This document shows positions 1 through 64,000 of a DNA stretch of 64,000 bases, in pieces. Source of the stretch: Fibrobacterota bacterium (GTDB lineage: Bacteria > Fibrobacterota > Fibrobacteria > UBA5070); contig JAKPQQ010000116.1 of NCBI GenBank assembly GCA_029557215.1, positions 10,103-74,102 on the forward strand. The letters run 5' to 3'. Under the pieces are notes generated by a model. That model was not told the DNA's origin. It was given only the letters and a program-made list of their open reading frames with translations, and ran no database searches. Within the stretch, counting starts at the first letter, position 1; the number at the start of each line of letters is the position of its first letter. Made by a program: the position numbers and the translations under genes.

Positions 1-1643
1 TCGCCCACGATATCGGCCATGAGGCTGGGGTTGGACTTGGTGCTGTTGTTGGCCACGATGCTGGCCACGTTGTAGAGCGTGACGACCCGATCGGTCTTCT
101 TGCCGACAGCGTTCCACTTGGTGATGACCGTCCGATCGAGCAGCTCGCGCATCAGGTCGCCATCCCACCAGATACCGAAGTTGTAGGTCGCCCCGCCACC
201 GGCGGTCGTGGGCTGGGTCGAGGAAACAAGCTCTCCGGTGCTGCTGTAGATGTTGGAATTCGCGCTGCTCCAGATCTCGTAGCCCTTGTGGTTCTCGTCG
301 ATGTCGGCGGCGAGGCACCGTCCGATGTCGCCGCTGACATCGAGCTTCCACTGGATCGCGCCGGTGGTGGCGTTGCGAAGCGACATGCCGGGGATCGTCG
401 TGCCGTTGGCACCCTCCAGGCAGGAGAAGTGTTCGAGACCCTCGATATCGGGATTGATGTCGGCCAGGTGCTGGGCGTCGCCGTGTCCAAAGCCGGTGGA
501 GTACATGCTCTTGCCCGTTTCATCGACTCCCATGGATCCGTACATGATCTCGTCCCGACCATCGGCGTCGACATCGCCCACGATGAAGTTGTGGTAGCCC
601 GAACCCGTGTACTTGGACGCGACTCCACTGGGATCGCTGTCCCAGGCCCACTCCTTGACGAGGCTTCCATTGCGGTACCGCCACGCTTCCAGCTTGATGC
701 GATGGTAGATCCCGCGCGAGATGACGAAGCTGGGGTTCACGCCATCCAGGTACGCCACCGACCACATGCACTTCTCGGCGCGATGGCTCAATTGCCCGTC
801 GTTCATTCCGGCCGATCCCCACTGGACCATGGGCTCGCGGTCGATGTACTTGCTCCAGGCGATCTCCTTGCCGGTCGCGCCTTCGAAGATGGAGATGTAG
901 TCGGGGCCGTCGATGCGGTAGTAGCTCGAATTCTGGACTGCGGTGGATCGGTAGCTGGTCACGCCGTCGCCGTCGCGATCGCCGATGTTCTTGCCGGTCC
1001 CGTCGGTGAATCCGTCGGAGGTCCGGGTGGCCACTTCCGCCTTGCCGTCGCCATCGAGGTCGTAGACCAGGAAATTCACTTCCACCTGGTTGATCAGGTT
1101 GGGACCCAGGTTGATGGCCCAAAGGAAGGTGCCGTCGAGCTCGTAGGCTTCCAGGTAGTGGTAGGTGGTGGCCGTCGGAGTGGCATCGGTCGCAAGCCGC
1201 TTGACCACGATCTCGTATTCGCCGTCGCCGTCCAGGTCGCCCACCGAGGCGTCGTTGATCTCGTAGCCCGCGTAGCTTCCCCCGATCGAGCGGACGGGGA
1301 TGGTGAAGAACTGCTTGGCCAGCGGTGCCGCCGCCACGGAACGCGCCTGCTCCACGCCGTCGATCACCGCCGCCACGCTGTAGCCCTCTCCGGTGCTGGA
1401 TGCATCGGTGTAGTTCGACACGCTCAGTGCGGAGGCGATCTTCGTGGAGCCGCGATAGAGGTTGTAGCTGGCTTTGGCCGCGTATTCCGGTCCGGTGATG
1501 CGCCAGTTGACCATCACGCCGCCGGTGACGGGCACCGCGACCACGCTCCGGTCCAGGCGTTCCATCCGGTGCTGCGCATGGGAACCCACCGCCGGCAGCA
1601 GGAGAGCGCACATTCCCAGGACAAGACCACGATACGAATTCAT
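1..1643 (-). CDS. rhamnogalacturonan lyase, PL11 family (YesW/YesX-like); N-terminal 547 aa, C-terminus beyond window start
   Basis: Own translation of the edge-open minus frame from ATG at 1643; it is absent from the ORF track because it has no stop in the window. Signal peptide MNSYRGLVLGMCALLLPAVGSHA. Repeated calcium/FG-GAP-like motifs GDLDGDGEYEIVVK, VYDLDGDGKAEV and GDVDADGRDEI are typical of PL11 beta-propeller lyases. A purine-rich RBS lies upstream. Confidence 0.7.
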   Translation of the reverse strand, partial: MNSYRGLVLGMCALLLPAVGSHAQHRMERLDRSVVAVPVTGGVMVNWRITGPEYAAKASYNLYRGSTKIASALSVSNYTDASSTGEGYSVAAVIDGVEQARSVAAAPLAKQFFTIPVRSIGGSYAGYEINDASVGDLDGDGEYEIVVKRLATDATPTATTYHYLEAYELDGTFLWAINLGPNLINQVEVNFLVYDLDGDGKAEVATRTSDGFTDGTGKNIGDRDGDGVTSYRSTAVQNSSYYRIDGPDYISIFEGATGKEIAWSKYIDREPMVQWGSAGMNDGQLSHRAEKCMWSVAYLDGVNPSFVISRGIYHRIKLEAWRYRNGSLVKEWAWDSDPSGVASKYTGSGYHNFIVGDVDADGRDEIMYGSMGVDETGKSMYSTGFGHGDAQHLADINPDIEGLEHFSCLEGANGTTIPGMSLRNATTGAIQWKLDVSGDIGRCLAADIDENHKGYEIWSSANSNIYSSTGELVSSTQPTTAGGGATYNFGIWWDGDLMRELLDRTVITKWNAVGKKTDRVVTLYNVASIVANNSTKSNPSLMADIVG

Positions 1644-2022
1644 TGGAATCCCCTTTTGGCCACTGTCGGATGATCGGGCCCTGGTAGACGCGTTCCGCCA
1701 ACCTTCAAGGTACTGATCGATCCGACTTTTCGCAGGCGTAGCGCGCCTCGGGCCATTGCACCCGGTTCAATACCGCTTGCCCGATGGATCGCACCGCCTC
1801 GGAACAGATGGATGCCGAGAAGGGTTGGATTCCAACGGACTTCCGGGGGGAGGGGAACGGGGGAACCTGGTTCGAAGCGAAGATGGAGCCAGATGTCAAG
1901 ACCCGTCACGATTGAACCGACAGGCAAGACCATGCCGCGAGGTCGGCAAGTTGACGCCACGCCCATCCACGGAACAGGGGGTTTGCGCACCGCAGAGGAA
2001 CTATCTTGTGCGATTCGCGTGC

Positions 2023-2104
2023 GCGAGAATGGCGGAATTGGCAGACGCACCAGACTTAGGATCTGGCACCGCAAGGTATGGGGGTTCGACTCCCCCTTCT
2101 CGCA
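2023..2104 (+). tRNA. tRNA-Leu (anticodon TAG), type II with long variable arm; CCA not encoded
   Basis: Hand-folded cloverleaf. Acceptor GCGAGAA/TTCTCGC. Anticodon stem CCAGA/TCTGG with loop CTTAGGA. Variable arm ACC-GCAA-GGT. T arm GGGGG-TTCGACT-CCCCC. Discriminator A. Confidence 0.9.
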
Positions 2105-2142
2105 TGCGACACCCTTTTCAACTGTGGCCAAGGAGCCTTGAC

Positions 2143-3372
2143 GTGAACGTTGTTGTGGCCGAGCGCGGCGCCACCGAGCGCGAACTGGATCTGGAAATTC
2201 CCGGAGAGAACCTGGAATCTCTCGTGGAAACCAAGATCGAGACCTACCGCAAGAAGATCAACCTGCCTGGTTTCCGTCCCGGCAAGCTGCCCAAGGACGT
2301 GGTCAAGAAGCGTTTTGGCGCCAGCATCCGCGCCGAGGCGATCGAGGATCTGGTCGACAAGTCCATCCGCGAAGCCTTGACCGAGAAGAAGATCCTCCCC
2401 GTGGCCCCCGGCCAGGTGGAAAAGCTCGACGCTCCCGAGGCCGGACCGATCAAGGTCAAGTACCTGTTCGAAGTCGATCCCGAGATCGAACTCAAGGACT
2501 ACAAGGGCCTTGGAGTGAAGCTGGACAAGACCGAGATCAAGGATGCGGATGTCGACGCCCGCATCGAGGAGATCCGCAACCAGACCGCGCAGATCGTGCG
2601 GCCCGAGCGCGCTTCGCAGACCGGCGACCTGATCACCGCCCGCTACCAGAAGATCCTGGTGGAAGGCGTGGAAATGCCCGCCCCGGTGCCCGTGTTCCAG
2701 GCCGAGCTCGGCAAGGGGATCCCGGCCGTGGACGCCGCCCTCACCGGCGCCAGCGTGGGTCAGGAACTGGCGATCGACTTCACCTTCCCGGCCGACTACC
2801 AGGACGCGAGCCAGGCCGGCAAGGCCGCCCGCTACGAAGTCGTGGTGGAAGGCGTGTTCGAGCGCAAGCTGTCGGACGTCACCGACGAGTGGGCTTCGCA
2901 GCTGGGGCCGTTCAAGACCTTGGCCGACCTGCGCGACCGCGTCCGCAAGGACCTGGAGCAGCACGCGGAAAACACCGCCAAGCAGAAGGCGCACGACGAG
3001 GCCATGGACATCGTGCTGTCGCGCAACCCCTTCGCCGTCCCCAAGGCCCGCGTGGAGCACTTCGTGAACTGGCAGCGCGATCGCATGATCCGCCAGGGCG
3101 CCCAGGTGCCCGAGCTTCCCGAACTGATGCAGGTGTTCGGCGCCGAAGCCGAAAAGCAGCTGCGTCGCCAGCGCGCCATCGAGTGGATCGCCGAGAAGGA
3201 ACAGATCAAGGCCACCACCGAGGAAGTGGACGCCCGGATCAAGGAAATGGCCGAACAGGCCGGGATCTCGGCCGAAGACGCCCGCGAAGAACTTCGCAAG
3301 TCGGGACGCCTGATGGAAGTCCGCGAAAGCATCCGCATGGAAAAGACCGCCGACTGGCTGGTCTCGGCGTAA
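2143..3372 (+). CDS. tig: trigger factor (ribosome-associated chaperone/PPIase), 409 aa
   Basis: In-frame GTG at 2143, 7 nt after AAGGAG. The upstream part of ORF 1756..3372 overlaps the tRNA and is not coding. Contains the trigger-factor signature GFRPGKLPKDVVKKRFG and has the typical length and architecture. Confidence 0.9.
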   Translation: MNVVVAERGATERELDLEIPGENLESLVETKIETYRKKINLPGFRPGKLPKDVVKKRFGASIRAEAIEDLVDKSIREALTEKKILPVAPGQVEKLDAPEAGPIKVKYLFEVDPEIELKDYKGLGVKLDKTEIKDADVDARIEEIRNQTAQIVRPERASQTGDLITARYQKILVEGVEMPAPVPVFQAELGKGIPAVDAALTGASVGQELAIDFTFPADYQDASQAGKAARYEVVVEGVFERKLSDVTDEWASQLGPFKTLADLRDRVRKDLEQHAENTAKQKAHDEAMDIVLSRNPFAVPKARVEHFVNWQRDRMIRQGAQVPELPELMQVFGAEAEKQLRRQRAIEWIAEKEQIKATTEEVDARIKEMAEQAGISAEDAREELRKSGRLMEVRESIRMEKTADWLVSA

Positions 3373-3398
3373 GCCGATCCCTGGCGAATGGATACAGG

Positions 3399-3437
3399 CC
3401 CCGGTCTCCCCAGCGCGGAGATCGGGGCTTTTTGTTT
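3399..3437 (+). terminator. rho-independent terminator after tig
   Basis: CCCCGGTCTCC-N7-GGAGATCGGGG hairpin (one G:T pair) followed by CTTTTTGTTT. Confidence 0.6.
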
Positions 3438-3527
3438 GGCGCGAGCCTCCGCTGGTTTCGCGACTTTTTGTCCCCAGGGCGCGATTTGGGTTGAACGCCC
3501 CAGGGGGTCGAGCGCGACTATGACAAG

Positions 3528-5276
3528 ATGAAGATCTCACTCGGCTCTCTGACTCTCCCGATCCTGGCGGCCGCCGGCCTGGCGTGCGCCACCACCCAAG
3601 CCACCAAGGATTTCAACAAGAACCTGGGCCAAGGCGTCAATCTTGGCAACATCCTCGAAGCGCCGTACGAAGGCAATTGGGGGGTCATGCTCGATCCCAT
3701 CGATCTCGAGTTGATCGCCGGGAAAGGTTTCAAGTCCGTGCGCGCTCCCATTCGTTGGGATGGCAGGGGCAACGATGCCCTGCGCAGTTTCTGGCGCGCA
3801 TTGAGAACCGAACCCTACACGGTGGATCCGCGGTTTTTCGCCCGCGTCGATTCCTTGATCGACTGGTCGCGGCGCAATCGCCTGCTGCTGGTCATCAACG
3901 ACCACCACCACGACAGCCTGTTCGCCAACTATGAACGCGAAGTTCCTCGCTTCCTGGCCATCTGGGAGCAGATCGCCGAGCGCTACAAGGGCCTTCCCAA
4001 CGACTCGGTGGCCTTCGAAATCCTCAACGAGCCACACGACCAGGTGACCGCGACCCGCTGGAACTGGCTGTTGGACACCACCCTCAAGATCATCCGCAAG
4101 ACCAATCCCACGCGGCCCGTGGTGATCGGCACCGCCGATTGGGGCGGGATCGGATCCATGCGCGCGCTGGAGGTGCCCGATGACTCCAACCTCATCCTCA
4201 CCGTCCACGATTACAATCCGTTCACCTTCACACACCAGGGTGCCGACTGGCAGACGCCCGCGATCCCCATCGGAGCTCGCTGGGGTGGGTATTGGGATCT
4301 GCGCCAAGCGACCGACGACGTCCAACGGATCGTCGATTTCGCCAAGGAAAAAGACCTTCCTGTCTGGATCGGGGAGTTCGGGGCGCTTCCTTATGCCGAC
4401 ACGGTCTCGCGCCTGGCTTGGGCGGCGACCAAGGCCCGCCTGTATGAACGGGCGGGATTCAGTTGGGCATGGTGGGAGTTCAAGGCCGGGTTCGGATTCT
4501 ACAACGCCGACATCGACGAATGGAACATGCCCTTGGTCAACGCCTTGATCTCCACCGACACCTCGATCATCCACTTGGGCGAACCGCCCGAAGGGGAATC
4601 CGATCAAGTCATGAACGGAAATTTCGCCTTGGGCGATTCGGGATGGGTCTTGAACCTTCCCAAGGGCAAGGCCGTCTTCCATGTGGATTCGGGCTCGGCG
4701 CTGGTGGTGGTGGATAGCGCGACGCCTGGAACATCCTGGGGCGTGCAGTTGATCCAGGCCCCCATCACCTTGAAGCAGGGCTATCGCTACGTACTCATGT
4801 TTTCCGGAAGCGCCGACCAGCCCATCAGCATCGACGCTTCGGTCGGGATGAACGAAGACCCCTGGAGCAGCTACGGATCGGCCAACGGAATCCTGCTGGG
4901 AGCGGAGCCCAAATCGTTCTTCACGAGCTTGCAGGTCCCCGCCGACGACAGCAATGCGCGCATCTGCTTCAACGTCGGCAACACCAACGGACGCGTGCGC
5001 ATCGACAGCGTCAGGCTGTTCGAATACGCGCCCGATCCCGTGTCGGTGAACCCCGCCAAGCGCTCCGCGGTCGGATTCCGTCAGATCGGCGCCAGCCTGC
5101 GGCGCAAGGGTCCCGCCATGCCCGCGTCGCGCCACCTGCTGGACGTGCGTGGCGCCAGGGTGGCTTCGCTGGACTGGACGCGCCAGGGCGACACCTGGGT
5201 CGCCGACCTGTCGCAGGTCCCCCGCAACCGGCTCCTGTTCCTGGACCGCGAAGCCTCGAGGGTGTTCCTGCGCTGA
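3528..5276 (+). CDS. secreted GH5 endoglucanase with CBM4/9-like module and T9SS-like C-terminal tail
   Basis: N-terminal signal MKISLGSLTLPILAAAGLACATTQ. GH5 motifs NLGNILEAP, FEILNEPH (acid/base Glu) and WIGEFGA (nucleophile Glu). A C-terminal beta-sandwich follows (NGNFALGDSGW...RIDSVRLFE), then a roughly 80-aa tail ending RLLFLDREASRVFLR. Confidence 0.85.
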   Translation: MKISLGSLTLPILAAAGLACATTQATKDFNKNLGQGVNLGNILEAPYEGNWGVMLDPIDLELIAGKGFKSVRAPIRWDGRGNDALRSFWRALRTEPYTVDPRFFARVDSLIDWSRRNRLLLVINDHHHDSLFANYEREVPRFLAIWEQIAERYKGLPNDSVAFEILNEPHDQVTATRWNWLLDTTLKIIRKTNPTRPVVIGTADWGGIGSMRALEVPDDSNLILTVHDYNPFTFTHQGADWQTPAIPIGARWGGYWDLRQATDDVQRIVDFAKEKDLPVWIGEFGALPYADTVSRLAWAATKARLYERAGFSWAWWEFKAGFGFYNADIDEWNMPLVNALISTDTSIIHLGEPPEGESDQVMNGNFALGDSGWVLNLPKGKAVFHVDSGSALVVVDSATPGTSWGVQLIQAPITLKQGYRYVLMFSGSADQPISIDASVGMNEDPWSSYGSANGILLGAEPKSFFTSLQVPADDSNARICFNVGNTNGRVRIDSVRLFEYAPDPVSVNPAKRSAVGFRQIGASLRRKGPAMPASRHLLDVRGARVASLDWTRQGDTWVADLSQVPRNRLLFLDREASRVFLR

Positions 5277-5377
5277 CCGTGGAGCGATCGGCCTTCGCAT
5301 GATCCCACGGCGCCTCGCGCGCCGGGATCGGAGGCCCTAGCTCGCATCCCTGGCCATTCCCCGGGCGGCGGCAAACA

Positions 5378-5410
5378 GAAAAGGCAACGGGACCTGCCCC
5401 GTTGCCTTTT
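5378..5410. terminator. bidirectional rho-independent terminator between convergent GH5 genes
   Basis: Perfect 9-bp stem GGCAACGGG / CCCGTTGCC flanked by AAAA on one side and TTTT on the other. Confidence 0.6.
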
Positions 5411-5452
5411 GGCGTTCCTGACCAGTTGGTCGGTCGGCGCTGGCCGCCCGGG

Positions 5453-7213
5453 TCAGTTCCCGACGAGCAGCTTGCGGACTTCGCGAGCCTTGGGGCCGGC
5501 GATCTCGGCGAAGAAGATCCCTTTGCCGGTCAAACGGATCTTGGCGGCTCCGTCGGTCAATCCGCTTTGGGCCACCAGCTGGCCGCGGACGTCGCGCACC
5601 GAAACGGTGGACCAGTTCTTGTCCAGGCCGGAAAGGCTCAGTTCGTTGCCGAGCATCTTCCAGGAGCCGACCGTGCGCGGCCTGCCCACCGACACGGGGT
5701 CGATTTCCGTCTTGAGTTCGACCCAGTTCAGGTTGTAGAGGCTCCTGGTTCCGGTGCCTTCGAACGAAAGGCGCAGGCGCACCAGTCCGGTGGGCAGGTT
5801 CACCAGGCTGTGGCTGTCGACCACCGTGACCCATTTTTGCCAGCCGCCGGTGGCCACGACCGGAACGGATGCCAGAGCGGTTCCGGCTTCGTCTCGCAGG
5901 ACCAGATCGCCGCCGACGCCGTTGCTGGCCACGCGCGCATGGAAGTAGAACGGACCCGGACCGGTCACTTTGACGGCGTAGTCGGCCCAGTCGCCAGCCT
6001 CGATGTACCCCAGATTGTCGGTGCCGTCGATGTCGGCTCCCGATTCGGATTGGATTCCCGACATCGCCACGAACCCTTCGGCCTGCAGACGGCCTGGAAG
6101 GCTTGCCGTGTCGGGTTTGTCCCCTGGGGGAGGTTCGGGATAGAGATAGCCGAAGGGACCGTTGAATTCGCGGATCTTGGAGCGGACGTAGGTCCCGGAA
6201 ACCGACAACAGCGAATCGGCCCACCAGCCTTTGGCACCCGCGGTGGGGAGCAATGCCGCAGATGCCTCGGCCTTGTTGGTCAGCGACCAGTTGCACCAGC
6301 CGATCTTCTTGCTCGCTGCCCAGGTGAGCCAAGCATCGGATTCGGTCGTATAGACCTTCTTGTCGGTGCCGCCGCCACCGTCGGCGTTGGAGGTGCCCCA
6401 TTCGGAAATGAACAACGCCAGACCGTTGTTCATGGCGGTATTGGCCTTGTTGCGCAACGCGGCGCCATGGGAACCAGCATAGAAGTGCAGGGTGTAGGCG
6501 AGATTGCCGCCGTAGACTGTCTGATCGATGGGGTCGTAGGACACGACATCGACATCCTGCGCCCAACTGGGGGTGCCGACCAGGATGATGTTGTCAGGAT
6601 CGATTCCGCGGATCGCAGCGATCACTTCCTCCGAATAGGGTTTGATCTGCGTCGCCCAGTCGATCGCCTCCGCGCCATCCGGATTGGTGGTGGTGGGTGC
6701 CTGGGCACCCATCGGTTCGTTGTAGATCTCGTAGATCACGTTGGGGTATTCACCCCACTTCGTGGCCATCCGCTTGAAGAACTCCACCGATTTGGCCGTG
6801 TGGTTGTGCGCGTAATGGTCGTGCCAGTCGATGATCACGTAGATGCCGTTGTCGATGGCGGCCTGGATCACGCTGTCGGCGCGTTGGAGGTTGGCGATGT
6901 CGCCCTTGTTGAGCGAATCCAGGTAGTTGCCGTTGCCTTCGACACCGATTGCGGCGCGGACCACGGAAGCGTTCCAATCGTAGGCGATCCAGGAAACGGC
7001 CTTGCGGTTGTAGAATTGCCCGGACCAGCCAGACCAGAACAGGCTCATGCCGGTCAACTGGGTGGGAGTGCCATGCTGGTTGACGATCTTGTTGCCGCTG
7101 ACGGACAGCGCTCCGTGCATGTCCACGGGCGAGGCTGCGGGGGCCGCGGCGAAGGTCTTGATCGACAGTGCAGCCATTGCCGCGATGCCGATCCGCCAAA
7201 AATCCAATTGCAT
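5453..7213 (-). CDS. secreted GH5 endoglucanase with CBM6-like module and T9SS-like C-terminal tail
   Basis: ATG at 7213 (in frame with ORF 5453..7294) preceded by AGGAGA. Signal peptide MQLDFWRIGIAAMAALSIKTFAAAPAAS. GH5 motifs IIDWHDHY, IYEIYNEP and FISEWGTS. CBM6-like block LQAEGF...GDWADYAV...YNLNWVELK. Tail ...VRDVRGQLVAQ...FFAEI...KLLVGN. Confidence 0.85.
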   Translation of the reverse strand: MQLDFWRIGIAAMAALSIKTFAAAPAASPVDMHGALSVSGNKIVNQHGTPTQLTGMSLFWSGWSGQFYNRKAVSWIAYDWNASVVRAAIGVEGNGNYLDSLNKGDIANLQRADSVIQAAIDNGIYVIIDWHDHYAHNHTAKSVEFFKRMATKWGEYPNVIYEIYNEPMGAQAPTTTNPDGAEAIDWATQIKPYSEEVIAAIRGIDPDNIILVGTPSWAQDVDVVSYDPIDQTVYGGNLAYTLHFYAGSHGAALRNKANTAMNNGLALFISEWGTSNADGGGGTDKKVYTTESDAWLTWAASKKIGWCNWSLTNKAEASAALLPTAGAKGWWADSLLSVSGTYVRSKIREFNGPFGYLYPEPPPGDKPDTASLPGRLQAEGFVAMSGIQSESGADIDGTDNLGYIEAGDWADYAVKVTGPGPFYFHARVASNGVGGDLVLRDEAGTALASVPVVATGGWQKWVTVVDSHSLVNLPTGLVRLRLSFEGTGTRSLYNLNWVELKTEIDPVSVGRPRTVGSWKMLGNELSLSGLDKNWSTVSVRDVRGQLVAQSGLTDGAAKIRLTGKGIFFAEIAGPKAREVRKLLVGN

Positions 7214-7353
7214 GTTCAATTCTCCTGGTTCCGAACCGGATTCGGCACAGAAGGTGCCGATGGCCGATTCCCGAGTGGTTTTGGTGGGTCGCAAACCACA
7301 AGGGAAGGGTTCACACCCCGGCCGGGTCCGGCCACAGGTGGGTGAGGGTCAGA

Positions 7354-7809
7354 TCACCCACCGAACTGTCTCAGATGGTGATTGATGTGCTTCCAGGCCA
7401 GGATGCCCCTCTGCCTGCGGGTCAGAGGGCCAAACGCGGGGTGCGGGGCGAACGGGCGGTCTTCGGGGCGGTTGGCGGCTTCTTCCAGCAGGGCCAGCAC
7501 CCGGTTTCGGTCGCGCTCGAACTCCTGGGGGCGGGTGCCTTCCTTTGCAGGGTCCATCTTCGCCGAAGTGGAAGCGCCTTTGGGCATGGGCAGATGCAGG
7601 ACCAGGTGCTTGACCACTTTGCGCAGGAAGATGTTGCTGCGGTCGGAGTCGGGGCGTCGTCCCAACGCCTGTTCCAGGCTGTCGGCCACGTGGCAGAGCA
7701 TTCCGCCCACCGAAAGGGTTCCCCAGCGCCGAGGCGCGTCGGGTTCCAGACGAAGGATCCGTTCTACAAGATCCGTCCGCGCTTGGAGGTCGAAGATCGA
7801 TTTGGGCAA
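7354..7809 (-). CDS. DinB-superfamily / DUF1569-like protein
   Basis: The C-terminal two-thirds of ORF 7354..7977 is protein-like (TLSVGGMLCHVADSLEQ..., GILAWKHINHHLRQFG). The probable start is TTG at 7809, 6 nt after GGGAGA; the part upstream of it is R/P/W-rich. Start is uncertain. Confidence 0.5.
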   Translation of the reverse strand: MPKSIFDLQARTDLVERILRLEPDAPRRWGTLSVGGMLCHVADSLEQALGRRPDSDRSNIFLRKVVKHLVLHLPMPKGASTSAKMDPAKEGTRPQEFERDRNRVLALLEEAANRPEDRPFAPHPAFGPLTRRQRGILAWKHINHHLRQFGG

Positions 7810-7998
7810 AGCGCTTCTCCCGGGACACGTTGCAATGGGGCCGAATGCGGGGAGTGGGATAGAAGATATCCCCGTCCACCGAGCTTCGCTGGCCCAATTC
7901 CTGGGTTGGGGGTGGTGACTTTTTGTCCAAGGATCTTCGCATTCGCGCACGGGGCTCGTCCATGCGGTCCTCGGCACCCGCGGACGGCCCTGTTCGTT

Positions 7999-8679
7999 CT
8001 ACTCCCCGAGCCGCCAATCGATGGGGTCGCGGCCCGCGGCGGTCAAAAACTGGTTGGCCCGGCTGAATGGCTTGCTCCCGAAGAACCCGCGGTAGGCGGA
8101 TAGCGGCGACGGGTGCACGGACGCGATCACGCCGTGGCGCGACAGGTCCACGCGTTCGGTCTTCTTGCGAGCGGGTGATCCCCACAGGATGAACACCATG
8201 GGCTCGGATCGTGAGGCCAACAGCTCCACGATGCGGTCGGTGAACTTCTCCCAGCCCTGGTTCTGGTGCGACAACGGTTGTCCGGCGCGCACCGTCAGGC
8301 AGGTGTTCAGCAAAAGGACGCCGTTTTTCGCCCAGGGCTCCAGGCTGCCGTGGCGCGGGATGGGCAGCCCCAGATCGGCGTTGTATTCCTGGTGGATGTT
8401 CACCAGCGAAGGCGGCTTGGGGATTCCCGGCGGCACGGAAAAGCAAAGGCCGTGGGCCTGGCCGGGGCCGTGGTAGGGGTCCTGCCCCAGGATCACCGCG
8501 CGCACCTGGTCGAACGGAGTGGTGTCCAGCGCCGCGAAGATCCGGCCCCCGGGAGGGTAGATGGTGGCGCCCGCAGACCTTTCGGCTTGCAGGAAGCCCC
8601 GAAGGCGACCGAACCAATCCGATGCGAAGACGTCTTCCAGGCGACTGCGCCAGCTTTCTTCGAGTTTGACTTCCGCCAT
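7999..8679 (-). CDS. ung: uracil-DNA glycosylase, family 1
   Basis: Motifs GQDPYHGPGQAHGLCFSV and HPSPLSA. ATG at 8679 is preferred over the TTG at 8709 printed as M in the ORF track. Confidence 0.9.
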   Translation of the reverse strand: MAEVKLEESWRSRLEDVFASDWFGRLRGFLQAERSAGATIYPPGGRIFAALDTTPFDQVRAVILGQDPYHGPGQAHGLCFSVPPGIPKPPSLVNIHQEYNADLGLPIPRHGSLEPWAKNGVLLLNTCLTVRAGQPLSHQNQGWEKFTDRIVELLASRSEPMVFILWGSPARKKTERVDLSRHGVIASVHPSPLSAYRGFFGSKPFSRANQFLTAAGRDPIDWRLGE

Positions 8680-8729
8680 GATCCCCAAAAGTAGGTCGCC
8701 CCTCGCCAAGAGGCCCGCGGCACCCCCGG

Positions 8730-9752
8730 TCAGCGAGCGATCAGACGGATTTTGCCATCACCGGCCGTCTGGATCGACATCCTTGGCCAGGACGGCGCCG
8801 ACGGGTTCCCGGTCCGTCGTCCCGACAGGTCGAACCGCGCGGCCAGGGTCATGTCGCGGGCGGCGGCGAAGCGATCGCGTCGTCCAATGGCGCTGGTCCG
8901 GGCGTTCATCCGGAGCCACCGCGCGGCGCATCGCTGGCCGATGAGGACCATGCCCGCCGCCTTGTAGTGGATGCCGTCGGTGGATAGGCCTTTGGTCGCG
9001 ACGGTGTCCACGTTCGCGAGCTTTTGGGTCAGCGCGATGTCGGCCGCCCAGATCTTGGAATAGTTGGTCCACATCGACTGTCCGTCGATCATGGGAAGCA
9101 CCACCGGAAGATCAGGGACACCGGCCTTGGTCCGGATGTCCTTGACCAGGTTGGACAGGTTGGTTTCGTACTGGTTGGCCAAGGTCGCGTCCATGGCGTC
9201 GAATTCGCCTTGCAGCCAGACGAACCCCGCCCATTTCGGCGTGTACCGGGTGGTATCGAACGCGCTGTTGAATGCCTTCAGGGCATCGTCGATGGATCCC
9301 ATCATGGCTGTGTAGTAGGTCCCGCCTTTGCCGTTGTTGGAACTGGGCGGGAGCCACTCGGTGGATTTCCCCAGATAGGTCCCGGAGCGCGCGACCTTGA
9401 TGAACGCGAACTTCCTGCCCGGGAACGAATCGGCCAGAACCTTCCCGAACAGGAGTTCCGGTCCGAACTGGTTGTTGTTGGCGCCGAATCCGGGGCCCAA
9501 CGTGGACCATTTCTTGAGCTTGGAAGCGTCGCCTTCGGCGTCCAGGTAGATCTTGATGTCGGGCAAGGTCTTCTTGTGGTCGGCCGAAAGGTCGTTGGTG
9601 CTGGTGCCCAGGCCCACCATGTTCGACTGGCCGGAAAACAGGAACAGAGGTACTTCGGTCTTGGCGGCGGAGAACGCGTTCGCGGCGCAAACGGACGCCA
9701 ACGCCGCCGTCTTGACAAAAAATGATCCGCATGTCCAACGACGACGATCCAT
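8730..9752 (-). CDS. secreted carbohydrate acetylesterase (CE6 / DUF303 sialate-O-acetylesterase-like) with T9SS-like tail
   Basis: ATG at 9752, in frame, with GGGAG upstream. Signal MDRRRWTCGSFFVKTAALASVCAANAFSA. Motifs FSGQSNMVG and WLQGEFD. The upstream 246 aa of ORF 8730..10490 is antisense to the neighbouring gene region and not protein-like. Confidence 0.75.
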   Translation of the reverse strand: MDRRRWTCGSFFVKTAALASVCAANAFSAAKTEVPLFLFSGQSNMVGLGTSTNDLSADHKKTLPDIKIYLDAEGDASKLKKWSTLGPGFGANNNQFGPELLFGKVLADSFPGRKFAFIKVARSGTYLGKSTEWLPPSSNNGKGGTYYTAMMGSIDDALKAFNSAFDTTRYTPKWAGFVWLQGEFDAMDATLANQYETNLSNLVKDIRTKAGVPDLPVVLPMIDGQSMWTNYSKIWAADIALTQKLANVDTVATKGLSTDGIHYKAAGMVLIGQRCAARWLRMNARTSAIGRRDRFAAARDMTLAARFDLSGRRTGNPSAPSWPRMSIQTAGDGKIRLIAR

Positions 9753-10026
9753 GGTCTTCGCTCCCGGTGGGTTCGGCAGGTGGCGCGACCGGAACGGAGC
9801 GCGCTCGTCGAGCGCTTCCCGTGGTGTTCCGATCCGCCGTTCCAGTTCCAAGGATAGGGTGCGATTCGCCTGGCGAGGTGGCGTTGTCGGGTCGTGCCCG
9901 TTGTCAAGCTGTCCACACCCCGCAGGCCCGAACGGGTCCGTCGCCGGGTCCGCGGAACTTATCGTTTTGCGGTTGTCGTCGTGTTCGTCGTCGGACCGCG
10001 CGCCAAGGCATCCAACCGGAGTAGAC

Positions 10027-11370
10027 ATGATCAAGGCAGCCGTTCTCGCGTTCGCGATTCTTTGCCAGGTCGCCCAAGCGGCGGATTCCACCACCAAGTG
10101 GGTGGGCACCTGGACCACCGCGCCGCAGCTGGTGGAAACCAACAACAATCCCCCGTCGCCGGGTCTGACCAACAACACCCTGCGCCAGATCGTGCGGATT
10201 TCCATTGGGGGCGACACCCTGCGCGTGAAGTTCTCCAACGACTTCAGCACCGGCGCCACGACCCTGAAATCCGTCTCGATCGCCGCCTCCAAGGGCGGGA
10301 GCGCCATCGACGCGCTCACCTCCAAGGCGCTGACCTTCAAGGGAAGCGCCTCGGTCACCATGGACGCGAAAACGTCGGTGGTCTCCGATCCCGTCGCGTT
10401 CCAGGCATCGTCCCGGATGGACATCGCCATCACCATCGTCTTCGGCCAAACATCGGCCAGCGTCACCGGCCACCCCGGATCCCGCACCACGTCCTACATC
10501 CTGGCCGGCGACAAGGCGGCCTCGACGGATTTCGCCGGATCGGTCAAGACCGAACACTGGTACGCGATCAACACGATCGACGTGCTGGCTCCGCGCAGCG
10601 CGGGAGCCGTGGCGATCCTGGGCAACTCCATCACCGACGGTCGCGGTTCCACCACCGACCAGCAGAACCGCTGGCCCGACATCCTGTCGGCGGCGCTGCT
10701 CGGGAACGCCAAGACCCGGCAGGTGGGTGTGCTCAACCTGGGGATCGGCGGCAATTGGGTGCTCGATGGCGGCGGACTGGGGCCCAGCGGTGTGAGCCGC
10801 TACCAGCGCGACATCCTGGACCAGTCGGGTGTCAAATGGGTGGTGGTGTTCGAAGGCGTCAACGACATCGGGAGCGGCGGCGTCAATTCGGCCGCGGCCG
10901 CCAAGACCAGGTCCGACAACCTGATCGCCGCCTACAAGGACATGATTTCCAAGGCCAAAGCCAAAGGACTCAAGGTCTACGGCGCGACCATCATGGCCTT
11001 CAACGGCAACAGCTACTACAACCAGTACAGCGAGTCCTGCCGCGCCACGGTGAACCGCTGGATCCGCACCGGCGGGTTCTACGACGCGGTGATCGATTTC
11101 GACAGGCTCACGCGTAGCGCCACCGACACGACCAGACTCGGCATCGCCACCTTCCAGAACGACGGCCTGCACCCCGACGCCGCCGGTTACAAGAAGATGG
11201 GCGAATCGATCGACCTGGAACTGTTCGTGGATCCCACCGCCGCCGTCGAGCCTTCGAGCGCGCGCCCCGGCCACGCCAAGATCGCGCCCAAGGCCGCCGT
11301 GACCACCCAGGGTCGCTCCTTGACCACCGAGTACGGCGCCCACCGCATCGACGGCACGCCCGCGCGATAG
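10027..11370 (+). CDS. secreted SGNH/GDSL esterase with N-terminal beta-sandwich domain
   Basis: ATG at 10027 after GGAG. Signal MIKAAVLAFAILCQVAQA. SGNH blocks ILGNSITDG, GIGGN, FEGVNDI and NDGLHP. Confidence 0.75.
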   Translation: MIKAAVLAFAILCQVAQAADSTTKWVGTWTTAPQLVETNNNPPSPGLTNNTLRQIVRISIGGDTLRVKFSNDFSTGATTLKSVSIAASKGGSAIDALTSKALTFKGSASVTMDAKTSVVSDPVAFQASSRMDIAITIVFGQTSASVTGHPGSRTTSYILAGDKAASTDFAGSVKTEHWYAINTIDVLAPRSAGAVAILGNSITDGRGSTTDQQNRWPDILSAALLGNAKTRQVGVLNLGIGGNWVLDGGGLGPSGVSRYQRDILDQSGVKWVVVFEGVNDIGSGGVNSAAAAKTRSDNLIAAYKDMISKAKAKGLKVYGATIMAFNGNSYYNQYSESCRATVNRWIRTGGFYDAVIDFDRLTRSATDTTRLGIATFQNDGLHPDAAGYKKMGESIDLELFVDPTAAVEPSSARPGHAKIAPKAAVTTQGRSLTTEYGAHRIDGTPAR

Positions 11371-11502
11371 CGTTCGCGAACCCTGCGGCCCACCTGGAGC
11401 CTTGGGGTTCCGGCAATCAAGAGATCCTTCCGAATCGACAGTGGTTTCCCACCGATCCGCCATTAGGTTCTTTGGCGTTGTTTGGAACACAGGGGGATCG
11501 TC

Positions 11503-12672
11503 GTGGCGTCTTCGCGCATCGTGATCGGCATGGCATTGGCGGCGGGGGCGGCGCTGGCGGGGCTGTCGGGCGAAGTCCGGCTTCCCGACGGCCAAGGGCT
11601 GTCCGGCGTGTCCATCGCGCTGCGGGGCCGGCCCGAACTCACCACCACTTCGGGGCAGGCGGGGCGCTGGTCGCTGGGGTCCGTCGCCGTCCATCGCCGG
11701 CCGTCTGACATTTTCCGTCCAACCCGGAATCTGTCGTGGCGCGACGGCCGGTTGGAGGTCGTGTTCCAGGGGCGGTCGGCCGACGGAAGCCTGGCCCTGC
11801 ACCCTGCGCACCCCGCGTTCGTCCCGAACATTTCCGCACGCGCCCATGCGGCGCTCGACACGCTGGACTTTTCCCTGTGCGCGGCCAAGGTCAGCCTGCC
11901 CGTGGGCACTCTCGATTCGGGTTCGATCGTGGTCGTGCTCGACACCGCCGGGGCGGTCCGGTCGTGCGACGCCTCGGTGCCGACGATTCCCCTCCTGGGG
12001 TTCCCCACCAGCTGGGGCAACGTCACCACCTACGGAGGCGTGGACACCTCCCTGACGTCGTCGGGCGGGGCGTGCAACTACGGGGCCACCAAAATCCGTC
12101 ACTACGCCGCCATCCAGGTGAACCTGCTTCCGGGCGACGCGGCGGGGCAATGGAAGGACGGACGCGCCTGCGGGCAGGGCGCCTTGGTGCGCGCCTACAC
12201 CCCCCAGGGCGTCAGGGAAGTCCATGTGCGCATCATGGACAAATGCCCCGACCCCCACTGCGGGATCGATCTGGGCGGCGCGCCCGCGGCGGCGATCATG
12301 GGCGTGCAGGCGGGCCGCTACCAGGGCGAGTGGACGTTCGTGAGCTGCAAGGGGCACCCCGAACTCTTCGACGGACCCACCCACTTGTGGACCAAGGAAG
12401 GCACCAGCACGTTTTGGTCGCTGGTGCAGGTGCGCAACCCCTGGACGGCCGTCGCGGCCTTGAGCTGGCGGCCCGTCGCGACTCCCGACACCCCGTGGTC
12501 CGACATGCCTTGGGCCACCGAAGCGGAAAACTTCTTCAAGGTCCCGTCGGGGCTGTTCGCGCAAACCGATTCCGTCGAGATCCTGGTGCGCTACGTCGAT
12601 TCCACCTCGCACGGCATCCGCCTGGCGCCGCTGGACCTTTCGAGACCCCAAGCCTCCTACCCGCTGGAATAG
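11503..12672 (+). CDS. expansin-like protein (DPBB domain plus CBM63-like domain) with N-terminal CarboxypepD_reg-like domain
   Basis: GTG at 11503, 6 nt after AGGGGG. Signal VASSRIVIGMALAAGAALAG. Motifs TSSGGACNYG and VRIMDKCPDPHCGIDLGGAPAAAIMG match the expansin domain-1 pattern. WTFVSC...TKEGTSTFWSLVQVRN matches the domain-2 pattern. Confidence 0.6.
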   Translation: MASSRIVIGMALAAGAALAGLSGEVRLPDGQGLSGVSIALRGRPELTTTSGQAGRWSLGSVAVHRRPSDIFRPTRNLSWRDGRLEVVFQGRSADGSLALHPAHPAFVPNISARAHAALDTLDFSLCAAKVSLPVGTLDSGSIVVVLDTAGAVRSCDASVPTIPLLGFPTSWGNVTTYGGVDTSLTSSGGACNYGATKIRHYAAIQVNLLPGDAAGQWKDGRACGQGALVRAYTPQGVREVHVRIMDKCPDPHCGIDLGGAPAAAIMGVQAGRYQGEWTFVSCKGHPELFDGPTHLWTKEGTSTFWSLVQVRNPWTAVAALSWRPVATPDTPWSDMPWATEAENFFKVPSGLFAQTDSVEILVRYVDSTSHGIRLAPLDLSRPQASYPLE

Positions 12673-12751
12673 GGCGCCTCCCCGGTTCGCCGCCAAAGCG
12701 GTTATTTTTGCGTTCCCCACCGATTGCCGCCGTACCACCGCTGGAGACACG

Positions 12752-13561
12752 ATGCCCTACAAGATGGTTGTGCTGGATCTGGACGACACCCTCCTTCGCC
12801 ACGACCTGACGATTTCCGACCGCACCCGCGACGCCCTGATGCGCGCGCAGCGGCAAGGCGTGCGCGTGGTGCTGGCGTCGGGCCGACCCACCGGCGCGAT
12901 CTGGCGCTACGCCAAGGAGCTGGAGATCGCCCGCCACGGGGGCTACATCATTTCGTTCAACGGCGCGGTGGTCACCGATTGCGCCACCGAGCGGCCCATC
13001 TTCCAGCAGGCGCTGCCCAAGGAGACCATCCACGAACTGTTCGACCACAGCGTGGAACACGGCGCGCACATCCTGTCGTACGTGGACGACCAGATCGTGA
13101 CCGCCCAGGCCAACGAGTGGGCCGACATCGAACAAAAGCTCACCGGCATGGACATGCGCGAGGCTCCCGATTTCAAGGGCGCGATCCAGCAGGACGCGAT
13201 CAAGGTGATCCTGCTGCAGGAGCCCGCCTACCTGAAGCAGGTGTCGGAAAAGCTCCGTCCGCTGGTGCAGGACCGCATGAACATGGTGATCTCCAAGCCG
13301 TACTTCCTGGAATTCACCGACAAGGGCATCGACAAGCGGTTCAGCCTGGCGATGCTGTGCGAAAAGCTCGAGATCCTCCCGTCGGAGGTCATGGCGATCG
13401 GCGACAGCTACAACGACGTGGGCATGATCCAGTTCGCGGGCCTGGGCATCTGCATGGCCAACGGCCCGGCGGATGTGCAGGCGATCGCCGACCACGTGAC
13501 CGAAAGCAACATGGACGACGGCATCGCCGTGGCGCTGGATCGGTTCGTGTTCGGGGACTGA
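12752..13561 (+). CDS. Cof-type HAD-IIB sugar phosphatase (YidA-like)
   Basis: Motif I VVLDLDDTLL. Cap-domain length typical of the Cof subfamily. Motif IV GDSYNDVGM. Confidence 0.85.
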   Translation: MPYKMVVLDLDDTLLRHDLTISDRTRDALMRAQRQGVRVVLASGRPTGAIWRYAKELEIARHGGYIISFNGAVVTDCATERPIFQQALPKETIHELFDHSVEHGAHILSYVDDQIVTAQANEWADIEQKLTGMDMREAPDFKGAIQQDAIKVILLQEPAYLKQVSEKLRPLVQDRMNMVISKPYFLEFTDKGIDKRFSLAMLCEKLEILPSEVMAIGDSYNDVGMIQFAGLGICMANGPADVQAIADHVTESNMDDGIAVALDRFVFGD

Positions 13562-13602
13562 ACGAACCGGGCGTCTGGAATCGGCGGGAGAGCGAAAGCG
13601 GC

Positions 13603-13654
13603 AGGACCACCCCGTCCGGCTTTGCCGTCCACCCCTCCAGCGGAGGGGAATTTT
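13603..13654 (+). repeat. dispersed hairpin repeat, copy A
   Basis: ACCACCCCGTCCGGCTTTGCCGTCCACCCCTCCAGCGGAGGGGAAT. Shares about 45 nt with copies at 16327, 16792, 16985 and an inverted copy at 16869. Contains the hairpin CCCCTCC-AGC-GGAGGGG. Confidence 0.8.
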
Positions 13655-13862
13655 AGCAGCAGGGGGGGGAGCGCTTCCGGCCAAGTCGCCATTGGGGTCT
13701 GTCTCGGTATCCAAAGCCGATTGCAAATAGGATCACTCGGGGATCACCAGGATCTGGTGGGAGCCCGCCAGATACCATGGAATCCGAGGGCCAGACCAGG
13801 TGGTCCGACCACGTACGGGGCGTTCGCGATGGATCGGTTCGTGAACACCGGTTCGAACCCGG

Positions 13863-14402
13863 CTATCGCAACACGATTTCCGACACGTGCACGTAGTCCC
13901 CGTGTCCTTCGGGCGACAGCGTCCGCTTCACCCAGATGCGAATCAGCTTCTTTTCCATGGCCGCGGGCAACCTCGCTTCGCCCCAGTTCCCGCGCACCCT
14001 GACTCCGTCTTCCAACCGGAAGTAACTGCCGGTTTTTGTCGCCAAGTCATCCGCGTCGTCGGCCGCCTCGAAATACCACTCGTCTTCGTCGATGTCCGGA
14101 TACCCGGCCTGCCCGGCATGGACCCTGACGGCCTGGAACCTCGCCTTGCGCTTGAACTCGAGTTCGATGAACATCGGATTGACGTTCGCCGAACGAGCCA
14201 GCGTCCCCGTGTCGCCATCGAACAACCGCGACGGATCGCCGATGTCGATCTCCGAAGTCCTCACGACCGCATCGCCCGACGCCAAGAGCGCCTCGACATC
14301 CACGAGCGCGACACTTTCCGTCGACTGGAGCACGAAACAGGAGCAAAGCAGGCACCCCGCAAACAGGAACACCGGCACCGTTCGAATGCCAGCCCCACCC
14401 AC
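13863..14402 (-). CDS. hypothetical lipoprotein with galactose-binding/discoidin-like fold suggestion
   Basis: ORF 13863..14456 has strong G/C third-position bias. Probable GTG start at 14402 after GGGGG gives the signal GGAGIRTVPVFLFAGC with lipobox LFAGC. The function guess rests only on a beta-rich, acidic composition. Confidence 0.45.
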   Translation of the reverse strand: MGGAGIRTVPVFLFAGCLLCSCFVLQSTESVALVDVEALLASGDAVVRTSEIDIGDPSRLFDGDTGTLARSANVNPMFIELEFKRKARFQAVRVHAGQAGYPDIDEDEWYFEAADDADDLATKTGSYFRLEDGVRVRGNWGEARLPAAMEKKLIRIWVKRTLSPEGHGDYVHVSEIVLR

Positions 14403-14517
14403 CGAACGCCCCCATCTCACGCGCAGCTCGCTCCGACAACCCTCGAACCGTTTCAATTCAAGCCTCCCATGATTCCATTCAGAAGTTCAGTTCTTTTATG
14501 CTCATTCAGCGTTCCTA

Positions 14518-15183
14518 TTACTCAGGTTCCGGAAATTTCCATTGGATAGTGGCTTGCCACATCCATGGTTGCCAAGCATCTGTCGTTTTTCCAACTCGAA
14601 AATCCAATTCACAAGCCTTCCAGCCACCTGAAATTCGCCCATAGGGAACGAGATGGCGACTCCATGTTGTCGGCTCTCTCGTTCCACCCCAGCTGTAATC
14701 GATGAACGAAACACTCCGAATCATCGCGTACCCACCGCCGACTGAAATGTTCCGAGTTCCTGTCATGGCCTCAAACCCTCCAATCGAGCCAGCTCGCGGG
14801 TCGATTCCTGCCCAAACACTCCCAACCAACATGCGGATCGGCTGGAAGGAAAGACTCGCAGAAATCTGTCCAGAGGTGAACATATTGTAATCAGCCTGAA
14901 TCCCCAAAATGCCATATTTCAAGAAATGGTGACGGAAACTAGCTCCAACGCTGCCAAAATAATCGTTGTATTTAACTGGGTCATCGGTATACCTTATGCT
15001 AGACTCTGGCGCGGTTCCAATCAACGCATGATTTTCCACTTTTCCAGATGGAATAGTAGAAGGCAGGTTCATGATATGAGCCGGTCCAGCACATCCGGAA
15101 AGTCCTTCCAAGAAAAAGATCCCCACAAGCAATGCGAAAATCAGGTTCAAACCATCTCGCTTCCGGCTAGGATTGCATATCAT
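14518..15183 (-). CDS. hypothetical lipoprotein (beta-rich)
   Basis: ATG at 15183 gives MICNPSRKRDGLNLIFALLVGIFFLEGLSGC with lipobox LSGC. Lies in a visibly AT-richer segment. No family recognised. Confidence 0.5.
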   Translation of the reverse strand: MICNPSRKRDGLNLIFALLVGIFFLEGLSGCAGPAHIMNLPSTIPSGKVENHALIGTAPESSIRYTDDPVKYNDYFGSVGASFRHHFLKYGILGIQADYNMFTSGQISASLSFQPIRMLVGSVWAGIDPRAGSIGGFEAMTGTRNISVGGGYAMIRSVSFIDYSWGGTREPTTWSRHLVPYGRISGGWKACELDFRVGKTTDAWQPWMWQATIQWKFPEPE

Positions 15184-15206
15184 GCGATCATCTTCGCTGC
15201 AGTATT

Positions 15207-15608
15207 TTATTGCGAAACCCAATTTTCCACTTGCAAATTCGGAACCCGTAGGAATTCCTTGGTGTTATTCGTTACAACACAACAATGATTGGCTGCCGCG
15301 ATCGAAGCAATCAGAAGATCCATTGGGCCAATGATATTCCCAGTCTTTTCCATGGCTGCTCGAATTCTGCCGTAGAATTCAGCGGCTTTTGCATCAAAGG
15401 GTAGAATTTCAAACGGAGTCAAAAATTCATACAGGCGAGCGCGTGCTGCATCAGGATTTTGACTTTTTGCTGCTCCAAACTCCATTTCAGCAACGGTTAA
15501 TGAAGAAACGCAGACATTGTCTATGCCCGCGTTCTCGATTTTCACCCGAATGGATTCAAAGCGATTTTTTAAGGTATAGATAATGATGTTCGTATCTAGC
15601 AGGAACAT
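15207..15608 (-). CDS. vapC: type II toxin VapC (PIN-domain ribonuclease)
   Basis: MFLLDTNIIIY (PIN Asp), ...LLIASIAAANHCCVVTNNTKEF. The ATG at 15608 shares one base with the vapB stop (TGATG). Confidence 0.85.
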   Translation of the reverse strand: MFLLDTNIIIYTLKNRFESIRVKIENAGIDNVCVSSLTVAEMEFGAAKSQNPDAARARLYEFLTPFEILPFDAKAAEFYGRIRAAMEKTGNIIGPMDLLIASIAAANHCCVVTNNTKEFLRVPNLQVENWVSQ

Positions 15609-15841
15609 CAAAAAATTTCCTCGCGAATTTGATGCGGATCATTATCCCGAGTTGGAATCGCGTCTTCTGGATAGTCCCTGATTGCATTTTCAAATATATC
15701 AAGAACTTTGCTTTTAGGCATGACCATTAGCACATCGCCAATTTTGCGCATGAAGAGGTCTTCGTCCTCATCAAAGCGGAATTCCTTAGGGATACGAAGC
15801 GCTTGGCTTCTTCCGTTCATAAAGGGCTTTGTCAAGACCAT
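15608..15841 (-). CDS. vapB: type II antitoxin VapB (AbrB/SpoVT-like, VagC family)
   Basis: 77 aa. NGRSQALRIPKEFRF swapped-hairpin motif. Immediately upstream of and coupled to vapC. Confidence 0.8.
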   Translation of the reverse strand: MVLTKPFMNGRSQALRIPKEFRFDEDEDLFMRKIGDVLMVMPKSKVLDIFENAIRDYPEDAIPTRDNDPHQIREEIF

Positions 15842-16326
15842 GTGGACCTCCTGAATCCTTGTAATATACCGCCATATATCACAAAAAGCAAGTTTTCCAA
15901 TAACTTGTAGCTAGATCAAGCCGGCGCTCCCTGGCACCTGGGGCAAGGGAAGGGAAGTGGCAGCACCAAGTGGTGCGCGGACACTTCCCCTACCATGCGG
16001 TGCCGACAAATTACGGCAGTCTGAAGGCGTTCCAAAGCCACGAGATCCACTTGTGGCGATGTTTGCCCAGGCTCAAATCCGGCTTTGTCTTCAAAATATG
16101 CCGCTGACGGCGCGGCTCACGGTCGCATCTACGGGTCAAACACACACGCCACCGTCGACGCGGCAGGAACATAGACACACCAAGCTGGAGAATCACCGAG
16201 GGTCAAGACGGCTCGCTTTGCTGGGTCACTCCGAAAACTAGACCTTTCCCTCGAGTTTTGTCGCCAAAATGCTGCCAACCAGAACCGCAGACCACCCCGT
16301 GCTTCGCAGGAGCGACGAGCGACAGG

Positions 16327-16371
16327 ACCACCCCGTCCGGCTTCGCCGTCCACCCCTCCATAGAGGGGAAT
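16327..16371 (+). repeat. dispersed hairpin repeat, copy B (plus a truncated copy at 16291-16310)
   Basis: ACCACCCCGTCCGGCTTCGCCGTCCACCCCTCCATAGAGGGGAAT. Confidence 0.8.
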
Positions 16372-16757
16372 GGGCTGCAGAAGGCATCTGAGGCGAAGCC
16401 GCTGACCCGCGGCGTGAGCCGCCGAAAACTGTCGGGGGTCCAGGGGGGCGAGTGGAGTCGCAGGGTCGGCCAGCGGCCATCGCCGTAGGTACGGCGATGG
16501 AAGAAAACACCAGTGGCCGACCCGAGAGGGCTAGCCCTCCCTGGTGCCTGGATCCAAGGACCCGGCACGAGGGTCCTTGGCCCGCCGGGGTTCACGGGGG
16601 CGTCGGGCCACGCCCCCGTGGAAGGCTCGCCACCCGCCAGGGTGGCAGTTCAAAGAGCTGACTTTCAGGGCGAGGCACAGATTCGACGGACCACAAGTTT
16701 TCAGGGCGAGGCGTGCCTGCGCCTTCGGCGCACCGCCGGAGCTTGAACGCGTGCGGT

Positions 16758-16846
16758 CGCCCCCACGGAACAACAGAAGGCCAAGCGGCAGACCACCCCG
16801 TCCGGCTCCGCCGTCCACCCCTCCATAGAGGGGAATGAACCGCAGA
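16758..16846 (+). repeat. dispersed hairpin repeat, extended copy C
   Basis: CGCCCCCACGGAACAACAGAAGGCCAAGCGGCAGACCACCCCGTCCGGCTCCGCCGTCCACCCCTCCATAGAGGGGAATGAACCGCAG. About 90 nt are nearly identical to copy E, which lies 193 nt downstream. Confidence 0.8.
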
Positions 16847-16868
16847 GGGCAGCATAGGCGCCTTGTTC

Positions 16869-16911
16869 AATTCCCCTCCCGTGGAGGGGTACGCCGAAGG
16901 CGGGGGGTGGT
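16869..16911 (-). repeat. dispersed hairpin repeat, inverted and diverged copy D
   Basis: The plus strand reads AATTCCCCTCCCGTGGAGGGGTACGCCGAAGGCGGGGGGTGGT. This is the reverse complement of the family consensus. Confidence 0.65.
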
Positions 16912-16950
16912 TTTGCTCAATGCCGGCAACCCGGTGGTCGCCAGCGCACG

Positions 16951-17040
16951 CGCCCCCACGGAGCAGCAGAAGGCCAAGCAGCAGACCACCCCGTCCGGCT
17001 CTGCCGTCCACCCCTCCGGAGGAGGGGAATGAGCTGCAAA
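16951..17040 (+). repeat. dispersed hairpin repeat, extended copy E
   Basis: CGCCCCCACGGAGCAGCAGAAGGCCAAGCAGCAGACCACCCCGTCCGGCTCTGCCGTCCACCCCTCCGGAGGAGGGGAATGAGCTGCAAAG. Confidence 0.8.
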
Positions 17041-17356
17041 GCCGCATCCACCGCGCCAGGGGGCGTCGCCCGCATGGGGCGTGACACCGCAGGTGGCACG
17101 ACGAGGCCACGAGAACTGTAGGGGCGACCGCTACGGCAGGCACAAAGCAGGCGGGGCACCTTTAGGTGCCAGTCATGAATCGCCCGGAAACAGCGTGGCC
17201 GAGCAGCACCCGGCCCCGCCGGAGCGTCGGCGGGGAGGCGCCCGATCCCGTCGCTCGGGAAATCCGGGTAAACATGCGCGTCGCGCACCGGTAGAATGCC
17301 CACCTCCGAGACATCGTCTCTACCAGAGGGCGCAGGGGTGCTATTTTTCCCTCCCT

Positions 17357-19435
17357 ATGCGTGTAGACGAGAGCCTTCTCCGGAAGGGTGCCGACAATAT
17401 TCGTTGGTTATCCGCGGCCATGCCGCAGCAAGCCAACAGCGGACATCCTGGTGGTTCCATGGGTGGTGCCGACTTCACCCACCTCCTTTATTCGGAATAT
17501 CTGGTCTACGACCCGAAGGATCCGTTCTGGAAGGAGCGCGATCGGTTCTTCCTGGACCCCGGGCACATGAGCACCATGCTCTATTCGGCTCTGGCGATCA
17601 CCGGACGCTACACGGTGGAAGACCTCAAGGCGTTCCGCCAGTGGGGTTCGCACACTCCGGGGCACCCCGAACACGACGTGGCCCATGGTGTGGAGAATAC
17701 CTCCGGTCCGCTCGGGCAGGGACATGTGTACGGCGTGGGCGCGGCGGTGGCCGAACGCTTCTTGGCCGCTCGTTTTGGCGAGTGGCTTGCGCACAAGACC
17801 TACGTGTACATCTCCGACGGCGGCATCCAGGAAGAAATCTCGCAGGGCGCGGGCCGCATCGCGGGCCACCTGGGGCTTTCCAACCTGGTGATGTTCTACG
17901 ACGCCAACGACGTGCAGCTGTCGCACAAGGTGTCGGACACGACGTCGGAAGACTGCGCCGCCAAGTACCGCGCCTGGGGTTGGGCGGTCCACGAAGTGGA
18001 TGGCCACGACTACGCCCAGATGCGCAAGGCTCTGGACCAGGCGATCACGGAATCTGACCGACCCACGCTCATCATTGGCCATACCACCATGGGCAAGGGC
18101 GCCAAGCGCGCCGATGGCTCGGTGTGGGAAGGCGACGTGAAGCAGCACGGGGCGCCGTTTGGCAAGGATGCCACGTTGGCCACCGTGAAGGCGCTGGGCG
18201 GCGATCCGGAGAATCCGTTCGTGCTGGTGCCCGAAGTGCTGGAAGGCGTGGCCAAGCGCCACCAGGAATTGGCGGAAGTCGTGGCCAAGCGCCGCGCCGT
18301 CAAGGCCGATTGGGCCAAGTCCAATCCCGAGCTGGCCGCCACCTACGACAAATACTTCGAGCCCAACGCGTTCGCCATCGATTGGGACGCGATCTCCTTC
18401 GTGCCCGGCATGGCTTCGCGCAACGCATCCGCCAAGGTGATGGAATCGATCGCGGTGCAGGTGCCGAATTTCGTCATGATGTCGGCCGACCTGGCCGATG
18501 CCGACAAGACCGAAGCGTTCCTGAAAAAGACCAAGATCTTCCGCAAGGGCGACTTTACCGGACAATTCCTGCAGGCGGGCGTGGCCGAACTGACCATGGC
18601 CGCCTTGGCCGTGGGCATGACCCTGCACGGCGGCGTGCGCGCCGGATGCGCGACGTTCTTCGCGTTCTCCGACTACATGAAGCCGGTCATGCGCCTGGCC
18701 GCGTTGCAGCAGCTGCCGGTGGTGTTCCTGTGGACCCACGACAGTTTCCGGGTGGGCGAAGACGGCCCCACGCACCAGCCGATCGAGCACGAAGCACAGC
18801 TTCGGTTGCTGGAACAGGTCCGCAACTTCAAGGGCAAGCCCTCGTTGCTTGCTTTGCGTCCCGGCGATTCGGAAGAAGTCCGCGTGGCCTGGAAGATGGC
18901 CATGGACACGGTCGACCGTCCCACGGCCCTGGTGTTCAGCCGTCAGGATCTGGTCGATTCGGTGTCCGACAACGGCGACCGCAAGGCCAACGCGCAAGGC
19001 GTGCTCCGCGGCGGCTACGTGGTTTCCGGCGAAGTCGCTCCCAAGCTCGTGCTCCTGGCCAACGGTTCGGAGCTGGGATTGGCCCACCAGACCGCCCAGA
19101 AACTGCGCGAAGAAGGCGTCGCGACCCGCGTGGTCAGCGTTCCTTCGGTGGGACTGTTCCTGGAGCAGGATGCCGCCTACCGCGAATCGGTGCTGCCGTC
19201 GGCGACTCCGGTCCTGGCCATCACCGCGGGGCTTTCGTGCGTGTTCCGCGGGCTGGAAGGTCCGTTGGGCGAGGTGGTCTGCCTGGAGCGCTTTGGCGCC
19301 AGCGCCAACTTCAAGGTCCTGGACCAGAAGTTCGGGTTCACCCCCGAAGCCATGCTGGAACGGGCCAAGTCGTACCTGGCCTCGGTTCCGGCGCGTGCGG
19401 CCAAGCTCAAGGAGATCGCCTCCAGGCTGGTCTGA
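17357..19435 (+). CDS. tkt: transketolase, 692 aa
   Basis: ATG at 17357, in frame with ORF 17081..19435. Motifs NSGHPGGSMGGAD, ISDGGIQEEISQGA and THDSFRVGEDGPTHQPIEH. Confidence 0.92.
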   Translation: MRVDESLLRKGADNIRWLSAAMPQQANSGHPGGSMGGADFTHLLYSEYLVYDPKDPFWKERDRFFLDPGHMSTMLYSALAITGRYTVEDLKAFRQWGSHTPGHPEHDVAHGVENTSGPLGQGHVYGVGAAVAERFLAARFGEWLAHKTYVYISDGGIQEEISQGAGRIAGHLGLSNLVMFYDANDVQLSHKVSDTTSEDCAAKYRAWGWAVHEVDGHDYAQMRKALDQAITESDRPTLIIGHTTMGKGAKRADGSVWEGDVKQHGAPFGKDATLATVKALGGDPENPFVLVPEVLEGVAKRHQELAEVVAKRRAVKADWAKSNPELAATYDKYFEPNAFAIDWDAISFVPGMASRNASAKVMESIAVQVPNFVMMSADLADADKTEAFLKKTKIFRKGDFTGQFLQAGVAELTMAALAVGMTLHGGVRAGCATFFAFSDYMKPVMRLAALQQLPVVFLWTHDSFRVGEDGPTHQPIEHEAQLRLLEQVRNFKGKPSLLALRPGDSEEVRVAWKMAMDTVDRPTALVFSRQDLVDSVSDNGDRKANAQGVLRGGYVVSGEVAPKLVLLANGSELGLAHQTAQKLREEGVATRVVSVPSVGLFLEQDAAYRESVLPSATPVLAITAGLSCVFRGLEGPLGEVVCLERFGASANFKVLDQKFGFTPEAMLERAKSYLASVPARAAKLKEIASRLV

Positions 19436-19517
19436 GAGTTCGCGAAACGGGGGTGCGATCCACGCCCGTTGTCGAAAACGGCGAGCCATTCGCAGGTTTT
19501 TGACACATAATTAAGGG

Positions 19518-20147
19518 ATGCGTCGACCCAATCTTGCTTGGGCCGGTTTGGTTCCGTTGGCTGTGATCGCCTTCGGATGCGCCGGCAAAGCCACGACCTC
19601 CACCGATACTCGTACCATCCCACCGTTCTTTCCGGGTTCGGCCGCCGATTCCGGCGACACGATCCGGACGGGCAAACGCGACTCCGTGCCCGACACGGTC
19701 GCCGTGGTCCCGCCGCCGGCGCTGGTCCCCGATTCGGTGGGCCCCGAACCCAGGCCCTCGATCCTGGTGGAAAAGCACGACATGAAGTCGGTGCGGACCC
19801 GCATGATTCCGCGGGTCATGGGGCGCGGCTGGACGCTTTCCGTCAACAAGGGCGACAGCATCGAGTTTTTGCGCAACGCGGATCCCGAACTGACGGCGCT
19901 CCTGTTCCGCTCGCCGCCGGTCCCGGCCTCCCGGATCCGGCTGCGGTTCCGGCTCGCGCAGGACAAGAACGGGGTGACCATCACGAGCGTGGCCCATCTG
20001 GTCGGCGCCGCGGTGTACCCCTACCACGCCGTGCAGGAAGTGCTGGAAGAAAACCTGACCGATCTGCGGGAATTCCTGAAGACCGCGCCGTCTTCCATGG
20101 CTCCGATCATCGACCGGGTCGACAAGAAGAAGAAAAAACGCCGTTGA
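19518..20147 (+). CDS. hypothetical lipoprotein
   Basis: MRRPNLAWAGLVPLAVIAFGC with lipobox AFGC. Pro-rich linker, then a globular C-terminal domain. Ends in KKKKKRR. No family recognised. Confidence 0.55.
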   Translation: MRRPNLAWAGLVPLAVIAFGCAGKATTSTDTRTIPPFFPGSAADSGDTIRTGKRDSVPDTVAVVPPPALVPDSVGPEPRPSILVEKHDMKSVRTRMIPRVMGRGWTLSVNKGDSIEFLRNADPELTALLFRSPPVPASRIRLRFRLAQDKNGVTITSVAHLVGAAVYPYHAVQEVLEENLTDLREFLKTAPSSMAPIIDRVDKKKKKRR

Positions 20148-20256
20148 TCGAAGCCCCGGGATTTTGGGGCTGGCCGGCGCGAGCCGGGCGTCGTCGAGTT
20201 CCAAGGCCGTCGCACCGATGGTGAAACGCCCGATTCGCGCTACCTTTGCCTGAACT

Positions 20257-21372
20257 ATGGGCAACGTTTTCGGGCGCCTTCTGCGCGTCTCCACATTCGG
20301 CGAAAGCCATGGGCCTGCGGTCGGTTGCGTGATCGACGGCCTGCCGTCGGGAATCCGCATCGACCTGGAGGCCATCCAGCGCGATCTGGACCGGCGTCGT
20401 CCGGGCCAGAACAAGCTGACCACCCAGCGCAAGGAACCCGACACGGTGGAAATCCTGTCGGGCGCGTTCCAGGGGTTCACCACCGGAACGCCGCTGGCCA
20501 TGGTGGTGCGCAACACCGACCAGCGCTCGGGCGACTATTCGGAGATGGCCACGCTGTACCGCCCCTCGCACGCCGACCGCGCCTACGACCTCAAGTACGG
20601 ATTCCGCGACCACCGCGGAGGCGGACGTTCCAGCGTGCGCGAAAGCATCGCGCGCGTGGCCGCCGGTGCGCTGGCCAAACAGATCCTGTCGCACGTCGCG
20701 GGCACCCGCGTCCTGGCGTGGGTGCAGTCGGTGGAACAGGTGGACGCCTCGGTGGATCATCCGGAATCCGTCACCCTGGAACAGGTGGAATCGAGCCTGG
20801 TCCGCTGCCCCGACGCCACCGCCAGCGCGGCCATGGAGGCCGCCATCCTGGCGGCGCGCGGCGACGGCGATTCGGTGGGCGGCGTGGTGCGGCTCTGGAT
20901 CGAGCGCCCTCCCGTGGGCGTGGGCGAGCCCGTGTTCGACCGCGTGGAGGCCGAACTGGCCAAGGCCATGCTGTCCATTCCGGCCACCAAGGGGTTCGAG
21001 ATCGGATCGGGGTTCGCGGGCTCGCGCCTGAGGGGTTCGGTCCACAACGACCCGCTGGCCACCGATGGCGACAAGATCCGTCAGACCAAGAACGACTCGG
21101 GCGGCGTCCAGGGCGGCATCGCCGTGGGCGAACCCATCGATTGCCGCATCGCCTTCAAGCCCACCGCCACGATCGCCAGCCCGCAACGGACGGTCGACAA
21201 GGAAGGCAAGGAAGGCGTTCTCGCCGCCCGCGGACGCCACGACCCCTGCGTGGTCGCGCGCGCCGTCCCCATCGTCGAAGCCATGGCCGCCCTGGTGCTG
21301 GCCGACCTGTACCTGGTGCACCGCTCCCGCGCCGGCACCTATCCCGCACCCGCACTGGAGAATTCCCCATGA
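20257..21372 (+). CDS. aroC: chorismate synthase
   Basis: MGNVFGRLLRVSTFGESHGPAVGCVIDG, GGGRSSVRES, RHDPCVV. 371 aa. Confidence 0.92.
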   Translation: MGNVFGRLLRVSTFGESHGPAVGCVIDGLPSGIRIDLEAIQRDLDRRRPGQNKLTTQRKEPDTVEILSGAFQGFTTGTPLAMVVRNTDQRSGDYSEMATLYRPSHADRAYDLKYGFRDHRGGGRSSVRESIARVAAGALAKQILSHVAGTRVLAWVQSVEQVDASVDHPESVTLEQVESSLVRCPDATASAAMEAAILAARGDGDSVGGVVRLWIERPPVGVGEPVFDRVEAELAKAMLSIPATKGFEIGSGFAGSRLRGSVHNDPLATDGDKIRQTKNDSGGVQGGIAVGEPIDCRIAFKPTATIASPQRTVDKEGKEGVLAARGRHDPCVVARAVPIVEAMAALVLADLYLVHRSRAGTYPAPALENSP

Positions 21373-22235
21373 GCCTTCCGCTCCGCGTGGCCCTTTGCCA
21401 GCATGCCGCGTCCGAAGATCCCGAGATCTGCTGGAACCGATTCCGCGAACAGGCCCACGAAGCCGCCAAGCAGGGCGCGACGCTGATCCTGACGCAGGAA
21501 TTGTTCATGGGGCCCTACTTCTGCCAGGGGCAGGAAGTCCGCCATTTCGATCGCGCCGAACCGATCCCGGGGCCCACCACCGCGCGCTTGCAGGAATTGG
21601 CGGGCAAGCTGGGATGCGTGATCGTGGGGTCGCTGTTCGAAAAGCGCGCGCCGGGGTTGTACCACAACACCGCGGTGGTGTGCGACGCCGACGGAAGCCT
21701 GGCCGGGATCTACCGCAAGATGCACATTCCGCAGGATCCCGGGTTCGACGAGAAGTTCTACTTCACGCCCGGCGACCTGGGGTTCCAGGCCTTCGATACC
21801 GCGGTGGGACGCATTGGTGTGCTGATCTGCTGGGACCAGTGGTACCCCGAGGCCGCGCGTCTCACGGCGCTGCAAGGCGCCGAGATCCTGGTCTACCCCA
21901 CCGCCATCGGTTGGGACGATCTGGAAGAGCGTTCGCTGCGTCCGGTGCAGTACGAGGCCTGGCAGGTGTCCATGCGCGCGCACGCGATCGCCAACGGCGT
22001 GTTCGTGGCCGCGCCCAACCGCGTGGGCCGCGAAGGCCGCCTGGAATTCTGGGGCGGCTCGTTCGTGGCCGATCCCGAAGGCCGCGTGCTCCACCAGTCC
22101 ACGCACCAGGAAGCCGAAACCGCCGTGGTGGATTGCGACAGGAACCGCATCGAGAAGGCGCGCCAGATCTGGCCGTTCTTGCGCGACCGCCGCATCGACG
22201 CCTACGAAGGCGTCCTGGAGCGCTGGGGGCGGTGA
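21369..22235 (+). CDS. aguB: N-carbamoylputrescine amidase-like carbon-nitrogen hydrolase
   Basis: ATG at 21369 overlaps the aroC stop (ATGA). Nitrilase-superfamily triad context LTQELF (Glu), YRKMHIP (Lys), ICWDQWYPEAAR (Cys). End-to-end resemblance to AguB: FYFTPGD, YPTAIGW, WPFLRDRR. Confidence 0.8.
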   Translation: MSLPLRVALCQHAASEDPEICWNRFREQAHEAAKQGATLILTQELFMGPYFCQGQEVRHFDRAEPIPGPTTARLQELAGKLGCVIVGSLFEKRAPGLYHNTAVVCDADGSLAGIYRKMHIPQDPGFDEKFYFTPGDLGFQAFDTAVGRIGVLICWDQWYPEAARLTALQGAEILVYPTAIGWDDLEERSLRPVQYEAWQVSMRAHAIANGVFVAAPNRVGREGRLEFWGGSFVADPEGRVLHQSTHQEAETAVVDCDRNRIEKARQIWPFLRDRRIDAYEGVLERWGR

Positions 22236-22313
22236 CGTCGCTGTCGCCGGAAAGTGTTCACCAATTGTGAACAGGAAGGCTCCCGGAGGCTCCAGCGTAG
22301 GGCGAAACCCGGC

Positions 22314-23393
22314 ATGACCCAGTACATTGCGCACATGGCCAGCCTTTCGCTCATCGCGCTATTGACCGCTTGCGGTTCCGAGAAGTCGACGGTTTCCGAC
22401 CACCAGGACGGGAATCGGTTCTTCAACACGCCTCCCGTGAACGTGGGATTCTGGTCGGTCCTGAAGTGGAACTTCACCCGCAAGAAGCACCCCTGGCCCG
22501 ACAGCGTGCCGGTCGACACGGTGGTCCCGCCGCTTTCCGTCGCTTCCGGCATGCGGGCGACCTGGGTGGGGCACGCGACGGTGCTGGTGCAGACTCCGGG
22601 CAACAACCTGCTGGTGGACCCCGTGTGGAGCAAGCGCATCGGGCCTTGGTCGTGGGCCGGGCCCAAGCGGTACTCGCGCCCGGCGGTCGAATTCCAGGAT
22701 CTGCCGCGCATCGACGCGGTGCTGGTGAGCCACGACCACTACGACCACTGCGACATGCCCACCCTGGAACGGCTGGCCAAGGAGCGTTCGCGCCTGGGCA
22801 TCGCGCCGCTGGGCACCGCCGATCTGCTCAAGAAAGCCGGATTCGAGAAGGTGGTCGCCCTGGACTGGTGGGAAAGCACGCAGCTTCCTTCCGGCGACAC
22901 CGTGACGTTGGTGCCCGCCTACCACCACGGGCTCCGTTGGCCATGGGACCGCAACACCCGGCTTTGGGGCGGGTTCGTGGTCAAGACCGCGGCGGGAGTG
23001 GTCTACTACCCGGGCGATACGGGCGACGGCCCCCATTTCGACCAGATCGGCGCGCGCATCGGACCCATCGATCTGGCCTTGATGCCGATCGGCGCCTACC
23101 TTCCGCGCTGGTTCATGCACCCCCAGCACATCGGCCCTTCGGAAGCGATTTCGGCCGCCAAGCGGGTGGGGGCCAAGGTCTCCATGGCCGTCCACTGGGG
23201 AGCGTTCCGGCTGGCCGACGACGGGTTCCGTGAGGCTCCCGACAGCTTGAAGGCTTTGCTGGCGCGTGATCCGGCCGCCCCCGACTTCCGGGTGGTGGAC
23301 ATGGGTCAAAGCGTGGAATTGTCGAACGTCCCCGATGTCGTCGTAGGCGATTCCTTGACGGCAAACGCACGGGAGCTGGCCGTAGCGCGTTGA
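22314..23393 (+). CDS. MBL-fold metallo-hydrolase (NAPE-PLD-like), probable lipoprotein
   Basis: MTQYIAHMASLSLIALLTACG lipobox. Metal motif LVSHDHYDHCD. The start could also be 22335. Confidence 0.75.
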   Translation: MTQYIAHMASLSLIALLTACGSEKSTVSDHQDGNRFFNTPPVNVGFWSVLKWNFTRKKHPWPDSVPVDTVVPPLSVASGMRATWVGHATVLVQTPGNNLLVDPVWSKRIGPWSWAGPKRYSRPAVEFQDLPRIDAVLVSHDHYDHCDMPTLERLAKERSRLGIAPLGTADLLKKAGFEKVVALDWWESTQLPSGDTVTLVPAYHHGLRWPWDRNTRLWGGFVVKTAAGVVYYPGDTGDGPHFDQIGARIGPIDLALMPIGAYLPRWFMHPQHIGPSEAISAAKRVGAKVSMAVHWGAFRLADDGFREAPDSLKALLARDPAAPDFRVVDMGQSVELSNVPDVVVGDSLTANARELAVAR

Positions 23394-23505
23394 TGCCCTG
23401 GTGCGAGGTTTTGGTTTTATCTTCCTGCCTGTCGTAGATCAACCACCCCCTCGGCTCGCGTCGAGGGGAATGTGACCCCGAGCGATCCAGGAGACCACAC
23501 CCGCC

Positions 23506-23871
23506 ATGAGACTGCACCCCACGCCAGAATCCCTGCCCCAAGCTTCTTCCCAGGTCGAGCCTTCCGCCAAGACGGAAGCGCCCGCCGTCGGGAGCCGATT
23601 GTCCATCGACATCTATCGCAGTTCCCTGGACCGTGCCAAGTACCTCTCGGTGCCGGCTGGGACCGACTTGGCGAGCATGGCGTTCCCTGCCGATACCGAC
23701 GGCGACTACCAGAGCGTTTCCATCTACAAGCAAGGGGTGGACATCGAATCCGGCAAGCCCGCGGTCGGGCTGGATGTCGACGACTTGCTGGGACAGATCG
23801 CCTCGCGCGGGTTCGCGCTCCACGGGCTCAAGTTCTCCGCTTCGCTGTCGGTGGGAGTCGGGACGCGCTGA
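23506..23871 (+). CDS. small hypothetical protein, weak YcgL-domain resemblance
   Basis: IDIYRSSLDRAKYLSV...DDLLGQIASRGFAL loosely follows the YcgL pattern (IYRSS..YLYV...QGYYL). This is a resemblance from memory only. Confidence 0.4.
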   Translation: MRLHPTPESLPQASSQVEPSAKTEAPAVGSRLSIDIYRSSLDRAKYLSVPAGTDLASMAFPADTDGDYQSVSIYKQGVDIESGKPAVGLDVDDLLGQIASRGFALHGLKFSASLSVGVGTR

Positions 23872-24139
23872 CCTTCGGCCGAGCTGCCATGGGGCCCGCG
23901 CGCGCTCGGATGGCTGGCGTGTAAAGCCTTGTCACCACCTGAGTTGCAAGAGCGACAGTGCGAGGTGCGAATAAATGAACGCAGACAGCGTTCAGTTGGA
24001 ATGCAACTAAATTTGGCCTTGTTGGAAACTTCGAGAGTTGAAATTCGAAGAATCCTCCCGATGATCCAAAAATGGATCATGGGATCGCCAAGTACAGGGT
24101 AGCTTGTCCGCACCACCCGACCACTGGAGCTTTCTACCG

Positions 24140-24874
24140 ATGGCCATGAATTTGACCGGCGAAATGCCTGTTGCTGTGATTTTCGACATGGATGGAACCT
24201 TGTTGGACACCGAACGCATGGCAGTGGAATGCTGGCACGAGGTGTTCCAGCAGTTCGGGATCGACATGCCACGCTCGGTGATCGAGCAGACCGTGGCCTG
24301 CGACCCCGACCAGAAGCGTCGCATCTTCCTGGAGAATCTTCCTCCCGACGTGCCCGCCGGACTGGATCCCGACGATGTCGTGGACGCCTGGAAGATGGTC
24401 CTGGTGCGGCGGATGCGTTCGCAGGGCGTGCCGGTGAAGCCGGGCGCCAAGGAAATGCTCGAACAGTTGCGCGAGCAGGGGATTCCCGCCGCCGTGGCCA
24501 CGTCGTCGCCGTCGCTGTTCGCCACGCCGTTCCTGCAGGCCACGGGATTGCTGCCGCTGCTGAAGGTGGTGGTGTGCGGCGAAGACGTGGTGGAAACCAA
24601 GCCTTCACCCGAGATCTACCTGGAAGCCGCTCGCCGGTTGGGCGTGGAACCTTCCCAGGCATGGGCGGTGGAAGATTCGTCGCAGGGCATCCGCTCGGCC
24701 GCCGCCGCGGGAATCCCCGTGATCCACATCCCCGACCTCCAAGTGGTGGATGCCGAAACCCGCGATCTGGCCTGGAAGGAATACTCCTCCCTCGTGGATC
24801 TGGCCGGATACGTGGACTTCATGTGCCGCAGCCAATGGGGCGAAAGCCAAGTGGATACGGCCGAAGCGGCGTGA
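24140..24874 (+). CDS. HAD-IA hydrolase (beta-phosphoglucomutase/phosphatase-like)
   Basis: Motif I VIFDMDGTLLDTE. Motif III/IV K...VEDSSQGIRSAAAAG. ATG at 24140 or 24146. Its stop lies 2 nt from the convergent effector stop. Confidence 0.8.
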   Translation: MAMNLTGEMPVAVIFDMDGTLLDTERMAVECWHEVFQQFGIDMPRSVIEQTVACDPDQKRRIFLENLPPDVPAGLDPDDVVDAWKMVLVRRMRSQGVPVKPGAKEMLEQLREQGIPAAVATSSPSLFATPFLQATGLLPLLKVVVCGEDVVETKPSPEIYLEAARRLGVEPSQAWAVEDSSQGIRSAAAAGIPVIHIPDLQVVDAETRDLAWKEYSSLVDLAGYVDFMCRSQWGESQVDTAEAA

Positions 24875-24875
24875 G

Positions 24876-27800
24876 TCAATACTTCGGCTTGATGCGTGGA
24901 GTGCTCACGATCTTCATGTAGAGAAGGTTGCCGAGCCGTTTGTAGGCGTCCTCCAATCCGCCGAACGCGGTTTTCCCTCTCAATTTGATCACGTCTTTTT
25001 TGTCGTCGTCCGTGAGGTTGAACAAGGAAAGGCTTGCGATTGCTTTTGCGGCGATGGCGGGCTCCTTGTCTGGCTCGCACAGGTGTTCGTTGATCGGCAC
25101 TTCTCGGCGTTTCGCCTTGGTTGTTTCCAGGAAATAGCTTGGCCATCGCGTGTCGATGACGTTCTGGACGACGAATTCAAGCGGTAGAATGGACGACTTG
25201 CTGCCTCTGGGTTTGGGGACCTTGCAGGTGATGATCGAAGGCACGAAGGACTCGACCTTTCGAATCTTGTTGACTGCGTCCAATTTGTCCTTCTCGTCCG
25301 GATCCAGGGGCTTTTTCAGCACGCCGGTGCCGAATGGCTCGAGAGGCTGGTAACCCGAAGCCTCCACGCTGAATTTCACCACGAGAGTGTCGTCCTCGAA
25401 TGCCTTCACCATTTTCGATTCGAAATTCTTGAACATCGCACCTTGGCTGTTTTTGTTGGCTCTATCGGTAAGTGGCGTCAGATTCTGCCACGCATCTCCG
25501 GGGCCTCCGAGGCCGTCGTGGAGAAGATGGCCTCGGACGTAGTAGCTCTTTGAGCGGTCCTTGCGGCCGACGATCGTGTCCCAGTGAGCCCCTGCCGCGC
25601 TTGGAATGTTCGGACTCCCGAAACGCATCGAAGTCAACTTCTTCACGGTAGCGGAAGTTCCGAATCCACCCTTCAGTCCACCGAATACCGGGGGCGTTGA
25701 TGGTTCCTTGATCGACAGATCGTTCAGGACCTTCGCGGTCATTTTTGCGAGTTCCGCGACATCCTTGTCGTATTCCGCCTGCAACTTCTTCTGGTCGGCC
25801 GGTGCGAGCGGCTTTCCCGGCGAAGAAATCGATACCACGTTGTCATCGAGTTTCTTGGCCATCGCCAGCAAAGGATCCATCGCCGCGTCGGTCAACTTCT
25901 CTCCGTACTTGACTTTCAATGCCTTGAGGAAATTCGCGTAGATGATCGGCGTGGATTCGATCGTGAATTTCGCGGACGCGCCTTTTCCCCGCATGTAGAG
26001 GTGGTGGCGTTTCCCTTTCGCCGTCGAAAAGGGGCGCTTCCTTAGCCACCAGTCCGCTAGTCCAGCCTTGGCCTTCGCGAACAGCGCCTTGGCCGTCTTC
26101 GCGATCCAGGCGACCACCTTGTCCAATGCCGCGTCCACCTTGCCGCGGATCTTGGCGATCACGCCCATGATCTTGTCGGCGATCTTCCCCAGTCCCGCGA
26201 ATCCCATGAGGAAATTGATGGCAAGGCCCAACAGTCCCGCCAGGACGCTTTCCACCTTGGCCACCGCCGCTCCGATGTTGCCCGCGGCGATGGCCGCGAT
26301 GGAGTTGACAAAAGCCGTCACCACCTGGACGATCTTGGAGATCTTGCGCACGAACACCATGACGGTGTCGTAGATCGCCAGGATCGCCGAGATGAACCCC
26401 GCGCCGGGAATGAACATGGCCACCAGCCTGGGGATCGCCTTCTGCACGATCAGGCTCTTCACCATGTCCAGGATCCCGCCGACCACCATCTCCTTGAGGT
26501 TGCCCAGCTCCTCCTTGATCTTCTCCCAGGCGGCCGCAGGTCCGTCGCGCACCAGCGCCACCACGATGTCCAGCGTCTTTTCGATCACGGTCATGGCGGG
26601 TTCGCCGACCACCTTCGCGATCTTGCCGCGGATGATCTTCCAGGAAACGCCCAGCACCGACAGCACGAAGGTCACGAGCTCCTTGAGCGAGAACGACTTG
26701 GGGATGTACACGCCCGGAAGGCTTCCCGTGAGCCAGTCGATGAGCCCGGCCTGCAGGTGGGGCACGAAGTTCTTCTTGAACGCGTCGAACCCGCCGATCC
26801 CGGCCTTGACCAGGTTCTTCATGAACGGAAGCGGATTTTTCAGGATGGATTTCAGGGCCGCGCCGGTCTTCTTGATGTGTGCCCACGCACCCGGCGACAC
26901 GCAATCGAAGATGATCTCCAGGAGGTTCCAGATGGCGTTGCCCGCCCACGACGCGAACTGCAGCAGGAATCCGCCGAACACCTTGCCAACCTTCAGGAAC
27001 GCCTTGGGGAGCAGCACGATGTCCAGAAGCTCGAGCGAGGTGAACGCCTGCACGAACAACGACGGAATCCGCGAAACGAATTTCACCAGGTCGGTCGTGG
27101 CTCCCTTGAACCAGGCGAAGGCGCGCGGGATCGCGTTGGCCTTCTTCATGTTCTCCCAGACTTCGCCCTGTCCGATCAGGCGCAGGAATCCGCCGATCAA
27201 CGTTTCCGCGTCGCGGGGCACGGCCTCGCCGGTGATGGGATCCTTGCCCAGCACGGCGCAAAGGAGGTTCCAGCCTTCGGTCCCCTTGGCCAGCGCCCCG
27301 ATGGGCTTGAGGATCGCGTCCTTGACGAGCGTGACGAATCCTGTCACGAGTCCGACCACGAAGTCCTTGATGCGCGCGATGGGGCTGGTGAAGATCCGCT
27401 TGGCCCGGTTCCAGACGTCGCCCAGATCGAAGATGTCGCGCCACGACAGTCCGTCGATGAACTCGTCGAGCGCCTGCTTGATGGAACTCCCGATGTCGCC
27501 CAGCGCCTTGAGCTGGTTGTCCACCCACGCTCCGGCCTTCTCGAAGATCCCGTGGTTGTCCAGCGCCTGGGTGATCAACGCCCCGCCCGGAACGAACTCG
27601 ATCACGGCGCGCAGGACGTTGGCCGCGCTGCGGTCCACACGCGACATGTTGATCGGGTTGAACCCCATCAGGATGGTCAGCATCCGGAATCCGGGGATCA
27701 GGTTCGCCTTGTCGGCGAAGTAGTCCAGCGCGTCGGAAACGCCCAGGCGCTGGATGGCGGGAGCGGGGGTCCGCGAAACGGCCGGCGCCGCGGCCGTGGA

Positions 27801-34744: not shown

Positions 34745-36468
34745 CTGCGCACCCTGTCGACGATCGGGCGCCCGATCGAATCCGGCGATGCGAACTCGAA
34801 GACCTGGTATTGGAACGAAATCCGCTTGGCGCCGAATTCCTTGTCCAGGCTCTCGATGCGGACGATGTCGAATTCCTTCCCGAACCGCTTGAGGGTCGCG
34901 GTGGTCCTGTCGATCGAGATCAGGAAGCGGTTGGTCGACTCGTCGACCAGCACCGGAGAAAACTGGAAGATCCGATTGGACGCAAGCTTCTGGAGCGGTT
35001 TGCGTTCGTACTCGATCGCCACGAAGAGCGATCGGATGTCGGCCCCGACGAGTTTGGGCGTGCTGTGGTAGCTCGAGACGATTTCCGGCTCGATCAGGTT
35101 GTCGCCGTCCAGATTCAGGATCAGTTCTCCCGCCGCGATCAATTCGTAGGGGGTCTTCTGGCGGCCGACGGAAGCAGGTGCAGGCGGCGTCCCGTGGTTG
35201 TGGTCGGCGCGGGCGAAGGCGGCGGATGTCCCGGCCGACACGCCCAACCCGAAGCTCGTCTGCGCCGATGGCGCTCCACCCGGCACCGGCACCACGGTGG
35301 CGGGAAACGGCACGCCTTTCCATTTTCCGTCGACGTATCTCAGGATGTCGTTGGGCGATGGCGTTTCGGGAGCGACGGGTTGCTTTTGAAGTCCCACGAC
35401 GGTCGCATCTCCCAGCGAACCCGACAGGTCGCCTCCCGCAGCCGGGAGCACGGGAGGGGCCACCGGGGCCGCGACCATTTCCTTGAGGTCCTTGGCCATT
35501 TCCTGCACCGCGCGCAGGCTCAGGAGGTCGGGGCGCTCGGAATGATCCAGCACCATGGTTCGCGTGCCGTCGAATACCCATTTCGCGTTCGCGTTCTTGA
35601 GCAACGGGATCCAAAGCCCGGCCAGGGCCAAGGTGTTCGCGGCGGGACGGGACGCGTCGGAGCACGAGACCGACCAGAGCGGACGCAGTTCGGTGTTCCA
35701 AAGGCGCAGCACCGAACGCAGCAGTTCCTCCTTGTAGAACAGGTCCGCCGGCGGCGCGCCTTCCAGGAAATCGGACGGGACGATCGTCGATCCCGCCGGG
35801 CGTTCGATCCATTCCTTCGCGGCCTTGCGGATCGCCGTCAGGATCTGTTCTTCGGTGCAGGTCGTGGTCTGGTCGATGCCGATCGAAAGGGTCCACTGGA
35901 AGAAGTCGCGGATCGCGTCTTCTTCCGTCTGATCGGGTCGAGACCACGAGAGATCCAAAAGGAATCCGTCCTGGACCCGCGACGGCGCCGTGAGCTTGTC
36001 GTCGGTGCGGCACGGGTCTCCGGGAACGGGGACGTCGGCGCATTTGCTTTCGCAGAACGACAGCGTCACCCACGCCTTGGCCCAGTCGCCGGTTTGTCCC
36101 GACGGTGCGCCGGAGAGCTTGAACGTGTCCGCGTCGAGCTCCCCGACCCAATTGGCGACGTTGCAGCACTGGTCGGAATCGACATGCACGAGCTTCCCGT
36201 TGGGGAGCAGCGCGGCGCCCGGGCCGGTGCGCAGACCGACCACGAGGTCTCCCGGCTGTTCGGGAGGATCGATCGAGACCCGCAGCCCCGACAAGGTCCC
36301 CCAACCCAAGGCCAGCCTCGAGAGGGCTTCGCGGTGCGAACTGTGGTAGGTCGATTCCTGCACGAAGTCGTCGACCCCGAGGATCATGCCCAGGGAGTAG
36401 TTGACCCTGCGGCAGGGATCCACCGCGGCGGTGGACGTTCCGTTCTGGCATCCGCAACCCATGTTCAT
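34741..36468 (-). CDS. CIS fibre-like protein, Cys-rich N-terminus, 575 aa
   Basis: ATG at 36468 overlaps the gpI-like stop (ATGA). Begins MNMGCGCQNG...DPC. Then NYSLGMILGVDDFVQESTYHSSHREAL...GTLSGLRVSI, the same adaptor motif as the next gene. Further Cys pairs at SDQCCNV and FCESKCADVPVPGDPC. Confidence 0.65.
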   Translation of the reverse strand: MNMGCGCQNGTSTAAVDPCRRVNYSLGMILGVDDFVQESTYHSSHREALSRLALGWGTLSGLRVSIDPPEQPGDLVVGLRTGPGAALLPNGKLVHVDSDQCCNVANWVGELDADTFKLSGAPSGQTGDWAKAWVTLSFCESKCADVPVPGDPCRTDDKLTAPSRVQDGFLLDLSWSRPDQTEEDAIRDFFQWTLSIGIDQTTTCTEEQILTAIRKAAKEWIERPAGSTIVPSDFLEGAPPADLFYKEELLRSVLRLWNTELRPLWSVSCSDASRPAANTLALAGLWIPLLKNANAKWVFDGTRTMVLDHSERPDLLSLRAVQEMAKDLKEMVAAPVAPPVLPAAGGDLSGSLGDATVVGLQKQPVAPETPSPNDILRYVDGKWKGVPFPATVVPVPGGAPSAQTSFGLGVSAGTSAAFARADHNHGTPPAPASVGRQKTPYELIAAGELILNLDGDNLIEPEIVSSYHSTPKLVGADIRSLFVAIEYERKPLQKLASNRIFQFSPVLVDESTNRFLISIDRTTATLKRFGKEFDIVRIESLDKEFGAKRISFQYQVFEFASPDSIGRPIVDRVRR

Positions 36469-39290
36469 TCTCCTTCTTTTCTGCCCAGGGCATGATCCAG
36501 CCGGATTCTGTCGTCCGGTGGAGGTTCGTAGGGAATTCTGGTGGACCCCACATGGCTCGAGCCGAGCCTGAACCAGGGGGCGAACGCGTCGGCGCGGCTT
36601 CCCGCGTCCAGCACGGTGTCCAGTCCAAGGCGCGCCTGGCCCAGCCTGAACAAGGCCCAGTACGGCTCGACGTCGAAGCTCGTGTGGGCGGGCTTTTCCA
36701 GCGCGGCGATGCGGCGGGCGTGGTCGCGCCTGCGCTCGAAATCGGCCGGGTCGTCCAGAGGCCCCGCCGTGGGGATCAGGACGCGGAACCGATGCGCCAG
36801 CGAGTGGATCGGTTCCAGGAAGGTCTCGAACACGATCCAGTCGCGCAAGGCTTCTTCCTGGTCGGGGACGCGCGCGAAGGGCGGGATCGATTCGAAGGAC
36901 GCGCAATCTCGCTTCCATGCGTTGTTCAACCGCTCGATGTCCAGCCATCTGCGGCGCAGGTATCCCTGCCAGCGTTCCAGCCGGTGCCGGGCCTTCGGTG
37001 GCATCGCGTTCGGATTTCCCAGCCAGTCGACCTTTCTGTTGCCGGTTTCCGACAAAACGGTTTCCGGCAATACTCCGCAGGCGTCGATCGTGTCGCGGGC
37101 GAAGCTGGGAACCAGACCGATCTGTTCCAGGCAGAATCCGGTCCAAAGCGCCTGGAGTTCGGGCTTCGTCTGGAGGATCGGGAATTCCGATTCGTTTCCT
37201 CCGGTGGCTTTCGACCACCTTCGATGCAGCTCCGCGGCGCCCATGGAGGGAGTCCATGCGGCGACGGTGGTGGATTCGGCCGACTCCAGATCCGACATCG
37301 TCTGTCCGGTGAAGGCGGGAGAACGACCGCGCGTCAGGAATCGTTCCACGATCCGGATTCCGAACGGCTGGGTCTGCGACGGGGCGGGAAGCGCGAAATC
37401 CTGGTCGCGCAGGCATTCCGACATCCCGATCCGCAGGGCGAGGATGATCCCTTGCGGGGTTCCGCGGTAGGAGAACAAGGTGGGCGCGTGGCGGATCAGG
37501 AGCCTTCGGCGCCGCTCGTCGAGCGCGGGATCCAGCGCGAGTCCCAACCACCCGGCCAACCAATCCAAGGTGGAGTCGGGAGCGGTGCGGACGTCGAACA
37601 GCGCGGTCGATCCGACGATCCGATCCTCCATGGAGGTGAGCATGCCTTCGAAGTTCGCCAGGAACCGTTCCAGGAAATCCCTGGACGATTCGTCTTCGCG
37701 GTAGATGGGAGGAAGATATTCGTCCACGTACGAGAACCGGGGGTTCCAGACCCGCACGGCATGCAGCGAAGGCGTGCGCATCTCGTCGCATTCCAGGCGC
37801 AACCGCAGTTCCAGGAATCGTCCTTTGATCGATTGCAGCAGCAGCTCCCACGTGCCCTGTCCCTTGCCGGCGTCGGTGGCGATCCCGCTCCAGGGGATCT
37901 CCGATCCCGAACGGCGCAGGACGGGCGCGGGTTGTTCGCGAAACGGCGACGATTCCAGATCGGCCTCGGTGTCGGCGGCGCGGGCGGAGACGACCACCGA
38001 AGATCCAGACGGAATCTGTCCATCCAGCATCACCCGGTGCCAGGCGGTTCCGGGGAGTCCGCCGTCGATCCGCGGCGAGACGACCACGGCCTCGGGCGCG
38101 TGGCGTCTGCGGCGAAGCTCGACCAGAGGAACCCACGCGCCGTCCGACAGGTACCATGCGCCCGACGGCCCGCCGACGAGGTCGATTCCGGCGTAGCGCC
38201 GCAAGGGGAGTTCGCTCGCCGCGACCCGCGCTTCCAGGGTGGATCGGGTTTCTTCCAGGACGAACCTCCACGCCTGGTTGCCGTCTTCCGACACGACCAG
38301 CGCCGCGGGAGAGGACGGGTCCTCCAGATCCACGACCAGGTCGTGGCCGCGCAGGGTGAATGTTCCGTCGGCGCCGCGCAGGACCCCGGAGGCCTGTTCC
38401 AGGGAGACCGATCCCGCGAGGCGCCCTTGGCGGTACAGGGAGATCCGCCCGAACCCGGAGGATTCCCTCCGCTCCAGCACAAGACAGGATCCGTCGGGAA
38501 GCAGATCCACCGCCACGGGATCCCACGAGGCGTCGAGCTTCCAGGGGAGAAGCCGTTCGTCTTTGTCGGGCGCCGGAATCGCCGGGGCGGCCGGGTCGGG
38601 GCCGAACGCGGACGTTGCTGGATCGCGTCGGGGCGCGCCGGTGTCGAGCGCGCGGTCCAGCATCCAGACGACCTTGTCCGTCCGGTCCAGGACCGCGACG
38701 GTGCCGTCGGCCGAGCAGGCCATGTCGTGGATCGACAATTTCCGGGAGCGAGTCCAGTCGATCCTCGTGGGCGGTCCGCCCGCGACCAGGTCGAACAGGT
38801 GGAACCCGGGAGCGTCCCCCGCGATCCCGCACAGCAGGTGGTGTCCCGGAAGCACGGCCAGCCCCGCGAGCGTCGGCGGGGACGGCCGTGGCTCCGATGC
38901 GGGGCGGAACGCCCCGGAACCGGAACCGGTCCGGGCGACGGGGGGCGGCCAGAACCGCGAATCGGATCCGTCGCCGGAATTCGTCACCAGGATGGAAGTC
39001 CTGTCCTGCGAGATCCTGTAGACGTTCCCGAACCGGTCGCGGGCCGCGCTTCGTCGATCGTCCAGCGTGGGCCGGAAGTCGTTGGCCGATGCCTTGAACC
39101 CCTGGGTGCGCGCGGAAAGCTCGAGGGATCCCGATTTGCGGTTCCACGAGACCGGGCAGGCCGCCGCGGGATCGTTCCACGTCTGGTCCAACGTCCTCCA
39201 GGTTCCTTCGGCGGACGACGGCGCGCGGAACCGCCCCCAGTCGTCCTTGCCCAGGAACAGCGCGAACCGGCTGCGGTTGGAATCCCGCAT
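36465..39290 (-). CDS. baseplate protein, P2 gpI / Afp12-like (phage tail protein I domain) with large N-terminal extension, 941 aa
   Basis: ATG at 39290 shares a base with the gpJ stop. Conserved block RFSYVDEYLPPIYREDESSRDFLERFLANFEGML...TLDWLAGWLGLALD...RRRLLIRHAPTLFSYRGT. Confidence 0.8.
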   Translation of the reverse strand: MRDSNRSRFALFLGKDDWGRFRAPSSAEGTWRTLDQTWNDPAAACPVSWNRKSGSLELSARTQGFKASANDFRPTLDDRRSAARDRFGNVYRISQDRTSILVTNSGDGSDSRFWPPPVARTGSGSGAFRPASEPRPSPPTLAGLAVLPGHHLLCGIAGDAPGFHLFDLVAGGPPTRIDWTRSRKLSIHDMACSADGTVAVLDRTDKVVWMLDRALDTGAPRRDPATSAFGPDPAAPAIPAPDKDERLLPWKLDASWDPVAVDLLPDGSCLVLERRESSGFGRISLYRQGRLAGSVSLEQASGVLRGADGTFTLRGHDLVVDLEDPSSPAALVVSEDGNQAWRFVLEETRSTLEARVAASELPLRRYAGIDLVGGPSGAWYLSDGAWVPLVELRRRRHAPEAVVVSPRIDGGLPGTAWHRVMLDGQIPSGSSVVVSARAADTEADLESSPFREQPAPVLRRSGSEIPWSGIATDAGKGQGTWELLLQSIKGRFLELRLRLECDEMRTPSLHAVRVWNPRFSYVDEYLPPIYREDESSRDFLERFLANFEGMLTSMEDRIVGSTALFDVRTAPDSTLDWLAGWLGLALDPALDERRRRLLIRHAPTLFSYRGTPQGIILALRIGMSECLRDQDFALPAPSQTQPFGIRIVERFLTRGRSPAFTGQTMSDLESAESTTVAAWTPSMGAAELHRRWSKATGGNESEFPILQTKPELQALWTGFCLEQIGLVPSFARDTIDACGVLPETVLSETGNRKVDWLGNPNAMPPKARHRLERWQGYLRRRWLDIERLNNAWKRDCASFESIPPFARVPDQEEALRDWIVFETFLEPIHSLAHRFRVLIPTAGPLDDPADFERRRDHARRIAALEKPAHTSFDVEPYWALFRLGQARLGLDTVLDAGSRADAFAPWFRLGSSHVGSTRIPYEPPPDDRIRLDHALGRKEGE

Positions 39291-41566
39291 CAGCAGGTCT
39301 CCGCGACCACGGGCACCGGCACCTGGCGCGAGACGACGCCTCCGGATTCCGTCTCGACTTCCGGCGCGGTCTTGCCGTCGAGCATGGAAAGCGGGAGGGC
39401 GGGGCCGACCATGACGGAAATCGCCGAGATCCACGGGAGCTCGAGTCCTTCCAGGCGAATGCCGTCCTGGTGCTTGGCGGAATCGAGCGATCCCAGCAGA
39501 AGCTGGTCGATCCGCAGGACGCCGTCCTCGCGGGCGGCTTCCACGAGGATCTCCAGGGCGTTGACCTCCTTGCGCAGCGGCCATCCCGATTCCATGACCT
39601 TCGGTCCGCCGTCGGCGGTCGCGGTTTCGCGCACCGGCGACAGATATCGGCGAAGCCTCCGTTCCAACCGGTCCCTCACGTCGGGGGCGGAAAACCCGCC
39701 CGCCACCGTGATCCCGAGGCTCAGACGGATTCCGACATACTTGGGGCCCTGCACGACGATCTCGGTGGTCACCAGGCGGCGCGGATCCAGATGCCTGCAG
39801 ATCGCGTCCAGCATGGTGGCGTCGGGTGTCGGGCGGCCGGGGTTCGCCGCGTCGGCGCGCGGGACCACCATCAGCGTGACGGTTCCGGGAACGTCGCCGG
39901 GAAGGCTCGTGGCGAGGTCGGGGTGCCACGCCGGAACCACGTCGATGCGCGCGAGATCCACACCCGGGGTGGAGCGCGCGATCTCGGCGAAGTCTTCGGC
40001 GGTGACCAGCCGATCCCGGTGGCGCATCCAGCTCGAGACCCGCCTGGATCCGGTCTCCACGCTCTCGCGGTCGGAACCGCCCCAGGTGGCGATCGGGTTG
40101 GTCGGCTTGATGTCCACCGGGAGATCCGGACCCGATTTGATCGAATCCTTGGGAAGGTTCCCCTGCGATCCGGTGCAGGTGTGGTAGCGTGCGATCACCT
40201 TGGTTCCCGCGGCGGGGCGTCTTCCGCGCAGGCCGTCCCCGAACCGGACGGTCCCCGCCGCGGCGTCCACCGCGAAGACGTCCACCGGCCGGTGGTCGAC
40301 GCTGCCGCTGCCGGGAGGCGAGGCGGGATCCGTCCAGCGCACTTCGGGTCCGGCCGCGGCGAGGTCGTCGATTTCCGTCCAGGCTTGTCCGGAATCCGAC
40401 GGCACCACGCGCACTTCCACCGTGGAGGCCACCACTCCCGGGTGCTGGAGCCTGAACTCCTGGTCCGGACCACCGTCGCCCGTTCCCAGCACCTCGTTTT
40501 CCACGATCTTGCGCTGCTCGATCCAGCAGGCGTTGACGCCGGCCCACAGGATGGAAAAATCGGACGAGGTCGACGGCTCGACCCGCAGCCATCCCACCAC
40601 GCGGTCGGCCAGACGGGAATCGTCGAGCGCGGGAGGGAACTCGCCCACGCCGGATTCCAGCGGGTCGATGTCGTCCCAAGGGGAGATGTCCAGATCGGAG
40701 GGATCGGACGGGAGCTGGATCTCCAGCACGTCGGGACCCTGGTGCAGCGAGGTGCCGCCCCGGAAGGGCCGGGATCTCCATCCCGCGACGGCCTTGCCGT
40801 TTTCCGACGTCGCGAAAGGGGTTTCCACCTTCGCGACGGGAGTCGGGTCGTCCAGGCTTCCCGCACCGCGCGTCGCTCCCAGGCTCCGGGGCCGGTCGGC
40901 CAGATGCGGGGCCAGCCCCAGGCTCAGGTATCTGCCCGCCAGATCGCGCCAGACCCGCTTGCGCGCCTCGTCGCGCCCTTGCGCGGAGGGCGCCTTGGGA
41001 AGCAGCAACGCGATCCACAGCCGTCCGTCCACCGTCTGCGAGCCCAGATCGACCGGTGTCCCGCCGTCGAGGATGCGGGTGCGGTAGGTGACCAAGTTCG
41101 GGGTCTTCCGCTTCAGCGAGCGGTAGAGGCTGTCGTAGTACGCGGTCTGCGCGTCGGAAAGCCTGGCCTTCTCCTTGACCATCGCCAGGGCGGCCACGGG
41201 GACCACGTCGATGGCTGCGGCGGTCCGGAACGGGACGGCTCCGGCGCGAAGCTCCATGCCCGCGTCCAATCGGACGGATTCCGTCCGATTTCCGGGATCG
41301 AACGTCGCGATGCCGCGCGCCGGGCGGGCGGGCGAAAGCTTCAGGCCCAGCAGATCGAGGAACTTGGAACGCGCCGCGTCGGGAACGCGGTTGGCGCGGT
41401 ACAGCACGCTTTCGGCCATGAAGGCGAACAGCTCCACCATCGTGACGCCGGGGTCGCTTTCCCCCAGATGCGTCCATTCCGGCGTATGGGCCGGAATCCG
41501 GTCCAGCGCTTCGCGTACCAGGTCCTGGAACCTGCGGTCGTCGATCTTGGGTGCCGGGAAGGTCAT
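39290..41566 (-). CDS. baseplate J-like protein (gpJ/gp6/Afp11-like), 758 aa
   Basis: The N-terminus MTFPAPKIDDRRFQDLVREALDRIPAHTPEWTHLGESDPGVTMVELFAFMAESVLYRAN is the classic Baseplate_J start. GGAG RBS. Confidence 0.85.
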   Translation of the reverse strand: MTFPAPKIDDRRFQDLVREALDRIPAHTPEWTHLGESDPGVTMVELFAFMAESVLYRANRVPDAARSKFLDLLGLKLSPARPARGIATFDPGNRTESVRLDAGMELRAGAVPFRTAAAIDVVPVAALAMVKEKARLSDAQTAYYDSLYRSLKRKTPNLVTYRTRILDGGTPVDLGSQTVDGRLWIALLLPKAPSAQGRDEARKRVWRDLAGRYLSLGLAPHLADRPRSLGATRGAGSLDDPTPVAKVETPFATSENGKAVAGWRSRPFRGGTSLHQGPDVLEIQLPSDPSDLDISPWDDIDPLESGVGEFPPALDDSRLADRVVGWLRVEPSTSSDFSILWAGVNACWIEQRKIVENEVLGTGDGGPDQEFRLQHPGVVASTVEVRVVPSDSGQAWTEIDDLAAAGPEVRWTDPASPPGSGSVDHRPVDVFAVDAAAGTVRFGDGLRGRRPAAGTKVIARYHTCTGSQGNLPKDSIKSGPDLPVDIKPTNPIATWGGSDRESVETGSRRVSSWMRHRDRLVTAEDFAEIARSTPGVDLARIDVVPAWHPDLATSLPGDVPGTVTLMVVPRADAANPGRPTPDATMLDAICRHLDPRRLVTTEIVVQGPKYVGIRLSLGITVAGGFSAPDVRDRLERRLRRYLSPVRETATADGGPKVMESGWPLRKEVNALEILVEAAREDGVLRIDQLLLGSLDSAKHQDGIRLEGLELPWISAISVMVGPALPLSMLDGKTAPEVETESGGVVSRQVPVPVVAETC

Positions 41567-41582
41567 GGGATACTCCGGTGCG

Positions 41583-41990
41583 TCATGACAAGGATTGTCC
41601 GGAAACGGGAACCGACAGCGAGACGCGCTGGAGTGCCCTGGTGGCGGCGAGGCGGTACACGACGACCGCGCGCGCCGATTGCGGATCGGCCGCGTCGGCG
41701 GAAACGTCGACGGATTCGAGATCCACGCGAGGTTCCCACCTCGCGATCGCGTCGGAAATCGCCTTGGCGATCTGGGTGTGGGTCTCGAGCGTGTTCGGCT
41801 GGAACAGGAACCGTCCGAGCCCCGCGCCGAACCCGTGCCGGTTCACGCGCTCGCCCGTCCCCGTGGAAAGCAGGATCCGGATCGACTGCGCGATGTTGTC
41901 CTCGCCCGCCGACCACGCGATCCGGCCGAGCTCGTCGACGCGCGGCGGGAAGGCGATCCCCTTCCCGAACAGTTTGGCGGAATCCGTCAT
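41583..41990 (-). CDS. baseplate wedge protein, GPW/gp25 family (Afp9-like), 135 aa
   Basis: GKGIAFPPRVDELGRIAWSAGEDNIAQSIRILLSTGTGERVNRHGFGAGL matches the gp25 pattern. The ATG overlaps the upstream stop (ATGA). Confidence 0.85.
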   Translation of the reverse strand: MTDSAKLFGKGIAFPPRVDELGRIAWSAGEDNIAQSIRILLSTGTGERVNRHGFGAGLGRFLFQPNTLETHTQIAKAISDAIARWEPRVDLESVDVSADAADPQSARAVVVYRLAATRALQRVSLSVPVSGQSLS

Positions 41991-43972
41991 GCGGTCGCAT
42001 CTCCTTTCCGGCTCTTCACGGGAATCCAGAACATGAAGAACGGAAGCCACTTGAAGACCATGTCGAGCAGGGTCACCATGATGATCAGGATGATCAGGGC
42101 GCAGAGCGTGATGATCGGGATCGACACCACGAGCATCATCCCGAGCTCGTTGCCTTTGGCGCAGGACCCTTTGGGGGGATTGGGAAGATCCTTGTGGAAC
42201 GGCCATGGCAGCACGCTCAGGACCAGATCCACGAATCCGATCCCCTTCATGCGCTGGATCTGGCTGCACATCGTTTCCGAAAGCATGAAGACCGTGTTGC
42301 GGTCGGCCTTGCGCAGGCCTTCGGGAGTGGGGTCCACGGGGAGTCCGATCCGCACCGGGCGCACGGGGGCATCCGGATCGAAGTACGATGCCATCCGGAA
42401 GGGAACCGTGGGAGCGCTGAGCAGCGGTCCATGGTGGGTGCATTCGGGGTGGTCGAGCGCGAGCCGGACCACGTACCAGGCATCGCCGCTCTGGACGGGA
42501 ACATCGACGGGATCCGGCAGCGCCGCGGAGTTGTTCGGATCGAGAAGATCCAGGATGCGATCGCGCAAGGACTCCAGTTCGATGTCGAGTGTCGTGGGAG
42601 TCTCGGACCGCGCGGTGTAGGGTCCACCGGAGCAGCCCGGGAAACAGCCGTGCCTGGGGTCGGCGAGCAGGAACCGGAAATCCGGCAGGGCCTTGGCCAG
42701 CTCCTGGTTCTTGTCTGGAATCGCGGGGAAGATGCACTCCGCCAAGGTGTCGCGGTCGATCTTCCGCAGGCGCTCGACGTTCGTCGTCTTTGAACTCGCG
42801 ATCAGCGCCTGGGCGAGGTTCATGCCGAACCCTTCCTCGACGCGAGCGCTGGCTTGCCAAGCGAGAGCTCGGAGGGAGGCGATCCCGCCATCGCCGGATG
42901 CGTCCTCCCGCAGAGCGGCTTGCACAGCCGGCTTTCCGTATCGCAGAAGGAACTCGCGAAGCTCCGCCAGGATCGACCAGCTCGCGAACTGCAGCTTGGA
43001 TCGGAATCGCCAAAGCCGGTCGGGCTTGATCTGATCCACCCCTTGGGACAGTTCCAGATCGACGTTGCCGTCTCCGTCCTTGGGGGGCTTCATGACATCG
43101 CGGACCGGATCCTTGCCATTGGCGTCGAAACAGCTTTCCGACAACGCTTTCCACGGCCCCAGCACCAGCTTGTCCAACAGCGCTGCCAGTTCCTCCTTCC
43201 GGTCCAGCGAAGTCTTCGTGGAGGCGGGTTTGCGTGCGCCGAACGCCGCGTTCTGGTAGGTTTCCCTGCGTCCGACAGGAACCGTCCCCAGGTACAGGCG
43301 CCGCCCGCATCCGTCGATCTCGTGGTAGTGCGCCTGGAACAACGGCAACCTTTCCTCGCCGTCGACGGGGAGGTCTTCCTTGCCGGGAAGGATCCCGATC
43401 CAACGCGGACTGGCACCGGGAACGAAGGCGGCTTCCGTCCACCCGTCCTTGGCGAATCCAAGACCGTCGAACTCCGGTGCGTCCTTGGTTCCGGCACCGC
43501 TCGAGGGGGGCACCAACCGCCGCACGAGCAACGACACCGATTGGTTGCGGGACTTGTCGACCGTGCGGTCCGGAAATCCCGGACGCGCCGTGCAGGCGAG
43601 GACTCCGGAGACCAGGTAGTGCCTCTGGTGGGCGGGTTGGTAGAGCTTCAAGGCTCCGGTGTCGGGTTTGTCGATCCTGGGCGCGGGCGATCGCGCGAGC
43701 AGCCTGCGGTGCAGCTTGCGGAACGGTCCGGATCCCGTCGACGCGTCCACGGCGAGGAGCGCTTCGCTCCTGCGGCTGGGACCTCTCCAGGTCTCGGGTT
43801 CGGCTTCCAGCGCGGGCAGTCCGCGCGGATCGCGCTCCAGAAGCCCGAACAGTTCCTCCATGAAGGAATCCGTCGCGAACCGCAGGATCCGCGGGCGCGG
43901 CATGTCGTCGTCTTCCGGCGCATCGCCGTTCCAGAACGGGACCGGCGCGGTCCACTTTGCGGGGTGCTTCAT
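41987..43972 (-). CDS. unassigned 661-aa CIS-embedded protein with C-terminal transmembrane anchor
   Basis: ATG at 43972 shares a base with the spike stop. Its stop overlaps the gp25 ATG. Protein-like throughout. The C-terminus LGMMLVVSIPIITLCALIILIIMVTLLDMVFKWLPFFMFWIPV is strongly hydrophobic. No family recognised. Confidence 0.7.
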   Translation of the reverse strand: MKHPAKWTAPVPFWNGDAPEDDDMPRPRILRFATDSFMEELFGLLERDPRGLPALEAEPETWRGPSRRSEALLAVDASTGSGPFRKLHRRLLARSPAPRIDKPDTGALKLYQPAHQRHYLVSGVLACTARPGFPDRTVDKSRNQSVSLLVRRLVPPSSGAGTKDAPEFDGLGFAKDGWTEAAFVPGASPRWIGILPGKEDLPVDGEERLPLFQAHYHEIDGCGRRLYLGTVPVGRRETYQNAAFGARKPASTKTSLDRKEELAALLDKLVLGPWKALSESCFDANGKDPVRDVMKPPKDGDGNVDLELSQGVDQIKPDRLWRFRSKLQFASWSILAELREFLLRYGKPAVQAALREDASGDGGIASLRALAWQASARVEEGFGMNLAQALIASSKTTNVERLRKIDRDTLAECIFPAIPDKNQELAKALPDFRFLLADPRHGCFPGCSGGPYTARSETPTTLDIELESLRDRILDLLDPNNSAALPDPVDVPVQSGDAWYVVRLALDHPECTHHGPLLSAPTVPFRMASYFDPDAPVRPVRIGLPVDPTPEGLRKADRNTVFMLSETMCSQIQRMKGIGFVDLVLSVLPWPFHKDLPNPPKGSCAKGNELGMMLVVSIPIITLCALIILIIMVTLLDMVFKWLPFFMFWIPVKSRKGDATA

Positions 43973-44682
43973 CACCAGATGTTCCCCGCGCCGGGAGTGT
44001 AGGTCGCCGCGATCACCGTGTTGGTCTGCACCGTGTCGGCGCGGACCATCCCGGAGAACTTCGAGATCCCGGAATCCACCGAGACCATCCCCGCCGACAG
44101 GCCGACCTGGCTCGCCGAGATGGAAAGCTTCCCCGAAGTCTCGATCGTGATTCCCGAGGCCTCCATCTTCATCGAGTTCCCGTTGGAGTCGACGATCTCG
44201 ATCGATCCGGGGCCGTCGCGGAGCGTCATTTTCTGACCACCCGGGGTTTCCAGGACCAGGCTTTCCTTTCCGTCCCTGTCGTCCAGGGTCACCTTCACGC
44301 CGTTGCGCGACACGATCGACTTCGCCTCGTTCCGTCCGTCGCCGTCCATCGCCGCGGGAGGCGCGTCCGACCCGTTCCAGAGCGCTCCCAGCACGAAGGG
44401 TCGCCGCGGGTCGCCGCCTTCGAACGCCACCAGCACCTCGTCGTCGGGATCGGGGACGAACCAGGTCCCCCGGTCGGGACCGGCCATCAGCGTCGCGAGC
44501 CTCGCCCACGCCTCGCAGGAATCCGATCCCGTGTCGGCGGCCCACGGAAATCTCACCTTCACGCGCCCCTGGTTGTCGGGGTCGCGGATGTCGACCACGA
44601 CCGCCGTGTGGACCCCGAACCAGCGGCCGCCCATGCCTTGCGGCTGGCGGTCGTCCAGGAACGCATCGAAGGGCCCGCTCAT
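43972..44682 (-). CDS. central spike protein, gpV / gp5 / VgrG-C-like (baseplate assembly protein V), 236 aa
   Basis: OB-fold start GVHTAVVVDIRDPDNQGRVKVRFPW...WARLATLMAGPDRGTWFVPDPDDEVLVAFEGGDPRRPFVLGALWN. A beta-helical repeat tail follows. Confidence 0.85.
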   Translation of the reverse strand: MSGPFDAFLDDRQPQGMGGRWFGVHTAVVVDIRDPDNQGRVKVRFPWAADTGSDSCEAWARLATLMAGPDRGTWFVPDPDDEVLVAFEGGDPRRPFVLGALWNGSDAPPAAMDGDGRNEAKSIVSRNGVKVTLDDRDGKESLVLETPGGQKMTLRDGPGSIEIVDSNGNSMKMEASGITIETSGKLSISASQVGLSAGMVSVDSGISKFSGMVRADTVQTNTVIAATYTPGAGNIW

Positions 44683-45749
44683 GCGGCGTTCCCGATCCAG
44701 GCGCGTTCCACGACGATTTCCGTCCGGAGCCCCGATTCGCCGTCGAACCGGTGTTCGATTTCCACGACGTCCCATTCGCCTTCGAACAGGGGGCCTACTC
44801 CGCGGATCCCGATCCGGGACGCGGGGATCAGCCTCGCGTCGGCGACCGCGACCCCGCGTCCGCGCGCGAACCTTCGCGCCGCGGCCAGGAACCGGGCTTC
44901 GCCCCAGCCCAGGGCTTCCTGGTCGTCGAAGGGCGATCCGTGGTTGGCCGAATCGACCCGATCCCCGAACCGCTCCTGCAGGATGGCGACGCCGGTGCGC
45001 CCCGACGCCGATTCCCTCGCGAGGGCGTCGGACCCGATCCGCCGCGAGATCGCGGCCTTGCGTTCCACATCCCATCCGCTCACGACGAGTTCCGTCCTCT
45101 GGTGCGCAAGGTCGGCGGTGGCGGAAAAGGACATGAGGTTCCGGGCCAGGACCAGATCGAATCCGGCGCCCTGCCTGGACGAGCGCGGCCGCGCGTGGAG
45201 GGTTCCGTCCTGGAACCAGAGATCGGCGTCGCGATGGCGCGCCCGCTCCTGCGCGAACGCGAGGTCGGTCTGGTTGGACTGCACCAGCACGGGATGCGTC
45301 GGCCCCGGCATGTCGATGTCGACCGGGATCCCGTGGTCGCCGGCGATCCGCCGCACGGCGTCGGCGTCGGAGATCCGCTCGAACGACCTCGTGCGCCGGA
45401 CCATCCGCAAGGCCTGCAGGCCGTCGTCGGCGCGCACCACCAGCACGGGCGGCGCGCCCGACGGAAACCGTCCTTCGATGGCCAGGATCCTGCCGTCGAA
45501 CAGCGAACCGTCCCCCAGCTTGAACTCCAGTCGCCGGCCGAAGTCCAGGTCCGCGCCGTCGAACAGGGTCCAGCCCACGGATCCGTCGGGCCGGTTTCCC
45601 CAGTTGGAGAATTCGGCTTCGCAATCGGCGATCCGGCCTTCGGTCCTGCGGATCGAGAGCGAAATCAGCCCCGACTCCAGTCCGGCCTTGCGGGTACCGT
45701 CGACCAGGATCTCGGGCCGCGACGAAACCACGTTGTTCGTCCCCGCCAT
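44679..45749 (-). CDS. baseplate hub, phage late control gene D (gpD/gp27/VgrG-N-like), 356 aa
   Basis: Length, position before the gpV-like spike and gpD-like blocks (ILVDG...LESGLISLSI..., LVVSGWD). ATG at 45749. Confidence 0.75.
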   Translation of the reverse strand: MAGTNNVVSSRPEILVDGTRKAGLESGLISLSIRRTEGRIADCEAEFSNWGNRPDGSVGWTLFDGADLDFGRRLEFKLGDGSLFDGRILAIEGRFPSGAPPVLVVRADDGLQALRMVRRTRSFERISDADAVRRIAGDHGIPVDIDMPGPTHPVLVQSNQTDLAFAQERARHRDADLWFQDGTLHARPRSSRQGAGFDLVLARNLMSFSATADLAHQRTELVVSGWDVERKAAISRRIGSDALARESASGRTGVAILQERFGDRVDSANHGSPFDDQEALGWGEARFLAAARRFARGRGVAVADARLIPASRIGIRGVGPLFEGEWDVVEIEHRFDGESGLRTEIVVERAWIGNAA

Positions 45750-45919
45750 CAGCAGCTTCTCCCGCGCAGCGAACGCTCCGCTTCCCTCGCCAGCAGCACG
45801 CGCGTCTCGTCGGCGCGCTGGCGGGGTCCGGGCTCCTCCATCCTTCGCGCCGCGCCGGGGTCGGCGGGGGCGGCGACGGATTCCGGCAACATCTCGAACT
45901 GGTCGACCACCACGGGCAT
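45749..45919 (-). CDS. small conserved-position CIS protein (56 aa), possibly DUF5908-like
   Basis: ATG at 45919, 2 nt after the upstream stop. The MPVVVDQFEML start resembles the MPIEIxEL start of DUF5908 proteins (from memory). The rest of ORF 45749..46396 is R-rich shadow. Confidence 0.4.
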   Translation of the reverse strand: MPVVVDQFEMLPESVAAPADPGAARRMEEPGPRQRADETRVLLAREAERSLRGRSC

Positions 45920-45921
45920 GT

Positions 45922-46620
45922 TCAGCGCCTCCCCTTCATGGTCGAACCCATGTCGACGAGCGATCCCGCTCCCGGGAACCGGGGGTTGTCGACGTCGTTG
46001 GCCTTGGCGACTTCCGTCCAGTCCTTGCCTGCGCCCTGGGCCGCGGATTGCAGGGTCTGGCCTTCGCGCATGGGCGTCTGGAACCCGGTCTTGGGGCCTC
46101 CGGCGCGCCCTGCAGCGTCGAATTTCGTCTTGAGGATCTTCTGCTGGCTCAGTCCGATCGAAATGCTCGAGCGCAGCGGCTTTCCTTCGCTCGAGAAGTA
46201 TTCGAGCGATTCCTCCACGGAATCCACGAGCCCGTCGAACAGAAGCGATCCCCACAGGAAACGGATCTTGGGAGGCAGCCACTTTCCCGATCCTTCGGGA
46301 GTCTCCTTGGGCTGGATGAAGAACAGGACCTCTTCGGTCATGCGGCGGACGTCGTCGACCGCGCCGCCGTCGCCGGGCGCGGTGGCGTCGAACCACAGCT
46401 GCACGGAAAGCTTTGTGGTCCCCGATCCCACGAATTGCCGGCCCGACGTCCCCTGCGCCTGGTCGCCGCCTCCGGAGGAGTTGTCCTTGATCTGGTTGGC
46501 GTACTGGAGCTTGAGCGTTTCCGGATTGAACTGCACGGAAACTTCCTTGCCGTTGGCCTTCTTGCCCGACATGTCGTCGTCCAGCTCGATCAATCGCGCC
46601 TTGGCGGGATTGCCGCTCAT
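45922..46620 (-). CDS. tube-initiator-like protein with C-terminal LysM-like motif (Afp7-like), 232 aa
   Basis: ATG at 46620 overlaps the tube-2 stop (ATGA). Tube-like N-terminus VSVQFNPETLKLQY. C-terminus EGQTLQSAAQGAGKDWTEVAKANDVDNPRF fits a LysM pattern. Confidence 0.7.
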   Translation of the reverse strand: MSGNPAKARLIELDDDMSGKKANGKEVSVQFNPETLKLQYANQIKDNSSGGGDQAQGTSGRQFVGSGTTKLSVQLWFDATAPGDGGAVDDVRRMTEEVLFFIQPKETPEGSGKWLPPKIRFLWGSLLFDGLVDSVEESLEYFSSEGKPLRSSISIGLSQQKILKTKFDAAGRAGGPKTGFQTPMREGQTLQSAAQGAGKDWTEVAKANDVDNPRFPGAGSLVDMGSTMKGRR

Positions 46621-47078
46621 GTTCCGGCCTCCGGAAAACGGATGTCGAAGCGTTCGTAGGCGATCTGCAGTTCCTCCACGGCGATGGCGCCGTCCTTGGC
46701 GTTGAGCGCGGGGGCCTTCAGCTTCACGGGAAGGCACCGCGACAGCAAAAACCTGACATTTTCCGTCTGGTGGTCGGAAGAAACCACCACGACCTCGACC
46801 TCCGCGCGAAGCCCGGGATCGGCCAGCGAATCGGCCATCCAGCGCCACAATTGCCGGCTGTCGCCCGACATGCCGCGCCGCAGCGTGAGCTGGCCCCATG
46901 TGGAAGGCCCCGCGAGCCGGATCTGGCGGTCGTTGCCGCCGCCTTCGCGGATGGTCTTGATCTCCATGTTCATCTCCAGTCCGTCGCATTCGGCGAACGA
47001 TCCCGCCACCAGGGCTTGGCGCGCGCCCGAAGGGACGATCTCGACCAGGAAGTTGAAGGCGGAAAAGGGCCGGATCAC
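46617..47078 (-). CDS. tail tube protein 2 (T4 gp19-like, Afp5-like), 153 aa
   Basis: GTG at 47078 overlaps the sheath-2 stop (GTGA). FSAFNFLVEI...FAECDGLEMNMEIKTIREGG...ELQIAYERF parallels tube 1. Confidence 0.85.
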   Translation of the reverse strand: MIRPFSAFNFLVEIVPSGARQALVAGSFAECDGLEMNMEIKTIREGGGNDRQIRLAGPSTWGQLTLRRGMSGDSRQLWRWMADSLADPGLRAEVEVVVVSSDHQTENVRFLLSRCLPVKLKAPALNAKDGAIAVEELQIAYERFDIRFPEAGT

Positions 47079-49756
47079 GCGCGTTCCTCCACGAGCAGGC
47101 CGCCGCCCTTGGCGCGCAAGGTGACCAGAAGGAACGATAGCGGGAGCGAAGGCGCGACGCGGAGTTCGACCATCGCTGCCCCTTTGTCGGAATCCGTCTT
47201 CACGTCCACGCGGTACGACGATCCTTCGCCGGATCCCCGCATCGCCCCGCGCATCCAGAGGGAGCGCAAGAGGTCGCGGAACGTGCGTTCCAAGGAACGT
47301 TCCAGGGCGCGTCCGGCGGGCTCGAACACGGATTCCACCCCGTGCCGGTACGCCAGACGGCGCAGGAGGCCCAGGAACCGGCGGACGTTGGCGGGGCGCA
47401 GTTCGGGATCGTCCGACAGCGTGTCGAACCACGCCGGCGAGAAGCCGCGGGCCGACCGGACGACGGGACAGATCCGCGTGTCCACGAGCCCCGGGAGGTC
47501 GGCGACGTCCGTCGCCAGGTCGGTGGCGACGACGCCTTCCAGAGGCACGCCGCCCGGCGCGACCCACGGGGAACCTTCCGAGGCGACGCGCGCGAACAGG
47601 CCCGCGATGGATCCGTCGGGCGGGACGGGATTCGTCGCGTCCCGAGCCGGGACGATCCAGGGATGCGCCAGGATCCCGTGCGAAAGCGTCCTCGATTCGT
47701 CGGCGCGCAGCGCGGGAACGTCCGCGATGCCGTCGGACGCGGGAACGGGATCCATCTTCAGGAGCAGCCGGTCGGCGTGCGCCTTGGCTTCGTCCCACCG
47801 GAAGGATCGGGGGAGCGACAGGATCGCCAGGGTGTCGCCGCGCGCGGCCGCGACGCGCAGAAGCGCGCGCTGCACGCGCACCAGGTCGGAGGTGTCGGCC
47901 AGTGTTGACGGATATTGTCGTTGAACGCGAACGAACCCCGTGGCGGGGGCCCGGACCTCCACGGGGTACGACCACGCGCCGGCCTTCCCGCCTTGGATCG
48001 AGCGGACGCGGTACCAGCGCGTGCCGCCGTCGGCGTCGCGCCGCACGAACCGGTTCGATTCCCCTTCGAAGATCGTGTTCCATGCGCCGTCCTTCGATTC
48101 GGCGCTTTCCTGCAGTTGGAACGAGGCGCCGGGGACGGGGTCCGTCCAGCGGAGCATGAAGGTCCCGTCCGGGCCGGGGGGGACGCCCTTGATGAACCGG
48201 GGGTGCTTGAGGTCCTCCAGCACGCACGGATGGAACGTCCCCGTCCGTTCCGGATGGTCGGACGGGTGCGGATGCACCGTCCACCACGAGTCGGGAGACG
48301 TCTTCCTGGTCCACCGCGGATGCGACGCGTCCGGGGCCGCGACCAGGGTGGCTTCCTCGGGCGCGCCGCCGCCCACCTGCGCCAGCAGCGCGTGGATGCC
48401 GCGCAGCGGGACCGGATCGGGGGTCAGCAGGATGAATTGCTCGGCGCTCGGGAGCTGGCGCTCGGTGGGTTCGCCGCACAGTCGGGCATCCAGGAACAGG
48501 TCGCTGGAGAACCTTCCCAAGCCGTCGCGTTCGAGCGCGGGGGCCGTCGATCGCCGAGGTCCCGAAGGCGCGATCGATTCCGGGTCGTCGCACAGGGGCA
48601 GCAGCAAGGCGCCCGGATCGTCCGACCGCAGGGGGAACGACGACGGAAGATCCGACGGGAACGCGTCGGCGGCGAAGGTCCCGCTGGATGCCTCCCGGAA
48701 CGGGCCGCTGGTGGCCAGTTCATGCCGGATTCTGTCCACCTTGCGGATTCGCTTCCCGATCGCCTCGCCAAGCCTGGCGGCGACGTCTTCCAAGCCGATT
48801 TCGCGCAGATCGGCCTGCAGCCGCAACGCGGATCTCCCCCGACGGGTCCCGGACGAAGATGCGAGGCGTTCGCGCACCAGCATCCAGGCTTCGCGGCCGT
48901 CCCAGACGATCCGCCCGACCGTCCCCGGCGACGGCGCGTGATCGGCGTCGACTTCGAACCGGATCCCCACGCGTCCGGACGCGATCCAGTCGATGTCCGC
49001 GGGCCTGTCGACTTCGGCGGCGCCGTGGACCGGCGACGGATAACGGATCCGCGCTTCGCCGCGGCCGCGGAGGTCTTCTTCGCGGACGAGCCGCACCGAC
49101 GGCCCCATCCGGGTCTTCGCGATCGCCGACAGCGCGCCTTTGTCTTCGTCCACGGAAACTTCCGTCGCGAGCATCGTCGCGCGCAGGCCCGGTTCCAGCT
49201 CGGCCACCAGCAGGTCGCCCACCGCGACATCCCGCACCGTTTTGACGGGAATCGTCAAAACAAGACCCGATTCCGGATCCGCTGCGGCCTGCTGGATGTC
49301 CAGCGGAACCGATTCGGAACGCAGCGACAACCCCATCGCGTCGGACCACGATCCGGGATCGCGTGCCTCCAGGATCCGCGGGGCGATCTTCCAGTTTCCG
49401 TCAAGAACGGCTCCGACCGCCGAAGGAACCTGGAATTCGCCGTGGACCGCGGTGGCCTCGTCCAGCACGCGCACGATCCAGCAACGACGACCGCCGTCGG
49501 CGAAGAATCGCGCGACGGTGCCGTGCAGGAGCGAACGGAGCGGACGTCCCGCCGCTTCGTCGAAGGCGAGATCGAAGGCGATCCCGAACACGCCTTCGAA
49601 CGCGGCCAAGCTGTCCACTGCCACGGGTTTCCCGACAGGACCCGCCTGCGCGAATCCCGCGAACATCGCGATGTCCATCCGGGGAAGGATTTCCCCCGGA
49701 TCGGACGCGGCGATGTCGAACCGGACTCCCGGCGGTCGTCGGACAGCCATCGTCAT
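47075..49756 (-). CDS. giant sheath-like paralogue (Afp4-like role?) with large internal insertion including an Fn3-like segment, 893 aa
   Basis: ATG at 49756 overlaps the tube-1 stop (ATGA). N-terminus PGVRFDIAAS...FAGFAQAGPVGKPV and C-terminus HPWIVP...DGSIAGLFARV...ANVRRFLGLLRRLAYRHGVESVFEP...LRVAPSLPLSF align by eye with sheath 1. The middle of about 450 aa is unrelated. Confidence 0.75.
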   Translation of the reverse strand: MTMAVRRPPGVRFDIAASDPGEILPRMDIAMFAGFAQAGPVGKPVAVDSLAAFEGVFGIAFDLAFDEAAGRPLRSLLHGTVARFFADGGRRCWIVRVLDEATAVHGEFQVPSAVGAVLDGNWKIAPRILEARDPGSWSDAMGLSLRSESVPLDIQQAAADPESGLVLTIPVKTVRDVAVGDLLVAELEPGLRATMLATEVSVDEDKGALSAIAKTRMGPSVRLVREEDLRGRGEARIRYPSPVHGAAEVDRPADIDWIASGRVGIRFEVDADHAPSPGTVGRIVWDGREAWMLVRERLASSSGTRRGRSALRLQADLREIGLEDVAARLGEAIGKRIRKVDRIRHELATSGPFREASSGTFAADAFPSDLPSSFPLRSDDPGALLLPLCDDPESIAPSGPRRSTAPALERDGLGRFSSDLFLDARLCGEPTERQLPSAEQFILLTPDPVPLRGIHALLAQVGGGAPEEATLVAAPDASHPRWTRKTSPDSWWTVHPHPSDHPERTGTFHPCVLEDLKHPRFIKGVPPGPDGTFMLRWTDPVPGASFQLQESAESKDGAWNTIFEGESNRFVRRDADGGTRWYRVRSIQGGKAGAWSYPVEVRAPATGFVRVQRQYPSTLADTSDLVRVQRALLRVAAARGDTLAILSLPRSFRWDEAKAHADRLLLKMDPVPASDGIADVPALRADESRTLSHGILAHPWIVPARDATNPVPPDGSIAGLFARVASEGSPWVAPGGVPLEGVVATDLATDVADLPGLVDTRICPVVRSARGFSPAWFDTLSDDPELRPANVRRFLGLLRRLAYRHGVESVFEPAGRALERSLERTFRDLLRSLWMRGAMRGSGEGSSYRVDVKTDSDKGAAMVELRVAPSLPLSFLLVTLRAKGGGLLVEERA

Positions 49757-50205
49757 TCCATCTCGAGTCGTTCGTAGGCCAGCACGAGCTCTTCCATGGC
49801 CACGTCGGTCCCCTTGGCGTTCAGGGGGCCGCTCGTGTGCTTGATGATCCGGGCCCGCATGAGCTTCCAGGTCTGCACGATCTGGGTGTGGTCCTCGTTC
49901 TGCAGATGGATCACCACGTTGCGCATGGCGTTCTGGTCGCCGTTGCGGATCTGGTTGAGCCAGTTGTACAAGGACAGCGATCCGATCACGCCGCGCTTGA
50001 GGGTGACGTCGGTGGACTTGTTCAGCCCCGTCACCTTCATCACGCTGTTCTCCTTGCTGTTGCCGTTGCGGTATTCGGCCACGGTCACTTCCATGCCGAT
50101 TCCGCTGATCTCCTGGAAGCCCGCTTCGGGGCCATCCGTGGTTCCGGTTCCCAGATCCACCAGGAAATTGAACTGGACGTAGGGTCTTTCGCGAAGATTT
50201 GCCAT
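49753..50205 (-). CDS. tail tube protein 1 (T4 gp19-like, Afp1-like), 150 aa
   Basis: ORF in the track. ERPYVQFNFLVDLG...FQEISGIGMEVTVAEYRNG...EELVLAYERL. AGGAGA RBS. Confidence 0.9.
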   Translation of the reverse strand: MANLRERPYVQFNFLVDLGTGTTDGPEAGFQEISGIGMEVTVAEYRNGNSKENSVMKVTGLNKSTDVTLKRGVIGSLSLYNWLNQIRNGDQNAMRNVVIHLQNEDHTQIVQTWKLMRARIIKHTSGPLNAKGTDVAMEELVLAYERLEME

Positions 50206-50235
50206 TTTCCGTCTCCTGTATCCTGTGTGTTCCGG

Positions 50236-52287
50236 TTATCCGCGACGATCGGCCGTCCATTGGCCGACGCGGAAGACGACGAATTCCGCCGGCCTGATGG
50301 GGGCGACGCCGACCTGGCAGATCAGGCGGCCGTTGTCCAGGTCGTTCTGGCTCATGGTTGAACGGTCGCAGCGCACGAAGTAGGCCTGTTCGGGTTTGCT
50401 GCCCAGCAGCGCCCCGCTCTGCCATTCGTTCAGCAGGAAGTCCTCGATGGTGCGGCGAACGTTTGCCCACAGATGGTCGCCGTTGGGCTCGAACACGGCC
50501 CACTGGGTGCCCTTCTCGATGGTGCGTTCCAGATAGGCGAAGTAGCGGCGCACGTTCACGTACTTCCATTCCGGATCGGAGCTGATGGTGCGCGCGCCCC
50601 ACAAACGGTTGCCCCGCCCCTCGAAGAACCGGAAACAGTTGATGCCTTCGGGGTTGAGCACCTCCTGCTGGGCCTTGGAGATGTTGGATTCGAACCCCGT
50701 GGCCAGCCGCACGACCTCGTTGGCGGGCGCCTTCCAGACGCCGCGTTCCACATCGTTGCGGGCGTAGATCCCTGCCACGAATCCGCTGGGAGGGAAATCG
50801 GCCTCCAGCCGCGTGATCGGATCCACGATCTTGACCCACGGGTAGTAGAGCGCCGCGTGCTTGGAATCGATCTTGGCGCGCATGTTCCGCACGTCGGAAA
50901 TCGTCTGCCCTTGGGCGGAATCCAGCACGGCGATCCGGTAGCGCATCTTCTCCGCATGCGCGATCAACAGCGCCATGGTCGCGTTGGCCTGCTTCTGCGG
51001 TTCGCCGGCATAGCCCCAGGTGATGCCGGGAGCGGCCACGATGGAAATGTCCTCGATCTCCTCGAACTGCTTGAGGCCCGTGGAATAAAGCTTGGTGGGA
51101 TCCGATTTGCCTTCGTACTCGGTGGAGGTCGGACGCGCTCCGTCGTGCCCGCCGGTCAGGATCAGGTCGACAAAACTCTTGGGTGTCGTTTCTTCCTTGG
51201 CGACGAATTGCAGTATCGTGTTGTCTGAATTCGGGGTTGAAATCGTGCCACCCAGGATCAAAGGCAGGACGTCAAAAGCCGTCTTGATCTCGACGTGCTT
51301 GGCGATCACCAGAGGCGTGCGTCGAGCGTCGCCGATCGAGGCGGGAGTGTTCGCGAATCTGACGAAGAGGGAATCGACCATGCCGGCGGTGGCGTGGTCG
51401 GGGTGTACCGGAAGTCCGTTCCAGGCAGCGATCTCGGACGATCCGTCCAAGGTCAGAAGCGAAATGGACAAGGTGACCACTCGGACCGTGTCGCCTTCGC
51501 CGGAATTCGGTGAGACAACAAGCTCGTCGATGCTCACGGAATCGCCGGACTTCGGTTTGAAATTCCAGGCGGTATCGGTTTCATTCCACTGGGCCAGGTA
51601 CAGGTCGCCTTTTTTCTCCATCTTCTTGGCGTCCGTCTCGCTGGGCTGACTGCCGTAGATCCACACGAGGTCGTTCTGCGACAGGGTGCCCAAAACCCCT
51701 TTTCCGTTGGCGTCCACGCCAAGCAGGTTGCGGCCGAGCTTGGCGGAAACGCGTACCCGCAGATTGCCCGCCGCACCTGGATGGCGATAACGGATCGCAA
51801 GCTGATTCTCCACGACCTTCTTCAACGGAGAATCCGGCTTGGTTGGATCTTCTGGCCTCTGAACTTCTACGGGTACCATGTAGCGGGCGTGGCCGTCCAG
51901 GTAAAGCTTGGAATCCGCCGTCTTGGCGGCGATCAATTCGGCGGTCGCGTCCACCGGTGCGTAGGGCGATGTCGCGGCGCCTTTGTTGGTGTCCAAGGGC
52001 AGAAACGTGCGGCTCACGTACAGGCGCTTGCCGCCTTCCGAGAAGAACGCCCTCGCCGCGTGCCACATGAAGTTCGGCATGGTCGTGGCTCCGAACACCA
52101 GGGGCTGTCCGTCGCCGTAGACCTGTTCGAATTCCGACAGGTTGGTGACCAGGTCGGGCTCCAGGCAGACCGGGCCGCTGCGTGTGGGACCAACAAATCC
52201 CGTCGTCGTCGTCGAGACGCCTTCGAGGGTCTTGGCCCGGTAGGACGTCTCTTCGACGAAGACTCCTGGCGCGAGGTATTCAGGCAT
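50236..52287 (-). CDS. contractile tail sheath protein, 683 aa
   Basis: MPEYLAPGVFVEETSYRAKTLEGVSTTTTGFVGPT, ...YYPWVKIVDP...PPSGFVAGIYARNDVERGVWKAPAN...NCFRFFEGRGNRLWGART. GGGAG RBS. Confidence 0.92.
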   Translation of the reverse strand: MPEYLAPGVFVEETSYRAKTLEGVSTTTTGFVGPTRSGPVCLEPDLVTNLSEFEQVYGDGQPLVFGATTMPNFMWHAARAFFSEGGKRLYVSRTFLPLDTNKGAATSPYAPVDATAELIAAKTADSKLYLDGHARYMVPVEVQRPEDPTKPDSPLKKVVENQLAIRYRHPGAAGNLRVRVSAKLGRNLLGVDANGKGVLGTLSQNDLVWIYGSQPSETDAKKMEKKGDLYLAQWNETDTAWNFKPKSGDSVSIDELVVSPNSGEGDTVRVVTLSISLLTLDGSSEIAAWNGLPVHPDHATAGMVDSLFVRFANTPASIGDARRTPLVIAKHVEIKTAFDVLPLILGGTISTPNSDNTILQFVAKEETTPKSFVDLILTGGHDGARPTSTEYEGKSDPTKLYSTGLKQFEEIEDISIVAAPGITWGYAGEPQKQANATMALLIAHAEKMRYRIAVLDSAQGQTISDVRNMRAKIDSKHAALYYPWVKIVDPITRLEADFPPSGFVAGIYARNDVERGVWKAPANEVVRLATGFESNISKAQQEVLNPEGINCFRFFEGRGNRLWGARTISSDPEWKYVNVRRYFAYLERTIEKGTQWAVFEPNGDHLWANVRRTIEDFLLNEWQSGALLGSKPEQAYFVRCDRSTMSQNDLDNGRLICQVGVAPIRPAEFVVFRVGQWTADRRG

Positions 52288-52308
52288 GGAGGACTCCCTG
52301 GGTTTGGT

Positions 52309-53091
52309 TCATGCTTGGAGGATGACTGTCGAGGAACCGGGTCTGGGGCCCGACGAGAGGATGGTCTCGCCCGGGCCGCATCGGAGCGTCTTGAACTTGT
52401 CGGGCACGTCGGCCTGGACCGCGACCGCGGGCTGGGACGCCAGCGCCGCGAGGGCGGGGACGGAATCCGTCAAACGGTCGGACGACCAGCGGAAGATGAC
52501 GTCGAACGACCACGATCTGGTGTCGAACTCCTCGCTGGCGGGAAGCCCGATGGGGCGACGAGCGGGTGCGGGTGGAGCGAACGCGGCGACGACCTCGCCG
52601 GTGGGCGAAGACAATCCCGCCGCGACGAGCCTGGAGCCGTGCCGGACTTCCATGACGGCCCACGGAACGGCGACGTTCGACGATCCCAGTCGCAGCGAGG
52701 CGCGAAGGCGCACCCATCCGGCCGGTGCCTGGCGGCAAGGATGGGCGAACAGCGGCACGCTTCCAGCGGGAGCGATGCCGGAGAACGCCGTGCCGATGTC
52801 GGACCAGATTCCGTCGCAGGGAAGCGCTGGTTCCAGACGCACGGGAAGAACTTGGCGGGAAGGGTCGTCGAGTTCCACCACGAGCGCGGTCGGAAGGAAC
52901 TCCGGGGCATGGTCCAGGTGCGGGATCGAATGCAGGGTGTGGACCCCGGACGACGACCTGGCCAGAGGGAACCTCTTGCCGGGGCGCGACGGATGGACCG
53001 CGTGCAAACGGATTCCGTCGGCCGGCTTCGGGCTCCAAGGATCCCACAACCGGATCCCCGCCAGAGGTTCGTGCGAAACGGTTTCGCTCAA
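52309..53091 (-). CDS. unassigned CIS protein, about 260 aa
   Basis: The tail of ORF 52309..53532 is protein-like from about SETVSHEPLAGIRLWDPW. Candidate TTG at 53091 overlaps the DUF4255 stop (TTGA). No family recognised. Confidence 0.5.
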   Translation of the reverse strand: MSETVSHEPLAGIRLWDPWSPKPADGIRLHAVHPSRPGKRFPLARSSSGVHTLHSIPHLDHAPEFLPTALVVELDDPSRQVLPVRLEPALPCDGIWSDIGTAFSGIAPAGSVPLFAHPCRQAPAGWVRLRASLRLGSSNVAVPWAVMEVRHGSRLVAAGLSSPTGEVVAAFAPPAPARRPIGLPASEEFDTRSWSFDVIFRWSSDRLTDSVPALAALASQPAVAVQADVPDKFKTLRCGPGETILSSGPRPGSSTVILQA

Positions 53092-62552: not shown

Positions 62553-63601
62553 ATGAGAAGATCATTCGCATTCCTCGCCGCGTTCGCGCTTGCCGTCGTC
62601 GGTACGATGACCGGTTGCGACGATGGGCCTCCAGCTCGTCCGATTCCGGATCCAATCCCATCGTCGGTGTCTGGAGCGACAGTTCCGAGTATTCCAAAAC
62701 AGTGCTGACCATCGGTGCGGATGGCTCGTACGTGCAGGTGGTCACGACATCGGTGGCCGGTGTTTCCAGCCAGCAGAAGACCACCGGCACCTGGACCGCG
62801 AATGGCGACGAGCTGTCGGTCGTGGCGAACAAGTTGGAAACCAGCGCGGATGGGACGAGTTGGTATCCGGTTTCGAACCAGCTTACCACCACCAAGGGGA
62901 CGTACTTGGTCTCCGGCCAGATCCTGAGTCTTACGATCGGGGGCCACGAGACGCGCTATGTGCAAGGCACCAGCGGTGTCGTGCCTGCCGAAGTGGTGGT
63001 CGCGCCGAGCTTCAGTCCCGGGACGGGGACCTACGCCACGGAACAGGTGGTGGAAATCATCCCGGCCAACGCCGGCGTCAAGATCTATTTCACGATCGAC
63101 GGAAGGCAGCCCACGCCGTCTTCGGGGGGCTTGTATACGGGTAAGATCTTGATCAGCTCCACCAAGACGATCAAGGCGATCGTGGTGAAGGGGTCCAAGA
63201 TCAGCCCGGTGGCATCGGCGACGATCACCATCAAGGCGGGCGAGGGCGGACCCGGTGGCGGTACGGACAACGCGCTGGTCGGAACCTGGAGCGCTTCCGT
63301 GCAAGGCTCGACTCTGGTCATGACGTTCAATTCCAACGGCACATACCAGGTCCTTGTGGATGATCCCTCGATCCCTGCGGATGAAGGACCTCGCTATGTC
63401 CGGACCTCCGGAACCTGGTCGACATCGGGAAAAATCCTTACCACGACGGAAACCAAGCTGGAATTCAGCGACAACAAGACCTCCTGGGAGTCGATTCCGG
63501 TGGAATCGGAACAGATCACCGGGGAATACGCGATTTCCGGCTCGACCCTGACCCTGACCGATGAAGAAGGCGAGACCGTTCGGTACGCGAAGGCGAACTG
63601 A
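62553..63601 (+). pseudogene. lipocalin-like / chitobiase-C-domain lipoprotein gene interrupted by a frameshift near 62625
   Basis: The signal and lipobox MRRSFAFLAAFALAVVGTMTGC lie in the frame of ORF 62484..62708. The mature protein (SSSSDSGSNPIVGVWSD...RYAKAN) lies in the frame of ORF 62249..63601. The frames meet at GAT GGG CC, and restoring one G would give ...GCDDGASSSSDSG. Confidence 0.6.
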
Positions 63602-63701
63602 TCGTCGAGCGTCGGGTCCGATTCCAGGGAACAGTCGAGGAAGACCCGAAATCGCAGACAAAACGAAACCCCGCGGCGTCGCTGCAGGGTCGCATGATCC
63701 A

Positions 63702-63727
63702 CGGGGCCCCGCAAGGCCCCGTTTTTT
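63702..63727 (+). terminator. rho-independent terminator
   Basis: CGGGGCC-CCGCAA-GGCCCCG followed by TTTTTT. An A-run on the other side means it may also serve the convergent minus-strand ORF ending at 63729. Confidence 0.65.
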
Positions 63728-64000
63728 GTCACCTCACCAGAACTCCGGGAGGGGTGACGGTGAACGCGTTGCCGTGGTGGTCCTTGAAGGAGACGTAGGG
63801 GTTCACGAGCTTCCAGGGCACGAAGACCTTGGCAGGGGTGAGGACTTGGATGAGAAGTCGTATTTCGATCGGAGCCGACCTCGCCGGCCAGTGGGCGTTC
63901 CCTCCTGCATGGCGTTGGTCATGCGCTTGACGCCGCCTCGAAAACGCCCTACCTTTTTTAAAGTCCAAGTCGTCCTCGCGAAATGGATCCTTTCCCCTTC

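Follow-up and report, generated by a model that had tools for sequence, protein, structure and literature searches.

A conserved protein with a C-terminal membrane-type segment, encoded between spike and gp25 in a PAAR-less CIS lineage

The window analysed here is a stretch of 64,000 nucleotides from a Fibrobacterota bacterium (GenBank assembly GCA_029557215.1, contig JAKPQQ010000116.1, positions 10,103 to 74,102 of the forward strand), and all coordinates below are positions in this window. It carries a phage-tail-like injection system (CIS) locus that was delimited by Pfam, NCBIfam and PHROG scans. The genes are arranged in the order Pvc16_N cap, a 260-aa protein, sheath, tube, a second sheath (893 aa), tube, CIS_tube, a 56-aa protein, gpD, gpV, the 661-aa protein that is the subject of this study (hereafter X), gp25, gp6, gp7, three proteins of 573, 878 and 495 aa, an AAA+ ATPase, and an eCIS_core plus nuclease toxin. 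The locus, its boundaries and the genes closest to X are as follows:

24104-24874, plus strand: HAD hydrolase gene, boundary of the locus
24876..53705, minus strand: whole CIS locus, about 29 kb
39290..41566, minus strand: gp6/Baseplate_J protein, 758 aa (PF04865, E 7e-11; TIGR02243, E 1.9e-72)
41583..41990, minus strand: gp25 baseplate wedge protein, 135 aa (PF04965, E 1.6e-22; gene call in an identical contig)
41987..43972, minus strand: gene for X, 661 aa, unnamed family (translation and GC3 frame analysis)
43972..44682, minus strand: gpV/gp5-type spike protein, 236 aa, OB fold and beta-helix (Phage_base_V, PF04717, E 4e-27)
44679..45749, minus strand: gpD/gp27-like hub protein, 356 aa (Phage_GPD, E 1e-5; NCBIfam VgrG_rel, E 1.4e-20, below its cutoff)
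53869-57546, plus strand: glycan-binding protein gene, boundary of the locus

Judging from their sequences, gpD and gpV together are a split VgrG. The locus retains several hallmarks of eCIS, namely fibre-like proteins, the Pvc16 cap, the AAA+ ATPase and a DUF4157 toxin, and it may therefore give rise to a released extracellular particle.

The minus-strand ORF at 41987..43972 translates into 661 residues and contains LGMMLVVSIPIITLCALIILIIMVTLLDMVF and KWLPFFMFWIPV, the hydrophobic and aromatic tail sequences that had been quoted in an earlier note on this DNA. The GC3 of its frame is 0.76-0.87 across the entire ORF, which is therefore coding. Its ATG (43972-43970) has one base in common with the TGA of the spike gene (43974-43972), and its stop codon (41989-41987) overlaps the ATG of gp25 (41990) in an ATGA junction. 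Both overlaps had been described in the earlier note and are confirmed in coordinates; they support its proposal that X is co-produced with the spike and gp25. A 145-aa ORF at 41563-42000 was rejected as a candidate for gp25, being in the wrong frame and without a Pfam match. The same note had remarked that the DNA encoding the C-terminal tail is locally AT-richer, and the GC content is indeed 0.55-0.60 over the stretch that encodes the hydrophobic tail, versus about 0.65-0.73 in its flanks, a drop caused by the content of Ile, Leu, Phe, Met and Lys codons.

No family was recognised for X in Pfam, NCBIfam or PHROGs, and no PDB chain was matched by sequence or profile. The AlphaFold2 model (pLDDT 78, pTM 0.65) has a mixed beta/alpha fold; Foldseek searches of this model against PDB and BFVD returned nothing better than E 0.5, and in PDB there was no match with E<0.6, thus no small cone-shaped beta fold of the PAAR type. 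It follows from the profile and fold searches that no solved CIS membrane protein in the searched copy of PDB resembles X. Similarly, no profile or fold likeness to the canonical baseplate and hub proteins (gp6, gp7, gp10, gp53, TssF/G/K, Afp/Pvc11-12) was found in Pfam, NCBIfam, PHROGs, PDB profiles, or Foldseek against PDB and BFVD. The earlier note, which had recognised no family in this protein, had named a gp7/gp10-like or PAAR match as the result that would speak against it, and neither appeared by profile or by fold. An ordinary baseplate protein, a tape measure or an enzyme was rejected for lack of any profile or fold match in these collections. The tape-measure candidate (Afp14-like) was rejected on two further grounds: the model is mixed beta/alpha rather than extended and largely helical, and the Afp14 slot upstream of the AAA+ ATPase gene is taken by another ORF, of 495 aa. 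None of the papers in the literature collection searched describes X; SalCis19, Cis13, CisA and Hbor_38620 are different proteins.

The family is nevertheless large. A word search retrieved at least 306 homologues, a profile search gathered 1,640 clusters at 50% identity, and homologues occur in at least 523 species genomes belonging to more than 10 phyla, across Acidobacteriota, Burkholderiales, Fibrobacterota, Verrucomicrobiota, Chloroflexota, Bacteroidota and others. Ramlibacter cellulosilyticus USB13, Variovorax sp. J22P240, Aquabacterium parvum B6, Piscinibacter defluvii SH-1 and Caballeronia novacaledonica are among the cultured carriers. Conservation is concentrated at the C-terminus, where two features were delimited:

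42023..42415, minus strand: conserved C-terminal module, residues 520-650, FDPDAP.RP.RIGLP…LPWPFHKDL…KG.C plus the hydrophobic segment (residue conservation)
42017..42145, minus strand: hydrophobic membrane-type segment, residues L610-V652, followed by the basic tail KSRKGDATA (KD, Hessa-scale energy, AlphaFold2 helix)

The mean top-residue frequency is 0.82 in residues 520-650 versus 0.50 in residues 1-519, and in the most divergent sub-lineages the C-terminal module is the only part of X that tblastn still recognises. The N-terminal and middle regions have 32-39% identity, versus 61-69% for gpV, and tolerate large insertions. The longer members (833-1052 aa) were considered as possible Rosetta-stone fusions; they contain no additional Pfam domain, so that no fused domain, such as gpV, can be identified in their extra length. 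In P0237, the 107-aa "extension" matches the beginning of gp25, which we read as a probable read-through or frameshift into the downstream gp25 gene.

The C-terminal segment has the properties of a membrane span. Its KD hydrophobicity is 3.08, the summed Hessa-scale free energy (position-independent) of residues 612-636 is -4.6 kcal/mol, the next-best window in the protein being at +11, and AlphaFold2 places a helix at 610-647. No N-terminal hydrophobic signal or signal peptide was seen in X, which thus has the architecture of a tail-anchored protein, with one span near the C-terminus. Given these values and the lack of a signal peptide, the segment is expected to partition into the membrane of the producer, and the C-terminal membrane-type segment reported in the earlier note is upheld. 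Exactly one hydrophobic segment is present in 265/265 retrieved family proteins, followed by a tail with a median of 12 aa, and the segment of X is the only strongly hydrophobic one (KD >= 2) among the structural genes of the locus. Within it, the motif G..CS.SIPIITICA is 88-100% conserved at each position among 145 cluster representatives.

The orientation of the segment is less straightforward. The N-terminal flank has a charge of -0.4 and the short C-terminal tail a net charge of +2.5. Under the positive-inside rule, a simple N-in/C-out anchor is not favoured by these charges, although basic tails do occur among bacterial tail-anchored proteins. Two divergent members of one sub-lineage (L112/L115) carry about 100 aa after the segment; in one of them, L115, the N-flank is positive and the C-flank negative, as expected for an N-in/C-out topology, and the extension gave no Pfam match, hence no hint of its compartment. 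A lipid-facing stripe on the hydrophobic helix was sought and rejected: there is no significant 100-degree periodicity of variability (p about 0.24-0.45), and the segment is near-invariant on every face. Such near-invariance is unusual for a lipid-exposed anchor and fits a buried or pore-forming element equally well; conservation of this degree is atypical for a passive anchor. A weak period-2 signal was also observed in the second half of the segment (p 0.02-0.14 depending on the window), and is not robust.

The second striking element of the region lies at the end of the spike protein:

43975..44022, minus strand: invariant C-terminal tail of the spike, NTVIAATYTPGAGNIW (…YTPGAGNIW), last 16 residues (conservation)

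No other stretch of gpV is as conserved as this tail (0.92), which is kept in the most divergent sub-lineages and absent from every solved spike sequence. The tail and the C-terminal module of X are the two most conserved elements of the region and occur together in every lineage sampled; among viral contigs, a homologue of X lies directly downstream in 20/20 loci that bear the spike-tail motif. In PDB, the spike sequence is matched best by 7aef chain q and by the tCIS protein All3320 (7b5h), in both cases in the gp5-like half, and its closest solved relatives are capped by PAAR. The spike contains a single His and lacks an HxH apex motif; beyond the OB fold, its PDB matches include none of the apex type, and it is predicted to be a blunt gp5-type beta-helix without an apex domain. 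A P2-type apex was therefore rejected as the reason for the loss of PAAR, in view of the single His, the lack of HxH and the likeness to helices of the gp5/VgrG type.

PAAR itself was not found. No Pfam match to PAAR at E<=0.01 was obtained in any tiled gene of the locus (24876-53705), in X or in the flanking genes, and an NCBIfam scan of X and the other locus genes gave no PAAR match either. This bears out the claim of the earlier note that the locus has no PAAR-like gene, and a PAAR fusion or a PAAR elsewhere in the locus was rejected accordingly. In other loci, gaps of 250-560 nt occasionally separate X from gp25; they contain no credible ORF.

The gene order gpD-gpV-X-gp25-gp6 is kept in every locus examined, 80 of them genomic and 20 labelled "viral". 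In the genomic loci, which come from more than 10 phyla, gpV occupies the adjacent position in 79/79 non-truncated cases and gp25 and gp6 are in place in 80/80; the position is the same in the 20/20 loci of the viral collection that have the spike-tail motif, very divergent sub-lineages included. These loci all belong to a single lineage, and the counts lack phylogenetic independence. A phage origin was rejected, as the 20 "viral" contigs are CIS-type loci of the same kind with the same gene order; the stretches of up to 18 kb around each "viral" homologue showed only CIS genes, head genes being outside the search. The earlier note had proposed to check whether homologues sit between spike and gp25 genes, which is true of every locus examined. 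It had also described the gene as "inserted" in the locus, and this view has to be abandoned: X is an ancestral core gene of the whole lineage, fixed in a widespread lineage of PAAR-less phage-tail-like injection systems.

A group of this kind has already been delineated. Subtype IIb is the only eCIS subtype reported to be without afp10/PAAR, and the lineage-II subtypes each have two or three unnamed conserved genes with no recognisable domain (Chen et al., 2019, Cell Rep, PMC6899500). The present locus fits subtype IIb, an assignment inferred from the text criteria of that paper and not from phylogenetic placement: afp8 is split into gp27-like and gp5-like ORFs (the 356-aa Phage_GPD/VgrG_rel and 236-aa Phage_base_V proteins), afp10/PAAR is missing, afp11 is single (one Baseplate_J/TIGR02243 gene), one Tail_P2_I/CIS12-like gene corresponds to afp12, and two genes with weak N-terminal CIS13_fam matches, both below the family cutoff, correspond to afp13. 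The gene for X is not named by Chen et al. (2019), and its membrane segment, position and function are not described there. Of the earlier proposal, X stands as an unrecognised CIS component, whereas the absence of PAAR and the existence of unnamed subtype-specific genes in IIb had been reported before.

Membrane proteins are known from several CIS. In the thylakoid-anchored CIS of Anabaena, the C-terminal TM helix of Cis13 anchors the machine to the membrane, and its deletion yields free-floating particles (Weiss et al., 2022, PMC8894136). [quoted passage not shown] In addition, anchors of the Cis13 type have an N-terminal CIS13 baseplate-binding domain ahead of the TM helix; X does not match CIS13_fam, while two other genes of the locus match it weakly. 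Three further membrane proteins, each specific to its clade and encoded with a CIS cluster, have been tied to membrane association or firing: CisA of Streptomyces, Hbor_38620 of a haloarchaeal T6SS-like CIS and SalCis19 of the Salmonella salamae CIS. In no case does the gene lie between those for the spike and gp25. SalCis19 combines a Sec signal with three TM helices and a periplasmic (glycoside-)hydrolase domain, and its system keeps PAAR; in X there is neither a signal peptide nor a hydrolase domain, and the hydrophobic segment is single. Hbor_38620, unlike X, spans the membrane with six TM helices, and the genes of CisA and Hbor_38620 lie outside the core block, whereas that of X is within it; these two are set apart from X by their descriptions and not by sequence comparison.

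The gene for PAAR (Afp10/gp5.4) lies close to those of the spike and gp25, and the protein caps the blunt end of the gp5/VgrG beta-helix (Shneider et al., 2013). X is found exactly where PAAR is missing. It differs from PAAR in being about sixfold larger, in its membrane segment and in the lack of evident 3-fold pseudo-symmetry, and it matches neither PAAR_motif nor related Pfam models or folds. The prePAAR/Rhs effectors of T6SS are reportedly associated with the spike tip and said to carry hydrophobic helices that enter the target membrane; these are reportedly N-terminal TM helices on a PAAR domain that require DUF1795 (Eag) chaperones, and the effectors themselves are variable cargo. None of these features (N-terminal TM, PAAR domain, DUF1795 chaperone, variable cargo) was found in X or its locus.

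Starting from what is observed directly, that is, a gene coupled to its neighbours, a membrane-type segment, a strictly kept gene order, a locus devoid of PAAR, and a segment and spike tail that are both extremely conserved, the best reading is that X is a spike-proximal protein whose C-terminal segment would lie in the cytoplasmic membrane of the producer, in place of PAAR. X would then be a lineage-defining structural or accessory component of the PAAR-less CIS (subtype IIb). Made with the spike and gp25, it would keep its N-terminal part of about 600 residues in the cytoplasm, where the baseplate assembles, while the single hydrophobic segment would enter the cytoplasmic membrane. The conserved membrane-proximal module would contact the blunt, PAAR-less end of gpV with its tail …YTPGAGNIW, and we propose that the particle would therefore be held spike-first against the membrane. 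Instead of anchoring passively, the hydrophobic segments would probably pack into a tight oligomeric bundle that serves as a minimal "port", and firing would drive the spike through the site of this port, in an anchored mode like that of T6SS or tCIS. The membrane-bound CIS accompanied by clade-specific membrane proteins (Cis13, CisA, Hbor_38620, SalCis19) offer a precedent by analogy. Taken whole, from the PAAR-less component with its producer-membrane segment to spike docking and anchored firing, this model is tentative, and we place it a little short of an even chance. The earlier note had offered a producer-membrane tether and a spike-mounted inserting tip as two hypotheses; the two may be one, a membrane-embedded spike-proximal protein.

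The segment might instead act on the target cell. X would sit on the spike tip of a released particle and replace PAAR, with the segment shielded in the baseplate until firing drives it into the target membrane as a fusion peptide, a pore former or a spike anchor that lets the tube open. The presence of X where PAAR is absent and the blunt end of the spike suit this idea, as does the conservation of the segment on all faces, which resembles viral fusion peptides and not passive anchors; the basic C-terminal tail would end on the cytoplasmic side of the target, satisfying the positive-inside rule, and the eCIS hallmarks of the locus, fibre-like proteins and a loaded toxin among them, point the same way. 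Nevertheless, we consider it unlikely: some 40 hydrophobic residues made in the cytoplasm should enter the producer's own membrane or aggregate, and the Pfam scan of the locus genes found no Eag/DUF1795-type chaperone. Moreover, 661 aa is very large for a tip, neither the model nor the fold searches yielded a 3-fold pseudo-symmetric PAAR-like domain, and some members have about 100 residues after the segment. A place around the spike would bring X closer to the spike cages known in AlgoCIS and SalCIS (clade Ib systems). X would then be a structural hub or cage protein of the baseplate, with its hydrophobic C-terminus buried in a protein bundle and never at a membrane, and both the all-face conservation and the strict, stoichiometric-style coupling to the spike and gp25 genes would suit such an element. 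This is improbable, however, since the hydrophobicity (KD 3.08, -4.6 kcal/mol) and length of the segment match a bilayer span, its flanks have the aromatic belt (W642, F640, W/F cluster) and basic tail of real membrane spans, and X has no structural likeness to any solved cage or baseplate protein.

Two further explanations were considered. As an accessory factor of biogenesis, it would be a membrane-bound assembly platform or a release/lysis factor, absent from the mature machine. The membrane-type segment is compatible with this, and so is the divergence of the N-terminal and middle regions, which evolve faster than the neighbouring structural genes. However, the gene lies inside the hub/wedge block with overlapping start and stop codons, as is typical of stoichiometric structural subunits, its product is unlike a holin or spanin in size and architecture, and none of the examined loci of the lineage lacks it, which makes this role quite improbable. 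A membrane-targeting toxin carried on the spike (VasX-like cargo) is suggested by the adjoining spike gene and the hydrophobic C-terminal region. Effectors vary between loci, whereas X is encoded by a core gene that is universal and syntenic, and its C-terminus is ultra-conserved; gp25 follows directly, with no adjacent immunity-like gene, and a separate eCIS_core plus nuclease toxin occupies the usual cargo position. We regard this last explanation as highly improbable.

The reading of X as a spike-proximal protein in the producer's membrane can be carried one step further. The PAAR-less lineage may fire from a spike tip pre-docked to an oligomeric transmembrane bundle of X, a one-gene substitute for PAAR and the T6SS membrane complex, in which G..CS.SIPIITICA would be the gate or port for exit of the spike from the producer or for its entry into the target membrane. 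This extension is speculative and, in our judgement, rather unlikely.

More generally, CIS research sorts systems by the relation of the baseplate to a membrane, as free eCIS, T6SS, thylakoid-anchored or cytoplasmic, and every newly found CIS anchor protein has exposed a new mode of action. The family of X, large and spread over many phyla, is a marker of the one CIS subtype that lacks a PAAR tip; domain-based surveys do not see this family, as neither Pfam nor NCBIfam has a model for it. If X tethers or gates the spike, thousands of soil and freshwater loci annotated as "extracellular" CIS may work from the membrane. The G..CS.SIPIITICA segment would then be a new membrane-active element, of possible use in engineered injection systems, and a pre-docked spike and transmembrane bundle, if true, would be a mode of CIS firing not yet described.

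The open reading frame at 41987–43972 (-) translates into the 661-aa protein quoted in the earlier note, and it is coding, since GC3 in its frame stays at 0.76–0.87 over its entire length. Its ATG has one base in common with the TGA of the 236-aa Phage_base_V gene upstream (gpV/gp5-type, 43972–44682), and at the other end its TGA runs into the start codon of the gp25 gene (41583–41990 (-), 135 aa, PF04965, E 1.6e-22). A 145-aa ORF (41563–42000 (-), ATG at 42000) that overlaps this 135-aa frame was rejected as gp25: it is spurious, being in the wrong frame and without a Pfam match. GC dips locally to 0.55–0.60 where the hydrophobic tail is encoded, because of the Ile, Leu, Phe, Met and Lys codons used there. 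Translation, GC3, Pfam neighbours and hydropathy thus confirm the original observation of a 661-aa ORF that overlaps the spike and gp25 genes and has a hydrophobic C-terminus.

The gene lies in a contractile injection system (CIS) operon of about 29 kb (24876–53705 (-)), flanked by housekeeping-type genes. The gene order is Pvc16_N cap, 260-aa ORF, sheath, gp19 tube, second sheath paralogue, gp19 tube, CIS_tube, 56-aa ORF, gpD-like hub, gpV-like spike, the 661-aa protein, gp25, gp6, gp7, two fibre-like proteins, 495-aa ORF, AAA+ ATPase and eCIS_core toxin.

Features of the CIS operon
52309–53091 (-): 260-aa gene between the Pvc16_N cap and sheath genes, without Pfam match
(-): sheath, 683 aa
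47075–49756 (-): second, enlarged sheath paralogue, 893 aa; PHROG 'tail sheath' families, E 4e-17
45749–45919 (-): 56-aa ORF between the CIS_tube and gpD genes, with a GGGAGG-type ribosome-binding site
(-): gp6, TIGR02243
(-): gp7, Tail_P2_I/CIS12-like
(-): two fibre-like proteins, weak CIS13 N-terminal matches
30274–31761 (-): 495-aa ORF directly upstream of the AAA+ ATPase gene, without family match
24876–28367 (-): putative cargo/toxin, 1163 aa, N-terminal eCIS_core (DUF4157)

A gene of about 260–280 aa is kept at the same cap–sheath position in other loci. The second sheath paralogue, which lies between the two tube genes and is not matched by Pfam, is conserved in other loci at 890–1010 aa. 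The 56-aa ORF has no family match, and its small size or divergence puts it beyond the reach of tblastn; a 56–57-aa gene is called at the matching position in Caballeronia and Pyrinomonadales loci. The 495-aa ORF stands where Afp has its tape-measure gene, afp14, and may be the tape measure of this lineage. The putative cargo has a weak Endonuclease_NS_2 match near its C-terminus and a moderately hydrophobic stretch at residues ~644–730. The operon's only sizeable non-coding gap (31762–32107, ~346 nt, low GC3), together with a single sigma-70-like promoter match (32030–32002 (-)) upstream of the 495-aa ORF, AAA+ ATPase and toxin module, suggests that the loading and cargo genes may form a separate transcription unit.

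Relatives of the 661-aa protein are widespread. A word-indexed search returned at least 306 homologues, every one of them labelled 'hypothetical' and lacking a Pfam domain; the full profile search gave 1,640 cluster representatives (50% identity, E<=1e-3), 692 of them at E<=1e-30. With each species represented by one genome, at least 523 genomes encode a relative. These include members of Fibrobacterota, Burkholderiales, Acidobacteriota/Pyrinomonadaceae, Bacteroidota, Verrucomicrobiota, Planctomycetota, Chloroflexota, Desulfuromonadaceae, Gammaproteobacteria, Myxococcota and Kryptoniota. The closest relatives (58–72% identity) include Fibrobacterota MAGs, so this phylum is the probable source of the window. 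Among the best 80 genomic loci, gpV lies directly upstream in all 79 that are not truncated there, and gp25 followed by gp6 comes after the homologue in 80/80. Similarly, a search of a viral-contig collection with the spike-tail motif described below found 20 loci, all of CIS type with the same gene order and all with a homologue directly downstream of the spike. Homologues therefore do not sit mostly outside CIS loci, and this conserved synteny shows that the gene belongs to the ancestral core of a lineage and is not an insertion peculiar to this locus, as the earlier note had it. Gene tables of Caballeronia, a Pyrinomonadales MAG and the window's own contig have a common 16-gene order and contain no PAAR; no tiled gene of the operon matches PAAR at E<=0.01, as the earlier note had held. 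In some other loci, inserts of ~500–560 nt without a credible ORF separate the homologue from gp25 (L061, 7953–8455; L066, 8121–8678; L069, 8130–8630) and break the translational coupling present in the window.

Hydropathy of the whole protein reveals no signal-like stretch at the N-terminus and one hydrophobic run, L610–V652 (KD 3.08). The summed Hessa-scale free energy of residues 612–636 is about -4.6 kcal/mol, every other window being at or above +11, and no other structural-gene product of the locus has a strongly hydrophobic segment (KD >= 2). Exactly one such segment is found in 265/265 family members retrieved, with a median C-terminal tail of 12 residues and a net charge of -0.4 before and +2.5 after it. 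In 145 proteins that represent 50%-identity clusters, the segment is near-invariant (G, S, P, T and W positions 100% each; I, A and F 99% each; three Cys 93–94% each; D 92%), with the consensus G-[ML]-[IV]-C-S-L-S-I-P-I-I-T-I-C-A-L-I-L-L-x-I-x-V-x-L-L-D-x-x-F-R-W-x-P-x-F-x-x-C-F-P-x-P-G-[LF]-K-G-K. There is no significant helical stripe of variability (p 0.24–0.45), and a period-2 signal in the second half is weak and not robust, so the segment appears constrained on all sides. This is unusual for a lipid-exposed passive anchor, and the conservation suggests that the segment packs tightly into an oligomer, is buried in protein or is active on membranes.

Conservation is high over residues 520–650 (mean top-residue frequency 0.82) and moderate over residues 1–519 (0.50), where variable stretches tolerate large insertions. 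Three sub-lineages are distinguished: long (650–720 aa), short (520–600 aa) and a form with an internal segment and ~100 residues beyond it. What can still be recognised in the most divergent forms is limited to the SIPIITICA segment and a few N-terminal motifs (…LYQP.H.R..LV…C…G.P…). The segment-internal form is seen in L112 (6640–8350) and L115 (1830–3600), two loci of a divergent sub-lineage; its extension has no Pfam match, is Gly/Asp/Ile/Val-rich and repeat-like in L115, and could be a clue to the membrane side of the C-terminus. One database protein, P0237, looks like a fusion with gp25, its C-terminal extension (residues ~490–596) matching the start of GPW_gp25; a frameshift or read-through is the probable cause, rather than a natural fusion. 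An AlphaFold2 model from a 66-sequence alignment (pLDDT 78, pTM 0.65) comprises a mixed beta/alpha part (1–230), a helical middle (233–475), a short beta unit (499–527), low-confidence helices (550–587) and a single long helix (610–647). Foldseek gave no match better than E 0.6 in PDB or E 0.5 in BFVD, and PDB sequence and profile searches found no relevant match; the protein is therefore not a recognisable relative of gp6, gp7, gp10, TssK or PAAR, nor a recognisable enzyme.

The 236-aa spike aligns best with the gp5-like halves of 7aef chain q, which we take to be AlgoCIS, and All3320 (Anabaena tCIS, 7b5h). Spikes of both solved systems are capped by the PAAR-like Cis10 (SalCIS paper). A P2-type self-sharpened tip fails to account for the absence of PAAR here, because the spike has a single histidine and lacks an HxH apex motif. 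The final 16 residues of the spike, NTVIAATYTPGAGNIW (43975–44022 (-)), are its best-conserved part (0.92), above the OB fold; the tail …SYTPGAGNIW-COOH is invariant lineage-wide, even where the OB domain has strongly diverged, and no solved CIS/T6SS spike has it. Its role may be that of a docking peptide, or it may form a tip of the spike's own making. Within the gene block, the two best-conserved elements are this extreme C-terminus of the spike and the C-terminal module of the 661-aa protein; they always co-occur, which is circumstantial evidence that they work together.

We tentatively favour a spike-proximal protein whose cytoplasmic N-terminal body would join the hub or baseplate and whose C-terminal segment, probably tightly oligomerised, would enter the producer's cytoplasmic membrane and thereby keep the PAAR-less spike end against it, anchored much as in a T6SS or tCIS. 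The producer's membrane is proposed because the segment is very hydrophobic, made in the cytoplasm and without a dedicated chaperone; an anchored spike, because the protein is exclusively tied to a blunt, PAAR-less spike with its own invariant tail. The main rival, possible but unlikely, has the segment shielded in a released particle and inserted into the target-cell membrane upon firing; in its favour are a conservation like that of fusion peptides, the basic tail at the C-terminus and a locus with eCIS hallmarks. A buried element of a structural cage is improbable, a non-particle assembly or release factor quite improbable, and a toxin highly so.

Among known CIS membrane proteins, CisA, Cis13 of the tCIS, with its C-terminal TM helix (PMC8894136), and Hbor_38620, with six TM helices, are unlike this protein in architecture and position; so is SalCis19, which combines a Sec signal and three TM helices with a hydrolase domain and whose system, unlike the present one, keeps PAAR. 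They nevertheless provide a precedent, since clade-specific membrane proteins in CIS clusters have repeatedly signalled a membrane-bound mode of action. The PAAR-less lineage is already catalogued, and afp10 (PAAR) is reported to be absent from eCIS subtype IIb only (Chen et al., 2019; PMC6899500); by these published text criteria alone, the window locus fits IIb. The absence of PAAR is therefore not new and the local insertion falls, while an undescribed CIS component stands: the protein is unmatched in PDB, BFVD and Pfam, is syntenic in all loci examined, and no paper on it or its membrane segment was found in the searchable literature. What is new is an unusually conserved membrane component adjoining the CIS spike, which marks the whole PAAR-less lineage.
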